A DNA stretch of 64,000 bases from IMG/VR virus record IMGVR_UViG_3300009788_000100. The stretch is one strand, 5' to 3'. Under the pieces are notes generated by a model. That model did not search any database. It had not been told where the DNA came from and was given only the letters and a program-made list of their open reading frames with translations. The stretch's first letter is position 1; each line of letters starts with the position of its first letter. Shown in pieces: positions 1 to 64,000 of the stretch. This DNA is from a virus (Duplodnaviria; Heunggongvirae; Uroviricota; Caudoviricetes). The translations under genes were made by a program, and so were the position numbers.

Positions 1-918
1 CCTTAGTTCGCTCAATAAAGCCAAGCAAGATTAGATAGGGCTCATTAACCTCTGCAATTGTACGCTGGTCTAAGTTTGTTTTCACCGCTAAACTGTCTAA
101 CCCCTTGGGGGACTCACTATCATACAGCTCTTGCATAATAATTGTATCTGATTCAGTTAGTCCTAAGTGGTCGATGCCTTGAAGTTGGAATTGAGCTCTA
201 GCGGTATCGGCTGTAATCTTATTTTTTCCCATGAAGGACATGAAGTCGTGGGTAGCATCTAGATACCGAACAAGGATTCGCGGTGTCCCCCGCCCACGCT
301 GGGCAATTTCCTCAATAGCCTCGGGGCTAATAAATATCCCCTTTTTATTCGCATGAAGAGCGACAATGAGTTTAGACTCTTCATAGCTGTAGCTTCCAAA
401 GATCATTGTAAACTTGAATCGATCCCGGAAGGGTTTTGATAGGTCCCCTTCTTTAGTTGTTGCACAAATAAGAGTAAACTCCGGTACCCAGGCGGTCTGG
501 GGGCGCTTGTTGCGTCCACGACCCACCATGTAGGTATGCCGAAAGTTTTCCATTGCGATGCCCAGCATCTCCTCGCTTTTTAAAGTTAGCCGGTGCGCCT
601 CGTCGATGAATACAATTGCAGGATTTATTTCGCCTATTTTTTCTCCGGTCTTGGGGTCGTAACCATCGCCGGGAAATCTCTCAAATAGTCTTGCTAGGTC
701 TTCGGAGGATCGCACCGATTCTGAACTAATTTCAAAGAAAGGAGTATCGTCTAAATGGGAGACAGCTTTGGCTGTTGTTGTTTTTCCACAACCCGCCAGT
801 CCTGAGAATAAAATGTGGCGCATAGCCCTGTTATGTAGCCGGGCTGCGCCGTGAGCAATAGTTAGCTGTGTACGTATCGCTTTCCCCCCGATTAGGTCTG
901 CAAGATGTAGTTTACCCA
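1..918 (-). CDS. ruvB: RuvB-like AAA+ Holliday-junction ATPase, C-terminus cut by window edge
   Basis: Minus-strand translation starts MGKLHLADL at 918 and runs off coordinate 1. Motifs FSGLAGCGKTT (Walker A), IVFIDEAHRL (Walker B), FTLICATTKEGDLSKPFRDRF, RGTPRILVRYLD and EPYLILLGFIERT align closely with E. coli RuvB (LIFGPPGLGKTT / VLFIDEIHRL / [21 protein letters not shown] / RGTPRIANRLLRRV / EPYLIQQGFLQRT). Confidence 0.7.
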
Positions 919-1436
919 TTAGAGGCCGCCTTTCCTGGTTTAGTCTTCTTTGAATAGTAAGCCTCTTGCAGCTTATTGTCAAGATCCGACCCAGGAAAAA
1001 TCAGTACAGCATTGCAGATATCGTGGTATTTTTTGATAATATCTTTAATGGCCTTGTGGTAGTAGTCGCAACCTCGAATCTTACCTAGAGGTTCGTTTTC
1101 TGCCCTTACCCAACCAGCGTCTATATCTTCACTTTCAATTGCGTCGGCTTCTTCTTCTTGCCACCTTTTCCTCATCACCTTGTGGAAGATAGTCACCCAA
1201 GAAGAGGGGTTCTCTTTTTTGAAAACTATTACATTGGTTTTGTCTAAGGAGTCAGTGATTTCAAGCCTTAGAGGCAACCATGCGTCGATGTCCAGTGTGC
1301 CGGGAGCCGTTGTCTTACCTGTTAGCCAACTAACGTTTAGCCTATTATTGCTATGCAGCGAGTGCAGCAAGGCTGCGCGTGGGACTAAAGTCTTCTTGGA
1401 CTCGATCACTAGCTTTAGGTGGGCGATACGGCTCAT
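912..1436 (-). CDS. hypothetical protein immediately upstream of the RuvB-like gene
   Basis: 174-aa ORF overlapping the RuvB-like start by a few nt. Acidic mid-region; no motif recognised. The true start may be an internal Met, because the 5' part overlaps the GNAT ORF. Confidence 0.3.
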   Translation of the reverse strand: MSRIAHLKLVIESKKTLVPRAALLHSLHSNNRLNVSWLTGKTTAPGTLDIDAWLPLRLEITDSLDKTNVIVFKKENPSSWVTIFHKVMRKRWQEEEADAIESEDIDAGWVRAENEPLGKIRGCDYYHKAIKDIIKKYHDICNAVLIFPGSDLDNKLQEAYYSKKTKPGKAASNG

Positions 1437-1854
1437 TTTCTCTCAACAGAAGGTGAACTTTGTAGTCTGATACAGTAGAGGTTGCTGAAATGTGAAAACC
1501 CATAGATACAAACAGTGCAATCGAGGCTTCATTATCAGCGCGAATAGTAGCGAAAAGTAGGGGTGTTATCGCTGTAGCCATCGCTTTCTTCAACAAGCCC
1601 CGACCGAGCCCCGCCCTACGAAGAATAGGGTGCACCACGAGGTGCTTGACCTCCGACAATAAGAAGCTCACACGTTGAACTCCAATACTACCGAAGACCA
1701 AACCCCCGAGGACTTCTGGAAGGTACACCGTTTTTGAGTTCAATACCTTAAAGGCATTGTACGGGGTGCGTAGCCGGTTATGTAGGTTAAGTAGGTGGGC
1801 TACTTGTGCAGCAATAACTTCCGTGGGTAGTTTTGAATTACCCAGTTGAGGCAC
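1351..1854 (-). CDS. GNAT-family N-acetyltransferase
   Basis: 167 aa. Motif VHPILRRAGLGRGLL matches GNAT motif A (Q/R-x-x-G-x-G/A acetyl-CoA site). Stop overlaps the next gene (coupled). Confidence 0.6.
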   Translation of the reverse strand: MPQLGNSKLPTEVIAAQVAHLLNLHNRLRTPYNAFKVLNSKTVYLPEVLGGLVFGSIGVQRVSFLLSEVKHLVVHPILRRAGLGRGLLKKAMATAITPLLFATIRADNEASIALFVSMGFHISATSTVSDYKVHLLLRENEPYRPPKASDRVQEDFSPTRSLAALAA

Positions 1855-2827
1855 CTGTGAGCCCGCCCTTCATCTTCCGGAGCTCAACAAGAATTGCATC
1901 CGTCTCCGCATCGGTAGCGTCGTGCACTAGGGAAAGAAGGAGCTCTCGGGAGGTCATAGCCTTCTCTGTTACCCAAGCAGCAATCGCTGCAATAATGGGT
2001 TGTTGAATTGAAACTACCTCCCGAAGGTTGGGGGTGGTAACTACGTTCAATACTAGGGGAGCACCGGACTCGGTAATTACCACATCAACCGCGCAGAAGT
2101 CGAACTCGAGTGCTTTACACACCTCAACAGCACACTGCCGTGTCGTCTCAGAGAAAGCAGTATAGGGCATCCAGTAGGATTTCGCTGGCGCCACTACCTT
2201 CTCGTCTAGCGCTCTCTGCATCACGTGGCGGTATGCCGCCTCGGAAATGCTATCTTCGTCTCCGCCAAACAACTGCGTGGCGGCAAGGTCGGCGAAGCTG
2301 GCATTGGTGGGGGTAGTTTTGCGAGTGCAGGCAACAACATCATTCCCGACAACAAATAGCCGAATACGCTCCTTACTGAGGAAAGCACGTTGGATTGCCA
2401 GAGTGCACCCATCTGCCATTGCCGCCTGAATATCCCCCTGATTTTTGACCAGGCGGGCCATGGAGCCGTTGTTTTTGCAGGCAACGAATCCTGCTGAAGG
2501 CGTAGCGTTCAGCAAGTTACAGGTGTTTTCGTACCCTGTAGATGCCGCAAGTAAAAACACACCCAGTGTAATAGTTCCCGTTTCGCCAATCTTTGCGAAC
2601 ATAGTTCGCCGGTCAGTGTACTTTCGTACTTTACGTGGGTCGTTAAACAGGCTTCGAAAATTGCGCCTTTCCCACTTGAAGATATCGCTAGGGCCGGCGC
2701 CCCAACAAACGGCTGTGCCGTTAAACCCACTAGGGGGAACGAGACCTCGTAAGCTGGTGTTAAGTTGTGAAGCGAGCCAGGTTGCGGTTTCCGCCGATGC
2801 TTTTGAGTGCCAAATGAAATTGTCCAT
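1838..2827 (-). CDS. ATP-grasp-fold enzyme (RimK / glutathione-synthetase-like ligase)
   Basis: 329 aa. C-terminal FDFCAVDVVITESGAPLVLNVVTTPNL resembles the ATP-grasp GLDVAGVDIL...PLVMEVNASPGL block, with the catalytic E/N positions partly substituted. Overlaps neighbours on both sides. Confidence 0.45.
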   Translation of the reverse strand: MDNFIWHSKASAETATWLASQLNTSLRGLVPPSGFNGTAVCWGAGPSDIFKWERRNFRSLFNDPRKVRKYTDRRTMFAKIGETGTITLGVFLLAASTGYENTCNLLNATPSAGFVACKNNGSMARLVKNQGDIQAAMADGCTLAIQRAFLSKERIRLFVVGNDVVACTRKTTPTNASFADLAATQLFGGDEDSISEAAYRHVMQRALDEKVVAPAKSYWMPYTAFSETTRQCAVEVCKALEFDFCAVDVVITESGAPLVLNVVTTPNLREVVSIQQPIIAAIAAWVTEKAMTSRELLLSLVHDATDAETDAILVELRKMKGGLTGASTG

Positions 2828-2830
2828 GTT

Positions 2831-4069
2831 TTATCCTCTCACGAATAGAGACCCTTTTGCCAACCATGTATCCCGAACATCGAGATTTAGGCGCCCTTGG
2901 TCTTTTTCAGTCATACGAACAAGGCTTAGAAATTCGTCTATTTCCGCCTTGTATTTAGAATAGTTATCTAGTGACCGCAGTTTCTTTGCTACCCCGTCCA
3001 ACAAAGATGTACTTACTGTATTAGGATCGGCAGAGTTGATAGCTCCTTGGACGTCTTCTATCCGACTAACCTTTCGGCTTTTAAGAAATCCCTTTCTATC
3101 AACCCTTGCACAAATCCACTCATCGTTAAACGACTTATCTGCCATGTCCTGTAAACATGATTCTACTACAGCTTTAGAAGCGCCGAGCACTGCTGTTGCA
3201 AATGTAGGGTGGCTTAACCATAAACCGGAGGGCACCCGCCACTCGAAGCGCCCCTCCTTAACTCTGTAGTCTCCCCAGCGGCCGTACCTTCCGTAGTTAC
3301 CCCACTTCTCATTACGGCGGTGGTGCGGCATGGGGGTATCAACCTTGACGAGAGCTAGGGCAACCGTTTCGTCTAAAACACGCACCGTTTGTTTATAGAT
3401 GCTGTTCTTCTGGTCTTCAGGAAGTTCCCTTGGATTACCAAACTGTATATGGCCGCCGATGTGAACGATGCGCGCTGTAGGGTTGGGACTTTTATAAGAA
3501 GCGCCGGAGCGCCACAGATATGGATTAAGTTTTCCTGCGTCTCGTTGTAAAATTGTTTTAATGTTTGCAACGAGTCCCGCCGGGGTTAAAGTCGGCGGCG
3601 GCCTTACCTCTACTAGCGGGCCATCGTGTCCAAGCTCATCCTCTAAAGAAAGCCCTGTAAGGTGTTCTGCGTATTTATAGGTAAGAGTCTCCGGATCAAC
3701 TATGGCAAACTCGGGGTCTCCTCCAATTAAAATGTTGCCTACTCCATCGGAGATATAGGCTTTTTTAGAGTCCGTGGTAACGCGGCAGAAAATCTCCGGA
3801 GAAACGAAACAAGTTATACATGCTTCTTCTCTTGTTATTTCTCCTTTGGCTATCTCTACTGTTAGATTACGGGAATCTTCGGTGTACGCGTTATTCACTT
3901 GCAAGAAAACTTGTTGTTCCCCCGCCGTGAGTGCGAGTGTAGCCCCCGGGGAAAGGCCGTGGTGCTGCCGTGTTCTCTTAGGAAGCCGGATAAGCCCCTG
4001 CTCTCCGGGTTTCCCGGGTCCCATCTTGTCGGAGACAACAAGACGGATACCAGCATTTTTATTCTGCAC
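2831..4069 (-). CDS. carboxylate-amine ligase (YbdK/GCS2-like 'amidoligase'), paralog 1
   Basis: 412 aa. N-terminal IGGDPEFAIVDPE (compare YbdK LGIELEMQVVN metal-binding block) and GGHIQFGNPRE (compare YbdK FGQHVHVG). The same two motifs recur in the ORFs at 9418 and 30344. Confidence 0.55.
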   Translation of the reverse strand: MQNKNAGIRLVVSDKMGPGKPGEQGLIRLPKRTRQHHGLSPGATLALTAGEQQVFLQVNNAYTEDSRNLTVEIAKGEITREEACITCFVSPEIFCRVTTDSKKAYISDGVGNILIGGDPEFAIVDPETLTYKYAEHLTGLSLEDELGHDGPLVEVRPPPTLTPAGLVANIKTILQRDAGKLNPYLWRSGASYKSPNPTARIVHIGGHIQFGNPRELPEDQKNSIYKQTVRVLDETVALALVKVDTPMPHHRRNEKWGNYGRYGRWGDYRVKEGRFEWRVPSGLWLSHPTFATAVLGASKAVVESCLQDMADKSFNDEWICARVDRKGFLKSRKVSRIEDVQGAINSADPNTVSTSLLDGVAKKLRSLDNYSKYKAEIDEFLSLVRMTEKDQGRLNLDVRDTWLAKGSLFVRG

Positions 4070-4076
4070 TTCGCTC

Positions 4077-5909
4077 CTAGTTTTTAATGCTCTTTAGAAC
4101 TGCACGCGTGTCTTTCGCAGTTTCGTTTGTGGCCATTTTTGCGGTTTGGGAAAATCCTTGGGTAATAACTTGAAGGTTTTGCTCACTGAAGAGCTCCCGG
4201 ACCATGCTGGAGGAGACGTTTTGAAAGCCCGGGGCCGTTGTTATAAAGTCTTCTAGATCAGAATCGAACTCTAAGCAAGTCTCACCCAAGGCGTTTTCTT
4301 CAACGGTTCCCAGTCCGTGAGTAACGATGGCTGCTAGCAGGAAGCCTTTCATGTTAGCAATGAACGCCGCTGCCCTGCGCTGTTTAGTCTTAGCGTCCAT
4401 CAGCTTGCTGCGGAGACTTACCGATTCGTGCTCCAAGCTTTTGATTATCTCAGAGTCGTCTGAGGCGGTATCACTGGAAGCCTGTGCCGCGGCCCCTTTA
4501 CGAAAGCCAGTAGCGTACCCCTCACCAAAAGCTTCCGGGTACAGTTGGTGCACTAGCTCACCGGCGTCGCCTTCCGCGACTCCCTTAATGGAGACGTAGT
4601 CAGCGAACTTACCCGCGTGGCGGTTAAGCAGTAAGTTCTCGTCATCCCGTGCACCTTCTCCAAGGGCCCACTCGGCCCCTTGTTTACAAAGTTCGTCCAC
4701 GGTGTAGGTATCTCCAACGTTTGTGTCTTCGCCCATATCATCCATAATTTCGGTGTCATTAACAACTTGTGTTTTAGCTTTCTCTGCTCCATACCCAGAG
4801 AGGTCGACGACTTCGGCCTGCGCCAACGTTGAACGCTTTGCCGGCTTTGAGGTGTTTACACCACCTGTTTCGCTGTCGGAAGAACCGCTGCTTGTGCCCG
4901 CACCGGAACTACGGAAGGATGTTTTGGGAGCAGAGAGTCCTTGTTTGTGACCGTTACCTTGATTTTTTGAATGGTTCGGTTTATCTGTTTTATACTCGTC
5001 CAAAACGTCCGGGCATTCAACCAGAGGAAACATTTCGGAGAGTGAGACAGTATCATCCATGGACTGGGAAACGTCGATAACACCACCCTTATCCAAGGGA
5101 ATTTTCATCCACTCGCACGACAGCTCTGGGAGATTTCGGTCCAACGACATCCGCGCCCGCGTGTACACATCTAAGGCAGTGTTAAGGAAGCGCTGTTCAG
5201 AGCAGATCACAGCGAGCCCAAGCTCTCGAATGTAAGCGAGTTCCAGGGGGCGCTCGTGATTGCGGAAATAAATAACCTTTTCGGGATGGTTTCTATTGTA
5301 CGCAAAGACTGCCCGGGGGCCAACAATTCGCTCAGTAACGAATTTAATATCCTCTTCCCCCAGAGCTCGATCATTAGCGTTTTCTGCAAGGAGTTGGAAG
5401 ACGGCCTCAGAATCTACTTCTCCCATGCGAGTCATTTCGCTGTGTTTGTTGTAGATCTCTTTGCAGTTTTTAATGCCACCATTATGAACGCCGATAATGT
5501 TACCAACCAAAATAGGATGGTTGTTAACAGGGTGGTACTCTGACCCAACGGTTTTCGCCCGGGTGTGCCCCAAGATGTGTAACAGGGGGCGCTTTACTTC
5601 ACAGGCTACATCCATTAGGTTAAAAATGTCAGCGCCCTCTTCCTGGCCTTTGTAGCGGGGGCTGGTGCCATCGTTATTATAAAAATCCCCTGTGTCGACC
5701 GGCTGTTTAAGTACGGTCCAAAAGTAGGGACCCTGGGGGTCGGTTTCTCGTTGTCCAAAAGAGAGGGCAATTCCTGTTGCATCTTTTCCACGCGCGACGG
5801 TTTCTAACAGCGTCTCGTTGTGGATGTACAAAGAAATCAGACGCCGCGACGCCGGGCCTACCGCTTGGTTTGAAGTTTTTAGGGGAAAAACCCCTACGAT
5901 TCCGCACAT
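4077..5909 (-). CDS. class-II (Ntn) glutamine amidotransferase domain protein with long acidic/low-complexity C-terminal region
   Basis: 610 aa starting MCGIVGVF, the Met-Cys N-terminus diagnostic of Ntn-type GATases (PurF/GlmS/AsnB). The C-terminal ~300 aa are S/D/E-rich with no synthetase domain recognised. Confidence 0.7.
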   Translation of the reverse strand: MCGIVGVFPLKTSNQAVGPASRRLISLYIHNETLLETVARGKDATGIALSFGQRETDPQGPYFWTVLKQPVDTGDFYNNDGTSPRYKGQEEGADIFNLMDVACEVKRPLLHILGHTRAKTVGSEYHPVNNHPILVGNIIGVHNGGIKNCKEIYNKHSEMTRMGEVDSEAVFQLLAENANDRALGEEDIKFVTERIVGPRAVFAYNRNHPEKVIYFRNHERPLELAYIRELGLAVICSEQRFLNTALDVYTRARMSLDRNLPELSCEWMKIPLDKGGVIDVSQSMDDTVSLSEMFPLVECPDVLDEYKTDKPNHSKNQGNGHKQGLSAPKTSFRSSGAGTSSGSSDSETGGVNTSKPAKRSTLAQAEVVDLSGYGAEKAKTQVVNDTEIMDDMGEDTNVGDTYTVDELCKQGAEWALGEGARDDENLLLNRHAGKFADYVSIKGVAEGDAGELVHQLYPEAFGEGYATGFRKGAAAQASSDTASDDSEIIKSLEHESVSLRSKLMDAKTKQRRAAAFIANMKGFLLAAIVTHGLGTVEENALGETCLEFDSDLEDFITTAPGFQNVSSSMVRELFSEQNLQVITQGFSQTAKMATNETAKDTRAVLKSIKN

Positions 5910-5910
5910 A

Positions 5911-6831
5911 TTATGATTGTCCTCCCGACGCGACCCACGTTACGTTATCTGTGGCATACTCGGTAATAGTGTTTACATTTATTACCGACTCTTTCACATC
6001 CCACCCCGACTCCGGTGGTTTCTTATATGTATCTAAATCGTGGCGCTGTTTTGTGGCTTCTAGTGGTGACATAAAACCACCGTAAAAAGAGATTAACTTG
6101 GCAGACGTGGTTGTTTCTCGTTTAAGATCTACACCGTCTAGATGTGTAATGTAATTAGAGTTCTTGCTAAATAGATAGACATCGCTGTTCATCCTAGAAG
6201 CATAAACTCCTGCTTTACGATCTCTACCGTTGGGCCAAGGGCGAGTAATAACTTCTATCGCTGCCCCGCAGAGTGTTTCCGCTTCATAGGTGGGGACTAT
6301 TGTATCCAGCCCGTATAAACGTGCCTCGATGAGCACCGCCGGTGGAGTACCCGGTATGGCCTCTCTTTTCCACAAAATTTGGCAAGGATACTTTTTACCA
6401 ACTTCGTGGAGCAACGCCAAGATGGAACGCTTGCCCACTACGTTAAAGTAAACGGATGCGTCTGTTAACCGATCAATGTCGGCGAGGCTCTTGAGGGGAG
6501 ACCTTTTATACAAGGACACCGGCACGCGGTCTACTACATGTAAATCTCTGGGAGAAAGTAATTGACCTTCCTCTGCCAAGATCTCCGGGTCCAGGGGGTT
6601 GTGCTCATTGCGGACGAAAGCCAGCCTAGAGTTAGGCACTATCAAAGGAAATCTTACTGGTATTAAGTTATCCTTGCGTGCTTTACCGTATTTTTCTTTG
6701 TAGACACTTTCCTCCAAAAGACTACGCAGGGTTTCTCCTAGACAGCCGTAGAAGGGGGGGATGTTTAGTTTGGCTTTAGTCTTCCCGGCGGGAACGCCAG
6801 GAAAAAACTCGACCGTTATCAACTCATTCAT
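5911..6831 (-). CDS. hypothetical protein, operon member between the two GAT-II genes
   Basis: 306 aa. Start is 2 nt after the upstream stop, and its own start overlaps the next gene (6828..6831). No confident motif. Confidence 0.35.
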   Translation of the reverse strand: MNELITVEFFPGVPAGKTKAKLNIPPFYGCLGETLRSLLEESVYKEKYGKARKDNLIPVRFPLIVPNSRLAFVRNEHNPLDPEILAEEGQLLSPRDLHVVDRVPVSLYKRSPLKSLADIDRLTDASVYFNVVGKRSILALLHEVGKKYPCQILWKREAIPGTPPAVLIEARLYGLDTIVPTYEAETLCGAAIEVITRPWPNGRDRKAGVYASRMNSDVYLFSKNSNYITHLDGVDLKRETTTSAKLISFYGGFMSPLEATKQRHDLDTYKKPPESGWDVKESVINVNTITEYATDNVTWVASGGQS

Positions 6832-7778
6832 GCCCTTTTACCGCGGCCTTCTGTGACCTCGTAGTCATCTTTATATTTAACTAACATTTTAGCTCTGGCG
6901 ATTATCGACTGACTCGGAGGTAAGTCCCTCTTGCCCAATAATAGGGTGGAGTAATCGCTGGGGGCGTCGCCATCAAGGGTGATCAGCTGGTTGGGTGCAA
7001 GCTTGTAGCGTTTGAGGGGCTTACGGATTTCGTCTTCTAAAGAATTATTAATGTAACTCCACCGAGAAGCAAAAACAGCTATTTCCGGGGTGCCGCACCA
7101 ACCTAAAGACAGTGGTGCCTCTCGGTCCCGAGCTAATAATATTTTGCCTGGTTCTTTCAGGCACACGACAGCAACTGCATACCAACCCCGCACTTCGTGT
7201 AGAGCCGCCGCTAGTGCGGTTTCAGGCTCGACCGCACTGCCGGATAGAAGTTTTCGGTGTGTAAGGGCAAAGATAATCTCACTATCGCACTTACTTTTTG
7301 GCTGCAAATAACCGGAATATCGGGCCCAAAGTTTGGCGTCGTTAATTACCCTCCCGTTGTGAACCCCAACGATGTCGCCATAAAAGTGCGGGTGGTTGTT
7401 AGTGTTGTCCTCTGCTCCGGAGATACTACCACTGACCGCCCGCGTATGGCCCACTATAGACAGTGTACTATTATTAACACGATCTAAAAGACTCGAGTAT
7501 TCGTTAGTTTCGACAAAATCTTTAGCACATAGGGGGGCACGAAGAATATATACTTTTGGTTTGGCTTCGGCATTCTCTCTAGAGACAAGCATTACGCCAG
7601 TAGCAGCTGAGCCCCTCTCTTGGGCCTCCACCAACATTTTGGTGAATGTTTCTTTTACTGCATTAATCTTAGTGCCCCTATAGTCAGAGTCTCTTTTAAA
7701 GGAGAACCCTACGATTCCACACATTATTTCTGTATACCTTTCTAGGCTACTAAGAATCCGCCGTGCTCTGAAGACCAA
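6828..7778 (-). CDS. stand-alone class-II (Ntn) glutamine amidotransferase
   Basis: 316 aa. MCGIVGFSFKRD N-terminal nucleophile Cys. SIVGHTRAVSGS and NHPHFYGDIVGVHNGRVIN blocks parallel the 4077 paralog (LHILGHTRAKTVGS / NNHPILVGNIIGVHNGGIKN). Confidence 0.7.
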   Translation of the reverse strand: MVFRARRILSSLERYTEIMCGIVGFSFKRDSDYRGTKINAVKETFTKMLVEAQERGSAATGVMLVSRENAEAKPKVYILRAPLCAKDFVETNEYSSLLDRVNNSTLSIVGHTRAVSGSISGAEDNTNNHPHFYGDIVGVHNGRVINDAKLWARYSGYLQPKSKCDSEIIFALTHRKLLSGSAVEPETALAAALHEVRGWYAVAVVCLKEPGKILLARDREAPLSLGWCGTPEIAVFASRWSYINNSLEDEIRKPLKRYKLAPNQLITLDGDAPSDYSTLLLGKRDLPPSQSIIARAKMLVKYKDDYEVTEGRGKRA

Positions 7779-9424
7779 TTTATTTTCTGCTGAGCAGCTA
7801 ATTGTGCAGCAAACTCTTTAAGCTCGGTGTGTAGAGCGTTGGTCTCTTCTTCACTTTGACTAGCACCGGTTTCTCGTGCAAGTTGGTCAGCGGCAGCGCT
7901 AACCCACTCTTCAGAGCTACCGCACTCGGATATTGCCCCAAGATTAGCTATGCGGAGGATGTACTCTTCGTGTTCGTGCACATCCGTGCGGTACGGCATA
8001 AGATCAGTTTCGATCTTCTCCCAAGAATCCCCTCGGATAAGGCGCAGTGCTATAGGCATTTCCGCTAATTCTCGCAGAATTGCATCCGCCGGATAAAGCT
8101 CCGAGAGCGTATTCTTCACTAGCCTAATTAGCTGGTGTGATTGTTTGGTGAGCTCCGGAATATAAGGATCCAAGCGGCTAGTATCAGAAACACGGGTAGA
8201 GGCACCATCACTTCCCCAGGAGCTGTCGTTGTTGCAGAGGTGACTATATATCTCCTTCTGCAGCGCCATATACTCTTGGTTGCCTGATTTTAGAATACCA
8301 TGGCGTGAGACCTCTACCGCCTTGATCATCAACCCAAACAGAAGGCAAACGTGTGCCGTAATGGCTGCCGGAGAGGTACACCCGTCCATGTAGCGGCCCT
8401 CGACGTGAAGGCGATCTACTTCGCCCTCGTCGTTGAACTCAATCTGTTCGTAGTTAATAAATCCGTATTTTCGCTTGCTCTTACTCGCGTTTCCTACTTC
8501 TCTGACAACAACCGGCATTTTATAGCGGATTGCTGAGTAGGGAAGGATTGTTTTTCTGAATTTTTCCCACCGCGTAATGCTGTTTTTGTGTGCCCCGGCC
8601 GCACTAAGCCACACGAGAGCACTTTGGTAACGCCGTACAAGCTGATGAAAGTTAGCGAGAATAATCTCAGGAACAGCTCTCTCCAACTCTGTAATCGCCC
8701 CGCGAAGGTATTTAGTGCCTCTGTCTCCCTCCCCAAATTCTGGAGTTAAGTAGGAGGCTAGAATATGCACGTGAATAGAACAACGTTCATTGCTGTAGGC
8801 CCCGCGCTCCTTGCAGATGTTCAGAATTCCCCGCATCATGTCGTAGATGGGGGCGAATTGAACGCGCCGCCCTACCGTTGCTACTTCGATGCCGCCGTCC
8901 CCCAGCAGGGAACCGTCGCGACAAACCTTGTATGTTCCCGTGGCCCCGTACTGCCCAACAAATCGGGTCGGCTTCAGTTTTTTGCCGATATCATCGCGAA
9001 TCTTACGCGGATCTTTATCAATGTCGTATAACTCAGGACAGGCGGCGCACCCTCGGTCGAAGTCGCTGCACTTAGAACACGGGGATTTGAAGGCTACGCA
9101 ATACACTCCTGCGCACTTCTCTTGCTGAGCAATTTCGCAGTTACCGTTATTCCAAAGAGTACATTGCTCGAAACACGATTTGGTTTCGGGCATCGGTTTG
9201 GTCGCATCATAGGGAACTTGGCATTTACAAAGGAAGTTTTGACGGTCGCACCGCCCGTGGACTTCCGGTAAATTGAGCTCCACTTCGATACCGGCTTTCA
9301 GCAAACGCTGTAGTGTCTGCTTCCAGTAACGGACTTCTTTAGCGTCAAGTGCTGGCCGAGAGGGCTTTTCGACAAAGACCCATTCACTAGACTGGTTTTT
9401 CATATTCTCCCCGCGGTTTACCAA
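7742..9424 (-). CDS. large Cys-rich protein of the operon, possibly a divergent amidoligase-like enzyme
   Basis: 560 aa. N-terminal Cys cluster (CKCQVP...CFEQC...CEIAQQEKCAGVYC...CSKCSDFDRGCAACPE), then GDGGIEVATVG and CSIHVHI, which loosely echo amidoligase E-x-E and HVHV motifs with atypical spacing. Overlaps both neighbours. Confidence 0.4.
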   Translation of the reverse strand: MVNRGENMKNQSSEWVFVEKPSRPALDAKEVRYWKQTLQRLLKAGIEVELNLPEVHGRCDRQNFLCKCQVPYDATKPMPETKSCFEQCTLWNNGNCEIAQQEKCAGVYCVAFKSPCSKCSDFDRGCAACPELYDIDKDPRKIRDDIGKKLKPTRFVGQYGATGTYKVCRDGSLLGDGGIEVATVGRRVQFAPIYDMMRGILNICKERGAYSNERCSIHVHILASYLTPEFGEGDRGTKYLRGAITELERAVPEIILANFHQLVRRYQSALVWLSAAGAHKNSITRWEKFRKTILPYSAIRYKMPVVVREVGNASKSKRKYGFINYEQIEFNDEGEVDRLHVEGRYMDGCTSPAAITAHVCLLFGLMIKAVEVSRHGILKSGNQEYMALQKEIYSHLCNNDSSWGSDGASTRVSDTSRLDPYIPELTKQSHQLIRLVKNTLSELYPADAILRELAEMPIALRLIRGDSWEKIETDLMPYRTDVHEHEEYILRIANLGAISECGSSEEWVSAAADQLARETGASQSEEETNALHTELKEFAAQLAAQQKINWSSEHGGFLVA

Positions 9425-10515
9425 TTGTCCAAGAGACGTGGACTATACTGTTTGTTTTCTGCCATTACCGAAAAGTAACCACGAATAGACTCTTCGTGTT
9501 CGTGGAAGTACCTTAACCGGCGAAGACGTTCAATTAAATTAGGGAGCATTGCCACCGCTGCTTTTTTTGTCGGCTCTGACAACGCCCACCGAATACTACT
9601 TTTACTTGGAAGATCGTACTTTTTCTGAAATAGAGAAAACCCCGCACACTTGTTAAGTTCGCGCCAGTTAAGGCTCTCGCTTCGTGCGTCCTCGAATATC
9701 TCCCGAGATACACATAAAGCCAAACCCATAACCCCAGCAGCGTAATTTGGGTGCCGGAGATGAAAACCTCCCGGCGTTCTATATTCTACAGTACGATTAG
9801 TGATTCTAAAGTCGCCCGGCTTTCCGTACATCCCATTGCCGAGTCGGCGTAAGTTGGTATCCTCAAGAAGCATTGCTGGGATGCCTACAAAATAATCGAG
9901 CGCTGTAATAAAGCTTCTAACAAACTCTTTAGAAGCGACCGCTGCGCCTGTAGTAATTTCCCGAGGAGCTCCGATGTGAATGTGGAAACCTAAAGCATAG
10001 TTTTGCCAGCAGGAGTGCCCCTCCATGGTGACCTGGGAAGTGCCACCAAATTGATGCTCCATTAATACAGGTAGACAATGAATTAGCTTTCTTAAGTTTT
10101 CTACTACCTCTCGTTCGTGTTCTGCCGGAGAAGGTCTTAGTTCTGCTAATGGCCCGTCGCTGCCTACTAGACCTTTTGTAGGTAGCCAATAGTTGGCTGG
10201 CATAACTTGGCCTCTAGAGTCTATAAATACAAACTCTGGATCACACCCTAAAGTTACAATATCAGGGTCCGTAGGATTACCAACCACCAAGTCAAAGGTG
10301 TGCTGGCTTACCCAAGAGGCCCCTCTTTCCTTCGCTGCCTCCGCACTGTGGGCGTCGGCCACAACAACAGAGAGCTTACCCCCAGATTCAGTGCTTAGCG
10401 AAAGCTCTGCCCCGGGGTTTACTTTAAGCTTTGCTTTTTGTTTCGCCGATAGCCGGATTACACCATCTTCTCCCGCCTTCGACATTCTTGTACTTACTTG
10501 TAAGTCTAAGCGCAT
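9418..10515 (-). CDS. carboxylate-amine ligase (YbdK/GCS2-like 'amidoligase'), paralog 2
   Basis: 365 aa. LGCDPEFVFIDSRG and LGFHIHIGAPRE motifs shared with 2831..4069 and 30344..31267. Confidence 0.55.
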   Translation of the reverse strand: MRLDLQVSTRMSKAGEDGVIRLSAKQKAKLKVNPGAELSLSTESGGKLSVVVADAHSAEAAKERGASWVSQHTFDLVVGNPTDPDIVTLGCDPEFVFIDSRGQVMPANYWLPTKGLVGSDGPLAELRPSPAEHEREVVENLRKLIHCLPVLMEHQFGGTSQVTMEGHSCWQNYALGFHIHIGAPREITTGAAVASKEFVRSFITALDYFVGIPAMLLEDTNLRRLGNGMYGKPGDFRITNRTVEYRTPGGFHLRHPNYAAGVMGLALCVSREIFEDARSESLNWRELNKCAGFSLFQKKYDLPSKSSIRWALSEPTKKAAVAMLPNLIERLRRLRYFHEHEESIRGYFSVMAENKQYSPRLLDNW

Positions 10516-10531
10516 TATTACCTATTCTATT

Positions 10532-11926
10532 CTAAACTATAGTCACCACCGGTGTATTGTTAGCTTCATACACATCTAAACGCACGTCCGCTTGCCGGTT
10601 GAGCACCCCTACGTGTTGGTCCACATAATCGAAAACGACGGCATCCGTCTTCCCCGGAAATGTTCTCTCGATACGACCGCAAGCCTGTTCAATTAAAGAG
10701 CGGCCTTTAAAGGGGGCCGTTAGGAATAATCTATTCGAGGGTTGGTAGTCAAACCCCTCTGCTAACATCCGATAGGTCGCTATTAAAATACGAAGTTTTC
10801 CTGTTTCGAAAGCATCAAGTATCTCGTCACTCTTTTTGTTTGACATTTTAGAGTGAACAAAACCTACACCAGGTAGTATTTGATCGAGTATTTGATGCAG
10901 CTCTTCCCCGTGAGGAATCCTACCGACTAAGACAATACAAACATTGTTCTCGTCGATAGAAGACTCGACAACGACGTCTGTAGCTATCTGCTGATTACGC
11001 TTTACGTCTGTGGCCAATGCGTCGCACAAGGCAGCGTAACCGAAGCGTTTTCCGCCAGCGGGGTTGTAGGGAAACTTAAATTCAGTGGGTCTCCGCTGTA
11101 CTAACGGAGTAACTAGTTGCCCATTCTTCCGCAACACCTCTTTATCTAAGTAGCACAGGGCCGGCCCTAAAGCCTGGAACATTAGCCTTCCGAGTCCGTC
11201 TTCTCTATAAGGAGTCGCCGTTAAACCGTACCGGTAGTGTGCATTAAAGGCGGATACTACCTCCATGAAAGAACGGGCCGGAGCGTGGTGGCACTCGTCG
11301 AGGATAATTAAGCCAAACTTGTCCTTGTAGTTGGACAAGTCTCGCCTAATTAACGTCTGAACGGTACCTACTGTAAAGTGAGCTATCTCTTCTTTGCCTT
11401 TACCGATAATGCCTGTATCTATCCCAAGAAATTCTGATGCTCTCTTACGTGTTTGTCGTAGCAGCCTTCCGGTGTGAGTAAGCCACAAGCAAGGCTGCCC
11501 TAATGCGGCGTAAACCATGAGAGCCATTATCGTTTTGCCGCTGCCCGGGGGAGCTACCCCCACTCCTTGGTTGCTGTTTAAAAGAGCGTTTACCCAAGGT
11601 TGTTGATAGTCTCTGGGAGTAATAATTCCCGGCGGCGGGCGTGGCTTAAAGACGAGGCTACGGTCATCGCAGTTAATTGTATGGCCGTTTTCCTGCGCGG
11701 CTTCGGCGAAGCGAGCCCAGTAACCGCGAGGTAAGCTAATCCTAGAGTTTTCCTCTGTATAGGATCTGATCTTTCTAGGAATTCCCCGGGCGCTGCGCCC
11801 GTGCTTAACAGCATCTAAGTACTCGGGGTTGTTAAAGGTTAGCTCTTTTTTACACAGTTTTATAAAGCTGGGGGGCCCCCTATCTAAATGTATGTGGCTA
11901 TCTATAATTACGTTGAGTGAAGGCAA
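10532..11926 (-). CDS. SF2 DNA/RNA helicase (DExH, ResIII/UvsW-like)
   Basis: 464 aa. APPGSGKT (Walker A), LIILDECHHAP (DExH), YRYGLTATP (motif III). C-terminal helicase lobe with FDY...Q..GR motifs. Confidence 0.75.
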   Translation of the reverse strand: MPSLNVIIDSHIHLDRGPPSFIKLCKKELTFNNPEYLDAVKHGRSARGIPRKIRSYTEENSRISLPRGYWARFAEAAQENGHTINCDDRSLVFKPRPPPGIITPRDYQQPWVNALLNSNQGVGVAPPGSGKTIMALMVYAALGQPCLWLTHTGRLLRQTRKRASEFLGIDTGIIGKGKEEIAHFTVGTVQTLIRRDLSNYKDKFGLIILDECHHAPARSFMEVVSAFNAHYRYGLTATPYREDGLGRLMFQALGPALCYLDKEVLRKNGQLVTPLVQRRPTEFKFPYNPAGGKRFGYAALCDALATDVKRNQQIATDVVVESSIDENNVCIVLVGRIPHGEELHQILDQILPGVGFVHSKMSNKKSDEILDAFETGKLRILIATYRMLAEGFDYQPSNRLFLTAPFKGRSLIEQACGRIERTFPGKTDAVVFDYVDQHVGVLNRQADVRLDVYEANNTPVVTIV

Positions 11927-12273
11927 GCTAGGTATTCCTCCCGGTCAGAGCAAATTAACGTAGCCGTGTAGGCTCGAGGCTCTACTTTTGTGACGGTACG
12001 TAATAGTGTGCTACTATGAGAGGAACTACTTGGAGACAGCCTCCTTCGCCTTTGGCGAATGATGAGTCTGCGCAGTGCGCCTTTCACGAGGTAAGCAAAC
12101 GGCCTGCCTTTAAAAGAGTCTCGATCTTCTTCAAAGCACACCCGCAGGTTATCGCAGCTTTGCTCACAGGGCGCAATGAATGGGCATGCTGGACATTCTG
12201 CGTATTTCCAAGCGAAGAGCCAGCTGGTTTTAACGCGTTCCTCTGTTGGCATGCTCTGAATTCCCCACCACAA
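11908..12273 (-). CDS. hypothetical small Cys-containing protein
   Basis: 121-aa ORF. N-terminal part (CPACPFIAPCEQSCDNLRVC) looks protein-like. The C-terminal part overlaps a plus-strand ORF. Start uncertain. Confidence 0.25.
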   Translation of the reverse strand: MWWGIQSMPTEERVKTSWLFAWKYAECPACPFIAPCEQSCDNLRVCFEEDRDSFKGRPFAYLVKGALRRLIIRQRRRRLSPSSSSHSSTLLRTVTKVEPRAYTATLICSDREEYLACLHST

Positions 12274-12396
12274 CGAGAGTACTCGTTCTTTGTATGAGGA
12301 GTTGCTTTCTTAGCGCTTCTTTTTCCTCACGTAGTTTTTCTAGGTCCCCTACTTTATCAAAGGTACGGCCGGGGAATTCAGAGCATGTGAATGCCA

Positions 12397-12831
12397 TTAC
12401 TGTCCTCGAGAACCTTTAATGTATTTTTGAGCGAGCTCTCGCTTAGTGGCAGCATCAAGTGCGTCGAAGTCCGTGGTATCGTCCTTGTCTTCGGCCTCTT
12501 CCTTACTGCCACCGGAACCAAAGATAACATCACGAGCAACGCAACCGAAGCCCGTACGTTTGATGTCGTTGCGGTCCGTATATTTGTCGGACTCGAACTC
12601 TCCAGTTACGAGGACGGTGCGCCCTCGGCTGAGGAACTCTCCACAAACCTGAGCTTGGCGCCCGAAGACGGTGGTAGGAATGAAAGCAGTCTTCTCCTCA
12701 CCATTGGGGAGTCGCCGATTAACAGCAACGGTGAACTTGCAAGCAGTGGTGCCGTTGTCGAAGGTGCGCATTTCGGGGTCATCCGTAAGCCGCCCTTGGT
12801 ATGTAATTTGTGCGAAGCCGATGATACTCAT
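12397..12831 (-). CDS. ssb: single-stranded DNA-binding protein (OB-fold SSB), paralog 1
   Basis: 144 aa. IGFAQITYQGRLTDDPEMR...FIPTTVFGRQAQVCGEFLSRGRTVLVTGEFESDKY follows the bacterial SSB OB-fold pattern. Acidic C-terminal tail (EEAEDKDDTTDFD). Confidence 0.75.
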   Translation of the reverse strand: MSIIGFAQITYQGRLTDDPEMRTFDNGTTACKFTVAVNRRLPNGEEKTAFIPTTVFGRQAQVCGEFLSRGRTVLVTGEFESDKYTDRNDIKRTGFGCVARDVIFGSGGSKEEAEDKDDTTDFDALDAATKRELAQKYIKGSRGQ

Positions 12832-12847
12832 ATATTGTTTTCCTATT

Positions 12848-13567
12848 CTATTGATTTAGTGAGTAAGAGTTGTCTATTTCTGCCTGATTGTGTTCTTTGT
12901 GGACAATTGCTTGTAGTTTTGTTTGGCGCTTGCTCGGGTTGAGGTTCGCTAGACGTAGTTGCACTAGCTCTGAACGTGCAGACACTTGTTGTTTCCCTTT
13001 TACACCATAAACATTTTTCGCGTTCAGTAAGAGGTAGCTATTAAAGGCTTTTTGCAGGGTAGTAGACCACTTGCGGGTATCCGCGGGCAGACAGGATTCC
13101 TCGTTTACCCCAAAATAAACCATCATTTTTCTGGGAAGAGTATAGGTTTTACCATGGTAACTTAAACTCAAGTTAGGGTAGGTGTTCAAGATCACGAAAT
13201 GGTCTGTAGGTACGGTCCATAAGGCTCCGGAAGTTACCAAATACCCCTTGTATTTAAGTACGGGGGTACTCTTGCTTAGTTTAAAGACATCCTCGGCTGG
13301 TCCTATTTTTGTACACTCCGGGGTGTATTTGGCAAGCTCGTTCAGCCAAGCGAGGCGGAGGGCGCCGTCGCCCGCGGCTTTCAACAGCTCACTATACTCA
13401 GGCGCACACAGCTTTTTACTTAGATTTGTGTCATAGTATCTCTCCGCGCGCGCAAACCGAAGCTCGTATTCTGCTTTTATCACTTTTTTTGGCGCCTGGC
13501 TTCTCTTTACGAGGTGCTTCTTCTTTCGTTTAAACTTGAGCGCGGGCTTGGAGTAGATCTTGGACAT
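12848..13567 (-). CDS. hypothetical protein with basic N-terminus
   Basis: 239-aa ORF, K/R-rich N-terminus, no motif recognised. Confidence 0.35.
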   Translation of the reverse strand: MSKIYSKPALKFKRKKKHLVKRSQAPKKVIKAEYELRFARAERYYDTNLSKKLCAPEYSELLKAAGDGALRLAWLNELAKYTPECTKIGPAEDVFKLSKSTPVLKYKGYLVTSGALWTVPTDHFVILNTYPNLSLSYHGKTYTLPRKMMVYFGVNEESCLPADTRKWSTTLQKAFNSYLLLNAKNVYGVKGKQQVSARSELVQLRLANLNPSKRQTKLQAIVHKEHNQAEIDNSYSLNQ

Positions 13568-13847
13568 CTGTGCATTCCTCTAGGTTGCTGTATAACCAAG
13601 CAGATAGGTTTCTCGGGGGTTTTTTTTTCTTACCTTTGCGTTGCTTTTTTGGTTCAGCAAAATGGCTACAAATAGGAGTTAGTTTTATCTTGTCAAGATT
13701 AACCGTTGCTCCTCGTGGGAGTTCGTCTGCGTCATAGACTAAACCCTTGTAGGCAAAACAGCCGTAAGGAAGGATAGTTACGTTGTGCTTACCGCGTAAT
13801 GCTCGTCCTTCTATTCTAGCTTTTATTCTGCGCTTATTTTTGGCCAC
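13530..13847 (-). CDS. hypothetical basic protein
   Basis: 105-aa ORF, K/R-rich. Confidence 0.25.
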   Translation of the reverse strand: MAKNKRRIKARIEGRALRGKHNVTILPYGCFAYKGLVYDADELPRGATVNLDKIKLTPICSHFAEPKKQRKGKKKKPPRNLSAWLYSNLEECTDVQDLLQARAQV

Positions 13848-14164
13848 TGCTCCCCAGCTTCTTTTGCATTGTGGTAGAGATAAGCTCTCCTAGACTGCGG
13901 TTTCTTCTTCTTTCTGGCAGCTCCTATTAATGCTTGCATTCCTACTTTAGCCATAAAATCTGTCAGGTCTTCCGCCTTTACTACAAAGTGCTTGTCTTCC
14001 CAGACAACGACGTAATCCCCGTGTTTAGTTCTAGTTATATTAAAACAATCAGGAATAGACCAAGATTCCATTTGTTCCCGACCAATTCCAGTTTTTTCTC
14101 TTCGGTCTTTCTGCGAATTTTTTCGTTGGGTTTTTGTGCTTTTTGCACCAGCCGTAGAACCCAT
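13823..14164 (-). CDS. hypothetical protein
   Basis: 113-aa ORF. Overlaps the upstream ORF, so the start is probably an internal Met. Confidence 0.25.
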   Translation of the reverse strand: MGSTAGAKSTKTQRKNSQKDRREKTGIGREQMESWSIPDCFNITRTKHGDYVVVWEDKHFVVKAEDLTDFMAKVGMQALIGAARKKKKPQSRRAYLYHNAKEAGEQWPKISAE

Positions 14165-15167
14165 AGTCGTCGTTATGGCCGTAGAGGTTAGCCCCTAACC
14201 AGTACTTAATGATACTCGAGGTTTGGTTCTCATTAACGTACTTGCGGAACATACCCCAAGTGTACTCATTTAGGGGGTAGGCCCCTAGGTTTGCGTGCAC
14301 TTTATCTGTTTTCCAATAGCGCTTTAATTTTAACAGGTATCTTAACAGGGTCCGTACATCTTCGTTATTTAGGGCCTTACGGCGCCTGATACGCTTGAGG
14401 TGCGCTATCGATTTCTTAAGGTTAACCCGCTTGTCAATAGCCCCGTACTTACCTTCAAGGTAAAGCTCAATACAAAAGCGACCTAATCCAAGAACTAGGC
14501 TCAGGTGTTCCGGCCGCCTTAGCATCTCGTTGGAAAGTCCGTTATATCTTAGATAGCATGTAGCTATCTTAAACTCTGTTGTATCGTACCCGCCAGTCTC
14601 TTCGACATAGGAATCAGCGGTCTCTTTACGGGTGGTGGCTTTTTCGACTGGGTTAGCGGAGTAGCGAGTAAAGGCCTTAGGACCACCAATAAGCATCCCA
14701 GTGCACCCCAAAACATAATCCATAAGGATGAACAGTTGTTCCTGTTGTTCCTTAGTTGTTGCTAGCTTGAAGATGTCACTGTAGAGATCTGAAGTAAACT
14801 CGGTGCAGTAGTCCTCGTGGAAATGGCCAGCAATGCTCTTGTCTGGGCCGAGGAGACGAAAGCTCAGTTCCAGAGTATCCTTTACTCCCGGAGGCGCCTC
14901 TAAACATAATAGACTATCTGCTGGAACCTTATTAAGATCTTCGCGAAAAAAAGCAGAGAAGCTGTTGCACACGGTTTCTCTGCAGTTTGAGGGTTCTCCG
15001 TCGGTTACACGCAAAGATTTTTTGTCGTCTTTAAGTTCAGTACTTGCGCGGTAAGAGGTTGAGTCTACGTAATCCCGGTGCCATTTATCTGGGCTGCCGT
15101 CTGCGCCGCGCAAAAATAACTTACCGCTGCAGCCTAGTTCCGTTGAAAGGTACTCGTACTTTTTCAT
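14049..15167 (-). CDS. hypothetical protein
   Basis: 372-aa ORF, no recognised motif. Confidence 0.4.
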   Translation of the reverse strand: MKKYEYLSTELGCSGKLFLRGADGSPDKWHRDYVDSTSYRASTELKDDKKSLRVTDGEPSNCRETVCNSFSAFFREDLNKVPADSLLCLEAPPGVKDTLELSFRLLGPDKSIAGHFHEDYCTEFTSDLYSDIFKLATTKEQQEQLFILMDYVLGCTGMLIGGPKAFTRYSANPVEKATTRKETADSYVEETGGYDTTEFKIATCYLRYNGLSNEMLRRPEHLSLVLGLGRFCIELYLEGKYGAIDKRVNLKKSIAHLKRIRRRKALNNEDVRTLLRYLLKLKRYWKTDKVHANLGAYPLNEYTWGMFRKYVNENQTSSIIKYWLGANLYGHNDDYGFYGWCKKHKNPTKKFAERPKRKNWNWSGTNGILVYS

Positions 15168-15357
15168 CGTTTATCTCAAGGAAGAGAACACGTAGTGCCC
15201 GCGTTTGTCGAACTTGGCCACTTCTGCGTGAACACACTCGCAGGCATCCCCACTAAGCTCACGGTAGATAGACATCGCACCTTCCGAAGTTTTCGCGAAC
15301 TGAAGTGCAACGGGCAGCTCTTCGTTTCCTATAATCACCCAGACTTTAGTTTTGCTT

Positions 15358-15942
15358 TTATTGGACATCTTTTTCCCCACTAAAGGGCGCTACCAAGCAG
15401 TCACGAATTAAACTGACCGCCTCTTTGCTTAGAGTGTATACCGATTTTTCCCGATACGGTTCAGATTCTTGAAAATAGAGGGAGAACGCTGTCGCGAACT
15501 GCTCAATATTAATATGTTTATTATCCCGATCTTTTTCTTCGCAGTAGGTACTCAAGGGGCCCATGCCTCTAAGAACTTCAGCTACCCCAGGCTGTGAGCT
15601 AAACAAACCACGGTCACTCCACAAGTAATCAACGGCGTGTCCGACCTCATGGAGCATTGTAGTGTCTACGTAGTAGTTCCAGAACTGGGCGTGAGGAAAT
15701 AAAATTAAGCGTTGTTTCGGGCGGTACTGGGGTGTTTCCGCCGTCACTCTTCCGTCTTCAGCCAACGTTTTATCGGGAATTTGGAGCCGCTTATGAACAA
15801 TGTTACTCGCTTTTTGCACATCCTCTGGTAAGACATGAAAATCTAACCCGCGGTTAAATAGCCAAGGAAATAAGCCGGGGGGCAGGGGCCACGTAAGAAG
15901 CTGGAAGCGGGATAAGTACCTCTCACTGGGGAGATACAGCAT
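15358..15942 (-). CDS. HEVGH zinc-metallopeptidase-like protein, paralog A
   Basis: 194 aa with TTMLHEVGHAVDY (HExxH). Related to ORFs 25878..26438 (ILLHEVGHVDW) and 40425..40967 (LLTHEVGHCIDF). Confidence 0.45.
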   Translation of the reverse strand: MLYLPSERYLSRFQLLTWPLPPGLFPWLFNRGLDFHVLPEDVQKASNIVHKRLQIPDKTLAEDGRVTAETPQYRPKQRLILFPHAQFWNYYVDTTMLHEVGHAVDYLWSDRGLFSSQPGVAEVLRGMGPLSTYCEEKDRDNKHINIEQFATAFSLYFQESEPYREKSVYTLSKEAVSLIRDCLVAPFSGEKDVQ

Positions 15943-16364
15943 TAATTGCCCGCGTCCAGCACCTTAAGTCGCCACTGTCCTTCGCTTGTAATGAAGTAGT
16001 AACAGTCGCCCTCGTGAAATAAATCTTGTACGGGTTCGACAGAATTGATGCTGCCGAAATCAGACAGATTATTCCAACTATGATAAGGCATAATGAAGGT
16101 CTCTCCCTCTCTAGGGAGAGCTTCTTTGTTGATGAGACCAATTACTTTACTCTTATCAAGTAGCCTTTTTTCAGGTGTTACTTTTCCAGAGGCGGCGGCA
16201 GGATTACGTGTTCGTCTGAATTCAACCCGCAGCGCTTGGTCGGTTATCTCGGTGTGGTCGGTCATATCGACCACTATGTTTTTCTCCTCCTCTTCGAAGG
16301 GCTCTTCTATATCATCCAGTGACCAACTCTTCTTGTATTCCGTTATCGTCATAACCGCTTTCAT
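15942..16364 (-). CDS. hypothetical protein
   Basis: 140-aa ORF, acidic N-terminus. Confidence 0.3.
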   Translation of the reverse strand: MKAVMTITEYKKSWSLDDIEEPFEEEEKNIVVDMTDHTEITDQALRVEFRRTRNPAAASGKVTPEKRLLDKSKVIGLINKEALPREGETFIMPYHSWNNLSDFGSINSVEPVQDLFHEGDCYYFITSEGQWRLKVLDAGN

Positions 16365-16548
16365 AGTCTAAGTTAGAATCAACCTCAATATCTGTACAGT
16401 TTTTAGTGCCGCACGCGGTGCAGTCGCCCGTGCTAACGATTCTAGTTATCTCGTAAGGCTCGTCACCGCCGTCGTAGCCCAATCCAAAAGCATAGTTACG
16501 TGATAAAGAATCGTCTCCAAGAGGCGATCCACAATACTGACATAACAT
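16312..16548 (-). CDS. small Cys-containing (zinc-ribbon-like) protein
   Basis: 78 aa with CQYCGS...CTACGTKNC pairs. Confidence 0.3.
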   Translation of the reverse strand: MLCQYCGSPLGDDSLSRNYAFGLGYDGGDEPYEITRIVSTGDCTACGTKNCTDIEVDSNLDYESGYDDNGIQEELVTG

Positions 16549-16561
16549 AATCTCTCCTTAA

Positions 16562-17068
16562 CTAAGTTCTAAAAGACTGTCCACAACCACAGGTGCTTGT
16601 GACGTTCGGGTTATTAAACTTAAAGCCCGCCCCTTGTAACGTGTCCACATAGTCTATTTCGGTGCCACGTAGGTACATTAGACTCATTTGATCTACAACG
16701 AATGAAACTTCGTGCAGAACAACTAATAGGTCTGTTGCGCTAACTTCATCTTCTACTTCTGTATCAAAGGAAAGGTCGTAGGCAAAACCAGCGCAGCCTC
16801 CTCCCACTACTTTTACTCTTAGTTTAAAAGAAGAAAGTTTCGCGTCGGTGGCCACGTCTTTAATTACTTCGGCGGCTATTTCGGTAACTCTGAGCGGGCA
16901 CTCAGGGCTTTCTTGCGGTGGTTCTTTGCTAGGCGCGCCTTCCTCTTGATCTCTTCGTCTCCCTCGTTCTTCTTCTTGAAGACGAGCTCCTCGGTTTCCG
17001 GAGTCGAGTCTGCCTTCCGCTTTTTTCGCTTCTTCGCCACTTGTGTCGGCCATTTTATCTGAATCCAT
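16562..17068 (-). CDS. IscA/HesB/ErpA-family iron-sulfur cluster carrier
   Basis: C-terminal ~110 aa carry GGGCAGFAYDLSF and the terminal NPNVTSTCGCGQSF A-type-carrier signature. The ORF's first ~55 codons overlap the 16876..17559 ORF in another frame, so the true start is probably near 16900-16930. Confidence 0.7.
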   Translation of the reverse strand: MDSDKMADTSGEEAKKAEGRLDSGNRGARLQEEERGRRRDQEEGAPSKEPPQESPECPLRVTEIAAEVIKDVATDAKLSSFKLRVKVVGGGCAGFAYDLSFDTEVEDEVSATDLLVVLHEVSFVVDQMSLMYLRGTEIDYVDTLQGAGFKFNNPNVTSTCGCGQSFRT

Positions 17069-17559
17069 GTCCCTACTCCCGGTTCCGGGTTTCTTGCCGG
17101 CTTGTAGCCACGCGCACGTAGCTCCTTTATAACCTCTTCGATGACAACAGCAGGTACATCATCATCTTCGGGTATGACAAAGGAGTGCTCCCCTTTGAGA
17201 ACTATGTCGGGAGTAGCTACTTCTTTAAGGAAGGCGCGTACGAGGTCGCGCGCTGCTCTACCTATCGTTTCTTCCCGCATTTGTTCTGCTACGCGGGCCA
17301 TATCAGCCGCAGAGGGGATCTCTTCCTCTACAGACATAGGGCCTCGCCCCTTTTTAGAGACGAGGCCCTCCGGTTGCTCCTCAGCGCTGACCCTTTGGGG
17401 TCTATGAACTTTAGTCCCGTCTAGCTGTTCGATTATGCGCTCTCGTTTAAGGATATAGCCGCAAGCATCTTCAGCACAAACGGTTTCTTCAACGTCGCCG
17501 GCGTCGTCGATATCAACGCGGATCTTGATGTCTTCACTTTTACAAAATGGACACTGCAT
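16876..17559 (-). CDS. zinc-ribbon protein with highly charged C-terminal tail
   Basis: 227 aa. N-terminal MQCPFCKSEDIKIRVD...CAEDACGY zinc ribbon, K/R/E-rich tail. Start overlaps the RNAP stop region. Confidence 0.4.
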   Translation of the reverse strand: MQCPFCKSEDIKIRVDIDDAGDVEETVCAEDACGYILKRERIIEQLDGTKVHRPQRVSAEEQPEGLVSKKGRGPMSVEEEIPSAADMARVAEQMREETIGRAARDLVRAFLKEVATPDIVLKGEHSFVIPEDDDVPAVVIEEVIKELRARGYKPARNPEPGVGTWIQIKWPTQVAKKRKKRKADSTPETEELVFKKKNEGDEEIKRKARLAKNHRKKALSARSELPK

Positions 17560-20500
17560 TAGACTCTCTTCTCTTATTAAGTGCCCGGTGCCACAAATAC
17601 GAGGTCAAGTCGACCGACGCTGTGTCCAGGTGCTGCCGCAACCGGACCGGGCTCAGGTTGGAACGAGTTGCAAAGTAGAAACGTCGCTTCTTCTTCACGA
17701 TGACGTTGACGATGCTGGAGCGCCCTCGTTTCAGGTGGGAACTGTAGTGACGCTGCAGGTCATTTACCCCAACACCTTCCGCCTCTTTGCGAATGATTTC
17801 ACACAGTCGTTCTGACCCCTCTGCGGGGAAGCCCATTGCGAGAAGTTCCTTAAGATTTGCCGTGCAAATTGCTGCTTTACAGCGGTCTTCTAGAGAAACG
17901 CCCGCGTGCTTCTTGGCGAAGACGGAGTTTGCCACTTTATCCATGATAACTTCCATGGCCAAGTTTGTTTCGCGGTCGTCAAACCCAACGTTGCCCTCAA
18001 TGATTCGCATAGTGTTGTAAGCCAACGCTACGACGGTGCCGGTGCCCCGCTTGACTCCGGTGAGATTAACAACGATTTCCGCCTGCTCCTCTGCGTTGAG
18101 GGGGTTAAAGCTGCTGAGGCCGATGTCTGTTATGTTGACTGGTTTTGTGCAAGGAACTTTGGTTGCATTAGCCGCCCGTATGTAGCCAATACGGCTAGCG
18201 TCTGGAGCTAAGTACTCCTTTTGAAGGAGCTCTTTTGCTGCTTCTGTGTGGAACGACATCAAGAAGATAACATCCCCATCGAAGTCGAGGCCCTGAGAAA
18301 CCAGGCTATTGCCGCTGACCCGAATGACGAAACGACACGCGGGGTCGTCCGTTACTCGCACTCGCTGCATTCGCAGCGACTGAAACCCGAGGCAAGGGAA
18401 GCGTTCAGCGATGACAATATCGCCGGTTTTTACTGCGAGATTCTCTGCCATCTCGGCATGAATCTCAATCCAGTTCTCCGGGAGGTCGTCTTTAGCTAAG
18501 GTTGCCGTCGCTTTCGCGGAGTGGGGATAGCGCACAGCTAGGGCGTAAGTGGCGATGTCTCCTCGTTTAGTACTTAACTTCTTCGACACGTGATGGAAGT
18601 AGCGGTTAATTGTACGCAGAAGATTATCTTCCGGGGCCCCCTCGTCGACGTAACGGTGGCAGGCTACCACGATGTTGTTGAGGTAGCCTCCTGTATCGGA
18701 GAGCCCCCAAGTTCCTGTTGGGTGCTGCCAACAATCTCGCAACTCCGCACGAGGAATATACAACTTATCGATAAAGGTGTTCACTCCCCCGGGGAGAGAG
18801 GCTTCTTCTAGATTGTTTCCCTCTGAAATCAGGCGATACTCTACATCCTTGTTCTCATCGTCGGGAACGAAGACGTGATAAAGTCGAGGCAACTGCAACA
18901 TGAAGCCTTCGGGGCCGAGAGTGCTATCGACAATGGTATACCGCAATTCTGCGCGGGAGTGGAAATAACTCCCGTTTTGATATAGAGGCTTGATGCAAGA
19001 CCAATCCAAGATGGACTTTTTAAAGCTTTCGCCCTGCAGAGTACCCAGGGTATCGACTAACTCCACGACGTCATCAAACCCTTGTTGGTAGGAGAGAATC
19101 TCATCGGTGATGGGGTTATCTTTTCCGAATATGGTTGTCAAGCCCCGGATCTCGATGTGGCTGAGCTTTACCCCTGCAGTTCGACGACCGCGGTTATCGG
19201 TGGCAGTAACTTCGGCTTTGGTCCACAGCTGATTTTCAGGGTTCTTAATCAGACCCCAGAAGCCCCACCCGCAGAGAGTCCTTCCCGTAAACCAAGGGGT
19301 GCGCACCGGAGAAGTTCCGTCGGCGGCGTACCCCGAAGCTACCAGGGAGGTTTGCAGTTGTGGCAAGCTGACCTTGGCGTCATCTTCAATGACTGTTTCG
19401 CGACCATGTGTTGTCAACGTTAACAGCGCTTCTAAAACCTGCCCGAAGTTACGACGTTTTCCAACCGTTTTTGCAGAGACAATAATATCGATAGGGCGTT
19501 CTTCACCAGTACCTTCGTCTACCATGGTACCACAGTCAGCAAAAGTTACAACTCCCTTGTTGCCGTGACAGTTCGTTAGTTTGACACCTTCTTTAAAGCT
19601 ATGCTTGGTCTCAATGTAGACCCAGGTAGCGTGGCGTTCTTTGCCGTTAAAAGCAACTGTGTCTGTTTCCACGGCGGTTACAAGCGCGTGGTCGGCCCTT
19701 ACCCAGAAGCTGAGTGGCTTGCCATTAGGCTCGACAGAGAGCACGTAACCTTCCTCTATCTGATCGCCAGCTGCAACCTTAACCTCACCAAAACAAAGAA
19801 AGCGCCGGCTTTCTGCCGTCACTTTGTCCAGGTGCCTGTTATCGAGAATCAACTGGTCTTCGAAGTTAGCAGGAACATCAAGGAAGCAGGTCATCAGGTT
19901 CCAGCCCCGGCGGGCAACCCCGGTCTTTTGGGTCAACTCGGCCATGCTGCGACTTTGGATAGTCGGCGTTTCAGTTCCCTTCATCCCCAGCGTTTGGTAG
20001 AGGTTGCGCATCGGGTTGTGGTGGGACAGTCCGAAGGGGGTGAAGCGACGCAGGTCCTGCTTGAGCAGGTTGTTGTTGCACATCCCAGAATCGGAGAGAC
20101 CGATTGAGGTCCAAGGAAAATGCTTCTTGTTGAGCTCTCGCTGGTATTCTAATGCTGCTTGTGGCGGCAGCGCATCGAACTCCGGATCCAGAAAGACAAC
20201 ACGGTTGCACATCGCCCAGGTTTCCATAGGGGTTCCCGTCAGCGGCAGCTTGTTGACCAGGCCGTTGACAATATCCTGAAGGCTGCGGAAAGACATCGGC
20301 GCTTGCTTAGAGTCGAAACTCATAACCAGCCGTTCAAGTTGGGAGCGTTTTCCAACCCCGGCAAAAGCGGTCTCTATTCTGCCGGTGAGTAACCAAGCCA
20401 TAAGGTTCCAGTAGCTGTACTCTTTATCGTCGTGATTCCAAGTACCTACGGCTCTCTTTACACGTCTTCCGATGACGTAGTTTTTGTATTCATCGTCGTA

Positions 20501-20713
20501 AGGCTTCGGGAAACAGAGGCTCTGAGAAAGCTCGCCGCAGAAGAAATGGAGCCAAAGGCTATCTTCGGTCTCGCTCGTACTACAGAGCACCTGCAGAGGG
20601 TTACCCCGTCGGTACTTATTCAAGTTGCAGATGATTGCGCCGAGCTTTAAGTTAACTGCGGCCTTGAAACACTCCATGCTCTCTTCTCCTTTGGGTTCGT
20701 GGACACACACCAC
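17540..20713 (-). CDS. single-polypeptide RNA polymerase with beta-like and beta-prime-like double-psi beta-barrel motifs (YonO / crAss-gp66 / QDE-1-like)
   Basis: 1057 aa. KLTNCHGNKGVVTFAD at about aa 385 matches the RpoB GRHGNKGV lysine motif. SQGLDFDGDVIF at about aa 815 matches the RpoC NADFDGD Mg-binding motif. Both sit in one ORF, in beta-then-beta-prime order. A good SD (AAAGGAGAAG) precedes the ATG. Confidence 0.55.
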   Translation of the reverse strand: MVCVHEPKGEESMECFKAAVNLKLGAIICNLNKYRRGNPLQVLCSTSETEDSLWLHFFCGELSQSLCFPKPYDDEYKNYVIGRRVKRAVGTWNHDDKEYSYWNLMAWLLTGRIETAFAGVGKRSQLERLVMSFDSKQAPMSFRSLQDIVNGLVNKLPLTGTPMETWAMCNRVVFLDPEFDALPPQAALEYQRELNKKHFPWTSIGLSDSGMCNNNLLKQDLRRFTPFGLSHHNPMRNLYQTLGMKGTETPTIQSRSMAELTQKTGVARRGWNLMTCFLDVPANFEDQLILDNRHLDKVTAESRRFLCFGEVKVAAGDQIEEGYVLSVEPNGKPLSFWVRADHALVTAVETDTVAFNGKERHATWVYIETKHSFKEGVKLTNCHGNKGVVTFADCGTMVDEGTGEERPIDIIVSAKTVGKRRNFGQVLEALLTLTTHGRETVIEDDAKVSLPQLQTSLVASGYAADGTSPVRTPWFTGRTLCGWGFWGLIKNPENQLWTKAEVTATDNRGRRTAGVKLSHIEIRGLTTIFGKDNPITDEILSYQQGFDDVVELVDTLGTLQGESFKKSILDWSCIKPLYQNGSYFHSRAELRYTIVDSTLGPEGFMLQLPRLYHVFVPDDENKDVEYRLISEGNNLEEASLPGGVNTFIDKLYIPRAELRDCWQHPTGTWGLSDTGGYLNNIVVACHRYVDEGAPEDNLLRTINRYFHHVSKKLSTKRGDIATYALAVRYPHSAKATATLAKDDLPENWIEIHAEMAENLAVKTGDIVIAERFPCLGFQSLRMQRVRVTDDPACRFVIRVSGNSLVSQGLDFDGDVIFLMSFHTEAAKELLQKEYLAPDASRIGYIRAANATKVPCTKPVNITDIGLSSFNPLNAEEQAEIVVNLTGVKRGTGTVVALAYNTMRIIEGNVGFDDRETNLAMEVIMDKVANSVFAKKHAGVSLEDRCKAAICTANLKELLAMGFPAEGSERLCEIIRKEAEGVGVNDLQRHYSSHLKRGRSSIVNVIVKKKRRFYFATRSNLSPVRLRQHLDTASVDLTSYLWHRALNKRRESNAVSIL

Positions 20714-20750
20714 ACCGTGCCCGACGAAAATTAAACCCCCACCTCAACTG

Positions 20751-21722
20751 TTAGTCAGTCGCTTCAGTATAGGGGTAAGCTTCCCGGCGAATAATGTCTA
20801 ATTGCCTGGTGAAAGTTTCCTGCTCCTGTGCTAAAGCATTCACAAAACGAACAGACTTATCTCTGAAGGAAGCGGAAGCATGTTGTTCAAATTGAAAGTA
20901 CCACTGGAGCATCTTCACTCCGCCGCGGGTTACGGGATCCCTGTCTCGGTACTCCATCATCCTAACCACTTCCATACTATAGCCGTGTTTGTAAGCTTCG
21001 CAGACATAATAAGCGGGGACAAGTACTCGCCGTAAAAGATCACGGCTCAAGTCGTCTTCTGAGCTTAAGTCGAGGCGTTCTCCGTAAGCATCAATAACCT
21101 CATCCGGATCGAAGGGGGCGCTTCGGAAGTACTCACGTACAAACTGAAATACGCTCCCATGTCTTCCGTCTCTTCCTTTCTGGTGGTTAACAAAAAGAAG
21201 GCCCCTCTTAGCTAGCGCTCTCTTCTCCATCAACCCGGAGACGTCACCGCCATTTTTTTCATTGAAGATACCACAAATGTCAATGTCAAGAACGTGGAAG
21301 TCTGGTCCCGCAGTCTTGTGAAATTTATACATCTCCGGCCTGAACAGGGGAAAGCGCGTCCAGCTGCCATCCCCTAGTAGGATGCGTTCTTTTGAGTACA
21401 TCCGGCGAAAAGCATTAAATTCGTCTGGCCAGATGCGCATGTCTGGCAAGTAGGTATCCCTGGTTGCTATTAGTCGGCGAAGAACCTCGGCTCTCCCGGA
21501 CCGACGGCAGTCCTGGATGGTAATAATATCCTCAGGTTTTATTAGTTTTTGGCGCAGCAACCCTCTCTCGAAGTGGGCTTTAGCCCCTGCAAAGGTCAGC
21601 GCCCTTAGCCGAGTGGGCAGATAGCCATTAGATGCCGCGTGTCGAACGAGCGTCAGCTTAAGTGACCTCGCCCTTTGTTTGTTTGGCCCGTCCCAGTGAA
21701 GGACTTTGCGGGAAGTAGACAT
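20751..21722 (-). CDS. hypothetical protein
   Basis: 323-aa ORF. No confident motif; weak methyltransferase-like impression only. Confidence 0.4.
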   Translation of the reverse strand: MSTSRKVLHWDGPNKQRARSLKLTLVRHAASNGYLPTRLRALTFAGAKAHFERGLLRQKLIKPEDIITIQDCRRSGRAEVLRRLIATRDTYLPDMRIWPDEFNAFRRMYSKERILLGDGSWTRFPLFRPEMYKFHKTAGPDFHVLDIDICGIFNEKNGGDVSGLMEKRALAKRGLLFVNHQKGRDGRHGSVFQFVREYFRSAPFDPDEVIDAYGERLDLSSEDDLSRDLLRRVLVPAYYVCEAYKHGYSMEVVRMMEYRDRDPVTRGGVKMLQWYFQFEQHASASFRDKSVRFVNALAQEQETFTRQLDIIRREAYPYTEATD

Positions 21723-21853
21723 TTTTATGTGGTGGCTTTGGGGGAACCAGCAGAGTAACCCATGGAGTAAGAAACCTCTACCGATCCCCCCTAGGCCGGG
21801 GGCGACTAAGTAGCTGAAGGAAAGGAAAACCCCAGCATGCCTTAGTCGGGGGC

Positions 21854-22144
21854 TTAGAGCCCCTGGTTTTTACGGCGCGTCGCAGCTGCTTTCTTAGCAA
21901 TCTTCGACCGTCGCCGGCGCTCGGCAGCTTCGGTGGCGCGGCGGGTATCCCACGCGGTGAACGCGGCCTTGCTGCGCTTACGCTCAACAGCAGTTTTGCC
22001 GCGACCGCGCTTTCGGGTAGTGGCGCTTACAGGTTTTCGTGTACTCATAGCTTTTTCCTTGTGTTGTTTATGGAAGTAGACAGAAATACTCTCCAGTGGC
22101 CGAGCTGAAGATAACGTCAAGATTAGTTTCGGTGTTGGAAACAA
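21854..22144 (-). CDS. small highly basic (DNA/RNA-binding?) protein
   Basis: 96 aa, R/K-rich (RKRGRGKTAVERKRSKAA...RRRRSKIAKKAAATRRKNQGL). Confidence 0.3.
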   Translation of the reverse strand: MFPTPKLILTLSSARPLESISVYFHKQHKEKAMSTRKPVSATTRKRGRGKTAVERKRSKAAFTAWDTRRATEAAERRRRSKIAKKAAATRRKNQGL

Positions 22145-22631
22145 TGCCGAGGTAAGTATCTCTTAGAGTGTAAAAATCGACGATAAAATACGCCTGTTCA
22201 ATACCTGCGTACTGATGCATGGAAAGCTCATGAAGTTTTTCCCCGCCCTCAATCCGATACTGAAGCCCCGCCATGCCCCCACCGTCAACGCTGCGTCGAA
22301 ACTCAATAAAACGGTGCCCGTTTTCATCCATCGGTTGTGGGTTAGGCATCCCCACCGAAGCTTCTAGCAAAGGCCAAGTCTTCGCTTCGGAAACAGACTT
22401 CGTCGCTTCAGGACAGCCTTTGTAGAGCTTACGATCTTCGGCGTTGAAGCTCTCCCAAGGAGCCTTCTTGACAATTGGTTTAGTGTCGGTGACAACCTTT
22501 ACACTTGGGCCGCCGCAACCGATGAGGAAGAGGGCGGCTGCTATTATCGTGATTAGCTTGTTCATGTTTATTCTCCACTCCCGGGGTAGCTTGCTTTCTT
22601 TGAGAGGTACCAAGGCAGTCCGACGGGCCAC
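22068..22631 (-). CDS. lipoprotein (signal peptide plus lipobox)
   Basis: Internal start MNKLITIIAAALFLIGCGG (near 22565) gives a typical L-x-G-C lipobox. The ORF track start further upstream is probably an over-extension. Confidence 0.4.
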   Translation of the reverse strand: MARRTALVPLKESKLPREWRINMNKLITIIAAALFLIGCGGPSVKVVTDTKPIVKKAPWESFNAEDRKLYKGCPEATKSVSEAKTWPLLEASVGMPNPQPMDENGHRFIEFRRSVDGGGMAGLQYRIEGGEKLHELSMHQYAGIEQAYFIVDFYTLRDTYLGIVSNTETNLDVIFSSATGEYFCLLP

Positions 22632-22770
22632 AAAAGTAAGATAAAGAGCATAGGTAGAAGGTTGCCAGACCAGCCCCTATAGGGGCCGCGGACTACCGTA
22701 ATGGAGATAGAAATAAAGGTCCCTAGGAACCAAATCAGAATCAGAGTCGCAACCATGTTTGTTTTTATCC

Positions 22771-23268
22771 TTATAGTAACAGGGTATCAAGCTCATTCCA
22801 GAAGCTGGGAAGTCTTCCCGTCTTAAGAAACCAGCGAATGAAAGGGTATTCTTTCTTGTACATTTCGAACTGAGGGGAGCCGTTGGCTTTCGAGAACCTT
22901 GAGTTGGCAATACGATCTGCCAGCTTGACAGCCAATGCCAGGGTGCCTCCCTCCCGAACCTTCAACATTGTCTTAACCGTTTTTTCCTTCCGATTCCTAC
23001 CGTTTTCATTGGTAACAGCGAATACTAACTCGCCGGTGTCATCCCCGAAAAGGTCGTAGACGTGGCGCAGCTTAGCAGAGGTGTCTTCGACTACGTCGTG
23101 CAGCCAGCCGGCAGCAAACACTCTGTCTGGAAAGTAGAAATCCCCGCTGTGCTGTTGTAACACCTGAACTACGTCTGTTAGGTGTTTCTCATAGGGATGC
23201 TCCCCGTATAACTGTCCGCCGTGGCTCTCGATGGCGAACTGTCGGGCGTTGTTAATGAGAACCTTCAT
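22771..23268 (-). CDS. HD-domain phosphohydrolase
   Basis: 165 aa. H..H...GWLHDVVEDT HD motif plus downstream D. Confidence 0.65.
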   Translation of the reverse strand: MKVLINNARQFAIESHGGQLYGEHPYEKHLTDVVQVLQQHSGDFYFPDRVFAAGWLHDVVEDTSAKLRHVYDLFGDDTGELVFAVTNENGRNRKEKTVKTMLKVREGGTLALAVKLADRIANSRFSKANGSPQFEMYKKEYPFIRWFLKTGRLPSFWNELDTLLL

Positions 23269-23820
23269 TTAATTATTTCCCCGTCCCGGGTGACCCTTTT
23301 TATCTTTATCATTTTTTTTCCGAGGAGGCATAGTTTTTAGGGGAGGACACCTATTTAACTATCTCCCAGCCCCAGGTGATCATGATTAACATTTCCTGGT
23401 GCATTTGCTCTTCTAGCTCTGCTTCCCCATCAAAATATTCATCGTCTACTTCGATTACTCTTTCAACGAGGGATTTAACCTTGCTTGTTCTAGCCCATAC
23501 TTTAACCTTCATTCGCCTGTACCTCGGCTTTAGGGAAGGAGTTCTCCATCAACAGCCTGCAAACACTGTACTCCCAGCAATCGGGCCAAACTTCTCCGCG
23601 CATCCCGGAAAGAATTTGCTGGGGTAAACTTCCACTTATAAAGGTCTTCTTTTTACCCTTCCAGGACAGACGAATACCGGTGCCAGCACCGTCTACTCGT
23701 GTTATGGTGAAGTAGTCGCGCTTTTTGGCTGGAATGTGGGTGTGCTTACCCTTCCAAGGGAAGTAATTAAACTGACAAATACCACACCATTTTGCTCCGT
23801 ACATATTCTTATCTTTCTCA

Positions 23821-24215
23821 GTGGACCTGCTCGGAATCGAACCGAGGTCCGAACTACTTCAGTGTTGGGTGCTTTACTACGGCTATCTGTACCCAGCTTT
23901 GTGGACTTCATACCCTGTCCACGGTTTTTCTCCTATCTGGGAACCGACTTGAGGGTCTAATGGTTTAACGTCTTCTAGTAGGACGTACAGCGGTCCTGCT
24001 TGGGTAATAAGGTGAGGAGAGCCTACCCCACGCCGACTCTAGGCCGCGGCGAGCGCACGGGGCGCCGCCGTCCGATTGGTGTTAGCCACCATCGAAGCGA
24101 ACTTAACAAACGAGTTGCCAGTTATTGATCGGATAACCAAAGTTAAGGCATTTAGGTTCCAGTATGCCAGCCGAACTTGCCACCGAAAATAGCCCGTCGA
24201 AGCCAGTTCAGGCCC
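23821..24215 (-). ncRNA. ssrA: tmRNA (ssrA-like transfer-messenger RNA)
   Basis: Minus-strand RNA begins GGGCCUGAACUGGCUUCGACGGG (E. coli tmRNA: GGGGCUGAUUCUGGAUUCGACGGG). It ends with T-arm CUCGG-UUCGAUU-CCGAG and CAGGUCC-A, which pairs with the 5' GGGCCUG (one G-U). About 395 nt in a 400-nt ORF-free gap. No canonical ...ALAA tag frame identified by eye. Confidence 0.6.
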
Positions 24216-24223
24216 GTTAGGGA

Positions 24224-24991
24224 CTAGTAGTGTTTTTTCTTTTTTTTCTTCGAGGAAAACTTTCCTGTAGAAGAAGCCCCTCCCTTCTCTTCAGCCGCTT
24301 CTAGTAGCTTTTTAAGATCGCCGCCAATTTTAGCTCCTGTTGCCTTTGGTCGCCGGAACTTTTTACGCAGTAGTTTAGGTGCACTGATGAGCGGCGACGT
24401 TAAGTCCCTGAAGCCGATAATTTTTGTAAAGTAGGAGGTTCTTGAAGGGTTGGAGTTAAAGCCGGAATTACTGTTGCGTAGCTGAGCTCTGTTTTGTAGG
24501 TGCTTTATTGCTTTTTTACTCAGTGCCCTTGGGTTGGGTGGCCGGCGCTTTGCTGCCCACTTCGACCGAGTTCGCATGATGTCCTGGAAAACAGGATCGT
24601 TAAGGAACTGAGTTGAGGTCGCGCCCTTGAGGTAGTTATTCAGGTCAGTGTTGTCTGCTTGGAATTGTGGCATCAACTCCATCCAGCTACAGCTTTGTTG
24701 GTACAGCTCGCTTGAATTAACGCTCAAGGAGAGGTATTCGTGCCAAATAAAAGCCCTCCTGATCTCAGCTTCCCACTTAGTCATATCGTAGGGGAGCACG
24801 CTAAACTCCTCCTTTACTTCAACCCGTGCTGCCGACACCGACAAGTGAAAACCGTAATCATTTCTTTTTGATGTGTTGCCCCACACTAGAAGCAGATAAC
24901 GTTTTGCCTGCTCATCGGCCTTTAGTACCATAAATTTTCCGGTACCGTAACCTTCGATAGTTAACCGAGCCGATAGGTGTTTTCGAAGCAT
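24224..24991 (-). CDS. hypothetical protein with poly-Lys C-terminus
   Basis: 255-aa ORF ending ...SSKKKKKKHY. Confidence 0.35.
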   Translation of the reverse strand: MLRKHLSARLTIEGYGTGKFMVLKADEQAKRYLLLVWGNTSKRNDYGFHLSVSAARVEVKEEFSVLPYDMTKWEAEIRRAFIWHEYLSLSVNSSELYQQSCSWMELMPQFQADNTDLNNYLKGATSTQFLNDPVFQDIMRTRSKWAAKRRPPNPRALSKKAIKHLQNRAQLRNSNSGFNSNPSRTSYFTKIIGFRDLTSPLISAPKLLRKKFRRPKATGAKIGGDLKKLLEAAEEKGGASSTGKFSSKKKKKKHY

Positions 24992-25288
24992 TGCTCGTTA
25001 ATTTCGATTTCGTTAGGGTTAACAACGGTTCCGATTAACTCTCTTGTTTTGGCACTGTGAATAGCAACTGTCATTTCGCTGATAGCTTCTGACCAACATA
25101 AAAGGTAATAGAAACCCATCACTAGGTAGTGGGCTCCTACGGCCTCCTCGTTAATCTTATAGACCTTTGGCCAGTCATTTTTTCCTTCATAAACTAACCC
25201 TGTTGTGGGGCAATGAATGTCTGGCGTTGTTCTACCGTTAATAAGAATTCCACAAAGAGACCGAGCTACTGGAGTTAGGGGTGCTCTC

Positions 25289-25936
25289 CTAGAGCTCATG
25301 CCCACAAACCCCATTAAGAAAATTCCAAATAATTGAGGTACCTGCTTGGCTGGAAGCATCTTTACCTAGATGTTCCGGGTGGAACTGTACTGCGTACAAA
25401 CCACGCTCTTCATCTTCCATAGCAGCGGCCTCTGTAGCTTCAGTAGTACCCGTAACGGAAAACCCCTCAGGAACAGTGGTTACTTTACAGACATGCGCCA
25501 TCCACACAGGAGCTCCCGCATCGGTAAAGTCTCGGAATAGTTCCGAGGGCTCCTCCGTGAAGTCCAGGTGGATTAGTTCTTTCTCCCGTTCGTGCATCCG
25601 TTTGACCTCGCCGCCAAAGTCCTTCGCCATTCGTTGCATGCCGTAGCAAATGCCAAGGACGGGGACACCAAGGGTGTAGATAGTTGTGTCCACCGTGGGC
25701 GCTTTGGGAGAATTGACGTATTCAGGAGAGCCGGAGATGAAAAGTGCCAGAGGGTTTAGTGCCGTTAGAACTTCGGCTGGCGTGTCGCTGGGCAGCAAAA
25801 TGGGGCGCAGCTTGAAGTTAATTAAAGTATCGTATAAGCTCTTGGTAAAAGAGGAACCACAGTAAAGAATAGGAACATTACGCATTGAATTTACTTTCCT
25901 CGCTGCCGTATCCGTGCAAGCTGCCGTGGCTTTCAA
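25289..25936 (-). CDS. class-I glutamine amidotransferase (triad GATase1)
   Basis: 215 aa. VPVLGICYGMQRMA (G-x-C-x-G nucleophile elbow) and VQFHPEHL (His-Glu of the triad). Confidence 0.65.
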   Translation of the reverse strand: MKATAACTDTAARKVNSMRNVPILYCGSSFTKSLYDTLINFKLRPILLPSDTPAEVLTALNPLALFISGSPEYVNSPKAPTVDTTIYTLGVPVLGICYGMQRMAKDFGGEVKRMHEREKELIHLDFTEEPSELFRDFTDAGAPVWMAHVCKVTTVPEGFSVTGTTEATEAAAMEDEERGLYAVQFHPEHLGKDASSQAGTSIIWNFLNGVCGHEL

Positions 25937-26438
25937 GTAATTGCTTTGCTAAGGGCGCATCGTAAATCTTTGCTAGCTGGTCGTGCGCGTATAGGTCCGC
26001 GTATAACTCTAACTCTGCGTGGCTCCAGAAGGGCGACAACTCTTCCTTACGGCAGTCCCAGTCAACGTGACCAACTTCATGGAGAAGAATAAACTCAGTC
26101 TCCATAGTAGTTAAGCCATCGACGACTTCGTTGAGCCAAATACCGCAGGACTTAGTATGCTTCTCCCACTCTTTCGCTTTCGCCGCCTTCATTAGGTAAC
26201 CCCAGTTGAGTCGGTAGGCCTTCGGAATAGCCACCAGCAGTTGCTCCACGGAGTAGTACTTAATCATTCTCTCTAGGAAGTCATCTTGAGTTTGAATAGA
26301 GATGTTGGTAACCATCGGAGGCACATTAGAGTCGGTAACTTTTTTGCCCAGCAAGTTTAGGGGCCAGTAAGTATGCGGCACAACGCGCTCTACCATCGCG
26401 TCGAGAACACTTTGAGTGAGTTTGGTGGAAGTTGTCAC
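25878..26438 (-). CDS. HEVGH zinc-metallopeptidase-like protein, paralog B
   Basis: 186 aa with FILLHEVGHVDWD. Sits between GATase1 and Cys-rich ORFs. Confidence 0.45.
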   Translation of the reverse strand: MTTSTKLTQSVLDAMVERVVPHTYWPLNLLGKKVTDSNVPPMVTNISIQTQDDFLERMIKYYSVEQLLVAIPKAYRLNWGYLMKAAKAKEWEKHTKSCGIWLNEVVDGLTTMETEFILLHEVGHVDWDCRKEELSPFWSHAELELYADLYAHDQLAKIYDAPLAKQLLESHGSLHGYGSEESKFNA

Positions 26439-26851
26439 TGGTTCCTCTCTTTTGGTAGATTTCCGCTGGAGATGAGGTCAAAAATTTCAGCTGCGTCAAC
26501 GTCTAAATTGTACTCTAGTTCCTTGTCGCCCAGCAAGTATTCTCCTAAGTCATAAAAGCCGGAGCAACTTAGTAATGGAATTCCGATCATTTGGCAAGCT
26601 TTATCGTAAGCTGCGGCCGACATCGCGGTCGTTTCGTGGCAACCGCAGTCGTTGACACAGGTTAACTGGAAGCCCCGCTTCTCATCATCGTCCCCATCCT
26701 TAGCAATGAAGGACACAGAGAAAACGCAATCCCAGGGTTCTCCCTGCCAGGCCTCGGCGTTGGGTAAGGAAGACCAAAGAGAACGTAGATTCTTATTCCA
26801 ACGGACAAGGTCACCAATGTTTAGGCAGTCAAAACTATCTATTGCCGACAT
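26435..26851 (-). CDS. hypothetical Cys-containing protein
   Basis: 138-aa ORF. Start overlaps the upstream stop. Confidence 0.3.
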   Translation of the reverse strand: MSAIDSFDCLNIGDLVRWNKNLRSLWSSLPNAEAWQGEPWDCVFSVSFIAKDGDDDEKRGFQLTCVNDCGCHETTAMSAAAYDKACQMIGIPLLSCSGFYDLGEYLLGDKELEYNLDVDAAEIFDLISSGNLPKERNQ

Positions 26852-27399
26852 GCCCGGTACCTTGTTTGAATTTCTACGGCTTGGTTGTAGATCTTCTCAA
26901 CTCCCGCGCCGCCAATTTTATTTGCGTTGGCGCCGCACTTGTAATTATCACAACAATTAAAGGTGCCCGTCCCATAAGCAAACGGTGGATAGATTTTTCC
27001 CGAAGTGCGGCAAGCTACACACAGATAGTGCCCCGCCCAGTCGCGCCAACAGGTATCATTATAGTGGCCGCATCCGTGGCAGTACTCGCTGTAGAGCTTA
27101 ACGATGAGGCTGCCCCTGGCGTCTACTCCCTCGGGAGATAAATCAATTCGGTACAGCTTCAAGTCCCCATGTTTTTTGTGTAAACTCCGATTAGTTGCGT
27201 TGGTGCAGGTTAACGTAAAGTAGTCTTTAGAGGGCATGCCACTTAAGACGTTTCTTTCGGTTACCTCTAAAATACAGTTGGCGCGCTGGATAAACTCCTG
27301 TCGCCTAGGACCCGAATACCTGGGTAAAAACTGCGGGTTCATCTGGTACGTTGCCCGCGGTACCAAAGTCGAGCAGTGCACGGGGTTGAGTATGATCAT
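26839..27399 (-). CDS. hypothetical Cys-rich protein
   Basis: 186 aa with YCHGCGHYNDTCWRDWAGHYLCVACRTSGK and NCCDNYKCGANANK clusters. Confidence 0.3.
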   Translation of the reverse strand: MIILNPVHCSTLVPRATYQMNPQFLPRYSGPRRQEFIQRANCILEVTERNVLSGMPSKDYFTLTCTNATNRSLHKKHGDLKLYRIDLSPEGVDARGSLIVKLYSEYCHGCGHYNDTCWRDWAGHYLCVACRTSGKIYPPFAYGTGTFNCCDNYKCGANANKIGGAGVEKIYNQAVEIQTRYRACRQ

Positions 27400-27684
27400 T
27401 TCAATTTTTCCAGTCCGCTCGCCAACGACTTTCGGTGTTTTTTAGTTTTCGTCTCTACTATTTTAACCTCGTCCACAGCAAGATCAGTCACTTGCATTAC
27501 GAAATGACTATCGTCCGCAATTTCAACTACGGGAGATAAATCCGCTCGGGAGAGCCCGGTTGTTTGGCTGCGGTTCCAGCGGAGGTACTCTTCCCAGGGA
27601 TCCCAGTTACAATGACTGCTTGCCTTTTTTTTTCGCTTGCTCGTTTTCACAGCGGCTTCGACCCTGTCCCGGCGCCGCTGCTTC

Positions 27685-28128
27685 TTACTCTGGCTTACTA
27701 CGCCGTACACCGGGTTTTCTCGACTGTCGCTTTTTGCTTTTGGGTTTCTGACGGCTCTTTTTTTCTTCGACAACTTTCTCTAGCGGTTCTTCTTGCCGTC
27801 CCGAAATCTCTTTTCCCTCGCCATTTTTATTTTCCCTCGTTGCCTTTAACCTCTCTAGGCGACCACGCGTGAAAGCAGCGTTGAAGTAACGCTGGAAAGC
27901 AACGGGGTACTCCTTGCGTCGGCGCTCAATTTTAGCTTCAATGCCCTCTGTTCTTTTAACAACCATCATGTCCCCTACAAAGATGGCCGTGTCTCTTAAA
28001 TCTTTAATAAAAGCGTAGGCTTCTGCCTGCTGCCGAAGTAGCTTTTTCTCACGCTCTGTTAGCTTCATCGGCATCTCGTTCCGTGTAAGGTATGATATAG
28101 TGTTCCACGAGTTGCTGCACATAGTCAA
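27685..28128 (-). CDS. hypothetical basic protein
   Basis: 147-aa ORF, K/R/E-rich tail. Overlaps the 27396..27773 ORF, so one boundary is wrong. Confidence 0.25.
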   Translation of the reverse strand: MTMCSNSWNTISYLTRNEMPMKLTEREKKLLRQQAEAYAFIKDLRDTAIFVGDMMVVKRTEGIEAKIERRRKEYPVAFQRYFNAAFTRGRLERLKATRENKNGEGKEISGRQEEPLEKVVEEKKSRQKPKSKKRQSRKPGVRRSKPE

Positions 28129-28783
28129 CTGCGGGTGCGCTTTCCGGCATCCACTCCGGGTGAAACTGCATACCCAGAGCTTTAATTTTCGGGTACCACA
28201 CTACGTCCGGTTCCGTCTTCAACTGCGCGGAAGCTGCGTCGATATCAATAACAGATTCCGCATCAAACGCGTAGTGCATTGAATAAGGCTTCGGACTCCA
28301 CGCCAGTACCTCAAAGTCACCGGTTGGTAGATCCCAAGGATATTGCATTTGGTGGTGATCCCCCTTCACCATTAATTCCTGAATGTAGCCCTCAGGGAAG
28401 CGTGCTGTTACTGGGTGGGTGCACATCCCATGATTGGTGACATCTTGAAGTAGCTTTCCCCCCGCCATCACACAGAGGAGCTGTGCTCCTCGGCAAATAC
28501 CTACCATCGGTACTCCGTGCGCTTGGGCGGTGTCAAAGACATTCATTTCCTCTACATCACGCGCAAAGTTAGAGAAAGTTGCGGGGTGCTTAGCCCGGTC
28601 ATAAATTTCCGGGGATACGTCGGCTCCCCCGGTAAAAACAACCATCGCGACTTGTTCTGGGGTTCGCTGAAGAATCTCCGGATCATCGGTATACTCGAAC
28701 CCGAAGGTGTGGAAGGGCCGAGAATGATTTCGAGGGGAGTCGTTAACTACTAATAGTTTTTTCAAAAGTGACATTACGGCCAT
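28049..28783 (-). CDS. class-I glutamine amidotransferase-like protein
   Basis: 244 aa. HGVPMVGICRGAQLLCVMAGG (G-x-C-x-G) and LGMQFHPEWM (H-P-E). Confidence 0.6.
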   Translation of the reverse strand: MAVMSLLKKLLVVNDSPRNHSRPFHTFGFEYTDDPEILQRTPEQVAMVVFTGGADVSPEIYDRAKHPATFSNFARDVEEMNVFDTAQAHGVPMVGICRGAQLLCVMAGGKLLQDVTNHGMCTHPVTARFPEGYIQELMVKGDHHQMQYPWDLPTGDFEVLAWSPKPYSMHYAFDAESVIDIDAASAQLKTEPDVVWYPKIKALGMQFHPEWMPESAPAVDYVQQLVEHYIIPYTERDADEANRA

Positions 28784-29657
28784 TTCTTTTTAGCTGTTCG
28801 ACAAGCTCCGCTGCACGTTTAAAGCTCCCGGAGGCAATAACCGGGTAGACCTCGCTCGAGAGCATCATTTCGGGGTTGGAAACGATAAAGCGTCGCGGGG
28901 GGACTGTTGTACCTGTCTGCCAACCCCACATGAGTGATCTTTCGTTGATGCACGCCGTTTTGAGGTGGCGGTCATCGATTTCTTCAGGACAGTGGGTTAA
29001 GCGATGCATTTGCAGCACTATCCCTAGGTCGCAACCAGCATTAGCTGGGTGGGAACCAAGCCCTGGAATGCTAGTGGAGAAAGGATAGAGCGACTGGTCA
29101 AGGTAACCAACGTGGTCTCGGTGACAATAGGCGATTGCCGCCCAGGGGTCGCAACCCGCTTCGTCGATTAGTTGGGTGCCGTGAAGAACAATACCAATCC
29201 CTTCTCTAATCCAACGTAACCAGCACAACTGCATATAAATACGAGGGATAATCGCCTCGGCGGCATCTAGGTCAATGCGAATTCCCTCTCCGGTTACCAA
29301 GCTTTTGGCAGTTTGCTTTAGGGGAAGTAGGCCGATAGCTTGCCCTATTTCCGCCCAGCGAATACAATGGGCGAGCGGGACCGGTACGCTGCCATCCTCT
29401 TCCACCGCCTGGTGCGGGCAGTATGTTAAGTATCTTGTGGCAGGGCGGTTTTTAAGGTAGTTACCTAGGTCTCCAAAGCAAGCACGGTTTTGAGTCTCCA
29501 GCAATACTTTATCATCCGCATCGCGAAGGTAGTACTTCACGGCATACTTAGGAGTTTTGTAGCGTTTTGACTGTACCGCAGCGAGAAGCCGACGTATTGT
29601 TCTATCCGGAAATAAACGCCGCATCAATTCCGCATTTAGAAGCGCACTTGTAACCAC
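28743..29657 (-). CDS. hypothetical protein (candidate Cys/His enzyme)
   Basis: 304-aa ORF with AGCDPWAAIAYCHRDHVGY. No family assigned. Confidence 0.35.
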   Translation of the reverse strand: MVTSALLNAELMRRLFPDRTIRRLLAAVQSKRYKTPKYAVKYYLRDADDKVLLETQNRACFGDLGNYLKNRPATRYLTYCPHQAVEEDGSVPVPLAHCIRWAEIGQAIGLLPLKQTAKSLVTGEGIRIDLDAAEAIIPRIYMQLCWLRWIREGIGIVLHGTQLIDEAGCDPWAAIAYCHRDHVGYLDQSLYPFSTSIPGLGSHPANAGCDLGIVLQMHRLTHCPEEIDDRHLKTACINERSLMWGWQTGTTVPPRRFIVSNPEMMLSSEVYPVIASGSFKRAAELVEQLKRNGRNVTFEKTISS

Positions 29658-30148
29658 AACTTCCTCTTACATTTCTTAAAGCCGTTGTTAATGAAACACT
29701 GAACTTTTTTATCGTAGTTATTCTTTAGGACACGAAAGCCCCAGTTATAGTGCCCCCACCAGGGGTGTGGTCGGTGGCAGTTTTTAATCCCCCTCCACTT
29801 GCCGTACTTTTTGTAACCACATTTTCCTGTACTACTATACAGTTTAACGCAGAACTTAGTATGTTGTTTCTCCCAGTAGAGCAATTCTCTCGCGGCTTCC
29901 CTTACAGAGGCCTTATCGCTGGGCATTTTGGGGCGGGTATCTGAAGTCGTGGTGCGGTGGTTTTGACAAAAACCAATGTCCCAACTTTTGTTCTTATTGC
30001 GGTGCCACTTTTTACTGCCGTTGCCGCTTTCGTAGCGGCAAATACCCTCTAGCACAGCAGCATCGACCCCGTACTTCTTTGCGGTCGCCTGGAAGTAAGT
30101 ACCGCTAAGTGCGGCTAGTGCTATAATGGCGCTAAAAAGGTATGGCAA
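29636..30148 (-). CDS. secreted lytic transglycosylase (SLT/lysozyme-like) domain protein
   Basis: 170 aa. N-terminal signal peptide (MPYLFSAIIALAALSG), GVDAAVLEGICRYESGN with catalytic-type E-S, then IGFCQ (compare GLMQ). Confidence 0.5.
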   Translation of the reverse strand: MPYLFSAIIALAALSGTYFQATAKKYGVDAAVLEGICRYESGNGSKKWHRNKNKSWDIGFCQNHRTTTSDTRPKMPSDKASVREAARELLYWEKQHTKFCVKLYSSTGKCGYKKYGKWRGIKNCHRPHPWWGHYNWGFRVLKNNYDKKVQCFINNGFKKCKRKLWLQVRF

Positions 30149-30343
30149 ATCTACTCCTTGCTTAGGTTGTCACTGCCCAGCTCCGCCAGTTCTCCAATTG
30201 CTTTTACGGAGAGCCAAAAAGGAGGTAAATCCGACCCGGGCTCGTGGACACGATAAAAGCGACCATATTCGTTATATAAGCCGCTGTATTCGACAGTGGT
30301 GTTGTTGTCCCGTAAAATCTGAACCGCATCGCCAAAGAGCACC

Positions 30344-31267
30344 TTAAAATTCCCAAGCTTGAGAAAGCTCGGCGGCAGGCATCGTATCCACTTGCTCTAT
30401 TCTATTGTGAAGCTCTTCATCCAACAACGGGTGGAGGTGTTCTTCGTAGAGTTTTCGAGCCGTCGCGATGTCAGACTCGTTGATGACCCGCTGCAGCTCT
30501 TCCGCGCCACCGAGATCCTCGATGAGCTCGACGAAAAGCTCTTCGTCAAGAGCAACTGCAAGCGCTTTGGCACTCAAGTCATAGATGAGGTGGGTGTGTT
30601 CTGGCGTAGCCAGCCACCACGAGCTGCAGGCCCGGTATTCAACCCCGTATGTTTTGGGGCGGTGCGCGCCCGCCTTTCCATAGAGGCCGCGCCGCGCCGC
30701 CGCCGTCACATCCTTGTCTAAGAAGACACTCATAAGACCAACAAAGATATCAAGAGCCTTAACGACCCTCACTTTGCCCAAACCACTTTCGTCAAGCAAC
30801 AGCTCCGCTAACTCTTTGTCTTCTTTGTGCGCGCCGATATGAAGGTGCCCGCCGGCGGACCGGAAGGGCTTGTGCGCCGCGTCAGCGGGAACGTGGTTGA
30901 TCGCTAGTGCGTAAGCATCGAAGTCGGGGTCACAGCCGAAGGCGCTCGCTTCGTAACCTTGGAGCTGGCTGTTCGGAAAGTTAGCCGAAGCTTGTAACAG
31001 CAGTTCGGTGTTCTTTGCTGCCGCTAAAGAAGAAATTTCCTTTAGCGCTGTTCCTATAATAGCGGTAAACTTTTCAGGAGTATCCGCCGGAATGGTGTTA
31101 AACTCGATGAGTACGTTGTCATGCAAAACAGCACCACCAGTGGCCAACGGCCGGGGCGCCATCTTACCTTCCGCAATCACGGGGATTGCGGAGCGTAACT
31201 CCTTAGTCTCAGGGTCCCTTAAGAAAAGTTCGGGGTCTGAGCCTAACAAAAAGCGAACCGTCTCCAT
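30344..31267 (-). CDS. carboxylate-amine ligase (YbdK/GCS2-like 'amidoligase'), paralog 3
   Basis: 307 aa. LLGSDPELFLRDPE at the N-terminus and SAGGHLHIGAHKED. Same motif pair as 2831 and 9418. Confidence 0.55.
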   Translation of the reverse strand: METVRFLLGSDPELFLRDPETKELRSAIPVIAEGKMAPRPLATGGAVLHDNVLIEFNTIPADTPEKFTAIIGTALKEISSLAAAKNTELLLQASANFPNSQLQGYEASAFGCDPDFDAYALAINHVPADAAHKPFRSAGGHLHIGAHKEDKELAELLLDESGLGKVRVVKALDIFVGLMSVFLDKDVTAAARRGLYGKAGAHRPKTYGVEYRACSSWWLATPEHTHLIYDLSAKALAVALDEELFVELIEDLGGAEELQRVINESDIATARKLYEEHLHPLLDEELHNRIEQVDTMPAAELSQAWEF

Positions 31268-31291
31268 GGAAATTTCTCCTTATCCCTCTTG

Positions 31292-32140
31292 CTACCAGTT
31301 CTTCTTGACCGCAGCAGCAACCCTACCTTCGGAAAGAGAAACTATTCCGGAGTGATCGTGCAGGCCGTAGATTCCCGCATCTGCAGGGTAGTTATCCTCG
31401 AATTTTGAAGCGAATATTTCTGTAATCGGTTTTCCGATCACCTTATCCAGCCCCGCTTTAGCGCGAGTAGTGTACTTAGCATCATTGCTGCCGATATAAC
31501 TCTTGGCGTTCTCAAAGTGTTCCCGCCACGAGCCTTCCTCGTAGGTCATACCGACGCGGACGGCGAGGGTGTAAAGAGAAATCAGTGTAGGTGAGTACAT
31601 CCACCTAACATCACCGACAAGAACGTAAACTTCGTCGGTACCGTCCTTGTATTTGCCGCCATATTCCAGGCGGCTGGGATCAAATCCCTGATCCGCTTCG
31701 ATAGCCCGCATGAAATTTAGCGACTTCAAGCACTTAGACTTAAAGTCTTGGTCCCCTTTAAGGCGAACTGCGACGCGGGTAGCCTTAAAATCAACCACCG
31801 GATTAGTTCCGGGAACATAGTAGAAGCCATAGATGCCGGCGTTTTGATTGTTGATGGTTGCCCAGACAGCATCCTGCAGATAGTCTTTACAGAAAGCAAA
31901 CGGATGGCACTGTTTACCCTCGGGAGAGACCCAGGAAAATTCCAAACCAGTGCTGTATATCTGGTTCATCCCTTTATCGTCGAACCAGCTCGTCATAACG
32001 GCGGTGGTAAGGTCTAACGGTGTCGATTCGTTCGCGGCTATCTTAACTGCCCCCACGAAACTCTTGCCGGTGGCTACCGCGTTGGCTCGACGAGTGATCC
32101 AGCCCTGCTTAGCAGCTCTGCTTCGTTTTGAGTTGACCAT
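31292..32140 (-). CDS. hypothetical protein
   Basis: 282-aa ORF, no motif recognised. Confidence 0.35.
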   Translation of the reverse strand: MVNSKRSRAAKQGWITRRANAVATGKSFVGAVKIAANESTPLDLTTAVMTSWFDDKGMNQIYSTGLEFSWVSPEGKQCHPFAFCKDYLQDAVWATINNQNAGIYGFYYVPGTNPVVDFKATRVAVRLKGDQDFKSKCLKSLNFMRAIEADQGFDPSRLEYGGKYKDGTDEVYVLVGDVRWMYSPTLISLYTLAVRVGMTYEEGSWREHFENAKSYIGSNDAKYTTRAKAGLDKVIGKPITEIFASKFEDNYPADAGIYGLHDHSGIVSLSEGRVAAAVKKNW

Positions 32141-33307
32141 CTAGCTTATTTTTTCCTATGTAAATTTCTTTAAAGACAGCCCCCGGTAATGACATTTATC
32201 ACACCGGTAGAGGCCCGTTAATCCGCGCACTGTAGTTCCCCCCTTACCATTACCGATTAATTCGTAACGGTACCGCCTCCAAATTATACCAACACCACAC
32301 CTTTGGCAATACTGTTTCGTAGCTCGCTCGAAATAAAACCTGGAATCAGTTGGGATGCGGTGATCAAACCAGGCTAGTAAGGTGTTCTCCGCTTGCAGTT
32401 CTCTATACTTGAAGATGTAAAAGCCGACAACAACTACACCAAGCACTATTACCCAGATCATTCGTCCAACTCCAAACCTATTTCGGAGATAACAAAGAGC
32501 TCAGTTTCAACCACGTTGACAGTAGTACGCACGATGTCTGAAATATCAGCTGTTTTTTGACGCCGGTTCCAGTCGTCCCAGTCTTCTATCGCCCTACGTC
32601 GCCGATCTCTTACACGGGCAAAGGGGGGTATTATTTTGTTAACAACACTCCGACTGTGTGGACCTGCCCAACCGCGAGCTGACCCCGGGGGGTTAGCCAT
32701 CATCCGTCGTGGTCGAGCAAACGTCAGAAAACAGTTAGCGCAGTGGTAGTCTGTATAGCTCCCGGCATCGGAGAAGCGAGAAGGGCCTTGTTGTTCTTGG
32801 GCGGTTAATAAATGACAGTAAGGACAATTAATAATCATCCTTACCCCCATTCTTTTTATCTGCAGGTACAAGACACCTATCTAACTCAAAAGACATAGTG
32901 GATGTTCTTATTGCCCGGCGCCCATAGCTGTTTTTGTTGTTCCCCCAAGGCATCCAACGAACTTTTGTGTTTGGCCAAGTACTACTAACCATACAGTAAG
33001 TTCCTTTTGGAATGCCGCCCCTATCGCACCTTAGAAAGAACATTCTTCCGAGAACAAAACGCTTCAAGCTATACTTCGCTAAGGCTTCGTGCACCCCATC
33101 CAAGTATTGTTTAGAAAACTTACGCCTTTTTTCTCTGGAAGCAGACCAGTAGTCCTCATCTGGCCGCTTGTCCATCTATAACAGACCCTCAAATAAGCTA
33201 ATGTTGCTAAACAACATTACTGGGGTAAGCAATAGCTGAATGGGGAGCAACAGCGGCATCAGTAGGAGCGCGAGCATGGCGGTAAAGAAGCGGAATATAG
33301 TGCCCAT

Positions 33308-34069
33308 TTATGCTAAAACCTGCTTGAGTTCTTTGGGAGAAAGCTCGTTGTTACTGAATTCGAAGAGGGCGTGCCCCCTGGCAGCGTTAGAAAAGTGAAC
33401 TTTATTTAAACCGCCCCCTCCGTTTGTCATCTGTCCAAAAGCTTCATGAATGTGACCAAAACAGTGTAGACGTACGTTAGTTTTTCCTGTATACATTCTA
33501 CGTTGCAGATAGCCGTGCAAAGCGGTAGAGCCACAAAGATCGCCGCCGTAAGCCCCATCTAGAATTCCGTAGGGTGGGGCGTGTGTAACTAAGATATCAA
33601 TGTTAACTGCTAACTTTTGCGTCCGCTCAACCCAGGAAGTAAAGTCTAACTCATCCGCCCAGGTGTTATCGTTGCCGATAGCGTTGATGCCGCGGACGCC
33701 ACCGAAGTGCACACCGTTGATTGTATAAAGTGTGGCTTCGTCCCCCATCTCGTAGGTGTCACCTCCATCAAATAAGCGCGCAAGCGAGACAAAATCATGG
33801 TTGCCCCGACAGATAACTACGGGGGCTTTTGGGTTTCCGAGGTATTGGCGACCGTCAATTTTCCGCAGCGCCTTGGCCTGTAGAAAAATCTCCCTATTCC
33901 TATCAATGCCCCCGAAGTTTTTAGTAGGGTAGTTATCTAACATGTCCCCTGTACAGATATAGACATCCGCTTCGGGGAGCAGGTACCACTCGCCGTGGAA
34001 GTCACTGAAGTGGCAAATTAGCATATTAATTTCCGAGGAAAGACAATACCGCTGCACCGATGGCAGCAA
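33308..34069 (-). CDS. calcineurin-like metallophosphoesterase
   Basis: 253 aa. YICTGDMLD (GD), VICRGNHDF (GNHD/E), CFGHIHEAF (GHxH). Confidence 0.65.
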   Translation of the reverse strand: MLPSVQRYCLSSEINMLICHFSDFHGEWYLLPEADVYICTGDMLDNYPTKNFGGIDRNREIFLQAKALRKIDGRQYLGNPKAPVVICRGNHDFVSLARLFDGGDTYEMGDEATLYTINGVHFGGVRGINAIGNDNTWADELDFTSWVERTQKLAVNIDILVTHAPPYGILDGAYGGDLCGSTALHGYLQRRMYTGKTNVRLHCFGHIHEAFGQMTNGGGGLNKVHFSNAARGHALFEFSNNELSPKELKQVLA

Positions 34070-34475
34070 CGGCAGAGATCAGTGCTACAGTTACTGTGTA
34101 TTTTCCTTTACGGCCGACACGTTCGGCTTCTTTCTCTTGTGAAAGACGATCACTGTCGGAAACTTCCAAGCGTTCGAGATCCCGGCGTAGCTCTATAATT
34201 TGGTTTTCTATGGTGGCCACGCGAGCGATAAGGGGCTTTTCACCGTTACCCTCGTGAAGAACTTTGGCGATGCGTCGGATAGCTCCGTGAACTTCCTTGA
34301 GATCTTCTCGGAAGTGATCCAAGTCCCGAGACTGCCCCTCTTGAGACTCTAGCAGAGTACTCAACATCGCCGCCATCGTATCAGCAACTTTATTCAGTTG
34401 TTCGACGACTTGTTCATCCACTTTTGTGTGTTCGTCAGCACTCAAGGAAGCCTCCAAAAGAAGAGGCCCTCCCAT
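34026..34475 (-). CDS. coiled-coil protein with C-terminal transmembrane anchor
   Basis: 149 aa, heptad-like charged region. Hydrophobic C-terminus TVALISAVAAIGAAVLSFL. Confidence 0.3.
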   Translation of the reverse strand: MGGPLLLEASLSADEHTKVDEQVVEQLNKVADTMAAMLSTLLESQEGQSRDLDHFREDLKEVHGAIRRIAKVLHEGNGEKPLIARVATIENQIIELRRDLERLEVSDSDRLSQEKEAERVGRKGKYTVTVALISAVAAIGAAVLSFLGN

Positions 34476-34514
34476 ATTTAAAGGAGAGCCTCTTCGTCTT
34501 TCTGTTAGGGGTTA

Positions 34515-34988
34515 CTACTCGCTCAGTGTCGCAGCAATGCCAGCGACCTTCTCTAAAATATCGGGGTTTTTGTCGAAGAGCTCAGCGAAGTTGATGCCGG
34601 CAAGAGCTGCCGCCGCAGCGGCGTCGCCGCTCTGGAGCGCCTTCTGCATTTTCTGCTGATTGGAATCACGACCGAAACTGATGTTGTGAATCAGTACCTC
34701 GGTAAAGTTCTTCCAGGCGTCGCCCTCCTTCGCCGGTCTGATGTTGTTGACGCGAAGTTCGCCGATAATAGCGACCTCTTTGCCCTTTCCGGTGAAATTT
34801 GCCATGTTAGTGGCAGTATTTCCCCAGGCGACGACCTGCACGGCGTCGTAGCGGCGCTTACCGTCTTTCGAGGGCCTTCGGTTAATGATGACGCGACCAA
34901 CAGCGCGAGCTGAGCGGCCATTTTCTTCGGGGGTGTACATTACCCCATCCGCAAGTCGGCCGACGAGCTGTACTTGATTCATATCCAT
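34515..34988 (-). CDS. single-stranded DNA-binding protein (OB-fold SSB), paralog 2
   Basis: 157 aa. VQLVGRLADGVMYTPEENGRSARAVGRVIINRR...YDAVQVVAWGNTATNMANF..GKEVAIIGELRVNN is a classic SSB OB-fold pattern. Ala-rich linker; no acidic DDDIPF-type tail. Confidence 0.65.
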   Translation of the reverse strand: MDMNQVQLVGRLADGVMYTPEENGRSARAVGRVIINRRPSKDGKRRYDAVQVVAWGNTATNMANFTGKGKEVAIIGELRVNNIRPAKEGDAWKNFTEVLIHNISFGRDSNQQKMQKALQSGDAAAAAALAGINFAELFDKNPDILEKVAGIAATLSE

Positions 34989-35061
34989 GGGTTCTCTCTC
35001 CTATTCGGGGGTATTGTACCGCCGTACTACCGACGAATACTTTCGCCCTTTAAACCACCAC

Positions 35062-35694
35062 CTAACCAGCTTTATTACTTTGCTGGGCTTGAAGGATGAT
35101 GTTAGTAATTACATCTTGGAAAAGATAGGCCCTTGCGGAATTGCTGAGTTCCTTCTTAGGCAGCACTACCGCTGCTGGTTTTGTTGCTTTCTTCTCCTTT
35201 TGAGTAACTCTGATCGATGCTACTGCGGTCGCTTCTTCCAGCTCCTGTTGCGTCTCTGCTTGGTCGTGGAAAACAGGCCCTTCTTCCGAAAAGCGAAGCA
35301 TTCCCAACATCCAATAGACGGGGGATTCTGCCTGCTGCTGACAAAACTCAAGGTTTGAGTCCCACAGAGTTACTTTGCTTGCTCCAAGCCCAGGCAGAGT
35401 GACTCGTGTGTACTTCTCCCGGTGGTTCACACAAATGCCATACTCTATGAAGAAGAGTACATCCGGATTGAAGGTGAGGTTAGAGATAAAACGCTGAAAA
35501 ACAGTCTGATTCCAATAGAGATACACCTTTGGGGCCAACCCGTCGGCAACAAAGCCGAGCCGAAGTCCGAAAGCGAAGTCTTTGACCCACCGTTGTCCAC
35601 GTTTATGTTTTTTCGACCACTCGACAAGCTGGTCGCCGCGCGCTTCCTTTCCAAGGAGAGGAAACGCGTCGGGCTCGAAGTGTTGTTTACTCAT
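35062..35694 (-). CDS. hypothetical protein
   Basis: 210-aa ORF. Confidence 0.3.
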   Translation of the reverse strand: MSKQHFEPDAFPLLGKEARGDQLVEWSKKHKRGQRWVKDFAFGLRLGFVADGLAPKVYLYWNQTVFQRFISNLTFNPDVLFFIEYGICVNHREKYTRVTLPGLGASKVTLWDSNLEFCQQQAESPVYWMLGMLRFSEEGPVFHDQAETQQELEEATAVASIRVTQKEKKATKPAAVVLPKKELSNSARAYLFQDVITNIILQAQQSNKAG

Positions 35695-35715
35695 GGTTTT
35701 CCTTTCAGTAACTCT

Positions 35716-36156
35716 TTACCGGGCCGCAGCCGTTGCCAACTCTTCGAACTCCATCATGTCGGAGGTGTAAAGCCGTGCTGCCCTAGGGGATACTGCTCCC
35801 CCAGAGGGGTCTGTAACTAGTGCGTTTATAAGGCACAGAGTGTCAAGGTGTTTCAGTGGTTTAGGTACAACTCTGTCACAAATCTCCCCGTCGACTATAA
35901 GGTACGTACCTATTTCTAGCTTCCTTAAGTAGGCAATATAATCGCTCGCCGCGCAACGAAAAAAGACATCGGCGCTAAGGCCCTCAAAGCCCCTGTAGTC
36001 GAAGCGTCGACTTCCTTTCCAGTGAGGGTGCAACGCTAGTTCGCCAACAACAATGCTCCACTCTTGCTGGTGGTGTACGGAGTCGTCTTGCAAGCTTACT
36101 AACCGCGCTACCCACCCGCTGAAAGGCGCAAAGTAAGCATTACTATAACCTACCAT
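35716..36156 (-). CDS. hypothetical protein
   Basis: 146-aa ORF. Confidence 0.3.
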   Translation of the reverse strand: MVGYSNAYFAPFSGWVARLVSLQDDSVHHQQEWSIVVGELALHPHWKGSRRFDYRGFEGLSADVFFRCAASDYIAYLRKLEIGTYLIVDGEICDRVVPKPLKHLDTLCLINALVTDPSGGAVSPRAARLYTSDMMEFEELATAAAR

Positions 36157-36840
36157 CGTTTTTTCCGCCTTCTCTCCGATGATGAACCCAGTCTGTGAAC
36201 AAATAAATGCCCGCTGTTACTAAAATATAAGGAATAAACAGCCAACTGGTAGTACCCTCTATAGCGAAATAAATAATCCAAAAGGTCGCTAAGAGTACAT
36301 TTAGTTTTGCTGCGTAAATGCAGGGGGGATACTTCAACGGTATCTCACAACCGTACAACGAAAAGTGTCAGCAGCTTCAGCAACAGTTGGTCGCCCTGAC
36401 TCTGCCCAAGCGATTGGGATGTACGCCTCTTCCCCCGGCTTGTTGAGAGCTTTTAAGTTAATGTGTAGCGCCCAATTCCCATCTCCGGAGCAGCTCCAGG
36501 GAACCACTTCGAGGATGTCGTTACCTTTCCAAAAGTTTAACACGAAGTCAATATCTTCTTTAGTCCCCCCACGTAGGAATAAAATCAACTTGGTGACCGA
36601 AATAGAATCAACACTAAGCATAGTCATACCGAGGTACATTAGTTTTCCTCAGTTTTTAGCGGTAATTCAACATAGTAAAGACGGTCAAACTCGGGAAGGG
36701 TTAAAAGCTTGGTTTCTTTTTTGACAAAACTATGTACGCTCACTCTATTGTCGTCTCTTTTTTCTCCGACGAAATACGCGACTAGCGTTTCTTTATCAAC
36801 TACCCTATCGCCTCTTTTCATATGTTGCCTTTTGATTTAG

Positions 36841-36905
36841 CGTGCCGTGTGGGATTCGAACCCCGGAGTCTGCCATCTACAGAACGCTCCTCACATCCGC
36901 AGCAC
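36841..36905 (-). tRNA. tRNA-like element, non-canonical (possible tRNA pseudogene)
   Basis: Minus-strand GGGGUUCGAAUCCC T-loop motif. The acceptor-like 5' GUGCUGC pairs with 3' ACGGCAC with mismatches. Only about 65 nt; the T-stem is interrupted by an ACA bulge. Confidence 0.3.
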
Positions 36906-37019
36906 TGAAGCTTGCCCGTCCCCGAGACAGGAGCTCTTAATTGCGCGCTGCTGCTTTCCCTGGGCAAGGTGGGGATCAGACCCGCGCCCTTACCATTTTT
37001 TAAGCTAACGGCACAAACA

Positions 37020-37096
37020 ACAATCGCCTTGGATTCGAACCAGGCCTTCTGAGACTAAAGAGGACTCAGGTGTGCGTTACCACCACACTCCGATTG
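37020..37096 (-). tRNA. tRNA-like gene with abnormal anticodon arm
   Basis: Minus strand. Acceptor CAAUCG/CGAUUG (6 bp plus one mismatch), D-arm UGUG-GUGGUAACG-CACA, T-arm CCUGG-UUCGAAU-CCAAG. The anticodon arm is CUGAG/CUCAG with an 11-nt loop UCCUCUUUAGU (or a 7-bp stem with loop CUCUUUA). Isotype not assignable. Confidence 0.4.
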
Positions 37097-37860
37097 TTGC
37101 ATACTTTATGTCAGGTTGTCGTAGTACTCCTTGAGCTCGATGCTCTCGCGGCGCCCAGCAAGCAGAGGCCAGGCCATAATGAGCGCAGCGCAGGCGACGC
37201 CAAAGAGGCCCCAGCCCTTCGAATCGAAAGAGGCATAGACCACCAGACCGACAGCAACAGCGGTGCCCACTGATATCAAGGCGACCAGCAGGATAACACT
37301 TGTGTGCAGCAGTTTATTGTTAGTGATGCGTAAGTTCATACTTGTTCCTCTTTGAGTTAAGCGGCGCCCTCGCCGACTTCAACGATGCCCTCGGAGTCTA
37401 CACTTAGCCAACACCCCACCAACGTAAACATCAAGACCGTTTTCTTGCCAACGTTGTGGATAGAAACGCTGATGTTGGGGTAGTTTTCTAAGTTTGAGTC
37501 TAAAAGAGCGCTATAAGCCGACGCTAGAAGGGTGTTAAATGTTGCGGGTGTAAAGTAGTCCGCCGCTTCAGTGAAGGGGCCCTTTATCTCATCGTTAGTG
37601 TAGAGCCTGCCGCGGTAAATTGAACCAGACATTACTTATCCACGGGAATTATTAGTATTTCTAGCTTCGTTCCCGATTTAAACTTCTCCCTCATCTCAAC
37701 AGGAATATCGACTTTGAAAGAGTTTTCATCACTAAACCCCTCCTTATCAAGGGAGATAGTAATATTAGCGGGGGCCCCGGGAGAATCACCCTTTGGCCAA
37801 GTCATCATGTATACCCAAGCTTTAGTTTTTAGAGCTTTCACTCCTACCATCTCCTTTTCT

Positions 37861-37900
37861 CCCCACAAAAAGAGGGCAGCCGCTGAAGCGGCCACCCTCT
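37861..37900 (-). terminator. rho-independent terminator after the SPFH-lipoprotein gene
   Basis: Minus strand reads AGAGGGUGGCCGC-UUCA-GCGGCUGCCCUCU (GC-rich hairpin) followed by UUUUUGU, a few nt downstream of the stop at 37908. Confidence 0.55.
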
Positions 37901-37907
37901 AAGAAAG

Positions 37908-38759
37908 TTAATTACTGATTAGAATCCCCGGCGATGTGCCCCCGGTGATGATAACTTTATCACCTGGCGCAACTTTGCTGTAAAGCAACGCGGCGGCCTC
38001 GATGCGCCGCACTGAGAGGTAGGCTGGCGTCAGAGATTTGGCGAGGATGACGTTGTAGGCAGCCTCAGCTTGAGCTTCTGCAGCTCGCACGATCCTCATC
38101 TTCTCGGCGATCTTCATGCGGTTGTCGGCGCGCAAAACCTCCATCTGTTGTTTCGCGACCTCTTCTTGTAGCTCAATCTCCCGCTTCCGCTTCTTCTCCA
38201 TCGCATTGGTAATGACTTCGGGATAGTCGAGGTTGGAGGTAACAACCATCGTAATCTCGACCGGGGTACCCTTAAGGGCAGCTCGCAAGTCCTTGGCGAT
38301 TACTTCCTGAATTTCTGCTCGCCGCTCGCGAATATCTGTCGTCGAGTACTGCGAAACGTAAAAGCGAGTGATGGAGCGAGCCTGGGGACGAACGTAATTG
38401 TTGTAGAGGACGTCGAAATCTAACACCCCCTTCTTCATTTTCGAACCCTGGTTGTTGAGTACGGCGCGCATCCCCTCCCCATCAGTGACGGCCAAACGAG
38501 CACGGACTTTGAGGTCGAACTTCATGTTGAGCTCGTCCTTGCAGAGCACGCTCATCTTCTCTTTGTAGGTCGTTTCTGAGGTCTCGATGAGCAGCATCTC
38601 GCAGCGACCGTAGCAAGTGTGACGACCGGGCTGCAGGGCTTCAGCTTGGATGCCGCTGGGTTCCTGCCGCACGCCGATGAATCCGGGTGGGACAACTTCG
38701 TTACACCCAAGGGTGTAAAGACTGCAGAAAGCAATAAGGGCGATGATGAGTTTGTTCAC
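37908..38759 (-). CDS. SPFH/band-7 (prohibitin/HflC-like) domain lipoprotein
   Basis: 283 aa. MNKLIIALIAFCSLYTLGC lipoprotein signal, band-7 core, and C-terminal coiled-coil (REIELQEEVAKQQMEVLRADNRMKIAEKMRIVRAAEAQAEAAYN) typical of the SPFH family. Confidence 0.6.
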   Translation of the reverse strand: MNKLIIALIAFCSLYTLGCNEVVPPGFIGVRQEPSGIQAEALQPGRHTCYGRCEMLLIETSETTYKEKMSVLCKDELNMKFDLKVRARLAVTDGEGMRAVLNNQGSKMKKGVLDFDVLYNNYVRPQARSITRFYVSQYSTTDIRERRAEIQEVIAKDLRAALKGTPVEITMVVTSNLDYPEVITNAMEKKRKREIELQEEVAKQQMEVLRADNRMKIAEKMRIVRAAEAQAEAAYNVILAKSLTPAYLSVRRIEAAALLYSKVAPGDKVIITGGTSPGILISN

Positions 38760-39196
38760 TTAGTTCCTCCGTCGGGTTGGTACTGCTTGAGTTTATCTTG
38801 GAGAGCCTTGTCGGTCTCCTTTTGGATTTGATCGTAGTCCTTCTCCCACTCTGGCGTTGGCGCCGGGGCAGCATCGGGACGCAGCTGTTCTTGCTGCTTC
38901 TGAGTTTCGGTGACACCATCGCCACCAGTGCCGGTGTATGTATTCTTTGCGGGTTCTCCTGGGCCATAAGCAGTGAAGAAAAGGAAGAAACAAAGGGCTG
39001 CTGGTGCGGCTAGCCACACTACCTTCATTATTAGCTGACCGGGTGTGTAATTTTCCCAAACGTCACCGTTGTCAACGTCGGCGAAGAGGTCATAGATTTT
39101 GAGCAGGGAACGTCCCACCAAGAAGGTGAAGAAGAGGGCGCCGGCGAAGCTAACCCAGGCGACGATGTCAGTGCCGAAGTTAGTAATGGTGGACAT
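38756..39196 (-). CDS. membrane protein
   Basis: 146 aa with two hydrophobic segments and a P/T/G-rich linker. Confidence 0.35.
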   Translation of the reverse strand: MSTITNFGTDIVAWVSFAGALFFTFLVGRSLLKIYDLFADVDNGDVWENYTPGQLIMKVVWLAAPAALCFFLFFTAYGPGEPAKNTYTGTGGDGVTETQKQQEQLRPDAAPAPTPEWEKDYDQIQKETDKALQDKLKQYQPDGGTK

Positions 39197-39668
39197 GCTT
39201 GTTGTTCTCCGTTTCTTTCAGGTAAGTATCGGCTGCTTCTTGATAGGTACAAGGCGTAACTACATTCAAGTCGTTCGCGTTAAGAATTGCCTCCCACACG
39301 ATGCAGTCGGCCCCGTTTGCGAAAGCTGCTATACAGATTTCTCCTTCGGGGTCGCAAACCCAGGCGGTGTAGTACACATCGGAGGAGGCGCAGGGACCCC
39401 CACGCTTACCCTCTCCCCAAACCCTCTCGTTACGGGTGTACTTTGCGCATGCCCCCATGCCAAGGAAACAGCGGGTGTCCTTCTTTGGGCTTTCCGTACA
39501 GCTCCAAAATTCTTTCAGGGCCTCATCCCTGTTCGGGGGAGTGTCGCTGTTGACGCACCCTGCGACAAGCGCCAGTGTGATAGCTAGGAGTGTTAGTTTC
39601 ATTGAACTCACGTGTAGGTAGTTAATTATTGGTCCTCTTATTTGTTGCGACCGAAACCGAAAATTCAA
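39180..39668 (-). CDS. secreted Cys-rich lipoprotein
   Basis: 162 aa. MKLTLLAITLALVAGC lipobox and 10+ cysteines. Confidence 0.4.
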   Translation of the reverse strand: MNFRFRSQQIRGPIINYLHVSSMKLTLLAITLALVAGCVNSDTPPNRDEALKEFWSCTESPKKDTRCFLGMGACAKYTRNERVWGEGKRGGPCASSDVYYTAWVCDPEGEICIAAFANGADCIVWEAILNANDLNVVTPCTYQEAADTYLKETENNKHVHHY

Positions 39669-40424
39669 CCACCATTTGTTCGCACATCAATAACTGCGCT
39701 CACCTTACCGAGCTTTTATCGTGAAGTGAAACTCCAAACGGTCGCTGCTACCTACGGTGTACTCGTATAAATCTTGGGTGACAGATTCTAGAGTTAGGGT
39801 AGTACGCTTTAGCCAATCAAGGGCCTCTTCGTTTCCTCGCAGGCGATACTTTAGAATTCCCACCTCTTCCCTCGCCTTCTTGAAGGCTTCTCTGGTGTCG
39901 ATGGCGTCGATTGTAAAACGCTCTACGGTTTCTTCCATCTTACTTCTCCTGCAGTATCATCTCGCACAGCTCTCGACACAAGCGACTGCATTTAGTTTCC
40001 ATGCGTTGGAGAGACCGTATCTCTGCGTTTCTTTGAGTGCGGAGTCGTTCTATCTCCGCAATAAGGCGGAGCGCATCGCGGGGGGACCAGGGGTAAAGAA
40101 AGCCGTACTCCTCCAGAAGCTTGAGTTCTTTTTGAGTTAGGTTCTGCTCACGCGTTCCTTTTCCCATCGGTAATATATACCTCTTTTACATTTTCTTGAG
40201 GATGTGTTGGAGGTCGTCGAGGTAATCTCGTGCCCACTGCAAAGCGGATCGCTTCGCACTTTCCTCGCTAGCTAGGTCTCTACAAAGCCACAGTTGGTTT
40301 CGACCGGCATCGAGGACTAACACTGTCCAGCTCCCATCAAGCGCTTCATAAGCTCGTAAGCTGAGCATAGAACCAATATCGAGGACATTGCTATTGACCC
40401 CCCGTTTTCTCCAAGTAAAGTAAC

Positions 40425-40967
40425 TCATCTCTTTGCTATTGCCTTGTAGTTTTTGTGGTCGGGGTTAACTTTAAAATCGCTAAGCACTCCCTTATGCTCG
40501 CCGTTAGCGAGGATCTTTACACCTACACAATAGGCTCCCCAGTAACAGGAAAGTTCATAGCGCATTGCCGCTTCAGTATAAGCCTGGAACCAACCATCGA
40601 AGAGTTTATGTTGGCGTAGAAGCGTTACCCCCTCTACCCACGCCAATTGCTCCCTTTTGTAAACTTCGCTGTCAATTGTGTACTCTGTGCCGTTGTCGTG
40701 GCGGTAAACAGCCATAGGTTGGGGGCAGAAAGGTTGGTTGGTAAAATCAATGCAGTGGCCAACCTCGTGAGTTAGTAAGGCGGCGGTGGCTAGCGGGCTC
40801 CGCTCGCCCATTTGAATGTAGTTGATCTTGTTATACCAAACACCATCGTCAACATCAATGTACGAAAGACTGACATTACTACGGTAGATATCAGATGTTT
40901 CTATGGGCCAATGCTTCTGCTCGCAGTAATCCACGAGAAAATCAAGTACTTCTTTTGATGTAGTCAT
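40425..40967 (-). CDS. HEVGH zinc-metallopeptidase-like protein, paralog C
   Basis: 180 aa with AALLTHEVGHCIDF. Confidence 0.45.
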   Translation of the reverse strand: MTTSKEVLDFLVDYCEQKHWPIETSDIYRSNVSLSYIDVDDGVWYNKINYIQMGERSPLATAALLTHEVGHCIDFTNQPFCPQPMAVYRHDNGTEYTIDSEVYKREQLAWVEGVTLLRQHKLFDGWFQAYTEAAMRYELSCYWGAYCVGVKILANGEHKGVLSDFKVNPDHKNYKAIAKR

Positions 40968-40974
40968 TTACTTA

Positions 40975-41055
40975 GTCCCCCAAATGGGATTCGAACCCAC
41001 ACGACCTTACAGTCAGGTGTTTAAGGTGGGGGGGGGGAGGTTTGGATACCTCCCC
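40975..41055 (-). tRNA. tRNA-like element with intact T-arm/acceptor 3' half and aberrant 5' half containing a C11 homopolymer
   Basis: Minus strand. T-arm GUGGG-UUCGAAU-CCCAU, 3' acceptor UUGGGGG-A. The upstream part holds the hairpin GGGGAGG-UAUCCAAA-CCUCCCC and an 11-C run (plus strand G11 at 41029-41039), with no D-arm. Confidence 0.3.
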
Positions 41056-41162
41056 ATTAGTTCCTAGCTCTTTTGGAGCAGAAGTCGTAAAGACTTGCAT
41101 TAAGCTTTGGACACTTAACAAAAGGCAAAACACCTCAGAAGAACTAATCCCCGTAGTTTTAG

Positions 41163-41235
41163 TGCAGCGAGGGGGAGTCGAACCCCCACGATCTTTCAAT
41201 CAACGGATTTTCTTACCAACTACAGTTTTCACTGC
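41163..41235 (-). tRNA. tRNA-like gene, 73 nt, good acceptor and T-arm but no recognisable D/anticodon cloverleaf
   Basis: Minus strand. Acceptor GCAGUGA/UCGCUGC (one G-U), T-arm GGGGG-UUCGACU-CCCCC, discriminator A. The internal 39 nt (contains UAGUUGGUAA D-loop-like string) do not fold into standard arms. Confidence 0.4.
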
Positions 41236-41350
41236 CACGGTAAACGTGTTTGTGGTCTGGACTTTATCTTTACCATTTCCCTAAAGTTATATTATTCTTA
41301 GAGAGGCAGGTAGATGCCGTCAAGTCTCTACACCTTCTTAAGGAGAGTAT

Positions 41351-41827
41351 ATGAAATGGACCTGGAGAACTAAAACTTTAGAGCAGGTTAAGGATGCGGT
41401 AGCAAAATCCACTTCCTACTGCCAGGCTTTAAACCGATTAGAGCTTAGAGCTGCTGGCGGTAACTACGCTTCTCTAAAGCGAGCAATCAAAGAACATAAC
41501 ATAGATGCCTCCCATTTCCGTGGTCAAGGTTGGAGGAAAGGAAGAACGTTTCCTCCCAAGCGCTGCTTGGAAGAGTACCTCACCAATAAGTTTCCCCTTC
41601 AATCTCACAAACTTAGGCTTCGCCTCCTCTCTGAGGGGGTTTTTAAACCCGTTTGTAGCAATTGTAAGAGAAAAACCTGGTTAGGTAGTCCAATCCCTCT
41701 TGAACTAGAACACATTAATGGGGACAATTTGGATAACAGCCTAACAAACTTGTGTTTGCTGTGTCCTAATTGCCATGCGCTTACACCGACCTATCGAGGT
41801 AAGAACAAAGGAAAACCATCTCCTTAA
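41351..41827 (+). CDS. HNH homing endonuclease
   Basis: The only convincing plus-strand gene. 158 aa with ELEHINGDNLDNSLTNLCLLCPNCHALT (HNH) and CSNCKRK zinc knuckle. Sits inside the tRNA cluster. Confidence 0.7.
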   Translation: MKWTWRTKTLEQVKDAVAKSTSYCQALNRLELRAAGGNYASLKRAIKEHNIDASHFRGQGWRKGRTFPPKRCLEEYLTNKFPLQSHKLRLRLLSEGVFKPVCSNCKRKTWLGSPIPLELEHINGDNLDNSLTNLCLLCPNCHALTPTYRGKNKGKPSP

Positions 41828-42385
41828 GCTTGGCTCGGTATTGCCATTACTAAAGGGTTCACCGAGTTTGACATCTTCTACTCCCGGGGTTTCCCCCGGG
41901 GCACTCAAATTTTACTTAAGTCCGTCGTGGCTACCATTACACCACCGCTGCATAGTCCCAGTCAATTGACTCTGCCAATTGGTCTACCGGGGGTTTATTT
42001 ATCTTTTTGTGCACGCAGCCAAAGCACTTGGTGTTTAGGTTGACCTACACCTACACATTTTACTTTAGTGGAAGCTATATGAGGTTCAAGAGCATTCCCC
42101 TTCGAGAATCCAACTTTTCGTCCACACCAAGGACACTTTATCTTCTTTTTATTCGCGGGCACAAGTTACTATAAAGAATAGGGATTGCATGCTTTGCAAG
42201 GGCAATAGAGATGAAGAAACTTGGGCCAGTCTTTACGAGGAATGCCTTCTTCCTTCAACCTTTGGTAGTAAGCTTGGATAGCGCAGTTCTTTTTAGGGTT
42301 TTCGTCTGCCCAGTGTTCCTTTTTATGTACCCACTGCTTTACTTTATTCTTTTCATCCTTTGGCATGTTTTTCTCTCTTGTTGGA

Positions 42386-42455
42386 TCGGGTGCAGGGAAT
42401 CGAACCCCAGTCCTCAGGACCAAAACCTGATGTCTTACCTCTAGACGACACCCGA
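42386..42455 (-). tRNA. tRNA-Gln (anticodon UUG)
   Basis: Minus strand. Acceptor UCGGGUG/CACCCGA, D-arm GUCU-AGAGGUA-AGAC, anticodon arm UCAGG-UUUUGGU-CCUGA (U33, anticodon UUG, G37), T-arm UGGGG-UUCGAUU-CCCUG. CCA not encoded. Confidence 0.8.
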
Positions 42456-42658
42456 ATACATCCCCGATTTTTTTCAGGTAGTGTCAGAAGCTTTAGGGGG
42501 CGTCGGGCCATAAGCCAGAGACTCAGTGAAGTCCAACGTAGAGCCGTCAGGGAAGGAGATAAAGGTAATTCCTGCCTCCACCCTTATTTCTGCTGAGGCA
42601 GAGTCGGCCATATCTCCGATTGACTCGTCCAACTGCTCCTTAAAGCTTTCTGCGTGGG

Positions 42659-43186
42659 TCATGCTTGATCTCCGTATTTCTTTTGAAGTTTGGCTAACAG
42701 CTTTTTATCTTGCTCGATTTGTTTCTCTTCAGCCGTTCGTGCTTTTAATACAGCGGCTTTGTTCTTCTCCGCCTTCTCTAAAACGAGGGCTGCCAAAATA
42801 TTCTCTTCCCACTTAGTATCATTGAGTAGTTCTAAAGGAACCATATAGGATACCGATTCCCCCGGGCAGGAGCTACAGTGACCTCTTCCCTCCAGCCAGA
42901 GAGTAATGTGCTTGGGGTCGGTAAGCTCGTAATCCTCTAGCCAGCTAACAGGATAAGTTGTCGGATGCTGCAACTCATGGTAGCGTTTTCCGAATTTCAA
43001 CAGTTGGCTTTCAATATCCTTTTTCTCAGCGAAGAACTTTTCTAATCTCTCAGCTGTTATCATATTACTTGCTCTTTTTGTGCCCAGGAAGAGAGGAAGA
43101 GCAGGCCGGCGATTAGTACTAGTACATAAGCCCCCATGGCCAACCCGGCCGCGCCGAGAGCAACCGCACCGAAACGGGTCACCCAA
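42659..43186 (-). CDS. hypothetical protein
   Basis: 175-aa ORF. Likely true start at internal MITAERLEKFF; coiled-coil C-terminus. Confidence 0.3.
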   Translation of the reverse strand: MGDPFRCGCSRRGRVGHGGLCTSTNRRPALPLFLGTKRASNMITAERLEKFFAEKKDIESQLLKFGKRYHELQHPTTYPVSWLEDYELTDPKHITLWLEGRGHCSSCPGESVSYMVPLELLNDTKWEENILAALVLEKAEKNKAAVLKARTAEEKQIEQDKKLLAKLQKKYGDQA

Positions 43187-43683
43187 GTCGCTGTTGAGTT
43201 AGCAGCGTCTAGGCCCCAAAATTTAGCAATCAAAGCGTGGAAGATGCGGCCGCCGTCGAGAGGGAAGAGGGGTAGCAGGTTGAAACACCCGATAATTACA
43301 TTTAGGCCAAAGAATAAGGCCACTAGCTGGTGGGGTATAAGAGGAAAAGTAACCCAAGTAAGAAAAGCCAGCATAAAGTTAACAGCTGGGCCAGCAAGCG
43401 CGATATTAACGCTCTCTTTGACGTTAAAGCTTCGACGGGGCATAATCAAGGCTGCCCCACCGAGACCATGGAGAATGATGCCTTTAAAGCCGTAACCGTA
43501 GTACCGAGCTACAGCGACGTGGCTAAGCTCGTGAAGCAGAATGCTCACAAAAACCATCATCAATATTGGAATCATTATAAGGCCACCAAAGAGGACGAAA
43601 AGGCCCATCGCCAGTAGGAAGGTACTGTGGATGGTAAGTGGCTGCCCCCAAATAGTACCTATCTTTATCCCTTTTCCGGTCAT
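43060..43683 (-). CDS. M50-family site-2 protease (intramembrane zinc metalloprotease)
   Basis: 207 aa, multi-pass membrane protein. ILLHELSHVAVAR (HExxH in a TM helix) and NLLPLFPLDGGRIF (the LDG motif of RseP/SpoIVFB). Confidence 0.65.
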   Translation of the reverse strand: MTGKGIKIGTIWGQPLTIHSTFLLAMGLFVLFGGLIMIPILMMVFVSILLHELSHVAVARYYGYGFKGIILHGLGGAALIMPRRSFNVKESVNIALAGPAVNFMLAFLTWVTFPLIPHQLVALFFGLNVIIGCFNLLPLFPLDGGRIFHALIAKFWGLDAANSTATWVTRFGAVALGAAGLAMGAYVLVLIAGLLFLSSWAQKEQVI

Positions 43684-43901
43684 TGTTTTCCTTTTGTATC
43701 TACCTTAAACCTAGCTTTTTAACTAGTTTCTCAACGGCCTCTTCTGGGGTTTTGGCCTTGCTGTGCTCGGAGTCCCAGACGATATTTGTCCAGCCGTTGC
43801 CGGCCAACCTACGTTTACCGCAAGTCCAAAAAAGCACACTACTTTCTCCTAGTACAGGAGTCAGCTGAAGCCTGTGCTTTTTATAACCCTAAGGTAGTTC
43901 A

Positions 43902-44120
43902 TTACCGTTTTCGGAAGGTAATCAGCCCGCGAGAAGAGTCATAGGGAGAAACGGCCACAGTCACCTCATCCCCCAGCACGACTCGAATACGGTTCTTTCG
44001 CATTCGACCAGAGAGTTTAGCGATAACCACGATGTCATCTTCGCAGCTAACGCGGAAGTTTCCACCTCCCCCGCAGCTAACTATCGTCCCCTCCATTTCG
44101 ATATGATCTTCTTTACCCAT
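43902..44120 (-). CDS. infA: translation initiation factor IF-1
   Basis: From internal Met: MGKEDHIEMEGTIVS...FRV....VVIAKLSGRMRKNRIRVVLGDEVTVAVSPYDSSRGLITFRKR. E. coli IF1 is [66 protein letters not shown]. 72 aa. Confidence 0.8.
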   Translation of the reverse strand: MGKEDHIEMEGTIVSCGGGGNFRVSCEDDIVVIAKLSGRMRKNRIRVVLGDEVTVAVSPYDSSRGLITFRKR

Positions 44121-44511
44121 AACGCTGTGCTTTCCTTTCGCTGCAATGCTGCCGCCAGCTACCCGATTCAACAACAGCGTCATCACGGTAACTGCCGTTG
44201 TAGATGTAAATAAGGATGTCTTCAGTACCGTCTTCTAGGGTGATAAATTCTCGGCGGTACAACCCCTGCGTCGGGTCGGCCTTGTAGACGCCCTCTAAGC
44301 CGTTCAGACGGTCTTCTTGTTCCGTGTCCACCTCGTACACCTCTCCCTGGAGAGGGGTCTCACCGTCCAGGAAGACGCCAGGAAAGGCGCCTAAAGAAAC
44401 CATGGTGAACTCCGGTTTCGTGGTCGCTTCGCCAACGAAAACTGCATCTTCTAGTAAACAGTGGTTGCCAAAGCCCTTTAATAGGCTACCATAAACAAAA
44501 ACTTTGGTCAT
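44113..44511 (-). CDS. gamma-glutamyl cyclotransferase / AIG2-like protein
   Basis: 132 aa starting MTKVFVYGSLLKG (the YGSL motif of the GGCT/AIG2 fold) with a downstream conserved E (LQGEVYEV). Confidence 0.6.
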   Translation of the reverse strand: MTKVFVYGSLLKGFGNHCLLEDAVFVGEATTKPEFTMVSLGAFPGVFLDGETPLQGEVYEVDTEQEDRLNGLEGVYKADPTQGLYRREFITLEDGTEDILIYIYNGSYRDDAVVESGSWRQHCSERKAQRYG

Positions 44512-44526
44512 TTTATTCCTTATCTA

Positions 44527-45024
44527 TCAGTTTTGGAGGTCTTCGAGCAGCTTTAATACTTGCTTATACCCGAAGCTTTCTCCCAGCAAAAAGGTTTTTT
44601 GTTGTGTCGCGCCGTCGAGCGTCATGATTTTTCGCTTGAGTATCTTGATTAGCCGCTCGTTCGAGGCTGCCTCCGTAAGCTCAACAAACTGGCGCACAAC
44701 TTCGGCGACAGTCTTTCTTTGTAGTTGTCCTTCGGCTACCCGTTCTGCTTCCTCTAAGAAGCTAACGAGGAGATCAACTCGTGGTTTTACGCCCACGGAC
44801 TTTTTGTTTCTGCCCCTTGCGGTCGTTGCGGTGACGTGGCCGCTTGGCGTCGTTAGTGTTGTCCACTTCAACCGGCTTCTCCGCTTTTCGGGTTGAAACG
44901 TGGTGGAAAAGAACGATACGGAAACTTTCTCTCTTTTCGTCCCGCGCCCTTCGCCGCCGAATACGTACCTTAGCTTTTCCGTTGGTGCGGCTGCCGTCGC
45001 TGTTAACCTTACCGTAAGGTGCAA
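44527..45024 (-). CDS. hypothetical protein
   Basis: 165-aa ORF. Overlapped in another frame by a 117-aa ORF; only one is likely real. Confidence 0.3.
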   Translation of the reverse strand: MHLTVRLTATAAAPTEKLRYVFGGEGRGTKREKVSVSFFSTTFQPEKRRSRLKWTTLTTPSGHVTATTARGRNKKSVGVKPRVDLLVSFLEEAERVAEGQLQRKTVAEVVRQFVELTEAASNERLIKILKRKIMTLDGATQQKTFLLGESFGYKQVLKLLEDLQN

Positions 45025-45129
45025 ACGTTTTATCCGCTATAACCTGAGCTTCTTGATAAGTACCAGCGACGTGCTCTTCAACCTTGAAGTAGTTTGCCGA
45101 CAGTTGTTCTGTGTCTATATCGATCATAT

Positions 45130-45528
45130 TTAACTTCCAAAGCTAACTGTTCCCGTGGAGGCATATGTTCCCATAACGTAGCTGTTCGGGGCCGAAAGAG
45201 GAACTTCTCTTTTTTTCTTTGCCGAAAGGAGATTTTTTTTCTCCTTTTTTCCATGCAGCTTTAATCGTCGGCGCTTTAACTTATTAAGTCGGTGAGCCAA
45301 CGTTTTTTCAACGTTATACCACCGCTGGTAGTGGTACTTCTGATACATACGTTCGCGCACGCTAGCGGCAATGCTTGAACCCACTATCGTCGGTGAGTTG
45401 TGCAGCGCTACACTTTCGTAACGCAATCGGTGGTGACTGGCGGTGTCGCGGGCATTTTTTAACAGTTCCACCAGCTTCACTATCTTTTTATCGATAGCAG
45501 CGACCTTCACTTTCTTAGCCGACGCCAT
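45130..45528 (-). CDS. hypothetical basic protein
   Basis: 132-aa ORF, K/R-rich. Confidence 0.3.
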   Translation of the reverse strand: MASAKKVKVAAIDKKIVKLVELLKNARDTASHHRLRYESVALHNSPTIVGSSIAASVRERMYQKYHYQRWYNVEKTLAHRLNKLKRRRLKLHGKKEKKNLLSAKKKREVPLSAPNSYVMGTYASTGTVSFGS

Positions 45529-46090
45529 GCTTCTTCCTCCATTTACGCACCTTCTTGGTAACCATCTTCTTTTTCATCGGGCTAAACCCTTCCAACATTG
45601 TCTGGCCCAGAAGATGCTCAAACTCGTGTTGTATAACCCGCGCTAAGAAGTCCTTTGCCGTGATAAAAAATTTTCCCCCCGCGACATTATATGCTTCGAT
45701 AACTACGTCACGCTGGCGTTTTACTTGCAAAAAAATATCGGGGAAAGAAAGGCACCCTTCTAGCCCGGTTATTGGTTCGCCTGGGTGCAGCATGACAATT
45801 TGCGGGTTAATAAGAACCCAGGCCCCCTTGAGCCCACTTTCTTCTCCTCCCCACTTTATTAAATCACCACCATCTTCTAGTTCTTGATTAATCACGAAGA
45901 TGCTAGCAGAGCTACCTATTTGTGGCGCGGCTAAACCAACACCTCCCCAGATAAACATCGAATCAACAAGGTTCGTTGCTAGTGCTAAAGTTTCCTCGTT
46001 GAACTTACTAATAGTATTAGTTTCGCTCTTCAGGTGCGAACTTGGCCAGTAAACTAATGGCTTAGCAGTTGGCATATTTATCTGTTGCAC
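45515..46090 (-). CDS. def: peptide deformylase
   Basis: 191 aa with all three PDF motifs: GVGLAAPQIG, LEGCLSFP, VIQHEFEHLLG. Confidence 0.8.
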   Translation of the reverse strand: MQQINMPTAKPLVYWPSSHLKSETNTISKFNEETLALATNLVDSMFIWGGVGLAAPQIGSSASIFVINQELEDGGDLIKWGGEESGLKGAWVLINPQIVMLHPGEPITGLEGCLSFPDIFLQVKRQRDVVIEAYNVAGGKFFITAKDFLARVIQHEFEHLLGQTMLEGFSPMKKKMVTKKVRKWRKKHGVG

Positions 46091-46403
46091 TCCCCGGGCA
46101 CGGCACTATTTTATTGTTCTTTCTCATTTTGTGGTTGAGAATCTTATTGTCAAGGTAATTAATGTTTACTCGTAGCTTGCAAAGACTGCAAAGACCGATT
46201 CCAGATGTCTGTGGTTTATAGCCAGCCCCAGGGCAGCTACTTCCGTATTGATCTGCATGGCCCATAACGTGACCGGATCTGTCTATTTTATGGGAGCCCC
46301 CACATTCGAAGCACGAACCTTGTTGGGTTGGTACGGTGACGTCGCCGACTGGAACGCGGCCATAGATAGCTAGGCGTTTTAGAGATTCTGTTTCGCTACT
46401 CAT
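46062..46403 (-). CDS. zinc-ribbon protein, tandem paralog 1
   Basis: 113 aa. N-terminal LKRLAIYGRVPVGD motif shared with the next two ORFs. CFECGGSHK...CPGAGYKP...CSLCKL cysteine pairs. Confidence 0.4.
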   Translation of the reverse strand: MSSETESLKRLAIYGRVPVGDVTVPTQQGSCFECGGSHKIDRSGHVMGHADQYGSSCPGAGYKPQTSGIGLCSLCKLRVNINYLDNKILNHKMRKNNKIVPCPGSATDKYANC

Positions 46404-46437
46404 TCTTTTTCTTCTCTATTTTGAGCCCTTCGCACAT

Positions 46438-46902
46438 CTAGCCAAACCACGATTCGTTGACTTTACTGAAGTAATTTAGTGGCACCGACGGTACTGCGTT
46501 CGGTATCGGTTCAGGCACCCATTTGTTGCTACCGTTACAGTAGCCCCCTTCAGTATCAAAGTGCTCCGTATATATTAATGCAGATTTACTATAAATACTA
46601 GGGTATTCTACTGGTTTAACCTGCCTGAGGCACTGGGGGCACTCGGCTAAGCTCGGTCTTTTAGCCGTTACTTTTTTACTACCAGGACACAGTGTACCCC
46701 CGGACAAGTGCGCCGGAACTTTATTTGGCACACTATTACCGGATGTTATTCTCAGAGTGTACCTGCCACTACAATCGGGGCAAGCAATAAGGAGGCCCCC
46801 ACTCGCCAACAAAACCCAAGACACTTCGTTTCCAAGCTGCTCTTCTCCTTTTGGCCTTTCTCCTGGTACACGGCCATAAAGTTGAAGCTTCTTTAACATC
46901 AT
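46438..46902 (-). CDS. zinc-ribbon protein, tandem paralog 2
   Basis: 154 aa. N-terminal LKKLQLYGRVPGERP. CPDCSGRY...CPGSKK...CPQCLRQ. Confidence 0.4.
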   Translation of the reverse strand: MMLKKLQLYGRVPGERPKGEEQLGNEVSWVLLASGGLLIACPDCSGRYTLRITSGNSVPNKVPAHLSGGTLCPGSKKVTAKRPSLAECPQCLRQVKPVEYPSIYSKSALIYTEHFDTEGGYCNGSNKWVPEPIPNAVPSVPLNYFSKVNESWFG

Positions 46903-47288
46903 CCTATTTTACCGTAATCACCAAGAACAAGCACTTGGCCGCTGTTTTCACACAGCTCTTCTCCCTTTAACCCCCCATGCCGCGCCATTACACCGCTGCC
47001 GTCTTTAAACATCACATAAGTAGTGTACTGTCTGCATAACCAGCACCTCGCACCGACGCGCCCGGGACGGAACCCCGACCCCTTGCAGTCAGCCCCGTGG
47101 TGGGTCAAATGTGCATGAAGGGTTTTGTTCTTCCTGATTCTAATCCAGCGCCCGCAACTTAGACAGCGGCCCTTAAGTTTACCCTCCCCCTTTACCCCCT
47201 TTAAAGCGGCAGCTACTCCGGGAACTAAGGAGTAAACGGATAAAGCTCGTAGAGACTTCTTCTCTTGGTCGAGGTTATTTTTAGCCAA
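46899..47288 (-). CDS. zinc-ribbon protein, tandem paralog 3
   Basis: 129 aa. N-terminal LRALSVYSLVPGVAAALKG. CLSCGRW...HAHLTHHGADCKGSGFRP...CWLCRQ. Confidence 0.4.
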   Translation of the reverse strand: MAKNNLDQEKKSLRALSVYSLVPGVAAALKGVKGEGKLKGRCLSCGRWIRIRKNKTLHAHLTHHGADCKGSGFRPGRVGARCWLCRQYTTYVMFKDGSGVMARHGGLKGEELCENSGQVLVLGDYGKIG

Positions 47289-47801
47289 CTATCCAACCGT
47301 ATTAAGAGTTAAAGAGTAGCGAATTCCCTTTGTTACCTGAGTCATCCGATAAAGCGGCCGTGGTAGGGGGTTGACATTACAACGTTGAACGAGAACATCC
47401 CCCGGCTCAAGTCGAACACGAGACCCACGGCCGATAGCCATCTCGGCGCCAGAGAAGCCCCCAAAGATTCCGGTTACCGCAAAACCAGTATAATTAATCG
47501 GGTCACGGTGGGGCCTTATTCCTTGGTTGACTTCATGCCTTTGCAAAAAAGCAGTGGTAAAGCACTGTTGCGGAACGAGGGACTCTAGACGATTAGCAAT
47601 GTTCTTTAGCGTCTTTGGTAATTTTCCGTAGTTTTTACTATAAGCCCGCCCGTAAATACGAAAGGCGTAGTTACCCAGCCGTTTTTGTATTGGCCTCCAC
47701 TTAGTCCACGTCATGTGGAACATGAAAGCCTCCAGTTCGCTCTCAGTTAGGAAGTTTCGATGAACTTGGAAAAGGCGTGCTTTTGTTTTCTTTTTCGTCA
47801 T
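47289..47801 (-). CDS. AlkB-like 2OG-Fe(II) dioxygenase
   Basis: 170 aa. GIRPHRDP (HxD iron ligands), later H, and RYSLTLN (compare AlkB RINLTFR 2OG-binding Arg). Confidence 0.55.
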   Translation of the reverse strand: MTKKKTKARLFQVHRNFLTESELEAFMFHMTWTKWRPIQKRLGNYAFRIYGRAYSKNYGKLPKTLKNIANRLESLVPQQCFTTAFLQRHEVNQGIRPHRDPINYTGFAVTGIFGGFSGAEMAIGRGSRVRLEPGDVLVQRCNVNPLPRPLYRMTQVTKGIRYSLTLNTVG

Positions 47802-47999
47802 TGCTTTCCAGCTTTAGTAGGCGTTCATCTAATGTTTTTATTGCCGTGACTGCATCAACTAACATGGTGCTAACAGTTTCCTTGAAGTCAAGTAGAGCTA
47901 GTGTCACTTCCCCGAGCTTAATTGTTGCCCGCTCTAATCCCTCGAGCCGCCGTTTAATCGGCCCTAGTGCAGTGTTAACCATTAGCATAGTTACTTTGC

Positions 48000-48914
48000 T
48001 CATGGCCTTACTATCCTATTGATGAAGTCAACCTCTGTCACTGGCATGGAGGCACCGGCTGCTTCAGTATGCCCGTCACCCCCGAAACACCGCGCAATAG
48101 CTGAAACGTCTTCAGTTTCTGGAGTAGAGCGCAACGACCAGGTTACTTTGCCCTTACTGATACGGTACGCACCGACAAAGGGAAATTCTCCCAGTTTGCT
48201 CAACATTTCACAAACAAGACTGCCTAAAATACTGGGGCAGTTGGCAGCTAATATTTTGTGGCCGCAAAAACTCCACTCTTCTGCTCCATCTAGAATAGAG
48301 TTGGCGATAGCCTCTTGCTTACTTAGCATCGCTGCACCAAGTTCTCGAATACGTATACCCCCTTTAAGCTCTTCCAGGTCATGCGCTAGGCGGTTCCAGG
48401 CCTCGAAGTCAAAGGGAAGGCTTTTAATGTAAGCACAGATCTCATGGGCGCTGCCTAACTTCCACGTCCAAAGGTCTTCGTCTTCGACGAAATGAAGTAA
48501 CGTCGGAGGTAATATTGGCCCGAAATGTGTATGCGGTATTTTACCCTTTGTAGCGAAGCAAGCCTTCCACATCAAGATAGCACCAGAATGCTCGCCACTG
48601 TAATAGCAGTAATCTAAGCCCTCTAGCTTCTTTGCTGCAGACTCATGGTGGTCAATGACGGTGAGAGAGGCTGCCGCTGCGTGCAGTTTTTCAGTTAACT
48701 CGCGTTCAAAGGAGAAATCACCAACGACAACGTGCTTGTCTCTTACTTTCTCCAGCCAATAGGCCTCGTCTTCTCTGTTTTCAGCGTAAATGCCCGGAAG
48801 GAACTCAACGGAGTCGCCAAAGCGCTTCCAGCAGGCCCAGGCGGCTCCGAATCCATCGGAGCAAGGGCTGTGGTAGATACAAACATCTACCTTCGTAATC
48901 ACTGGTAGTTGCAT
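48000..48914 (-). CDS. DHH-family phosphoesterase (NrnA/RecJ-like)
   Basis: 304 aa. CIYHSPCSDGFGAAWA (motifs I/II) and LTVIDHHES (DHH). Confidence 0.6.
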   Translation of the reverse strand: MQLPVITKVDVCIYHSPCSDGFGAAWACWKRFGDSVEFLPGIYAENREDEAYWLEKVRDKHVVVGDFSFERELTEKLHAAAASLTVIDHHESAAKKLEGLDYCYYSGEHSGAILMWKACFATKGKIPHTHFGPILPPTLLHFVEDEDLWTWKLGSAHEICAYIKSLPFDFEAWNRLAHDLEELKGGIRIRELGAAMLSKQEAIANSILDGAEEWSFCGHKILAANCPSILGSLVCEMLSKLGEFPFVGAYRISKGKVTWSLRSTPETEDVSAIARCFGGDGHTEAAGASMPVTEVDFINRIVRP

Positions 48915-49193
48915 TTAGTCCTCTATGAGCACCACTTTGCGCACTGTTTCCCAGAGGGCTATTTCGGGAATAATCTCAGGCCAAAGTTCAACTCGGTAAG
49001 CATATTTACGCGGAACCCACACAGGCTTCATATGAGTAACCGCCTCTAGCCGAGTGCCGGCGTTTTGTCGCCGGAGCCTTGCCCTGTCGTCTTCTTTTGT
49101 AGGAAGGATCGCTTTGTCGCCGCCCCAAATTGAAGCTCTAAACGGTACTTTGAGATAAACATAATGTTCCATAAAATAACCTAGTTTTAGTTG

Positions 49194-49646
49194 TTAAGAA
49201 GCAAACGCCTCCCCCTCTACATCTTCTTGCTCCCAGAAAATGTCCCAAATAAAATCTTTAGCTTTTTTAGTTTTCTTGGGGTCACCCCACCAGCGATTGT
49301 GAGGCGAAGGGTGCGGAAATAATACGACTTCTTCTCCCCCCGGAAGAACATACCACTCTAGTGGTTCTGTGGCACTGTAAAGGCCGAAACAGGCTGCGAC
49401 GCGGCTACCGAGTAGAATATTAGCGCTGCTTAACTCTAAAGAGCGTGCAGCCACCGATGCTGCTCGTAGAGGGAAGCTTCCCTCAGGGTGAAACCCCAAC
49501 AGTGTGACTACACGTGCTAATTTAGTTAATTCGCTGATGTCTTTTAATTCTAGCAGGCCGCAAATGCGTCCATAGCTGAGGCTGGTAAGGGGGGCTGCTT
49601 CGTATTTTTTCTCGGGGGACTCACCAATTATCGTAATCTCGTTCAC
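49194..49646 (-). CDS. uracil-DNA glycosylase superfamily-like protein
   Basis: 150 aa. IIGESPEKK (compare the GE[AG]PG family 4/5 motif) and VVLFPHPSPHNRW (compare the HPSPL motif). Weak call. Confidence 0.4.
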   Translation of the reverse strand: MNEITIIGESPEKKYEAAPLTSLSYGRICGLLELKDISELTKLARVVTLLGFHPEGSFPLRAASVAARSLELSSANILLGSRVAACFGLYSATEPLEWYVLPGGEEVVLFPHPSPHNRWWGDPKKTKKAKDFIWDIFWEQEDVEGEAFAS

Positions 49647-51633
49647 TTATCACCATAATGAAGATGAAGATGAAGGTGCAGACTGTGGCTAACGCCGCTG
49701 TGAAAGCTGCTGCCGCTTTAAAGAACGTATACCAGTTATCAAGTAACCAGTAGCCACCGTCAAGAAAAAACAGCCAGAGGCTGAGAGTCATTCCGAGCAG
49801 CAGCCGCACCCATTGACTCGGTTTAAGTTTCTGTTTTCGCATCGGCTTTATCTTCAAACCCTGTTTCTGGGTCCAAGTCAGCAATTGCTTTTACAAGGTG
49901 TTCGCGAGCTTTATTTGGGTCCTTAGCCCCTCGTAATATCAGTTTGGTCATTAAAACCCATGCTACCCCTAAATGCTTAGCTTCTAAGCTCTTATTGGTT
50001 TCTGGGTCAAAACTTTCGAAATTGATCGCATCTTCGCAAAAATCGAGAGAAAGCTGTTTAGCTGGAAAATTTTTATCGACTGGCATTTCTATAACAGATG
50101 GGTAAATACAACTGATACTGGAAGGGCAACACCGGTTATGATGATAGCACACGCAAGGATAAGGAGGCAATCAGATGCTTTACCTGCGTAGGGCTCTTTA
50201 GCGACCACTTCAGTGCCTAAACCTAGAATAATAAAGAGAAGTAGACAACAAGCTAGCACAAAACTGAAGGTTTCCACGGTTTACTTACCTTTCCCCATTT
50301 CTTTACTCAGAGAAACAATGGAGTTAGCTCTTTCTAAGATGGTAGTAAAGTCTTGACCGGCCTCGGCACACTGTTTAGCTAGGGCGCAGGCCATTCCAAG
50401 GATTAAAGTTGTTTCGTTGTACCAACCGTCTTTTAGGAGTACTTCTTTAAAGAAAGCAACGAATTCTTTTTTAGCCTCGGCGGTCTGCTTAGCAAGTATC
50501 TCGGCATTGTCAGCGAGAACTTGCTGTTCCGCCGCAGCAAGAGAGTTGAAGTTTTTCATTAAGTAATCCTCTCGATCTTAGCTGCCGGCATCACGTTAGG
50601 TCCGGCGATAATTACCCCGAGACTTCCATAAGAGCATCGGGGTGCATGCCAATTAATTATAATGCCGGGGTGGTTAAAGACGCCAAAAATAGCCGCGTGG
50701 CTGTTATAATAGCGAGCAGTTTCGAAGGTGCTGGCAACGTCGAAGTTGATGGAGACGAAGCTATCGAGAAGATCGCACCCCCAGGTGTAACAGCAGAAAC
50801 CATCTTTATCGAGGTCTCTAATCTCACCTGGAATTTTACCGTACTTCGATAAGTTTACCAGAAATTCATCAGCTAAAACCGTCATTAATTTTTTCCTGCA
50901 CCCTCGCTGTTAGCTCCTCATCCTCTATGTAGAAAATATCTTCTCCGTCCCGGGTGAGGTTGCTCAGAAGTTGTCCCAAACGCGTGTCCGGGTAACGTAA
51001 CCACAGAACGCTAATTTTTTCTAGAAGGGGCCAAATTCTTTGGGGGGACCTCATAAATAAACTCCAAATTCTGCAGCGTACAGCCTAGCACAAATACGGT
51101 GGTGGTAGAGCATCACGTAAGAGTTACGTTTATACCACGCCTCTCCTACGACTAGGTGCATAAATGCTGTTAACTCTTTCAATCCCCTAACCCGTATGCC
51201 TTTTCCCAAGAATCAACGAGATTGGGCAGATATTCCCGCATTGATCTGCGAAATTCAGGCACAGTAATAGCATAAGCGTGAAGAAGCTGATGCGCTGTGT
51301 CTACGGCGAACTTTCCATGTACTTCCCCGTTAGCCAAAGCTTCAGTTAGCACCAACCGTTGAAACCCTATTTCCTCAAGGGTGTCACGCGAATCAAGAAC
51401 GAAATCCCAGCTTTGGAGAGATATTTTATAGGTAGTTTGGGCGTTTTCGATGCCGCTCTTCTCGAGGAAGGGTGTCTCTTCTAGCCAAACTTTCAATCTA
51501 CCAATTCCATGGCGTGAATAACTGGGCTCAATACAGAGAAAGAGTGAATGCACCGGGCGCCGCACGCGTTTGCTATATTCACACATAGTATAGCTGACGA
51601 TACGCGTACGGTATGTGTTACTTCGTTCAAAGC

Positions 51634-52026
51634 TCATAATTTTAGCACTGTAAGACCAACTCCGTAAGCTGGCGAGTTGTCGGCAATATTATAGCCAGCC
51701 CAGACGAAAGGACCCACTTTGCCCTTGTAGAAGGCGCCCCAACCTAATCCCAGCATTAAACGACTGTTAGCAATGCCGAAATCAAGTGAAAATTCCTCTT
51801 TACCCATTTTCCAGTCGACCATTTCGAGGCCAACGTAGAAAAAACCGTCGCGGTTTTTAGGATCGAAGTCAATGAGAAAGCCGCTTTTGAGGGTAAGTGT
51901 ATCCTCTTCTACGGTAAGGCAGCGTACTCCCTCTTCGTTAAATTTACAGGTAAACTCCCTCGGTTCTGCTTTTACAGTTGTAGCTAGCGACAGAAGGAAT
52001 AAGATGCTAGTAATTAACCGTTTCAA
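51634..52026 (-). CDS. secreted small protein
   Basis: 130 aa, signal peptide MKRLITSILFLLSLATTVKA, aromatic-rich. Confidence 0.3.
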   Translation of the reverse strand: MKRLITSILFLLSLATTVKAEPREFTCKFNEEGVRCLTVEEDTLTLKSGFLIDFDPKNRDGFFYVGLEMVDWKMGKEEFSLDFGIANSRLMLGLGWGAFYKGKVGPFVWAGYNIADNSPAYGVGLTVLKL

Positions 52027-53171
52027 ACGGCCTCCTTAAAAGTAATCGTTCCAGACAGAGTCGGCGCAGTCGCGGCAATCAACGTATTTTGCACTAAGCG
52101 TGTAAGGTTTTGCGGCGGGGCTAAAAACCAAAGCATGGTGAGAAAGAGATTCAAGTTTCCCGGTTGTTACTAATTCCTTGAGCCAACGATTGGGTAGAAC
52201 GACAAGTCTAAGTCCGCCGACTTTGAGCGCTTCTTTGATATCCCAAGTGAAATAAGCGGACCTAGATTTGAAATCAACGCATGCCCCCTCAGATACGTGT
52301 ATTAGCTTTCCACCAAGCATTCTCTTAATGTATAGCGGTTTATTTAGGTTAAGTTCTCCGCTTGCTGCAGCTACCTTAACCATCGGAATGCTTGTGTGAG
52401 CCTTAAGTCGCTGATAGAATGAACCTTCGCTCATAATACAGTAAGTTCCGTGACACGCAACCCTTCATCGGTAGCCTCTCGCATGTACTCCACCTTTACC
52501 CCCCGCTGTAGTCCTCGCCAGCCTTTTTCATCGGGGGGAATAACACTGTTATGTACAAAGACATCTTATCCGTCTTCCGCAGCGATGAAACCATAACCAA
52601 AGTGCTTATTAAACCAACGGACTCGCCCATAGCGTATCATGTTAACTCCGTTTAGTCAGTGCCAAACATAAGCGGCGTATCTTCGTCAAGAAAGTCACTC
52701 TCTGGGGTAATTTTTAGATCGGCGCTTTCCCTTAAGAAGTGCCGTTCCTTACAGCCTTTACAGATAGGAATTCCCCTGGAAGTACGAAAAGTAGTATAGA
52801 TGCCGATGCATATGTAGCAGAGACTTTCTCTGTGATCGCCGCCTAGTTCAACGCTGAGTCTCTTTTCCATTTAAGTAAGCTTTGGTCGGGGCTCGACTTT
52901 AAGGATAATCTCCATGTCACTAGATACCCAACGCTCTGTAATTGCGTCTAATAAGTAACAGCGGGAGCACCTTGGGTAACCTTTGCTGGTGAGATCAGCG
53001 TTATTGGTGTGCTCGTCGCTACAACTGTTTCGGTTATGGTTGGGCCTAAAGAGATTTACCATCTCGATGGTCAGAAAGCTCCCTACAGTATCAGCCCAGG
53101 CCTCCCGTTTGGCGCCCTCGGCGGCTACTTCAATAGCTTTGCGGCGGGCAAGCTCGCTAGTAAGAGCTTCC

Positions 53172-53837
53172 TTACTGAATTTGCTTAGAGTGCTCATTGA
53201 AATCCTCTTCGTCGATAATCTTGAAGCCTCGTTTTTTGTATTTTTCAATTCTATGCATTAACGAAGCTAAACACACTGTGTCGGTACAGCGTAGTGTTCT
53301 CGTTTTCATGTCGTTTAGCGCGGTTCTGTTACTAACCGTTTCACCGTTTAAAACAGCTATTTGACAGATTGAGAGGTCAAATCGAGACAACATAAAAGCA
53401 ATTTTACTTTCTAAGTTGCCTGCATAAATATCGGTATGGGCTTTAATGACCTGAACTTTACGATAGACGTCAGCGGGGTGTTCAAAATTATCGCAGTGGG
53501 GAAAATCATCGACTCGCTTATAGCCCAAGTTCACTAGCGTATCTTGAGCTGTAAGGATGCATGTTTTTGATAGCGGAAAGATGTCTACATCTCCGTAAGC
53601 TACAGCTAAGTATGCTCCTAGGACAGCTCCCCCGGCGATTGGGACTTCAGTGCCCTTGAAAGCCGAGATGAGTTCTTCTAACTGCGGTATTTTGACAGCT
53701 GGTTTCCAAGGCTGGGCACACCAAGTATAATCAGTGGGGAAAAGGAAGTCCTCTGTTTTACTGTAGCGTTTGTGGGAGGCTTTCTTCTCTTTTGCAACCT
53801 GGTTAAAGAGGTAAGAAAATGTTTTGCTGTAGCTCAC
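53172..53837 (-). CDS. Pol-beta-superfamily nucleotidyltransferase (CCA-adding/poly(A) polymerase head-like)
   Basis: 221 aa. PIAGGAVLGAYLAVAYGDVDIFP parallels the class-II CCA enzyme head YLVGGAVRDLLLGRPPKDIDLV (GG...DxD). Shorter than full CCA enzymes. Confidence 0.45.
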   Translation of the reverse strand: MSYSKTFSYLFNQVAKEKKASHKRYSKTEDFLFPTDYTWCAQPWKPAVKIPQLEELISAFKGTEVPIAGGAVLGAYLAVAYGDVDIFPLSKTCILTAQDTLVNLGYKRVDDFPHCDNFEHPADVYRKVQVIKAHTDIYAGNLESKIAFMLSRFDLSICQIAVLNGETVSNRTALNDMKTRTLRCTDTVCLASLMHRIEKYKKRGFKIIDEEDFNEHSKQIQ

Positions 53838-54270
53838 GGTTCATTCTGACTTTATTTTTTGAAGCTCTAAAAAGCTTAGGGGCCGATTGAATGTTCTAGT
53901 TACACGCCTAGCAATCTGCTTAGCCTAGCCGTAGAACAGTTCAGGCTTGCGATATGACTCGTCTTTATTCTTGTGCTCTGTTCTTGCGCACCTTCTGCCG
54001 GACGAGACTACCCTCTTAGCTTCTCTATGGGTTAAATTCGCTTGAACGGGCTCCCCTAGAGCATTGAGTACGCTCCAAATCTCCTTGTCCGGTAAGTCTT
54101 CTTTGGCGTGGTGCATTGCCAGGGATTTATAGGTTGTCACTTTCCAAGGGGTTGCCCGTGGGTTGACTCTTTTAAGCTCATTGCGGGCAATGTTACCTAT
54201 TTCATCATCTCGCTTAACGAGCTTAATCAGTTGGGTCATTGTTAGACTTATTACTGGCATATTTAACCTA

Positions 54271-54519
54271 CTAATTAAAGGGTGCCCAAGCGTAGCTGAG
54301 ACCCCAGTAAGGTCCCCATTCGCCATACATACTAGACCAAGCTCCCACTGTGCCCCACAGTTCTCCTACAACGGGGTAGTTGATGCCCGATGAAATGAAG
54401 GAGTCTTCCGGCCGTGCCGTATCCCCACCGGCTGAAACGTCAATGTATGTGTTCTGGCGCCAATCTCTCTGAGATGCTGTACACCCCAGCAGTAAAACTG
54501 TCAGTAATAACCACTTCAC
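54271..54519 (-). CDS. small secreted lipoprotein
   Basis: 82 aa, MKWLLLTVLLLGCTAS lipobox. Confidence 0.35.
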   Translation of the reverse strand: MKWLLLTVLLLGCTASQRDWRQNTYIDVSAGGDTARPEDSFISSGINYPVVGELWGTVGAWSSMYGEWGPYWGLSYAWAPFN

Positions 54520-54664
54520 TGTTTATCCTTTGGTGTCAGGGTGTAGCAAGCGGAGAGTCCCAGAACAAGAGCCTCAGTTAAAGCAAGAGCATCGTCGTCA
54601 TTATCGCAGCAACGCCCTCGGTTATTATCGAGAATGCTGAGAATCTTATCGAAGAGGTTTTCGT

Positions 54665-54925
54665 TCATTTGTTTTTGCTCAGGGTTGCGCCGTACATCTC
54701 AGTAACGCAAGCGTTATACTCGCGGGAGTCTGTTTCAAAGTCGGCAACAGCTTCACAGCATTTCCTGATATATTCCGTTGCTGGCCACTTCGATGGCGGT
54801 GGAACGTCAGACCGCGCTTCAAACCACAATGCTCTGCAGACCGAGGCAGCTTTTTTACCTTCGGGGCCGCACCGGACAGTACAGGCGGAAAGAAGGAGGC
54901 AAAGGATAATAAATAGCTTATTCAT
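54665..54925 (-). CDS. small secreted/lipoprotein
   Basis: 86 aa, MNKLFIILCLLLSACTV. Confidence 0.35.
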   Translation of the reverse strand: MNKLFIILCLLLSACTVRCGPEGKKAASVCRALWFEARSDVPPPSKWPATEYIRKCCEAVADFETDSREYNACVTEMYGATLSKNK

Positions 54926-55643
54926 GGTGCTTTCTCTGGGTATACAGCAAGTACCCTAGATAGCTGATTGTACTTCTCACCAAGTGCGGTCTGCTCCGCT
55001 TTAAGGTCAGTGTTTTGTTGTTCTATGTCCGCTCGAATAAAGTCCAAAGCTTTAATCTCCGCATCCTCGAAACAAAGATAATCTTCTGGAAGGTTAAGGT
55101 CATTAACCAGTGCTTTAAAAAAACCACCGTTCACCCAGTTCGGTGCAAAGTTGGGTACATAGATGAGGCGAATCGTTTCCCCGGCTACCGTGGCCCGGTA
55201 AGATACTACCCCCGCAGCATCCTCCGAGCGAACATAAGCTATACCGAAGCTACTTTTCCATTCAGTCATAATTTATACCTGCTGTGGGGGTAAGAGAGCT
55301 TCCCATTTGCCGGGAGAATAAAGGTCAACCTTGGTATCAATGGATTTACTTGTGTAGTAACCAGAGAGTCCCAGCACTTCATTGTTCATATAGAAGATAC
55401 GAACCTGATGACTGCCATTCCCCCGAGATTGAACATTGACCATGAATTCAATTGCTAGGTCATCTTGCTCAAGTTCAAGTACCATGTTGAGGTAACTTTG
55501 TACGGCGTTACTGTGTTTACCCCGCACCTCTCCCCTAAGGTCTACATAATGTTGTAGCCTATCGGCGAGTTCGTCGGGGTTATAGGGAAACTCAATTGTT
55601 TTCTTCCCGAAGGGAAATTGTACGCTCATAGTCTAAATTTTTC

Positions 55644-56051
55644 TTACGGAGTGTTCCTCAGATAACACTCTGAGAATATGTAGTTGTTGCTCCGTTCAAC
55701 ATTACAGGAGTAGAAGCTGCTCCAGCAATACTCCGGGTCCCCGGGAGTTGGTCCCTGAAAGCAGTAGACAAAGTAATCGTATTGGCACTCTCCGTAGTAG
55801 TACCAACCCCCTTCTCCTTGTCTGTCGTGCCAGAACTGTAGATAGTCTGTTTTCGCTTCTTCGCAGGTACCCCGGCTAGTAACGCATTGGTTGTTCCCCA
55901 ACTTAAAGTAGCTATCAAAGGGACAATAGTCCCCTGAACACTCAGTCCACCGGGCTAGGCACCAAAAACTATCAGGTTGTTGAGGGGCTACTGGGTGAAG
56001 TTGACAAGCGAAAAGGGAGAGTAATAGGAGCAGCAACCACTTCACTGCCAT
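55644..56051 (-). CDS. small secreted Cys-rich protein
   Basis: 135 aa, signal peptide MAVKWLLLLLLSLFACQ, 10+ cysteines. Confidence 0.35.
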   Translation of the reverse strand: MAVKWLLLLLLSLFACQLHPVAPQQPDSFWCLARWTECSGDYCPFDSYFKLGNNQCVTSRGTCEEAKTDYLQFWHDRQGEGGWYYYGECQYDYFVYCFQGPTPGDPEYCWSSFYSCNVERSNNYIFSECYLRNTP

Positions 56052-56326
56052 TCCTCCTCGGTGCAGTCAACTGTTACGCGAGTTTTTTCTACCTGACAGC
56101 CTTGCTCTGTTTGAATGTAAACATTGGTGCGTTTACACTCGACCCAGCCGAGCTGTTGACACTCGTGCTCGGCCATCACCTCTAGGCTGTCGTCTAGGCC
56201 TGCGTAAATGTCGTTGACCGTGGCGTTCGCGCGACAAACACCATTATCAACAGTGACATCGACGTGAGTCTTCGGGCCACCGCAAGCCCCCATTACGAAC
56301 AATAACGCGAGTAGTAAGTATTTCAT
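56042..56326 (-). CDS. small lipoprotein
   Basis: 94 aa, MKYLLLALLFVMGACGG lipobox, 6 cysteines. Confidence 0.35.
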   Translation of the reverse strand: MKYLLLALLFVMGACGGPKTHVDVTVDNGVCRANATVNDIYAGLDDSLEVMAEHECQQLGWVECKRTNVYIQTEQGCQVEKTRVTVDCTEEEWQ

Positions 56327-56730
56327 TTCCTATCTATTTCTCCCACAAAGTCATGTCTTTGATTGCTTTGTCAAATAGTTGGTGTGTGATACAACCGGAG
56401 AGCCGCTCAATCGCTTTTCGTAGAGCAGCTCCCTGATCCAGCGCCAGCTCCACGCCTTCAGGACCCTTAACGGTTCCTTTATAGAGTTGGCCGTTAAGGC
56501 GGAAAGCATAATGCCAAGTGGAGGCGTCAAACCCGGTGCCTCTACTGGAAGTTGTGAGACTGACAGTTTCTAGGGTGTTACCCTGGACAAGAAAGCCGCC
56601 GAGCACTGAATCAAGTGCTTCTTTCTCCATGGCTCGGAGAATTTTAACACTCTCATCTGTCGGGGCCCTATGCTCGACAACCTCTGTTTTGTTGTAGCTG
56701 TGGGTGGTTCCCCCACCAATATTAATTCTG

Positions 56731-57519
56731 TCAAACACTTGGTAGCTCCTTCGGTGTTTCCTCTACAGTATCTTTAACCACCCAGCGAGTTGATTTGGGC
56801 CCAACAATTGCCTCTACCCCTAAATCGGCTCTTATACTGGGGTTGTTTTTCAGGGTGCGCTCAAAGTGAGCTCTGCCGTGGGAGCCCCAACCGGTTTTCC
56901 ATCCCTCTGCACTGCTGTCTCCAAAGAGCTCTTTAAGCGAACGCTTCTCCACTAGCCGGTGCAGTAGGGACCTTGGCAACCGCCGCCCACGGCGAATAGT
57001 TCTGTAGTAGCGGCGCAGTTCACCTAGGTACATTGAATACATCGGGCGGCTGTAGCGCCAAGCGTGAGCTGCCTCAACAACCCAGCGAGTAGCGAAGCCC
57101 CCTACTGCCGACATGGCGGCTAAGCAGCGGATAGTGTGGGGTTTAAGTCCAAGCTGTTCTTCAAGCCGGTGTACCTGGTAGCGCATATTACTAACACCAA
57201 GAATAAGCCCTTCTTTAGTGGGGGCAGTGATCGCTAAGTAAACCTTAGTTTCCAGTTGAACGTTTTTTTTGTACAATAGGGCGGCGTAAGAGGCGACCAC
57301 CTCGCGGCAGAGATGTCCTGTGTCAGAAACGCTCGTGGAGTAGTAGAATCCCTTGAAGGGGAGAATGCTAGCGCCGGAACCTATTTTATGATTATCTACC
57401 TTATCCTTGGTATCCGTCTCGTACCAGCTAAGCTCTTTGGTCATCTGTTTACCCGGCGGCCTTATTGTTATAGTCAATGCAGACATCGAGGCAGTTCTTG
57501 CGGCAAATTTCGTCTGCAA
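56731..57519 (-). CDS. hypothetical protein downstream of the radical SAM gene
   Basis: 262-aa ORF. Start overlaps the radical SAM gene's 3' end. Confidence 0.3.
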   Translation of the reverse strand: MQTKFAARTASMSALTITIRPPGKQMTKELSWYETDTKDKVDNHKIGSGASILPFKGFYYSTSVSDTGHLCREVVASYAALLYKKNVQLETKVYLAITAPTKEGLILGVSNMRYQVHRLEEQLGLKPHTIRCLAAMSAVGGFATRWVVEAAHAWRYSRPMYSMYLGELRRYYRTIRRGRRLPRSLLHRLVEKRSLKELFGDSSAEGWKTGWGSHGRAHFERTLKNNPSIRADLGVEAIVGPKSTRWVVKDTVEETPKELPSV

Positions 57520-58405
57520 AGGTGTTGTGTTCTTCCGCCCACTTTATTCTGTCGGTTCGCATTGAAGCACCTACAGTGCCGATAGAATCGCCATGTTCTC
57601 GCAGGTAGATAACACAGGGATAGTGTTTGTCGCCGTGAACAACGCTATCGTCTTTAAGCAGCGGGCAGCGGTGGTTATCCGTCTCTTTGATGCCCCGCAC
57701 GTTGCGACCATTAAGCAGGTTATTAACTCTGTACTTGAGTATTGGGTGGGCGCCCAAGACTTCCTGCCGCACAAGACGGAGAAACTTGAGATCCTCCTCA
57801 TTGTATTGAGCGGCGGTAATCAAGCGAATGTCAGCTACACCCAGCTCGTGGGCTGTTTCGATGATCTCCAAGGTACGCCCGATGTTACCCTCAGTGAGAA
57901 CAACGCCAGCAGTAACGTAAGTGATCTTCGACAGTTCCCTGATGTTGTTAGTAACTCGTTTCCAACTACCGGGTAGATCAGCAATAGCATCGCCGTCGCT
58001 AGCACAGCAAGCATCGAGGGAGATTGAAAAGTCGTTGACCCCAAGATCAACCAGAGTGAGGTAGTGTTTGAGGGGAAAGCTACCGTTGGTGGAGATGGCG
58101 ATACGCTCGACACCTCGCCCTCTAGCAAAGGCAACGAGGGCGAACAAGTACTTGCTTGTAAGCGGCTCGCCGCCGGAAAAGCGTACGTTGCGAAGCCCGT
58201 CGCTGCACCAGCTGTCTAGTGCCTTCATAGCTTGACTTACAGTGGTATCATCGCCACAACCCTCTTTGGGCCCTCGGCAGTAGTCACACTTGAAGTTACA
58301 CTTGTAAGTGAGAATCATCTCACAGCGCTGCATCGGGGAGATAGCGCTGGAGGTTTTAGCTCGGTGGTCGGTGAGAGTGTAAAAGCCAATGTCTTCAAGT
58401 TTCAC
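57449..58405 (-). CDS. radical SAM enzyme (MoaA / SPASM-twitch-like)
   Basis: 318 aa. ILTYKCNFKCDYC (CxxxCxxC), VRFSGGEPL (glycine-rich SAM motif), AISTNGSF, and C-terminal Cys clusters (CPLL...C...CRKNCLDVC) suggesting an auxiliary Fe-S cluster. Confidence 0.75.
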   Translation of the reverse strand: MKLEDIGFYTLTDHRAKTSSAISPMQRCEMILTYKCNFKCDYCRGPKEGCGDDTTVSQAMKALDSWCSDGLRNVRFSGGEPLTSKYLFALVAFARGRGVERIAISTNGSFPLKHYLTLVDLGVNDFSISLDACCASDGDAIADLPGSWKRVTNNIRELSKITYVTAGVVLTEGNIGRTLEIIETAHELGVADIRLITAAQYNEEDLKFLRLVRQEVLGAHPILKYRVNNLLNGRNVRGIKETDNHRCPLLKDDSVVHGDKHYPCVIYLREHGDSIGTVGASMRTDRIKWAEEHNTFADEICRKNCLDVCIDYNNKAAG

Positions 58406-58602
58406 TTTATCTCCGTGGGGTGTAAAGGAAGAACTTGTATTACTAGGTACTTATACCCCTCTTTATCTTTATCCCGCGTGATTGTACAAGCACGCTCTCC
58501 GAGTCTGTTAGGAAGGAAGACAACAACCTCTGCGGCGTCAGGTAAGCCTTTGATTATTTTTTTGAGGTCTTTTACAGTATTCCCCCCAGATTGAGTATTC
58601 AT
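58402..58602 (-). CDS. small ORF translationally coupled upstream of the radical SAM gene (candidate substrate peptide or RRE-like partner)
   Basis: 66 aa. Stop overlaps the radical SAM start (58402-58405). Confidence 0.3.
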   Translation of the reverse strand: MNTQSGGNTVKDLKKIIKGLPDAAEVVVFLPNRLGERACTITRDKDKEGYKYLVIQVLPLHPTEIK

Positions 58603-59319
58603 TCCCTGTTCCCTTTAGTAACGATCGTCGTCTTCACCAGGCAACAAACAGCGGTTATTATCCGCAGCCTCGAGCCTATGCAGGGCTCTAGAAGACTGTG
58701 TTTCCCAATACTCTCTGTTCTCCCTTGCTAATTTCTCGTCAAGATTTTCTTTTCGCTTGGAACAGCGCTTACACGGGCAACTTGGGCGCGCGCAGTTTTG
58801 ACAGCGAAACCCCCCAAGGGGGTGTTCCCAAATAGCACGTTTGTTACAAAGGTCGCACTCTTTGGGCCTAATCCTTTTCCACGATGACATTCAGTTACTT
58901 CCTTGCACAGGTACTATATCTCCGAAGTTGACGCCGCAGCGACGACAGGTAAGGTTCTGGGGAGAAATAATATCGTGCCCTTTCTCGTGGCATTCCGTCC
59001 ACTTGCCGGTATCTTTGAGCTCTTGTATGTGCTTCTTAATCCACTCAGGGGTGTCCTTGCTCATTTATCTTTCTTCGGTAGTCGCGGCCAGTGGTCCTCT
59101 TTTTCACTAAGGATGAGTGCCACAAGCACACCCACGAAGGTTCCGATTACCAGCATCGCCCAAGTGTAGTTGAAGGGGCTATAGCCACTCCAATCGATTC
59201 GCTTGACAGCTTTGTACTTATCCGCGTGGTGAATCGCTGTAGTGGCAATAAGCAATAGCAACCAAAGTGACGCCATTGCTAGTGCCAGGGAAAAAAAGTT
59301 TCTGTTTTGTTTCTGCACT

Positions 59320-60084
59320 TTATCCCTCTTCAACGTCTACAAGTTGTTGTATGTAGCCCCTGTCTTTACTAAATCTGGGAATGTCATTATCCTCTCCCCA
59401 GCTGTGGCGCGCAGTTGATACTACTTCGCCGTTTTGTACCACTTTTTGGAGAGAGGCGCCTCGTGTGATACAGAGTCCCCGCTTCTGTACAGTGGGGCAG
59501 GCATTCCAGTTGATCTCTCTCTGCAGCATCAACATATCCTGCATCGCCCCAAAGTCCTTTCCATGCAACTCCTTGTGGCTGAAGTGGGCCTGGGCCAGAG
59601 AAGCGACGGAGTTACGAGACGCATCCTGTTGCCGCCAAATAAAGTAATTGACTACCTCCTCCTTTGGTAAATTAAAAGCGCGGCAATCAAAGAGCCCCAT
59701 GATGCCACGCTCAGGGAAGACACGCAGAAAGAGGCTGTTGAAGCTGGCCGTAGCGATGCTGGCCGCCACTGAGCACATCTTCTGGACGCGGTTACCAAAC
59801 CAGGGCTGTGTTTGTAGGGTCCGGTAGTTTACCAGTAGGAGAGAAATTTCATCCGATTGTGTGTAGGCAATCTTAGCACCATCGATGTTTTCACACAGTG
59901 TCTGTGCAGTTAGTGCCATGCATTCATTGAAACGCCAGTCAATCGGTTTATCCATGCCCCTGGTTAAAGTGTGGAAAGCCTTACCATCGAGGCGGAGGAT
60001 GACCGGCATGCGGGGGACAAGGTAGCTGTCGGGGACCCCCTCATACTTCTTCATGCGGTTGCCGAGACTTGTTCTATCGCTCAT
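59320..60084 (-). CDS. Thg1-like protein (tRNA 3'-5' nucleotidyltransferase; tRNA-His guanylyltransferase family)
   Basis: 254 aa. YEGVPDSYLVPRMPVILRLDGKAFHTLT (compare Thg1 VVVRLDGRNFHRF), KIAYTQSDEISLL (compare AYGQSDEYSFVF), NYFIWRQQD (compare DYLSWRQAD). Confidence 0.75.
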   Translation of the reverse strand: MSDRTSLGNRMKKYEGVPDSYLVPRMPVILRLDGKAFHTLTRGMDKPIDWRFNECMALTAQTLCENIDGAKIAYTQSDEISLLLVNYRTLQTQPWFGNRVQKMCSVAASIATASFNSLFLRVFPERGIMGLFDCRAFNLPKEEVVNYFIWRQQDASRNSVASLAQAHFSHKELHGKDFGAMQDMLMLQREINWNACPTVQKRGLCITRGASLQKVVQNGEVVSTARHSWGEDNDIPRFSKDRGYIQQLVDVEEG

Positions 60085-60909
60085 GTTATGAACTCCACTT
60101 TGGAGGGGTGGAAGAGGCTTAACAGCATGCCATGACCGTCGAGGCGAACAACAATAACAGTGTCTCCCATATCGGTACAGTGGAGGCCAATAAATTTTCC
60201 CTCTTTATCTTCTACTTTTACTCGCCGTGCACCCATGCAACAGGTACAGTCTTCCGAGCACCCCACTGCTCTCTCTTCACAAGACTCTTCTTCGGTGCGG
60301 TCAGGGTGTGTGCACTTGCTGCCTGTATTCTCTTGGTTGGCTTGGTGTAGCCCATCAAAGGTTTCGAGAATACCTGGTAGAGAGCTGTAGTCGGGACGAT
60401 CCATTTTTTCGATGTTAGCGCAGATTATCGCTCGAAATTTTTCGCATGCGCTCATACATTATCCTTGAATTCTAGTCAACGGCTGTTGGTTAACATCGCG
60501 ACACAGCTCTCTATTGTGCCGAGAATAATGAGTAGGATGAGAAAGGTCCACCCCGGGTGTTCTTTTACGAATGCCCAAAAATTATCCATTGTTTTTCTCC
60601 TAGTCTAAAACCAAGCTTCTTTGTAGGGGCTGGCCCCGACAATTTCCTGAACTTCTCCTTCATGCAGCCTAGTATAGCGGGCGTTGCTCCAGCGAAACTC
60701 TTCGCCGGGTTTAGCAGCATCAAAGCGTTCTCTAAAGGTCCCAAGCAAGAAGCCGGTCATTTGACTGTACTCGCCCTGGCAACGAAAAGAACAGTAGGCA
60801 CCCTCCATGGACTCAGTAAAGGCGTTCTCAAGGACAGCGATGATAACTGTTTTTCCGCCTTTAACCTTCCGGTAACCACCGGCTATCTTTTTATCCGTTA
60901 GGTCGATCA

Positions 60910-61383
60910 TTACATTACTAGGATAAAGTAGATGATAGCATAGTGGGTAAAGTGGTGAGCCATTTGGTCAAAGCCGAGGCTCCACCAAAAGTATTTGTTG
61001 CCCCGCCTTTGTTTCTCAGTAGCTGTAGGGTAGTCCTTAGCCGTTAAAGATTTGTGTCTTCCAAGCAACTTAGGCGAAGCCTTTAACCTATCGACAAGGA
61101 AATGAACTGTGTGATCAAAGATGGCCGTTAGAATAGCAAGAGGCCAAGAAGAAAACACCAAAACAATAATGAAGGTAAGGGCGGCATGAACGCTGGCGTG
61201 GGCGTGGAGCGGACCGATGTAGTCGGGAGACGGTTTAAACTTGCCTAGCATGTACCCCGTTTGCAGGGGGTAATCAGCGAGAAAGTGTTTGACCTGAAAA
61301 ATAGCGAGGAGAATAAATACGGTAGTAATTTCCATTACGGCTCTACTCGTCCGCTTTGTTAATAAGCCAGGCGACGCCCCCAC
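60910..61383 (-). CDS. integral membrane protein
   Basis: 157 aa, 4 predicted hydrophobic helices. Confidence 0.35.
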   Translation of the reverse strand: MGASPGLLTKRTSRAVMEITTVFILLAIFQVKHFLADYPLQTGYMLGKFKPSPDYIGPLHAHASVHAALTFIIVLVFSSWPLAILTAIFDHTVHFLVDRLKASPKLLGRHKSLTAKDYPTATEKQRRGNKYFWWSLGFDQMAHHFTHYAIIYFILVM

Positions 61384-61493
61384 CTACCATGAAGAGTCCG
61401 TAAAGCACAGCTACCCCCGCTGCGGCGTCGCCTTTACCGGTGTAGGTAAAGAGGACACCAAGGGTAACAGCAATACCAGTCATAAATGTAAAC

Positions 61494-62726
61494 TTATCCA
61501 TCGTCTTCCTCCGCGTATTCGAGTACTTTTTTATCGGCTACATTCTTGAAAGCATTGAGTAGGTTAGCGTGCTGCTGCCATGCTCCAAACTGAGGCCCAT
61601 TACTAAAAGAAGGGCGCCACTGGTAACGGGTATTAGCCAGTATACTCTGAATAAAAGCTAATTCTGCGGCGCTGTCCAAGAAGTAGGTTTTATCTTCTTC
61701 AGACAGCTCCTCTCTTTTCAGGGAAGTTACTCTGAAAGCAGTAGCAAGGCCGACGGTGAAGGGAACCACATCGTCACAGAACACACGACTATAGGGTTCC
61801 TTACTGTGTCTCAGTGTAATCCTATCTAGTGCGGAAAAGTTACTGGCACCAGAGAGTTTATCCCAGATCTTCTCTGCCGAATTCCTATACGCTTCCAGCT
61901 TGACGGTTTTACCAAGCCAGTCTTCTGTTTCTAGAGTAATGAGGGCCTGCCAGATATCTTCCCGTATCATCACTTGCCCAACCAGTAGATTTTTGTCTGA
62001 TAGGTCGTTACTGAAGTGGTACTTCGATATTTTTGAGTTGGGGCGAATTAGAAGCTCTGCTTGGTTGGCGTAAGAGCCCGTTCCCCTGGTAACCATTGCC
62101 GCGTAACCGGCTGCTTTAGCTAAAGATTCTAGCTTAGCGAGTGGTTCACTCCCGTCACCGAAGGTACCATAACGAACGCGGATACGACCGTAGCCCTGGT
62201 CGTCATCAACCATTACGGTAGTTTTGCTATGGTTACCATCGAAAGGTGTAAACCCCCCTTGTAGGGCCAGTTCTTTGATATTCTCTAAGGTAGGTACCCC
62301 CTCGATAAGCTTTTGTTTGTGCGTGGTGAGCGACGGGATTGCGTTTTTTCCCAGCTCAGGGAAGATGGGGACATCTTGGCTAACATGGACTCTCCCCTCC
62401 CAAATAGCTGCTAGCAGGTGCCCAAAGTCCATCTCTTTGTGAACATCAATGTCGTGGCAGGAATTGTTCCCCCAGCCCCGCTCGATAACGTCAAGTTTAA
62501 GAGCGTCTAGCCAGGTCTGCTGTAGAGCCTCACTTTTAATTTCCTCGACGCTGCCGTAGTCATTGTAAACGGCACGGAGGGGGTAACCGCGAGGGAACCA
62601 GAGGTCATGAATGTAACAGCTAATGCTATCTGAGTAGGGACTCTTCGTGAGTAGAAGGTACCTTACTTCATCCCCACATTCAATCGGCAGCCCAGAGACC
62701 GCACAGGTCATTGCAAAAGATCCCAT
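61494..62726 (-). CDS. hypothetical protein
   Basis: 410-aa ORF, no motif recognised. Confidence 0.4.
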   Translation of the reverse strand: MGSFAMTCAVSGLPIECGDEVRYLLLTKSPYSDSISCYIHDLWFPRGYPLRAVYNDYGSVEEIKSEALQQTWLDALKLDVIERGWGNNSCHDIDVHKEMDFGHLLAAIWEGRVHVSQDVPIFPELGKNAIPSLTTHKQKLIEGVPTLENIKELALQGGFTPFDGNHSKTTVMVDDDQGYGRIRVRYGTFGDGSEPLAKLESLAKAAGYAAMVTRGTGSYANQAELLIRPNSKISKYHFSNDLSDKNLLVGQVMIREDIWQALITLETEDWLGKTVKLEAYRNSAEKIWDKLSGASNFSALDRITLRHSKEPYSRVFCDDVVPFTVGLATAFRVTSLKREELSEEDKTYFLDSAAELAFIQSILANTRYQWRPSFSNGPQFGAWQQHANLLNAFKNVADKKVLEYAEEDDG

Positions 62727-62729
62727 TAT

Positions 62730-63038
62730 TTACCTGTTCTCTCCCCCGGTGTCAATGCACCACGTGTAAATTTGTTTTGCACTTATCTTTTGGTTGCTAT
62801 TACCCTCAATGATGACTAAGTCTCTACAAGTACTGTTAACTGCGATAACACAAATACTGTGCTCGGCACTCCACCCGGGGTGGGCGCATTGCTCTACCTT
62901 CCCACTAATTGCACGGGCGTAATCGTTAGCTGCCGCTCGACGACGGTCCTTAAAATTGGAACAGCCTGTAGAATGGATACCCGCGGAGAGAATTCCCCCT
63001 AAAAGGGTAATGATCGCTAATAGAATTACGCTTTTCAT
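62730..63038 (-). CDS. small lipoprotein
   Basis: 102 aa, MKSVILLAIITLLGGILSAG...STGC. Confidence 0.35.
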   Translation of the reverse strand: MKSVILLAIITLLGGILSAGIHSTGCSNFKDRRRAAANDYARAISGKVEQCAHPGWSAEHSICVIAVNSTCRDLVIIEGNSNQKISAKQIYTWCIDTGGENR

Positions 63039-63061
63039 TAGTGGTTATCTCCCATCTCTTC

Positions 63062-63256
63062 CTAGGCTTCATAGCCGGAAGGCCGTTCTCCGATTGCTGC
63101 GTACATTTTCAACTCATACGTACGGAGAGGCATCGTCTCTCGACAACTAGGAAACTTGGAGCAGCCATAAAAAACTCTAGTCCCCTTTAGCTCTTGGTGG
63201 ACACGTTTCCGCATGTGCCCTGGACATTTGGGGCAGGATATTTTAAGTTGATCCAT
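63062..63256 (-). CDS. C4 zinc-ribbon protein (topoisomerase-type zinc finger)
   Basis: 64 aa. CPKCPGHM...FYGCSKFPSCRE matches the Topo-I C-terminal zf-C4 pattern CPxC...GCSxYPxC. Confidence 0.35.
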   Translation of the reverse strand: MDQLKISCPKCPGHMRKRVHQELKGTRVFYGCSKFPSCRETMPLRTYELKMYAAIGERPSGYEA

Positions 63257-63847
63257 TATTCCTCCCGGTGTATCTTTGAGCAGTGCTTCTTCTTACACGG
63301 GCAGTAACCGTGCTCAGCGAGGGCCCAGCTGTGGGTTGAACCGCACCAACAGACAGGGTAAGCTGAAGAGATTGCGTGGCGTGTGTGCTTCTTCCACTCG
63401 TGAGCGCGCTCTTTTTCTAAGCCCCGGAGCAGAGTATGAAGGTTGGCAATCTCCTCACTCAGAGCCGTAATCCTCTTGCGACTACTGCACGTCGGCTTTG
63501 CTGGCAACATCTAATTTCAGTCCTGTCTCTTATTTGGTAAAGCTTTTGCTCTAGGCAATTTAGGTTTGTTTAACCTAAACAATTTAGCTAGTAGTGGCCA
63601 CCGAATGTGGAAAGGAAGGCTCCAGCTACTACGATTATCTTCAGCTTGTTTCAAGGAGATCCAGTTATCGCATACCGGGCACTTAACTGCCTTTTTAATT
63701 ACTTCTTTACCATTTTTCGTAACTGTTTGCTCACTAAAATCTTCTCGTAAAACTGTATAAACTGCCCCGCATTCGGATACTTGAGTATAAACAGAGTCTG
63801 GGTTTAGATACGTAGGTAAACTCTTGACAATAAGCATGTGGCCCCTA

Positions 63848-64000
63848 TTTAAGTTTGATCTTCAGCCCCATCTTCTGCTTCATGTGCAGCAGAGCTTCAA
63901 CGTTGCCTCGACAGTCATCAACCGGGTGATGCGTGTGCTTGGTCTTACGCAAATACTTAAATGATTGAAAAGTATCGCTACGCATCCCTTTGAAGAGGGA
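63848..64000 (-). CDS. C-terminal end of a protein whose start lies beyond the window
   Basis: Open minus-strand frame from the window edge to the stop at 63848 (...HPVDDCRGNVEALLHMKQKMGLKIKLK*). Confidence 0.3.

Follow-up and report, generated by a model that had tools for sequence, protein, structure and literature searches.

Viral record IMGVR_UViG_3300009788_000100 contains clusters of tRNA-like elements, which raises the question of which of these still work as tRNAs and what the others are. The window, a 64,000-nucleotide stretch of this record, comes from a phage with a GC content of ~49%. A first-pass annotation listed six T-loop motifs on its minus strand and described four of the elements that carry them as tRNA-like genes with intact T-arm and acceptor ends and aberrant cores. 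All six motifs were located by a motif search (23834, 36853, 37032, 40988, 41175 and 42397), and the strict 12-mer GGRTTCGAHTCC occurs four times against 0.03 expected by chance. The motifs are real and non-random, and the region is of an ordinary, though untidy, kind for phage tRNA genes. As a whole, it is probably best explained as an islet of two working decoder tRNAs and tRNA-derived debris in a large phage.

Two of the motifs belong to ordinary RNAs. The one at 23834 lies in a phage-encoded tmRNA (23821-24215, minus strand), which is detected by ARAGORN and by Rfam RF00023 (65.3 bits). Another belongs to a tRNA-Gln(UUG) with an encoded CCA (42382-42455, minus strand), rightly taken as clean from the start. 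It is canonical by ARAGORN, by Rfam RF00005 (57.5 bits) and by R1 (64.6 bits), a phage-tRNA covariance model built for this analysis, where genuine phage tRNAs reach 33-83 bits.

The remaining elements, named here 36841, 37020, 40975 and 41163 after their positions, receive no ARAGORN call at default settings and no Rfam match at the gathering threshold, and covariance models do not recover all five tRNA-like elements as standard cloverleaves. Scores from R1 and Rfam agree with an intact T-arm and acceptor beside an aberrant core in three of the four, but not in 41163, which is an exon of a leucine tRNA. Similarly, decay of former tRNA genes into pseudogenes, as proposed, explains 40975 best and is a leading explanation for 36841 and 37020, but fails for 41163, a normal tRNA-Leu(UAA) exon. 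The idea of suppressor or frameshifting tRNAs finds no support: no credible anticodon loop holds an anticodon complementary to a stop codon, and the open reading frames read normally in the standard code.

A leucine tRNA and its predicted intron

With introns allowed, ARAGORN calls a tRNA-Leu(UAA) with a 706-nt intron at 41162-41951 on the minus strand, at its default threshold. The 5' exon (41918-41951) runs from G1 to U34 and provides the 5' strand of the acceptor, the D-arm, the 5' strand of the anticodon stem and C32, U33 and U34. The 3' exon (41162-41211) continues with A35 and A36, the 3' strand of the anticodon stem, a long variable arm, the T-arm, the 3' strand of the acceptor and A73. 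This 3' exon is the 41163 element, with partial tRNA matches of 21.7 bits (Rfam) and 25.9 bits (R1). It had been considered aberrant for want of a D-arm, which is missing because the tRNA gene is split by an intron; the D-arm, the acceptor 5' strand and the 5' side of the anticodon stem lie ~740 nt upstream, at 41951-41918.

The intervening sequence (41212-41917, minus strand), between U34 and A35, is assigned to the IC3-type group I introns by ARAGORN, homology, covariation and a profile. It has a U.G pair in P1 at the 5' splice site, a terminal G (...GGUAAG), enlarged P6 and P8, and a core that, judged by eye, we take to resemble those of the Azoarcus and Anabaena introns. Once the open reading frame is removed, the tRNA-Leu gene shares 70-76% identity with 37 distinct tRNA-Leu(UAA) genes from viral contigs that likewise contain an intron. 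A consensus structure derived from 15 of them contains 73 pairs, of which 44 show compensatory changes, and the U.G at the 5' splice site does not vary. Supporting this, a profile made without the window, from 14 further intron-containing viral tRNA-Leu genes, matches both halves of the intron (E 7e-28 at 41947-41820, and E 7.5e-31), and the match is broken exactly at the P6 loop (positions 132/133), around an HNH gene. The Rfam model Intron_gpI (RF00028) does not detect the intron; since it also misses an ORF-less relative in LR756501, this probably reflects weakness of the model. Judged from sequence, the tRNA-Leu(UAA) is intact and working, hidden by a predicted self-splicing IC3 group I intron that, given its homology, would be expected to excise itself after transcription.

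The classical tRNA-Leu(UAA) IC3 intron of cyanobacteria and plastids is of type "Leu.3Ug", CUU/a...g/AAAA (10.1101/2020.01.27.920355). The phage intron is like it in its site (U34/A35), the U.G at the 5' splice site, the terminal G and the conserved core, a likeness that rests on homology and covariation with 14-37 relatives from viral contigs. It differs in residing in a phage genome, in a 478-nt P6-loop insertion with an HNH gene on the opposite strand, in its enlarged P8 and in being missed by RF00028.

The HNH homing-endonuclease gene (41351-41827, plus strand) encodes 158 aa and matches the HNH endonuclease family phrog_10822 (E 1.2e-45) and, weakly, Pfam HNH_3 (E 1.4e-3). It is antisense to both the tRNA and the intron and fills the P6 loop, and its ribosome-binding site, AAGGAG, is complementary to the 3' strand of P6; a search for a promoter of the gene found none. 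Because it lies within the P6 loop, the gene belongs to the intron and is not, as had been suggested, an interruption of the cluster. To our knowledge, an antisense homing-endonuclease gene is unusual for a bacterial-type intron. Such genes are known from group I introns of nuclear rDNA (PMC9548176), where the endonuclease gene likewise runs opposite to the ribozyme and the host gene; however, those enzymes are of the His-Cys box type in eukaryotic rDNA, whereas the phage tRNA intron described here encodes an HNH enzyme. Presumably the HNH enzyme spreads the intron by cutting tRNA(UAA) genes that lack it in co-infecting phages.

A third tRNA gene in two halves

The 40975 element (40975-41033, minus strand) consists of a hairpin (ACCU-GACUGUA-AGGU), a T-arm (GUGGG-UUCGAAU-CCCAU), the acceptor 3' strand UUGGGGG and A73. 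It scores 16.7 bits on R1, in a match confined to the acceptor and T-arm. A corresponding 5' half, CCCCCGG-UA-GACC AAUUGGCAGA GUC-A-AUUGA-CU followed by an 8-nt spacer, lies directly upstream of the tRNA-Leu (41952-41993, minus strand). The ~930 nt between the halves hold the entire tRNA-Leu/intron/HNH cassette.

Several observations tie the halves together. At the matching locus of another contig (L005), where the neighbouring protein is 69% identical, there is an intact 57-bit tRNA. In local alignment, this tRNA is collinear with 41990-41960 and 41002-40984, the 5' half aligning to its positions 4-35. When the halves were joined in silico, 81 of 1924 junction combinations passed ARAGORN at default settings, compared with none for 15 shuffles and none for 20 other natural 42-mers. 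Moreover, within 1.5 kb, nothing but CCCCCGG at 41993 makes a strong partner for UUGGGGG.

In the population, however, the 3' end exists as two alleles that differ at 7 positions (40977-40990), the second being found in two independent samples. This second allele cannot pair with the 5' half of the window, and no other partner was found in the 1.5 kb upstream. Since one of two 3' alleles is unable to pair, we consider the split gene a relic; against this, the 3' allele of the window still pairs 7/7 with the 5' half. In our reading, the 40975 element is the 3' portion of a third tRNA gene, now dead. This gene appears to have been broken in the anticodon loop directly after C32-U33, at most 1-2 nt from the insertion site of the tRNA-Leu(UAA) IC3 intron family, and the likeliest cause would be illegitimate repair or recombination triggered by the endonuclease.

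The two halves are fully compatible, which leaves a slim chance that the split tRNA is functional, as a "tRNA inside a tRNA intron" from which RNase P and RNase Z would release the inner tRNA-Leu, after which the halves pair in trans or are ligated. "Enigmatic introns" have been reported in tRNA genes of Lak megaphages, one of them predicted to contain a tRNA (10.1101/356790), and RNA-repair enzymes are frequent in large phages (PMC7824862). Like the Lak genomes, this large phage has oversized or pseudo tRNA genes and, within the intervening sequence of one tRNA gene, a second tRNA. Unlike in Lak, where the insertions were not classified as group I, the inner tRNA is itself host to a group I intron with an endonuclease gene, and the outer gene looks broken, not spliced. 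Besides the alternative 3' allele, a functional gene is difficult to reconcile with an anticodon stem that is never convincing (4/5 pairs and a C at position 37 in the best join), an intervening sequence without a ribozyme core and the failure to identify an RNA ligase in the window.

A spacer of ~130 nt (41034-41161, minus strand; fold z-score -2.47) separates the 3' half from the 3' end of the tRNA-Leu, and a search found no relatives of it. Its predicted fold is made up of several hairpins, among them a 10-bp helix (AUUAGUUCUU/AGGAACUAAU) and GGGGAGG/CCUCCCC; a weak alignment to the L005 anticodon arm marks a possible anticodon-arm relic at 41108-41087. A homopolymer noted earlier as 11 nt long is present, with a count of ten (C10 at 41028-41037 on the minus strand, G10 on the plus strand); it is the only G or C run of at least 8 in the window, and its length and sequence differ among strains.

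Variation in homopolymer length among assemblies, together with a contig (L003) that ends at 41005, within the 40975 element, could point to artefacts or chimeras of assembly as the source of the aberrant elements. This is scarcely credible, as the same arrangement was independently assembled, at an identity of at least 99.8%, from Logan SRR5210996 and three JGI samples, and the region of 36841 and 37020 is identical in the contigs of all four samples.

The tandem pair at 36841 and 37020

The last two elements form a tandem pair, with 36841 located 3 nt downstream of 37020, a spacing typical of tRNA arrays. Both have an exact T-loop 11-mer. An Rfam search of 331 nt found nothing for them even at E<=10, and a search for divergent relatives found none.

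The 37020 element (37017-37099, minus strand) is a tRNA-shaped RNA that is far more stable than its shuffles (z -3.05). Its terminal helix has 9-10 bp (9/9 paired) and its D-arm carries GG; the T-arm has either a C.A mismatch or a bulged A. The 11-nt anticodon loop of the first-pass annotation is one reading of its centre; alternatively, a 7-bp stem interrupted by a single U.U mismatch carries the 7-nt loop CUCUUUA. At relaxed thresholds only, ARAGORN calls a full cloverleaf with this loop, U33 and a GG-containing D-loop as tRNA-Lys(CUU). A working, oddly shaped tRNA decoding AAG (47% of the phage's Lys codons) would also suit the stable fold, but is unlikely: the element reaches only 10.4 bits on R1 with an anticodon arm that cannot be aligned, is missed by Rfam and default ARAGORN, and combines the overlong terminal helix and anticodon stem with a T-stem defect and a U at position 37.

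The 36841 element (36841-37014, minus strand) is an RNA of 174 nt whose 5' end resembles that of a tRNA (GUGCCGU-UA-GCUU...UGG) and which has ~100 nt of extra internal sequence. In its predicted fold, which exceeds shuffles in stability by only a narrow margin (z -1.72), the acceptor closes around four arms. The terminal helix is 7/7 Watson-Crick beside a T-stem of only 3 bp. An ACA bulge in the T-stem, proposed previously, competes with this division into a 7-bp acceptor and 3-bp T-stem, and the 7-bp acceptor is the one closed in the fold. R1 matches the T hairpin alone (10.5 bits), and no join or permutation passes ARAGORN at default settings.

The exact T-loops, perfect helices, 3-nt spacing, 37020 fold and a shared trailer represent more order than random decay predicts. 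The trailer, CUAA, a 4-mer that occurs at a frequency of 0.0045 per position, directly follows the discriminator in tRNA-Leu, 36841 and 40975. Both elements would derive from tRNA genes and appear to retain, in a paired terminal helix stacked on the T-arm, the features recognised by RNase P, RNase Z and the CCA-adding enzyme. With the decodable core lost, they most likely no longer decode.

Such retained mimicry of acceptor and T-arm, seen with R1, could also serve as a decoy for host tRNA-targeting nucleases, or as a substrate or scaffold for phage enzymes. A gene for a Thg1-like protein (tRNA-His guanylyltransferase family; Pfam Thg1 E 1.4e-31, phrog_4717 E 2.1e-92) is indeed present in the window, as had been noted (59320-60084, minus strand), and there is a weak nucleotidyltransferase match at 53172-53837. 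This explanation is nevertheless very unlikely. No evidence linking the Thg1-like gene to the elements was found, the gene lying 17-22 kb from them without genomic linkage; 36841 and 37020 have no 5' acceptor mismatches needing repair, nor does any anticodon loop resemble a known nuclease target when read in the correct register.

For the pair, recent relics still cut from the transcript seem slightly more likely than a dedicated function. Functional, non-decoding tRNA mimics, cut out of a polycistronic transcript by RNase P and RNase Z to accumulate as stable small RNAs like species 1 and 2 of phage T4 or acting as processing punctuation for flanking mRNAs, are a tentative possibility. The exact T-loops, perfect terminal helices, tRNA-like spacing, a U at -1 and, for 36841, a trailer also found in the genuine tRNA-Leu suit such a role. 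Against it, the searches for relatives in which to see conservation found none, 36841 is barely above shuffles in stability, and the adjacent split tRNA is an example of a relic that has likewise retained a perfect acceptor and T-loop.

The T4 tRNA cluster offers parallels that favour such mimics. It also contains a homing-endonuclease gene (SegB) and ends, in a position like that of the pair here, in two tandem non-tRNA small-RNA genes a few nt apart, rnaC (species 1) and rnaD (species 2), for which we know of no function. In rnaC, an exact GGGUUCGAAUCCC T-arm sits beside a terminal helix, and its R1 score (14.2 bits) resembles those of 36841, 37020 and 40975 (10-17 bits). However, the T4 RNAs and the elements described here have no sequence similarity, the T4 endonuclease is a free-standing GIY-YIG enzyme rather than an intron-borne HNH enzyme, and the rnaC fold is much more stable (z -4.6 compared with -1.7 for 36841).

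T-loop motifs and canonical tRNAs in the window

On the minus strand, four copies of the strict T-loop 12-mer GGRTTCGAHTCC are present where 0.03 would be expected by chance, and a relaxed pattern adds the tmRNA and a copy at 37032. All six T-loop sites listed in the first-pass annotation were recovered in this way (23834, 36853, 37032, 40988, 41175 and 42397). At default ARAGORN settings and the Rfam gathering threshold, only the tmRNA (23821-24215) and a tRNA-Gln(UUG) (42382-42455) are called, and the basic observation of uncalled tRNA-like 3' ends is therefore real. The tmRNA is a phage-encoded, one-piece molecule with the tag GNSFVKFASMVANTNRTAAPRALAAA.

To quantify tRNA-likeness, a covariance model (R1) was trained on 104 phage tRNAs. 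The eight tRNAs of T4 score 33-83 bits with this model and the tRNA-Gln scores 64.6 bits, followed by the 3' exon of a tRNA-Leu (25.9 bits), the minus-strand tRNA-like elements '40975' (16.7 bits), '36841' (10.5 bits) and '37020' (10.4 bits), and, for reference, T4 rnaC, the species 1 RNA (14.2 bits). The tRNA-Gln is a canonical tRNA according to both covariance models and ARAGORN at standard thresholds, and the tRNA-Leu becomes one once ARAGORN allows introns. The '36841', '37020' and '40975' elements are not canonical: their scores are sub-threshold, they depart from the arrangement in which the acceptor stem has 7 bp, the T-stem and anticodon stem 5 bp each, and the anticodon loop 7 nt, and ARAGORN calls them only at -ps80 to -ps95. 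The idea that such elements are suppressor or frameshifting tRNAs found no backing, as the loop of '37020' reads CUU and the other loops are unassignable. Signs of recoding, as expected with suppressor tRNAs, were not seen either, and the standard code leaves long ORFs intact.

A tRNA-Leu(UAA) gene with a group I intron and an antisense HNH gene

The fourth element, '41163', had been described as aberrant, a view that did not survive closer inspection. A clean tRNA 5' half lies at 41951-41918 on the minus strand (GCAGCGG-UG-GUG...CAC-G-ACGGA-CUU), and '41163' provides the remainder, namely AAAA-UCCGU, a variable arm (GAUU-GAAA-GAUC), a T-arm and UCGCUGC-A. With introns allowed and at its default threshold, ARAGORN calls a tRNA-Leu(UAA) that spans 41162-41951 and is interrupted between U34 and A35 by a 706-nt intron. 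The junction is gactt-intron-aaaat, the intron ends in ...ggtaag (a terminal G), and the predicted spliced exons read ...GGACUU followed directly by AAAAUCCG. The '41163' element is thus almost certainly part of an ordinary, intron-split tRNA-Leu, its odd appearance being an artefact of detection.

The intron occupies the same site as the classical 'Leu.3Ug' insertion, CUU/a...g/AAAA (10.1101/2020.01.27.920355), and shows the insertion features of an IC3 tRNA-Leu(UAA) intron: the U34/A35 site, a U at -1 paired to a G in P1, and the terminal G. The Rfam group I model (Intron_gpI, RF00028) gave no match to it at the gathering threshold or at E<=10, including in an 811-nt slice. The same model also missed a homologue of 205 nt that lacks the ORF, in the uncultured phage LR756501 (735 kb), and the miss in the window was accordingly read as a limit of model sensitivity. 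As Rfam was blind to this intron, its group I identity was checked by alignment of homologues, covariation and an independent profile.

A core-motif scan of viral contigs with the IC3 motif AAGGTGTAGAGACTNGACGG returned at least 120 loci, about 85 of which are intron-split tRNA genes according to ARAGORN. Among the listed loci, 47 are tRNA-Leu(UAA) genes with an intron, representing 37 distinct sequences, while the other intron-split genes were assigned to Tyr, Arg(UCU), Met, Lys, Ser, Thr, Pro and further isotypes. Once a tetraloop stands in for its ORF, the window gene shows 70-76% identity to 37 relatives over approximately 290 nt. RNAalifold on 15 sequences yielded 73 consensus pairs, 44 of them with compensatory changes, in helices that include P1, P2, P3, P4/P5, P8 and P9, and the splice-site U.G pair of P1 is invariant in all 15. 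Furthermore, a profile built from the 14 other sequences matches the window at 41947-41820 (E 7e-28) and 41341-41163 (E 7.5e-31). These comparisons support a conserved catalytic core of the IC3 group I type, with helices backed by covariation.

The profile match is interrupted between positions 132 and 133, corresponding to the P6 loop, and the 478-nt break is filled by a plus-strand ORF of 158 aa (41351-41827). This ORF matches the HNH endonuclease family phrog_10822 (E 1.2e-45), and its match to Pfam HNH_3 is weak and under the cut-off (E 1.4e-3). It lies within a peripheral loop of the intron and runs antisense to both tRNA and intron rather than along the strand of the host gene; the 3' strand of P6 is complementary to its ribosome-binding site, AAGGAG. 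Antisense homing-endonuclease genes are known from nuclear rDNA introns (PMC9548176); no account of one in a tRNA intron of a phage or bacterium emerged from our literature search.

In the window, an intact tRNA-Leu was overlooked by default ARAGORN and Rfam because of its intron. Given that the same intron family is present in at least 85 viral contigs and across many isotypes, phage tRNA repertoires are systematically under-counted. Introns of group I seem to be common in phage tRNA genes, and little literature on this family in such genes was found.

A probable second tRNA gene, split around the cassette

Just downstream of the '40975' element, the protein encoded at 40425-40967 has one divergent relative (69% identical), located on a 788-nt ENA contig (L005). 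At the position of '40975', this contig carries an intact tRNA with anticodon UAA, which scores 57.4 bits with Rfam and is called by ARAGORN. Its positions 4-35, covering the acceptor, D-arm, 5' strand of the anticodon stem, C32 and U33, align to window 41990-41960, and its positions 49-67 (T-arm) align to 41002-40984, collinear with the 5' piece. This collinear alignment allowed a tRNA 5' half to be recognised within 41952-41993 (minus strand), 8 nt upstream of tRNA-Leu, which reads CCCCCGG-UA-GACC AAUUGGCAGA GUC-A-AUUGA-CU. The L005 tRNA (137-211) is itself of class I, with a short variable arm despite its Leu anticodon UAA. ARAGORN called several class I tRNAs with UAA in viral contigs, and the same group I intron recurs in some of them, for example in L015 and L053.

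The acceptor strand of the 5' half forms 7/7 pairs with UUGGGGG of '40975', for which no other GC-rich candidate partner lies within 1.5 kb. When the two halves were joined in silico, 81 of 1924 junction combinations passed default ARAGORN. None passed for 15 shuffled 5' halves or for 20 other natural 42-mers, and between 0 and 6 passed when the acceptor was retained and the remainder shuffled. The matching halves therefore describe a gene split right after U33 by approximately 930 nt, and '40975' is very probably its 3' half. No convincing anticodon stem was found for the joined gene, the best join having 4/5 pairs, anticodon CCA and a C at 37.

The split point is within 1-2 nt of the insertion site of the tRNA intron family, presumably also the cut site of the putative intron endonuclease. 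The insert contains, in order, the whole tRNA-Leu/intron/HNH cassette, a spacer of around 130 nt that is predicted to be structured (z -2.47), and a C10 run. No ribozyme core was detected in the spacer, and no second group I core in the spacer or in the '36841' element. The homopolymer (41028-41037, G10 on the plus strand) is the only run of at least 8 G or 8 C in the 64-kb window, and it varies between contigs: it is one base shorter in L002 and reads CCCCTCCCCCCCCC in L004, and L003 terminates just beside it.

The 3' end of '40975' exists as two alleles, GGGTTCGAATCCCATTTGGGGGA in the window and L002, and GGGTTCGACTCCCACCTGTCCCA in L003 (1-30) and L004 (420-446), which come from two JGI samples. 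These differ at seven clustered positions (window 40977-40990, covering the T-loop and 3' acceptor), and elsewhere the contigs share at least 99.8% identity; the patch looks like the product of recombination or conversion. For the second allele, no possible partner was found in the 1.5 kb upstream, and a check for host origin across 185,579 species genomes gave no exact match. Likewise, an uninterrupted allele of the split tRNA was not recovered, including in exact-pattern scans of viral and metagenome contigs. On balance, the split gene is probably a dead relic, a reading held with modest confidence.

The arrangement resembles the tRNA 'intron' containing a tRNA that was reported in Lak megaphage (10.1101/356790). 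With the gene torn almost exactly at the homing site and the gap filled by the cassette, the split gene looks like a fossil of endonuclease-driven genome damage. As such, it would illustrate how a tRNA islet can be reshaped by homing endonucleases.

The '36841' and '37020' elements and their genomic setting

The remaining two elements stand in tandem, 3 nt apart, flanked by co-directional ORFs. The '37020' element (37017-37099, minus strand) is predicted to fold as a cloverleaf (z -3.05) with a terminal helix of 9-10 bp, a 5-bp D-stem with GG in the D-loop, a 7-bp anticodon-like stem with one U.U mismatch and the loop CUCUUUA, and a T-arm with a C.A mismatch or bulged A. ARAGORN labels it tRNA-Lys(CUU) at relaxed thresholds only. 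In the minimum-energy fold of '36841' (36841-37014, minus strand; z -1.72), the acceptor closes around four arms. Its 5' end is that of a textbook tRNA (GUGCCGU-UA-GCUU-A...UGG), and it has an exact GGGUUCGAAUCCC hairpin and a terminal helix with 7/7 Watson-Crick pairs; its T-stem is only 3 bp, and approximately 100 nt of extra sequence lie inside.

Both elements derive from tRNAs, and normal decoding by either is very unlikely. Other identities considered for '36841' were an intron-split tRNA and a circularly permuted tRNA. None of about 3000 intron-type joins passed default ARAGORN, and none of 1590 permuted joins of its inner segments passed at default or -ps90. Similarly, neither element has an Rfam match at E<=10, including to Y RNA, tmRNA-like and ribozyme families. 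A scan of roughly 40 window ORFs gave no TROVE hit, as would be expected beside a bacterial Y RNA (YrlA) acting with Rsr, and no integrase that would point to an integration (attP) site.

Relatives were sought by blastn in 50,697 phage genomes, by protein-anchored scans of viral contigs, by exact-pattern scans of viral and metagenome contigs, by large protein searches, and by blastn against 120 fetched loci. None of these approaches returned anything beyond strains that are at least 99.8% identical. Oversized or weak tRNA-like genes do occur in other phages. For example, a 185-nt gene in a 32-tRNA phage array (L097, 6942-7126) has a normal acceptor, D-arm, T-arm and CCA, and carries an insertion of about 107 nt, not of group I type, near the anticodon arm, making it comparable in its excess size to '36841'. 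In the huge phage LR756501 (L001, 130-197), a normal tRNA-Ile is adjoined by a weak (28.3 bits) tRNA-like gene whose D-arm is degenerate and whose loop, CUGUAAA, is Tyr-like.

The closest parallel in architecture is the species 1 RNA of T4 (rnaC), which holds the terminal position in the T4 tRNA array, beside rnaD (the species 2 RNA) and near the gene for the homing endonuclease SegB. Both '36841' and '37020' match this architecture. The features common to '36841' and rnaC are the array location, a terminal helix with a canonical T-arm, and a non-tRNA core; beyond the T-loop no similarity was seen between them, as judged without formal alignment. The T4 record gives no function for this RNA.

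There is about an even chance that '36841' and '37020' are relics, while their being functional tRNA mimics is a tentative proposal. A more specific version, in which the two elements and perhaps both halves of the split tRNA are expressed, processed by RNase P/Z and given a dedicated job, is unlikely. Such mimics might then serve as a sponge for host tRNA-targeting nucleases, as substrates of the Thg1-like protein or the putative nucleotidyltransferase, or as punctuation of polycistronic mRNA. If they were dedicated mimics, they would belong to the same unexplained class as the T4 species 1 and 2 RNAs, a class that would hence be widespread in large phages. Comparative analysis could address the role of such RNAs if they also turn up in large phages that are unrelated.

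Shared flanking sequences were also noticed. CUAA directly follows the discriminator in three CCA-less elements, namely tRNA-Leu (41156-41162), '40975' (40968-40974) and '36841' (36834-36840). This 4-mer has a frequency of 0.0045 per position and the pattern was spotted post hoc; it hints at a common 3' processing context. The tmRNA has CUGA at the corresponding place, and UAU precedes tRNA-Gln, tRNA-Leu and '37020'. CUAA and UAU may be shared processing signals.

The first-pass annotation was right that a Thg1-like protein is present (59320-60084, strong matches), and its 'CCA-head-like' enzyme may be the product of 53172-53837, which has a weak nucleotidyltransferase match (phrog_1614, E 6e-4). 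Jumbo phages are known to carry Thg1 and CCA-adding enzymes as accessories for RNA repair (PMC7824862), and nothing specifically ties the Thg1-like gene to the tRNA-like elements. The window has a GC content of 48.8%; CAA accounts for 52% of its Gln codons and UUA for 16% of its Leu codons, which would fit codon compensation by tRNA-Gln(UUG) and tRNA-Leu(UAA) if the host were GC-rich.

More broadly, the window is a segment of a large-phage genome with nearly all genes on the minus strand. Products identified in it include an RNA polymerase beta-like protein, a radical SAM protein, a helicase, an M50 peptidase and an SPFH protein, and the phage seems to be a large one that encodes its own RNA polymerase. 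COOH-NH2 ligases of the phiEco32 type and amidotransferases were identified as well. The clusters at 1838-10515 and 25289-31267, in which such ligases are grouped with ATP-grasp proteins and glutamine amidotransferases, suggest a peptide- or amide-forming modification pathway.

Follow-up and report, generated by a model that had tools for sequence, protein, structure and literature searches.

Genes and features of the locus

The window (the whole 64,000-nt stretch of viral DNA that was analysed) is approximately 90% coding, and the ORFs chosen are all located on one strand. Besides phage PHROG families it contains an RNA polymerase beta-like gene, COOH-NH2 ligases and two SSB genes, and the closest relatives of its Thg1-like (TLP) gene adjoin terminase and portal genes. 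The TLP gene is carried by a large, uncultured phage that probably belongs to the jumbo phages. A peptide deformylase is also encoded by this phage. A megablast search with positions 55000-64000 gave no DNA match among GenBank phages, and the protein encoded near the window start (912-1436) has no counterpart on record. The best bacterial TLP relatives share at most 51% identity with the phage protein and are scattered over Clostridia, Paenibacillus, Bacteroidales and archaeal MAGs, and hence were uninformative as to the host. The features referred to below are the following:

22771-23268: HD phosphoesterase
23821-24215, minus strand: tmRNA with tag peptide ...AAPRALAAA (ARAGORN; Rfam RF00023, 65.3 bits, E=3e-23)
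33308-34069: metallophosphatase
41163-41235: tRNA-like element with acceptor and T arms only, below the Rfam threshold
42382-42455, minus strand: tRNA-Gln, anticodon UUG (ARAGORN; Rfam, 57.5 bits)
48000-48914: DHH phosphoesterase
53172-53837, minus strand: Pol-beta-type nucleotidyltransferase, 221 aa (PHROG 1614 'nucleotidyltransferase', 6e-4)
59320-60084, minus strand: TLP gene, ATG-to-stop ORF of 254 aa (Pfam, PHROG and PDB matches)
60081-60455, minus strand: Cys-rich ORF of 124 aa upstream of the TLP gene (ORF call)
63845-64000, minus strand: RNase T/DEDD-type exonuclease, C-terminal part, cut by the window end (Pfam RNase_T, 2e-11)
window-equivalent ~65476-66339, same strand as the TLP gene: Rnl2-like RNA ligase, past the window end (PF09414, 5.9e-12)
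window-equivalent ~67220-68386, same strand as the TLP gene: RtcB, past the window end (Pfam RtcB, 2e-117)
window-equivalent ~69174-70373: AAA ATPase, past the window end (gene map)

The sequence past the window end is that of locus L004, whose 14.7 kb of overlap with the window shows 99.99% identity. ENA contig k141_1086698 (68 kb) and a 74-kb contig both represent fragments of the genome.

The immediate neighbours of the TLP gene, namely the Cys-rich ORF, a radical SAM protein and a DUF3307 protein, have no known link to RNA repair and are not conserved beside TLP genes elsewhere. The Cys-rich ORF itself has no Pfam, PHROG or NCBIfam match and did not turn up next to the TLP gene in any of the 80 other viral loci. 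The start codon of the TLP gene overlaps the stop codon of this upstream ORF (ATGA), and the two genes are translationally coupled. A promoter/terminator scan around the TLP gene returned counts equal to those expected from shuffled sequence.

A Thg1/TLP-family protein with an intact active site

The ORF at 59320-60084 was singled out in the earlier note as Thg1-like, and profile searches bear this assignment out. The Pfam model Thg1 (PF04446) matches the protein over profile positions 2-130 of 130 (E=1.4e-31; 109.5 bits, cut-off 29.2), PHROG 4717 ('tRNA-His guanylyltransferase') gives a full-length profile match (2.1e-92), and residues 6-252 are matched end to end by the TLP of Bacillus thuringiensis (BtTLP; PDB 4kgk, E=8e-69). 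The three motifs from which the family had been recognised are all found in the translation, with RLDGKAFH at residues 31-38, YTQSDE at residues 74-79 and the W-R-Q signature as WRQQD at residues 150-154. Of the two Pfam models suggested as a check, however, only Thg1 exceeded its cut-off, the score of Thg1C (PF14413; E=0.0032, 18.1 bits) being under the required 26.3. Despite this weak score, the C-terminal half of the protein is aligned residue by residue with BtTLP. No NCBIfam model matching the protein was found, and an identical copy of it is present on three independent assemblies.

The AF2 model of the protein (pLDDT 88.1, pTM 0.85) includes a confidently modelled C-terminal beta-hairpin composed of strands 204-217 and 220-232. 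A Foldseek search with this model retrieved 4kgm and 4kgk as the best matches (E ~1e-27, TM 0.78-0.89), followed by MaTLP and eukaryotic Thg1 structures, and every significant match (32 of 32) was a Thg1/TLP protein.

The three catalytic carboxylates, whose loss had been named as the sign of an inactive homolog, are kept on alignment: D33, D78 and E79 of the phage protein correspond to D30/D75/E76 of BtTLP and to D29/D76/E77 of hTHG1. Further functional residues of BtTLP, the roles of which have been described (PMC3701042, PMC6471195), could be mapped as well, E12, R28, R131, K43 and S74 being equivalent to E15, R31, R135, K46 and S77, so that the residues of nucleotide binding and activation (K46, S77, R31, K102, R135 and E15) are all present. 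In an alignment of 20 sequences all mapped functional residues are invariant, with the exception of K46, which is the consensus residue there. The ORF at 59320-60084 is a genuine member of the Thg1/TLP family, with an intact active site and a palm-domain fold.

BtTLP (4KGK/4KGM) belongs to the same length class as the phage protein, with which it aligns at ~45-50% identity, and shares with it the catalytic carboxylates, the nucleotide-binding/activation residues, the fold and the lack of the Thg1 HINNLYN region. The former is chromosomal in a bacterium, whereas the latter is phage-encoded. The hairpin region of the phage protein is longer by ~7 residues, and S162 replaces M158 of BtTLP, a residue that can be changed to alanine with no effect (PMC3701042). 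The same position is that of ScN161, and the Asn found there is Thg1-specific and absent from TLPs (PMC3701042, PMC6471195). Eukaryotic Thg1 proteins (human 3OTB, Candida albicans 3WBZ, yeast 5XOX) also have the palm fold, the two-metal site and the three carboxylates, but are only ~20% identical to the phage protein and match it with E-values of 1e-10 to 7e-12, as opposed to the 8e-69 obtained with BtTLP. The phage protein possesses neither HINNLYN nor an ScN161-type Asn, and reads WRQQDASRNSV where Candida Thg1 has WRQVDCHINNL. Since both of these Thg1-specific features are missing, non-templated, anticodon-dependent G-1 addition is not expected. Judged by its residues and matches, the enzyme is of the TLP type, and not of the eukaryotic G-1-adding Thg1 type.

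tRNA-related and RNA-repair genes of the same phage

The presence of a tmRNA, proposed in the earlier note, is confirmed by both ARAGORN and Rfam. The tRNA cluster with imperfect acceptor stems described there was, on the contrary, not recovered: the window holds a single tRNA-Gln and one sub-threshold element, and both stems are fully paired. The acceptor stem of tRNA-Gln (UCGGGUG/CACCCGA) consists of 7/7 Watson-Crick pairs and is accompanied by a U73 discriminator and an encoded CCA end. Meanwhile the stem of the element at 41163-41235 is paired at 7/7 positions, one pair being G-U, and the element folds no better than shuffled sequence (z=-1.5). Further tRNAs were found neither with ARAGORN at default settings or Rfam at the gathering threshold, nor with Rfam at E<=10 over positions 21000-64000 and three sub-regions. 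ARAGORN relaxed to 85% and 75% of its thresholds produced 10 and 97 calls, respectively, on both strands and mostly inside ORFs, which were discarded as noise. Neither the 64 kb of the window nor the adjoining 10 kb contains a tRNA-His gene. TLP-dependent tRNA 5′-editing of the mitochondrial type was also considered, and was rejected because both tRNA-like genes are free of acceptor-stem mismatches.

The nucleotidyltransferase at 53172-53837 contains a motif A (AGGAV-x12-DVD) and, further on, FDLSICQ, which resembles motif B, (R)RDxTxN. Residues G69, D83, D85 and D154 are invariant in the alignment of its 26-sequence family, and an exhaustive HMMER search found 32 relatives among 1.84 billion representative proteins. 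The label 'CCA-head-like', which the protein had been given, holds inasmuch as the family-alignment profile has a weak match in 1ou5, the human CCA-adding enzyme, namely in its head domain (E=5.6e-5), but the protein is not recognisable as a CCA-adding enzyme. It has no Pfam match, PF01743 and RlaP (PF10127) included, only one of the 26 family members touches PF01743 (at 0.0069), and the neck, body and tail domains involved in tRNA binding and C/A selection are not seen in a protein of 221 aa, compared with ~390-450 aa in the solved CCA enzymes that its profile matches. Single-sequence searches yielded no PDB match and, in the case of the word-indexed search, no relatives, and the single-sequence AF2 model (pLDDT 34) was useless. 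An RlaP identity is unsupported, as PF10127 matches neither the protein nor its family members. By sequence comparison, then, the nucleotidyltransferase is a head-like domain only and not a demonstrable CCA enzyme. At least one other viral contig (L031) has a homologue of it at a distance of under 10 kb from the TLP gene.

The genes for RtcB, the Rnl2-like ligase and the RNase T-type exonuclease lie 3.8-8.3 kb upstream of the TLP gene on the same strand, with ~16 unrelated small ORFs between the TLP gene and the ligases. Against the NCBIfam Rnl2 family the ligase scored 2.8e-12, which is under the cut-off of that model. No polynucleotide kinase, an enzyme needed if damaged ends carry a 5′-OH, was detected in the window-wide Pfam inventory, although the metallophosphatase and the DHH and HD phosphoesterases listed above are encoded there. 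It was suggested in the earlier note that the TLP gene forms part of a tRNA maintenance and 5′-end repair module. The repair theme is plausible, and is strengthened by the finding of RtcB, the Rnl2-like ligase and the RNase T-type exonuclease just beyond the window end. However, the candidate parts are dispersed 3.8-35 kb apart among unrelated ORFs with no tight conserved linkage, and the 'module' is a loose neighbourhood rather than an operon.

TLP genes of other phages and the proposed function

TLP genes had been assumed to be rarely noted in phages, which is not the case. Homologues were found by tblastn in 164 of 50,697 GenBank phage records, where most are annotated as tRNA-His guanylyltransferase, at least 590 confirmed TLP-matching stretches exist in IMG/VR viral contigs, and the phage genes have a PHROG family of their own. 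PHROG 4717 is exemplified by Bacillus phages Bc431v3 (gp143), QCM8 and Goe8 as well as by jumbo phages 201phi2-1, CBB and BcepSauron and the Lak phages, and the gene of Bc431v3 was flagged as early as 2013 (PMC3601020). Like the present phage, these are large and also have tRNA and RNA-repair genes (PMC3601020, PMC7824862). The Bacillus phage TLPs are 49-51% identical to the present one, the closest protein relatives of which are metagenomic and only ~60% identical. The partners differ too: RtcB, an Rnl2-like ligase, a tmRNA and an orphan mini-nucleotidyltransferase accompany the present gene, and a full CCA-adding enzyme, RlaP or Pnkp accompanies those of other phages.

The neighbours of TLP genes vary between relatives. 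A COG0617 gene adjoins the TLP gene in Vibrio phage 1.170.O, a polynucleotide kinase gene is two genes away from it in Mycobacterium phage Pound, a nucleotidyltransferase gene is found at a distance of 3 kb in an Erwinia jumbo phage, and an RlaP gene is 6 kb from the TLP relative P0043. In a survey of 80 IMG/VR loci, which had no control set and the counts of which do not demonstrate enrichment, CCA-type or other NTase-type genes occur within 10 kb of the TLP gene in 15 loci (a second such gene being present in 13 of the 15), tRNA genes occur within the same distance in 19 loci, RtcB is near the TLP gene in only two, and the 72 tRNA genes found at up to 10 kb include no tRNA-His gene.

Every bacterial or archaeal TLP assayed to date favours the repair of 5′-truncated tRNAs of any species (PMC6471195). 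The reading favoured here, to which a probability of about 0.6 is given, is that an uncultured large phage encodes a bacterial-type TLP, predicted to be catalytically competent, which repairs 5′-truncated tRNAs for the upkeep of translation. By homology with BtTLP and MaTLP, the enzyme would bind a tRNA whose acceptor stem is short of at least one nucleotide on the 5′ side, with the long C-terminal beta-hairpin holding the T-arm. It would then activate the 5′-monophosphate of the tRNA with ATP or GTP and add single NTPs in the 3′-5′ direction, with the undamaged 3′ strand of the stem as a Watson-Crick template, until position +1 is back in place. The TLP would be one of several genes sustaining translation during infection, and its partners might include RtcB and the Rnl2-like ligase for cleaved tRNAs, the RNase T-type exonuclease, the mini-nucleotidyltransferase, the tmRNA, the peptide deformylase and tRNA-Gln. 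The joint effect would be a usable tRNA pool under attack by nucleases of the host or of competitors.

Such a role resembles T4-type repair (Pnkp and Rnl1) and the jumbo-phage repertoire of Iyer et al. 2021, in which tRNAs damaged by host nucleases are restored, and the RNA ligases of that repertoire are represented in the present phage by RtcB and the Rnl2-family ligase. Unlike in T4-type repair, the TLP would act on the 5′ acceptor end instead of the anticodon loop, the inventory of the window revealed no Pnkp, and the genes are dispersed with no operon. A repair and counter-defence role for jumbo-phage TLPs was proposed by Iyer et al. 2021 (Viruses 13:63, section 3.4.9; PMC7824862), and the gene family, its occurrence in phages and this hypothesis are all already on record. 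To these the locus adds a further TLP whose active site is intact and whose phage also encodes RtcB, an Rnl2-like ligase and a tmRNA, and it opens no new question. Papers on Panoptes/mCpol, in which Thg1 figures as a fold relative only, were set aside as having no bearing on phage TLPs.

It is doubtful that the TLP acts as a dedicated counter-defence against a host or competitor nuclease trimming the 5′ strand of the acceptor, perhaps as part of a two-ended repair with the mini-nucleotidyltransferase. If it did, a prokaryotic-type TLP would for the first time have a physiological role. Family membership, the intact active site, the fold, the phage context and the presence of the RNA ligases are shown, whereas we infer the substrate (5′-truncated tRNA), the timing and the counter-defence purpose, and a defence nuclease with a trimming activity on the 5′ ends of tRNAs was not identified here. 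Bacterial-type TLPs have no established in vivo function, and the literature searched contained no assay of any phage TLP. Phages may therefore be where templated 5′-end repair of tRNAs serves a clear selective purpose.

The activity that gave the family its name is G-1 addition, and it seems unlikely that the phage enzyme maintains a templated G-1 opposite C73 on tRNA-His of the host or phage, thereby preserving recognition by HisRS. The need for this would arise if RNase P processing were disturbed by infection, or if the G-1 of a phage tRNA-His were not encoded. Nearly all phage database annotations carry the corresponding name, but in bacteria G-1 is normally genome-encoded, and tRNA-His is missing both from the window with its 10-kb extension and from the 10-kb surroundings of the TLP gene in the surveyed loci. 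In vitro, bacterial and archaeal TLPs are able to place G-1 opposite C73, and a yeast thg1 deletion is rescued by BtTLP, yet the TLPs tested favour truncated tRNAs over full-length tRNA-His and do not require the GUG anticodon (PMC6471195).

It is somewhat less probable still that the enzyme repairs or extends the 5′ ends of structured RNAs other than ordinary tRNAs, such as the tRNA-like domain of the phage tmRNA, tRNA-like minihelices (for instance 41163-41235) or phage transcripts, or that App- or Gpp-capped 5′ ends are left by its activation step. RNA recognition by TLPs is broad, and the phage encodes both a tmRNA and an element with acceptor and T arms only; the latter, however, is the sequence described above, below threshold and no better folded than its shuffled versions, and substrates shaped like tRNA are indicated by the conserved beta-hairpin and the close resemblance to BtTLP. 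Finally, the differing neighbourhoods and the sporadic distribution of the gene (164 of 50,697 phage records) could suggest a passenger or a decaying gene with no role in infection, which is very improbable for a full-length ORF with every functional residue conserved, translationally coupled to an upstream ORF, identical on three independent assemblies and belonging to a family kept across hundreds of phage lineages.

Identity, fold and active site of the Thg1-like protein

The ATG-initiated ORF filling positions 59320-60084 of the minus strand encodes a 254-aa protein, which the earlier note had assigned to the Thg1 family by its motifs; these were confirmed as RLDGKAFH (residues 31-38), YTQSDE (74-79) and WRQQD (150-154). 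Four independent comparisons agree with this assignment. The Pfam Thg1 profile (PF04446) was covered entirely (E=1.4e-31, 109.5 bits against a cut-off of 29.2), PHROG 4717 ("tRNA-His guanylyltransferase") was matched at 2.1e-92, and residues 6-252 align with the Thg1-like protein (TLP) of Bacillus thuringiensis (BtTLP, 4KGK; 8e-69), similarity being lower to archaeal TLP 5AXK (2e-16) and eukaryotic Thg1 proteins (1e-10 to 7e-12). An AlphaFold2 model built from 20 homologues (pLDDT 88.1) retrieved Thg1/TLP structures as 32 of its 32 significant Foldseek PDB matches, BtTLP being the top one (E about 1e-27, TM 0.78-0.89). The suggested Thg1C profile gave a weak score (0.0032, below cut-off), the sole weak point in the assignment, although the C-terminal half pairs residue by residue with BtTLP.

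Residue roles were taken from the BtTLP structure (PMC3701042) and a Jackman-lab review (PMC6471195) and mapped by alignment:

Metal-binding and third carboxylates: BtTLP D30, D75, E76; phage protein D33, D78, E79
Salt-bridge glutamate: BtTLP E12; phage protein E15
Triphosphate-binding arginines: BtTLP R28, R131; phage protein R31, R135
Activation lysine and serine: BtTLP K43, S74; phage protein K46, S77

In addition, K102 is the counterpart of K96 of yeast Thg1. In a 20-sequence alignment of relatives 50-61% identical to the phage protein, D33, D78, E79, E15, R31, R135, S77 and K102 are invariant, while K46 is the consensus residue. The catalytic carboxylates, whose loss would have indicated an inactive homologue, are thus kept; since the active-site residues are invariant or consensus among relatives, that reading fails, and the enzyme looks functional. 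At the place where eukaryotic Thg1 has CHINNL, the phage protein has ASRNSV and BtTLP ASKNSI, and the Thg1-specific Asn position is occupied by S162. Because of these two replacements, the predicted enzyme is classified as a TLP and not as a G-1-adding Thg1. In the model, strands 204-217 and 220-232 also pair into a long beta-hairpin, which matches the element with which MaTLP grips the tRNA T-arm (PMC6471195).

Candidate RNA-repair genes and tRNA-like sequences of the phage

The same TLP is present on three metagenomic assemblies, one of which (ENA ERZ27251120, 68 kb) shares 14.7 kb with the window at 99.99% identity and runs past the window end. In this phage the following genes, transcribed from the TLP strand, lie 3.8-8.3 kb upstream of the TLP gene:

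63845-64000, minus strand: 3' part of an RNase T/DEDD exonuclease gene
Past the window end: Rnl2-like RNA ligase (PF09414, 5.9e-12; NCBIfam Rnl2, 2.8e-12, below its cut-off)
Past the window end: RtcB (2e-117)
Past the window end: AAA ATPase

An RNA-repair theme draws its strongest support from the RtcB, Rnl2-like ligase and exonuclease genes. Their linkage to the TLP gene is a loose neighbourhood and not an operon, with about 16 small unrelated ORFs in between. The immediate neighbours, namely a translationally coupled 124-aa Cys-rich ORF, a radical SAM protein (57449-58405, minus strand; PF04055, 2.7e-17; four small ORFs downstream) and DUF3307, have no known RNA-repair link, and none of them was seen next to the TLP gene in a set of 80 further viral loci. 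The radical SAM protein is most similar in NCBIfam to MoaA/SPASM-type maturases, all far below cut-offs.

The 221-aa product of 53172-53837 (minus strand), previously described as a CCA-head-like nucleotidyltransferase, has no Pfam match, matches PHROG 1614 weakly and yielded nothing in a word-indexed homologue search. With an exhaustive HMMER search 32 relatives came to light, and G69, D83, D85 and D154 are invariant in their alignment. The family profile matches the head domain of the human CCA-adding enzyme (E=5.6e-5) across motif A (IAGGAV...DID) and an RRDLT-like motif B, so the head-like part of the description stands. The protein is, however, not recognisable as a full CCA enzyme: the neck, body and tail that real ones possess are missing, and it shows neither a convincing PF01743 match nor a match to PF10127 of RlaP.

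23821-24215, minus strand: tmRNA (ARAGORN; Rfam, 65.3 bits)
42382-42455, minus strand: tRNA-Gln(UUG) (ARAGORN, Rfam)
41163-41235, minus strand: tRNA-like element (permissive Rfam scan, RF00005, 21.7 bits against a threshold of 29)

The tmRNA is real, whereas the supposed tRNA cluster with imperfect acceptor stems is not: ARAGORN and Rfam give a single tRNA with seven Watson-Crick acceptor pairs (UCGGGUG/CACCCGA) and an encoded CCA, and relaxed ARAGORN settings produced scattered noise only. In the tRNA-like element, 1.15 kb from tRNA-Gln, the acceptor stem (GCAGUGA/UCGCUGC) is paired throughout and the T-arm (GGGGG-UUCGACU-CCCCC) is canonical, with no recognisable D arm or anticodon arm and no encoded CCA; it could be an acceptor/T-arm minihelix or a decayed tRNA. 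With both stems fully paired, neither RNA gives a sign of 5' acceptor mismatches that TLP-type editing would have to correct. The proposed repair module is a reasonable reading, to which the RtcB and Rnl2-like genes add weight; of the supports offered for it, however, the tRNA cluster with imperfect stems is absent and the CCA enzyme is weaker than was claimed.

TLP genes of other phages

The presumed rarity of TLP genes in phages was contradicted by tblastn, which found homologues in 164 of 50,697 GenBank phage records. Bacillus phages (46 records), Prevotella Lak megaphages, Caulobacter and Brevundimonas phages, mycobacteriophages and many jumbo phages are among them, and the annotation "tRNA-His guanylyltransferase" is already attached to the majority. 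IMG/VR holds at least 590 confirmed TLP stretches, and a species-representative genome collection at least 577 matches. A 2013 paper on phage Bc431v3 (PMC3601020) already remarked on the gene as unusual, as did later work on Bacillus megaterium phages (PMC6292376), and Iyer et al. (2021) explicitly placed phage Thg1 in a tRNA-repair, counter-defence repertoire with RtcB, Rnl1/Rnl2, RlaP and CCA-adding enzymes (PMC7824862). Neither the occurrence of TLPs in phages nor the idea of repair and counter-defence is new; no assay of a phage TLP was found in the literature searched.

Neighbourhoods in other phages fit the repair theme. Vibrio phage 1.170.O has a COG0617 gene close to its TLP gene, and mycobacteriophage Pound a polynucleotide kinase gene at a distance of two genes; in an Erwinia jumbo phage the TLP gene is 3 kb from a nucleotidyltransferase gene, and an RlaP gene lies 6 kb from another relative (P0043). 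In a survey of 80 IMG/VR loci (10 kb on each side), the counts of which are descriptive and without a control set, CCA-type or other nucleotidyltransferase-type genes occurred in 15, RtcB in two and tRNA genes in 19, the 72 tRNAs including no tRNA-His. A second nucleotidyltransferase gene was present in 13 of the 15 (L016, L026, L038-L040, L060, L061, L071, L073, L075, L077, L081, L085), both on the same strand, no more than 10 kb from the TLP gene and adjacent in most. One resembles COG0617 CCA enzymes and the other the "putative nucleotidyltransferase" of an Erwinia phage, so that three enzymes seem to be grouped in a recurring way. Three large viral contigs (L031, L037, L063) carry an ARAGORN-predicted CUA-anticodon tRNA ("tRNA-Pyl", amber suppressor-like) within the same distance.

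Predicted role and further gene content

By homology with characterized TLPs, the phage enzyme would bind tRNAs missing 5' nucleotides, activate their 5'-phosphate with ATP or GTP, and refill the acceptor 5' strand by 3'-5' addition templated by the 3' strand. It is probably part of a gene set that sustains translation while RNA is attacked, possibly as counter-defence, the other candidates being RtcB, the Rnl2-like ligase, the exonuclease, the mini-nucleotidyltransferase, the tmRNA, peptide deformylase and tRNA-Gln. What is shown is the family, the active site, the fold, the phage origin and the presence of the ligases, whereas the substrate, the timing and the counter-defence purpose are inferred. 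Rival readings are maintenance of G-1 on tRNA-His, action on non-tRNA or tRNA-like RNAs, and a passenger gene. The first is weakened, because no tRNA-His is linked and TLPs are known to prefer truncated tRNAs. The last loses weight because the residues are strictly conserved.

The 116 non-overlapping minus-strand ORFs chosen cover 90% of the window, and their content, including a helicase and two SSB genes, is phage-like and non-structural; no DNA similarity of the TLP region to GenBank phages was found. Other genes (all minus strand) are:

17540-20713: RNA polymerase beta-like protein, 1057 aa (only Pfam match Rpb2 domain 6, 3.3e-6)
1838-10515, 25289-25936, 28049-28783, 30344-31267: peptide/amide-bond enzymes (three phiEco32-type COOH-NH2 ligases, class I and II glutamine amidotransferases, RimK-like ATP-grasp, GGACT gamma-glutamyl cyclotransferase)
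48000-48914: DHH phosphoesterase (PHROG 4771, 2.7e-68)
33308-34069: calcineurin-like metallophosphatase
22771-23268: HD_4 (RelA/SpoT-type HD) protein, about 550 bp downstream of the tmRNA in transcription sense
45515-46090: peptide deformylase (7.9e-35)

The first probably represents a beta-like subunit of a multisubunit RNA polymerase that has diverged strongly; such subunits occur in jumbo phages. The peptide/amide-bond enzymes recall the phage amidoligase/peptide-tagging systems reportedly described by Iyer and Aravind. Either the DHH phosphoesterase or the metallophosphatase could process nucleic-acid ends. The HD_4 protein and peptide deformylase are additional translation- or stringent-response-associated genes, and in a related contig (L090) a peptide deformylase gene lies two genes away from the TLP gene.
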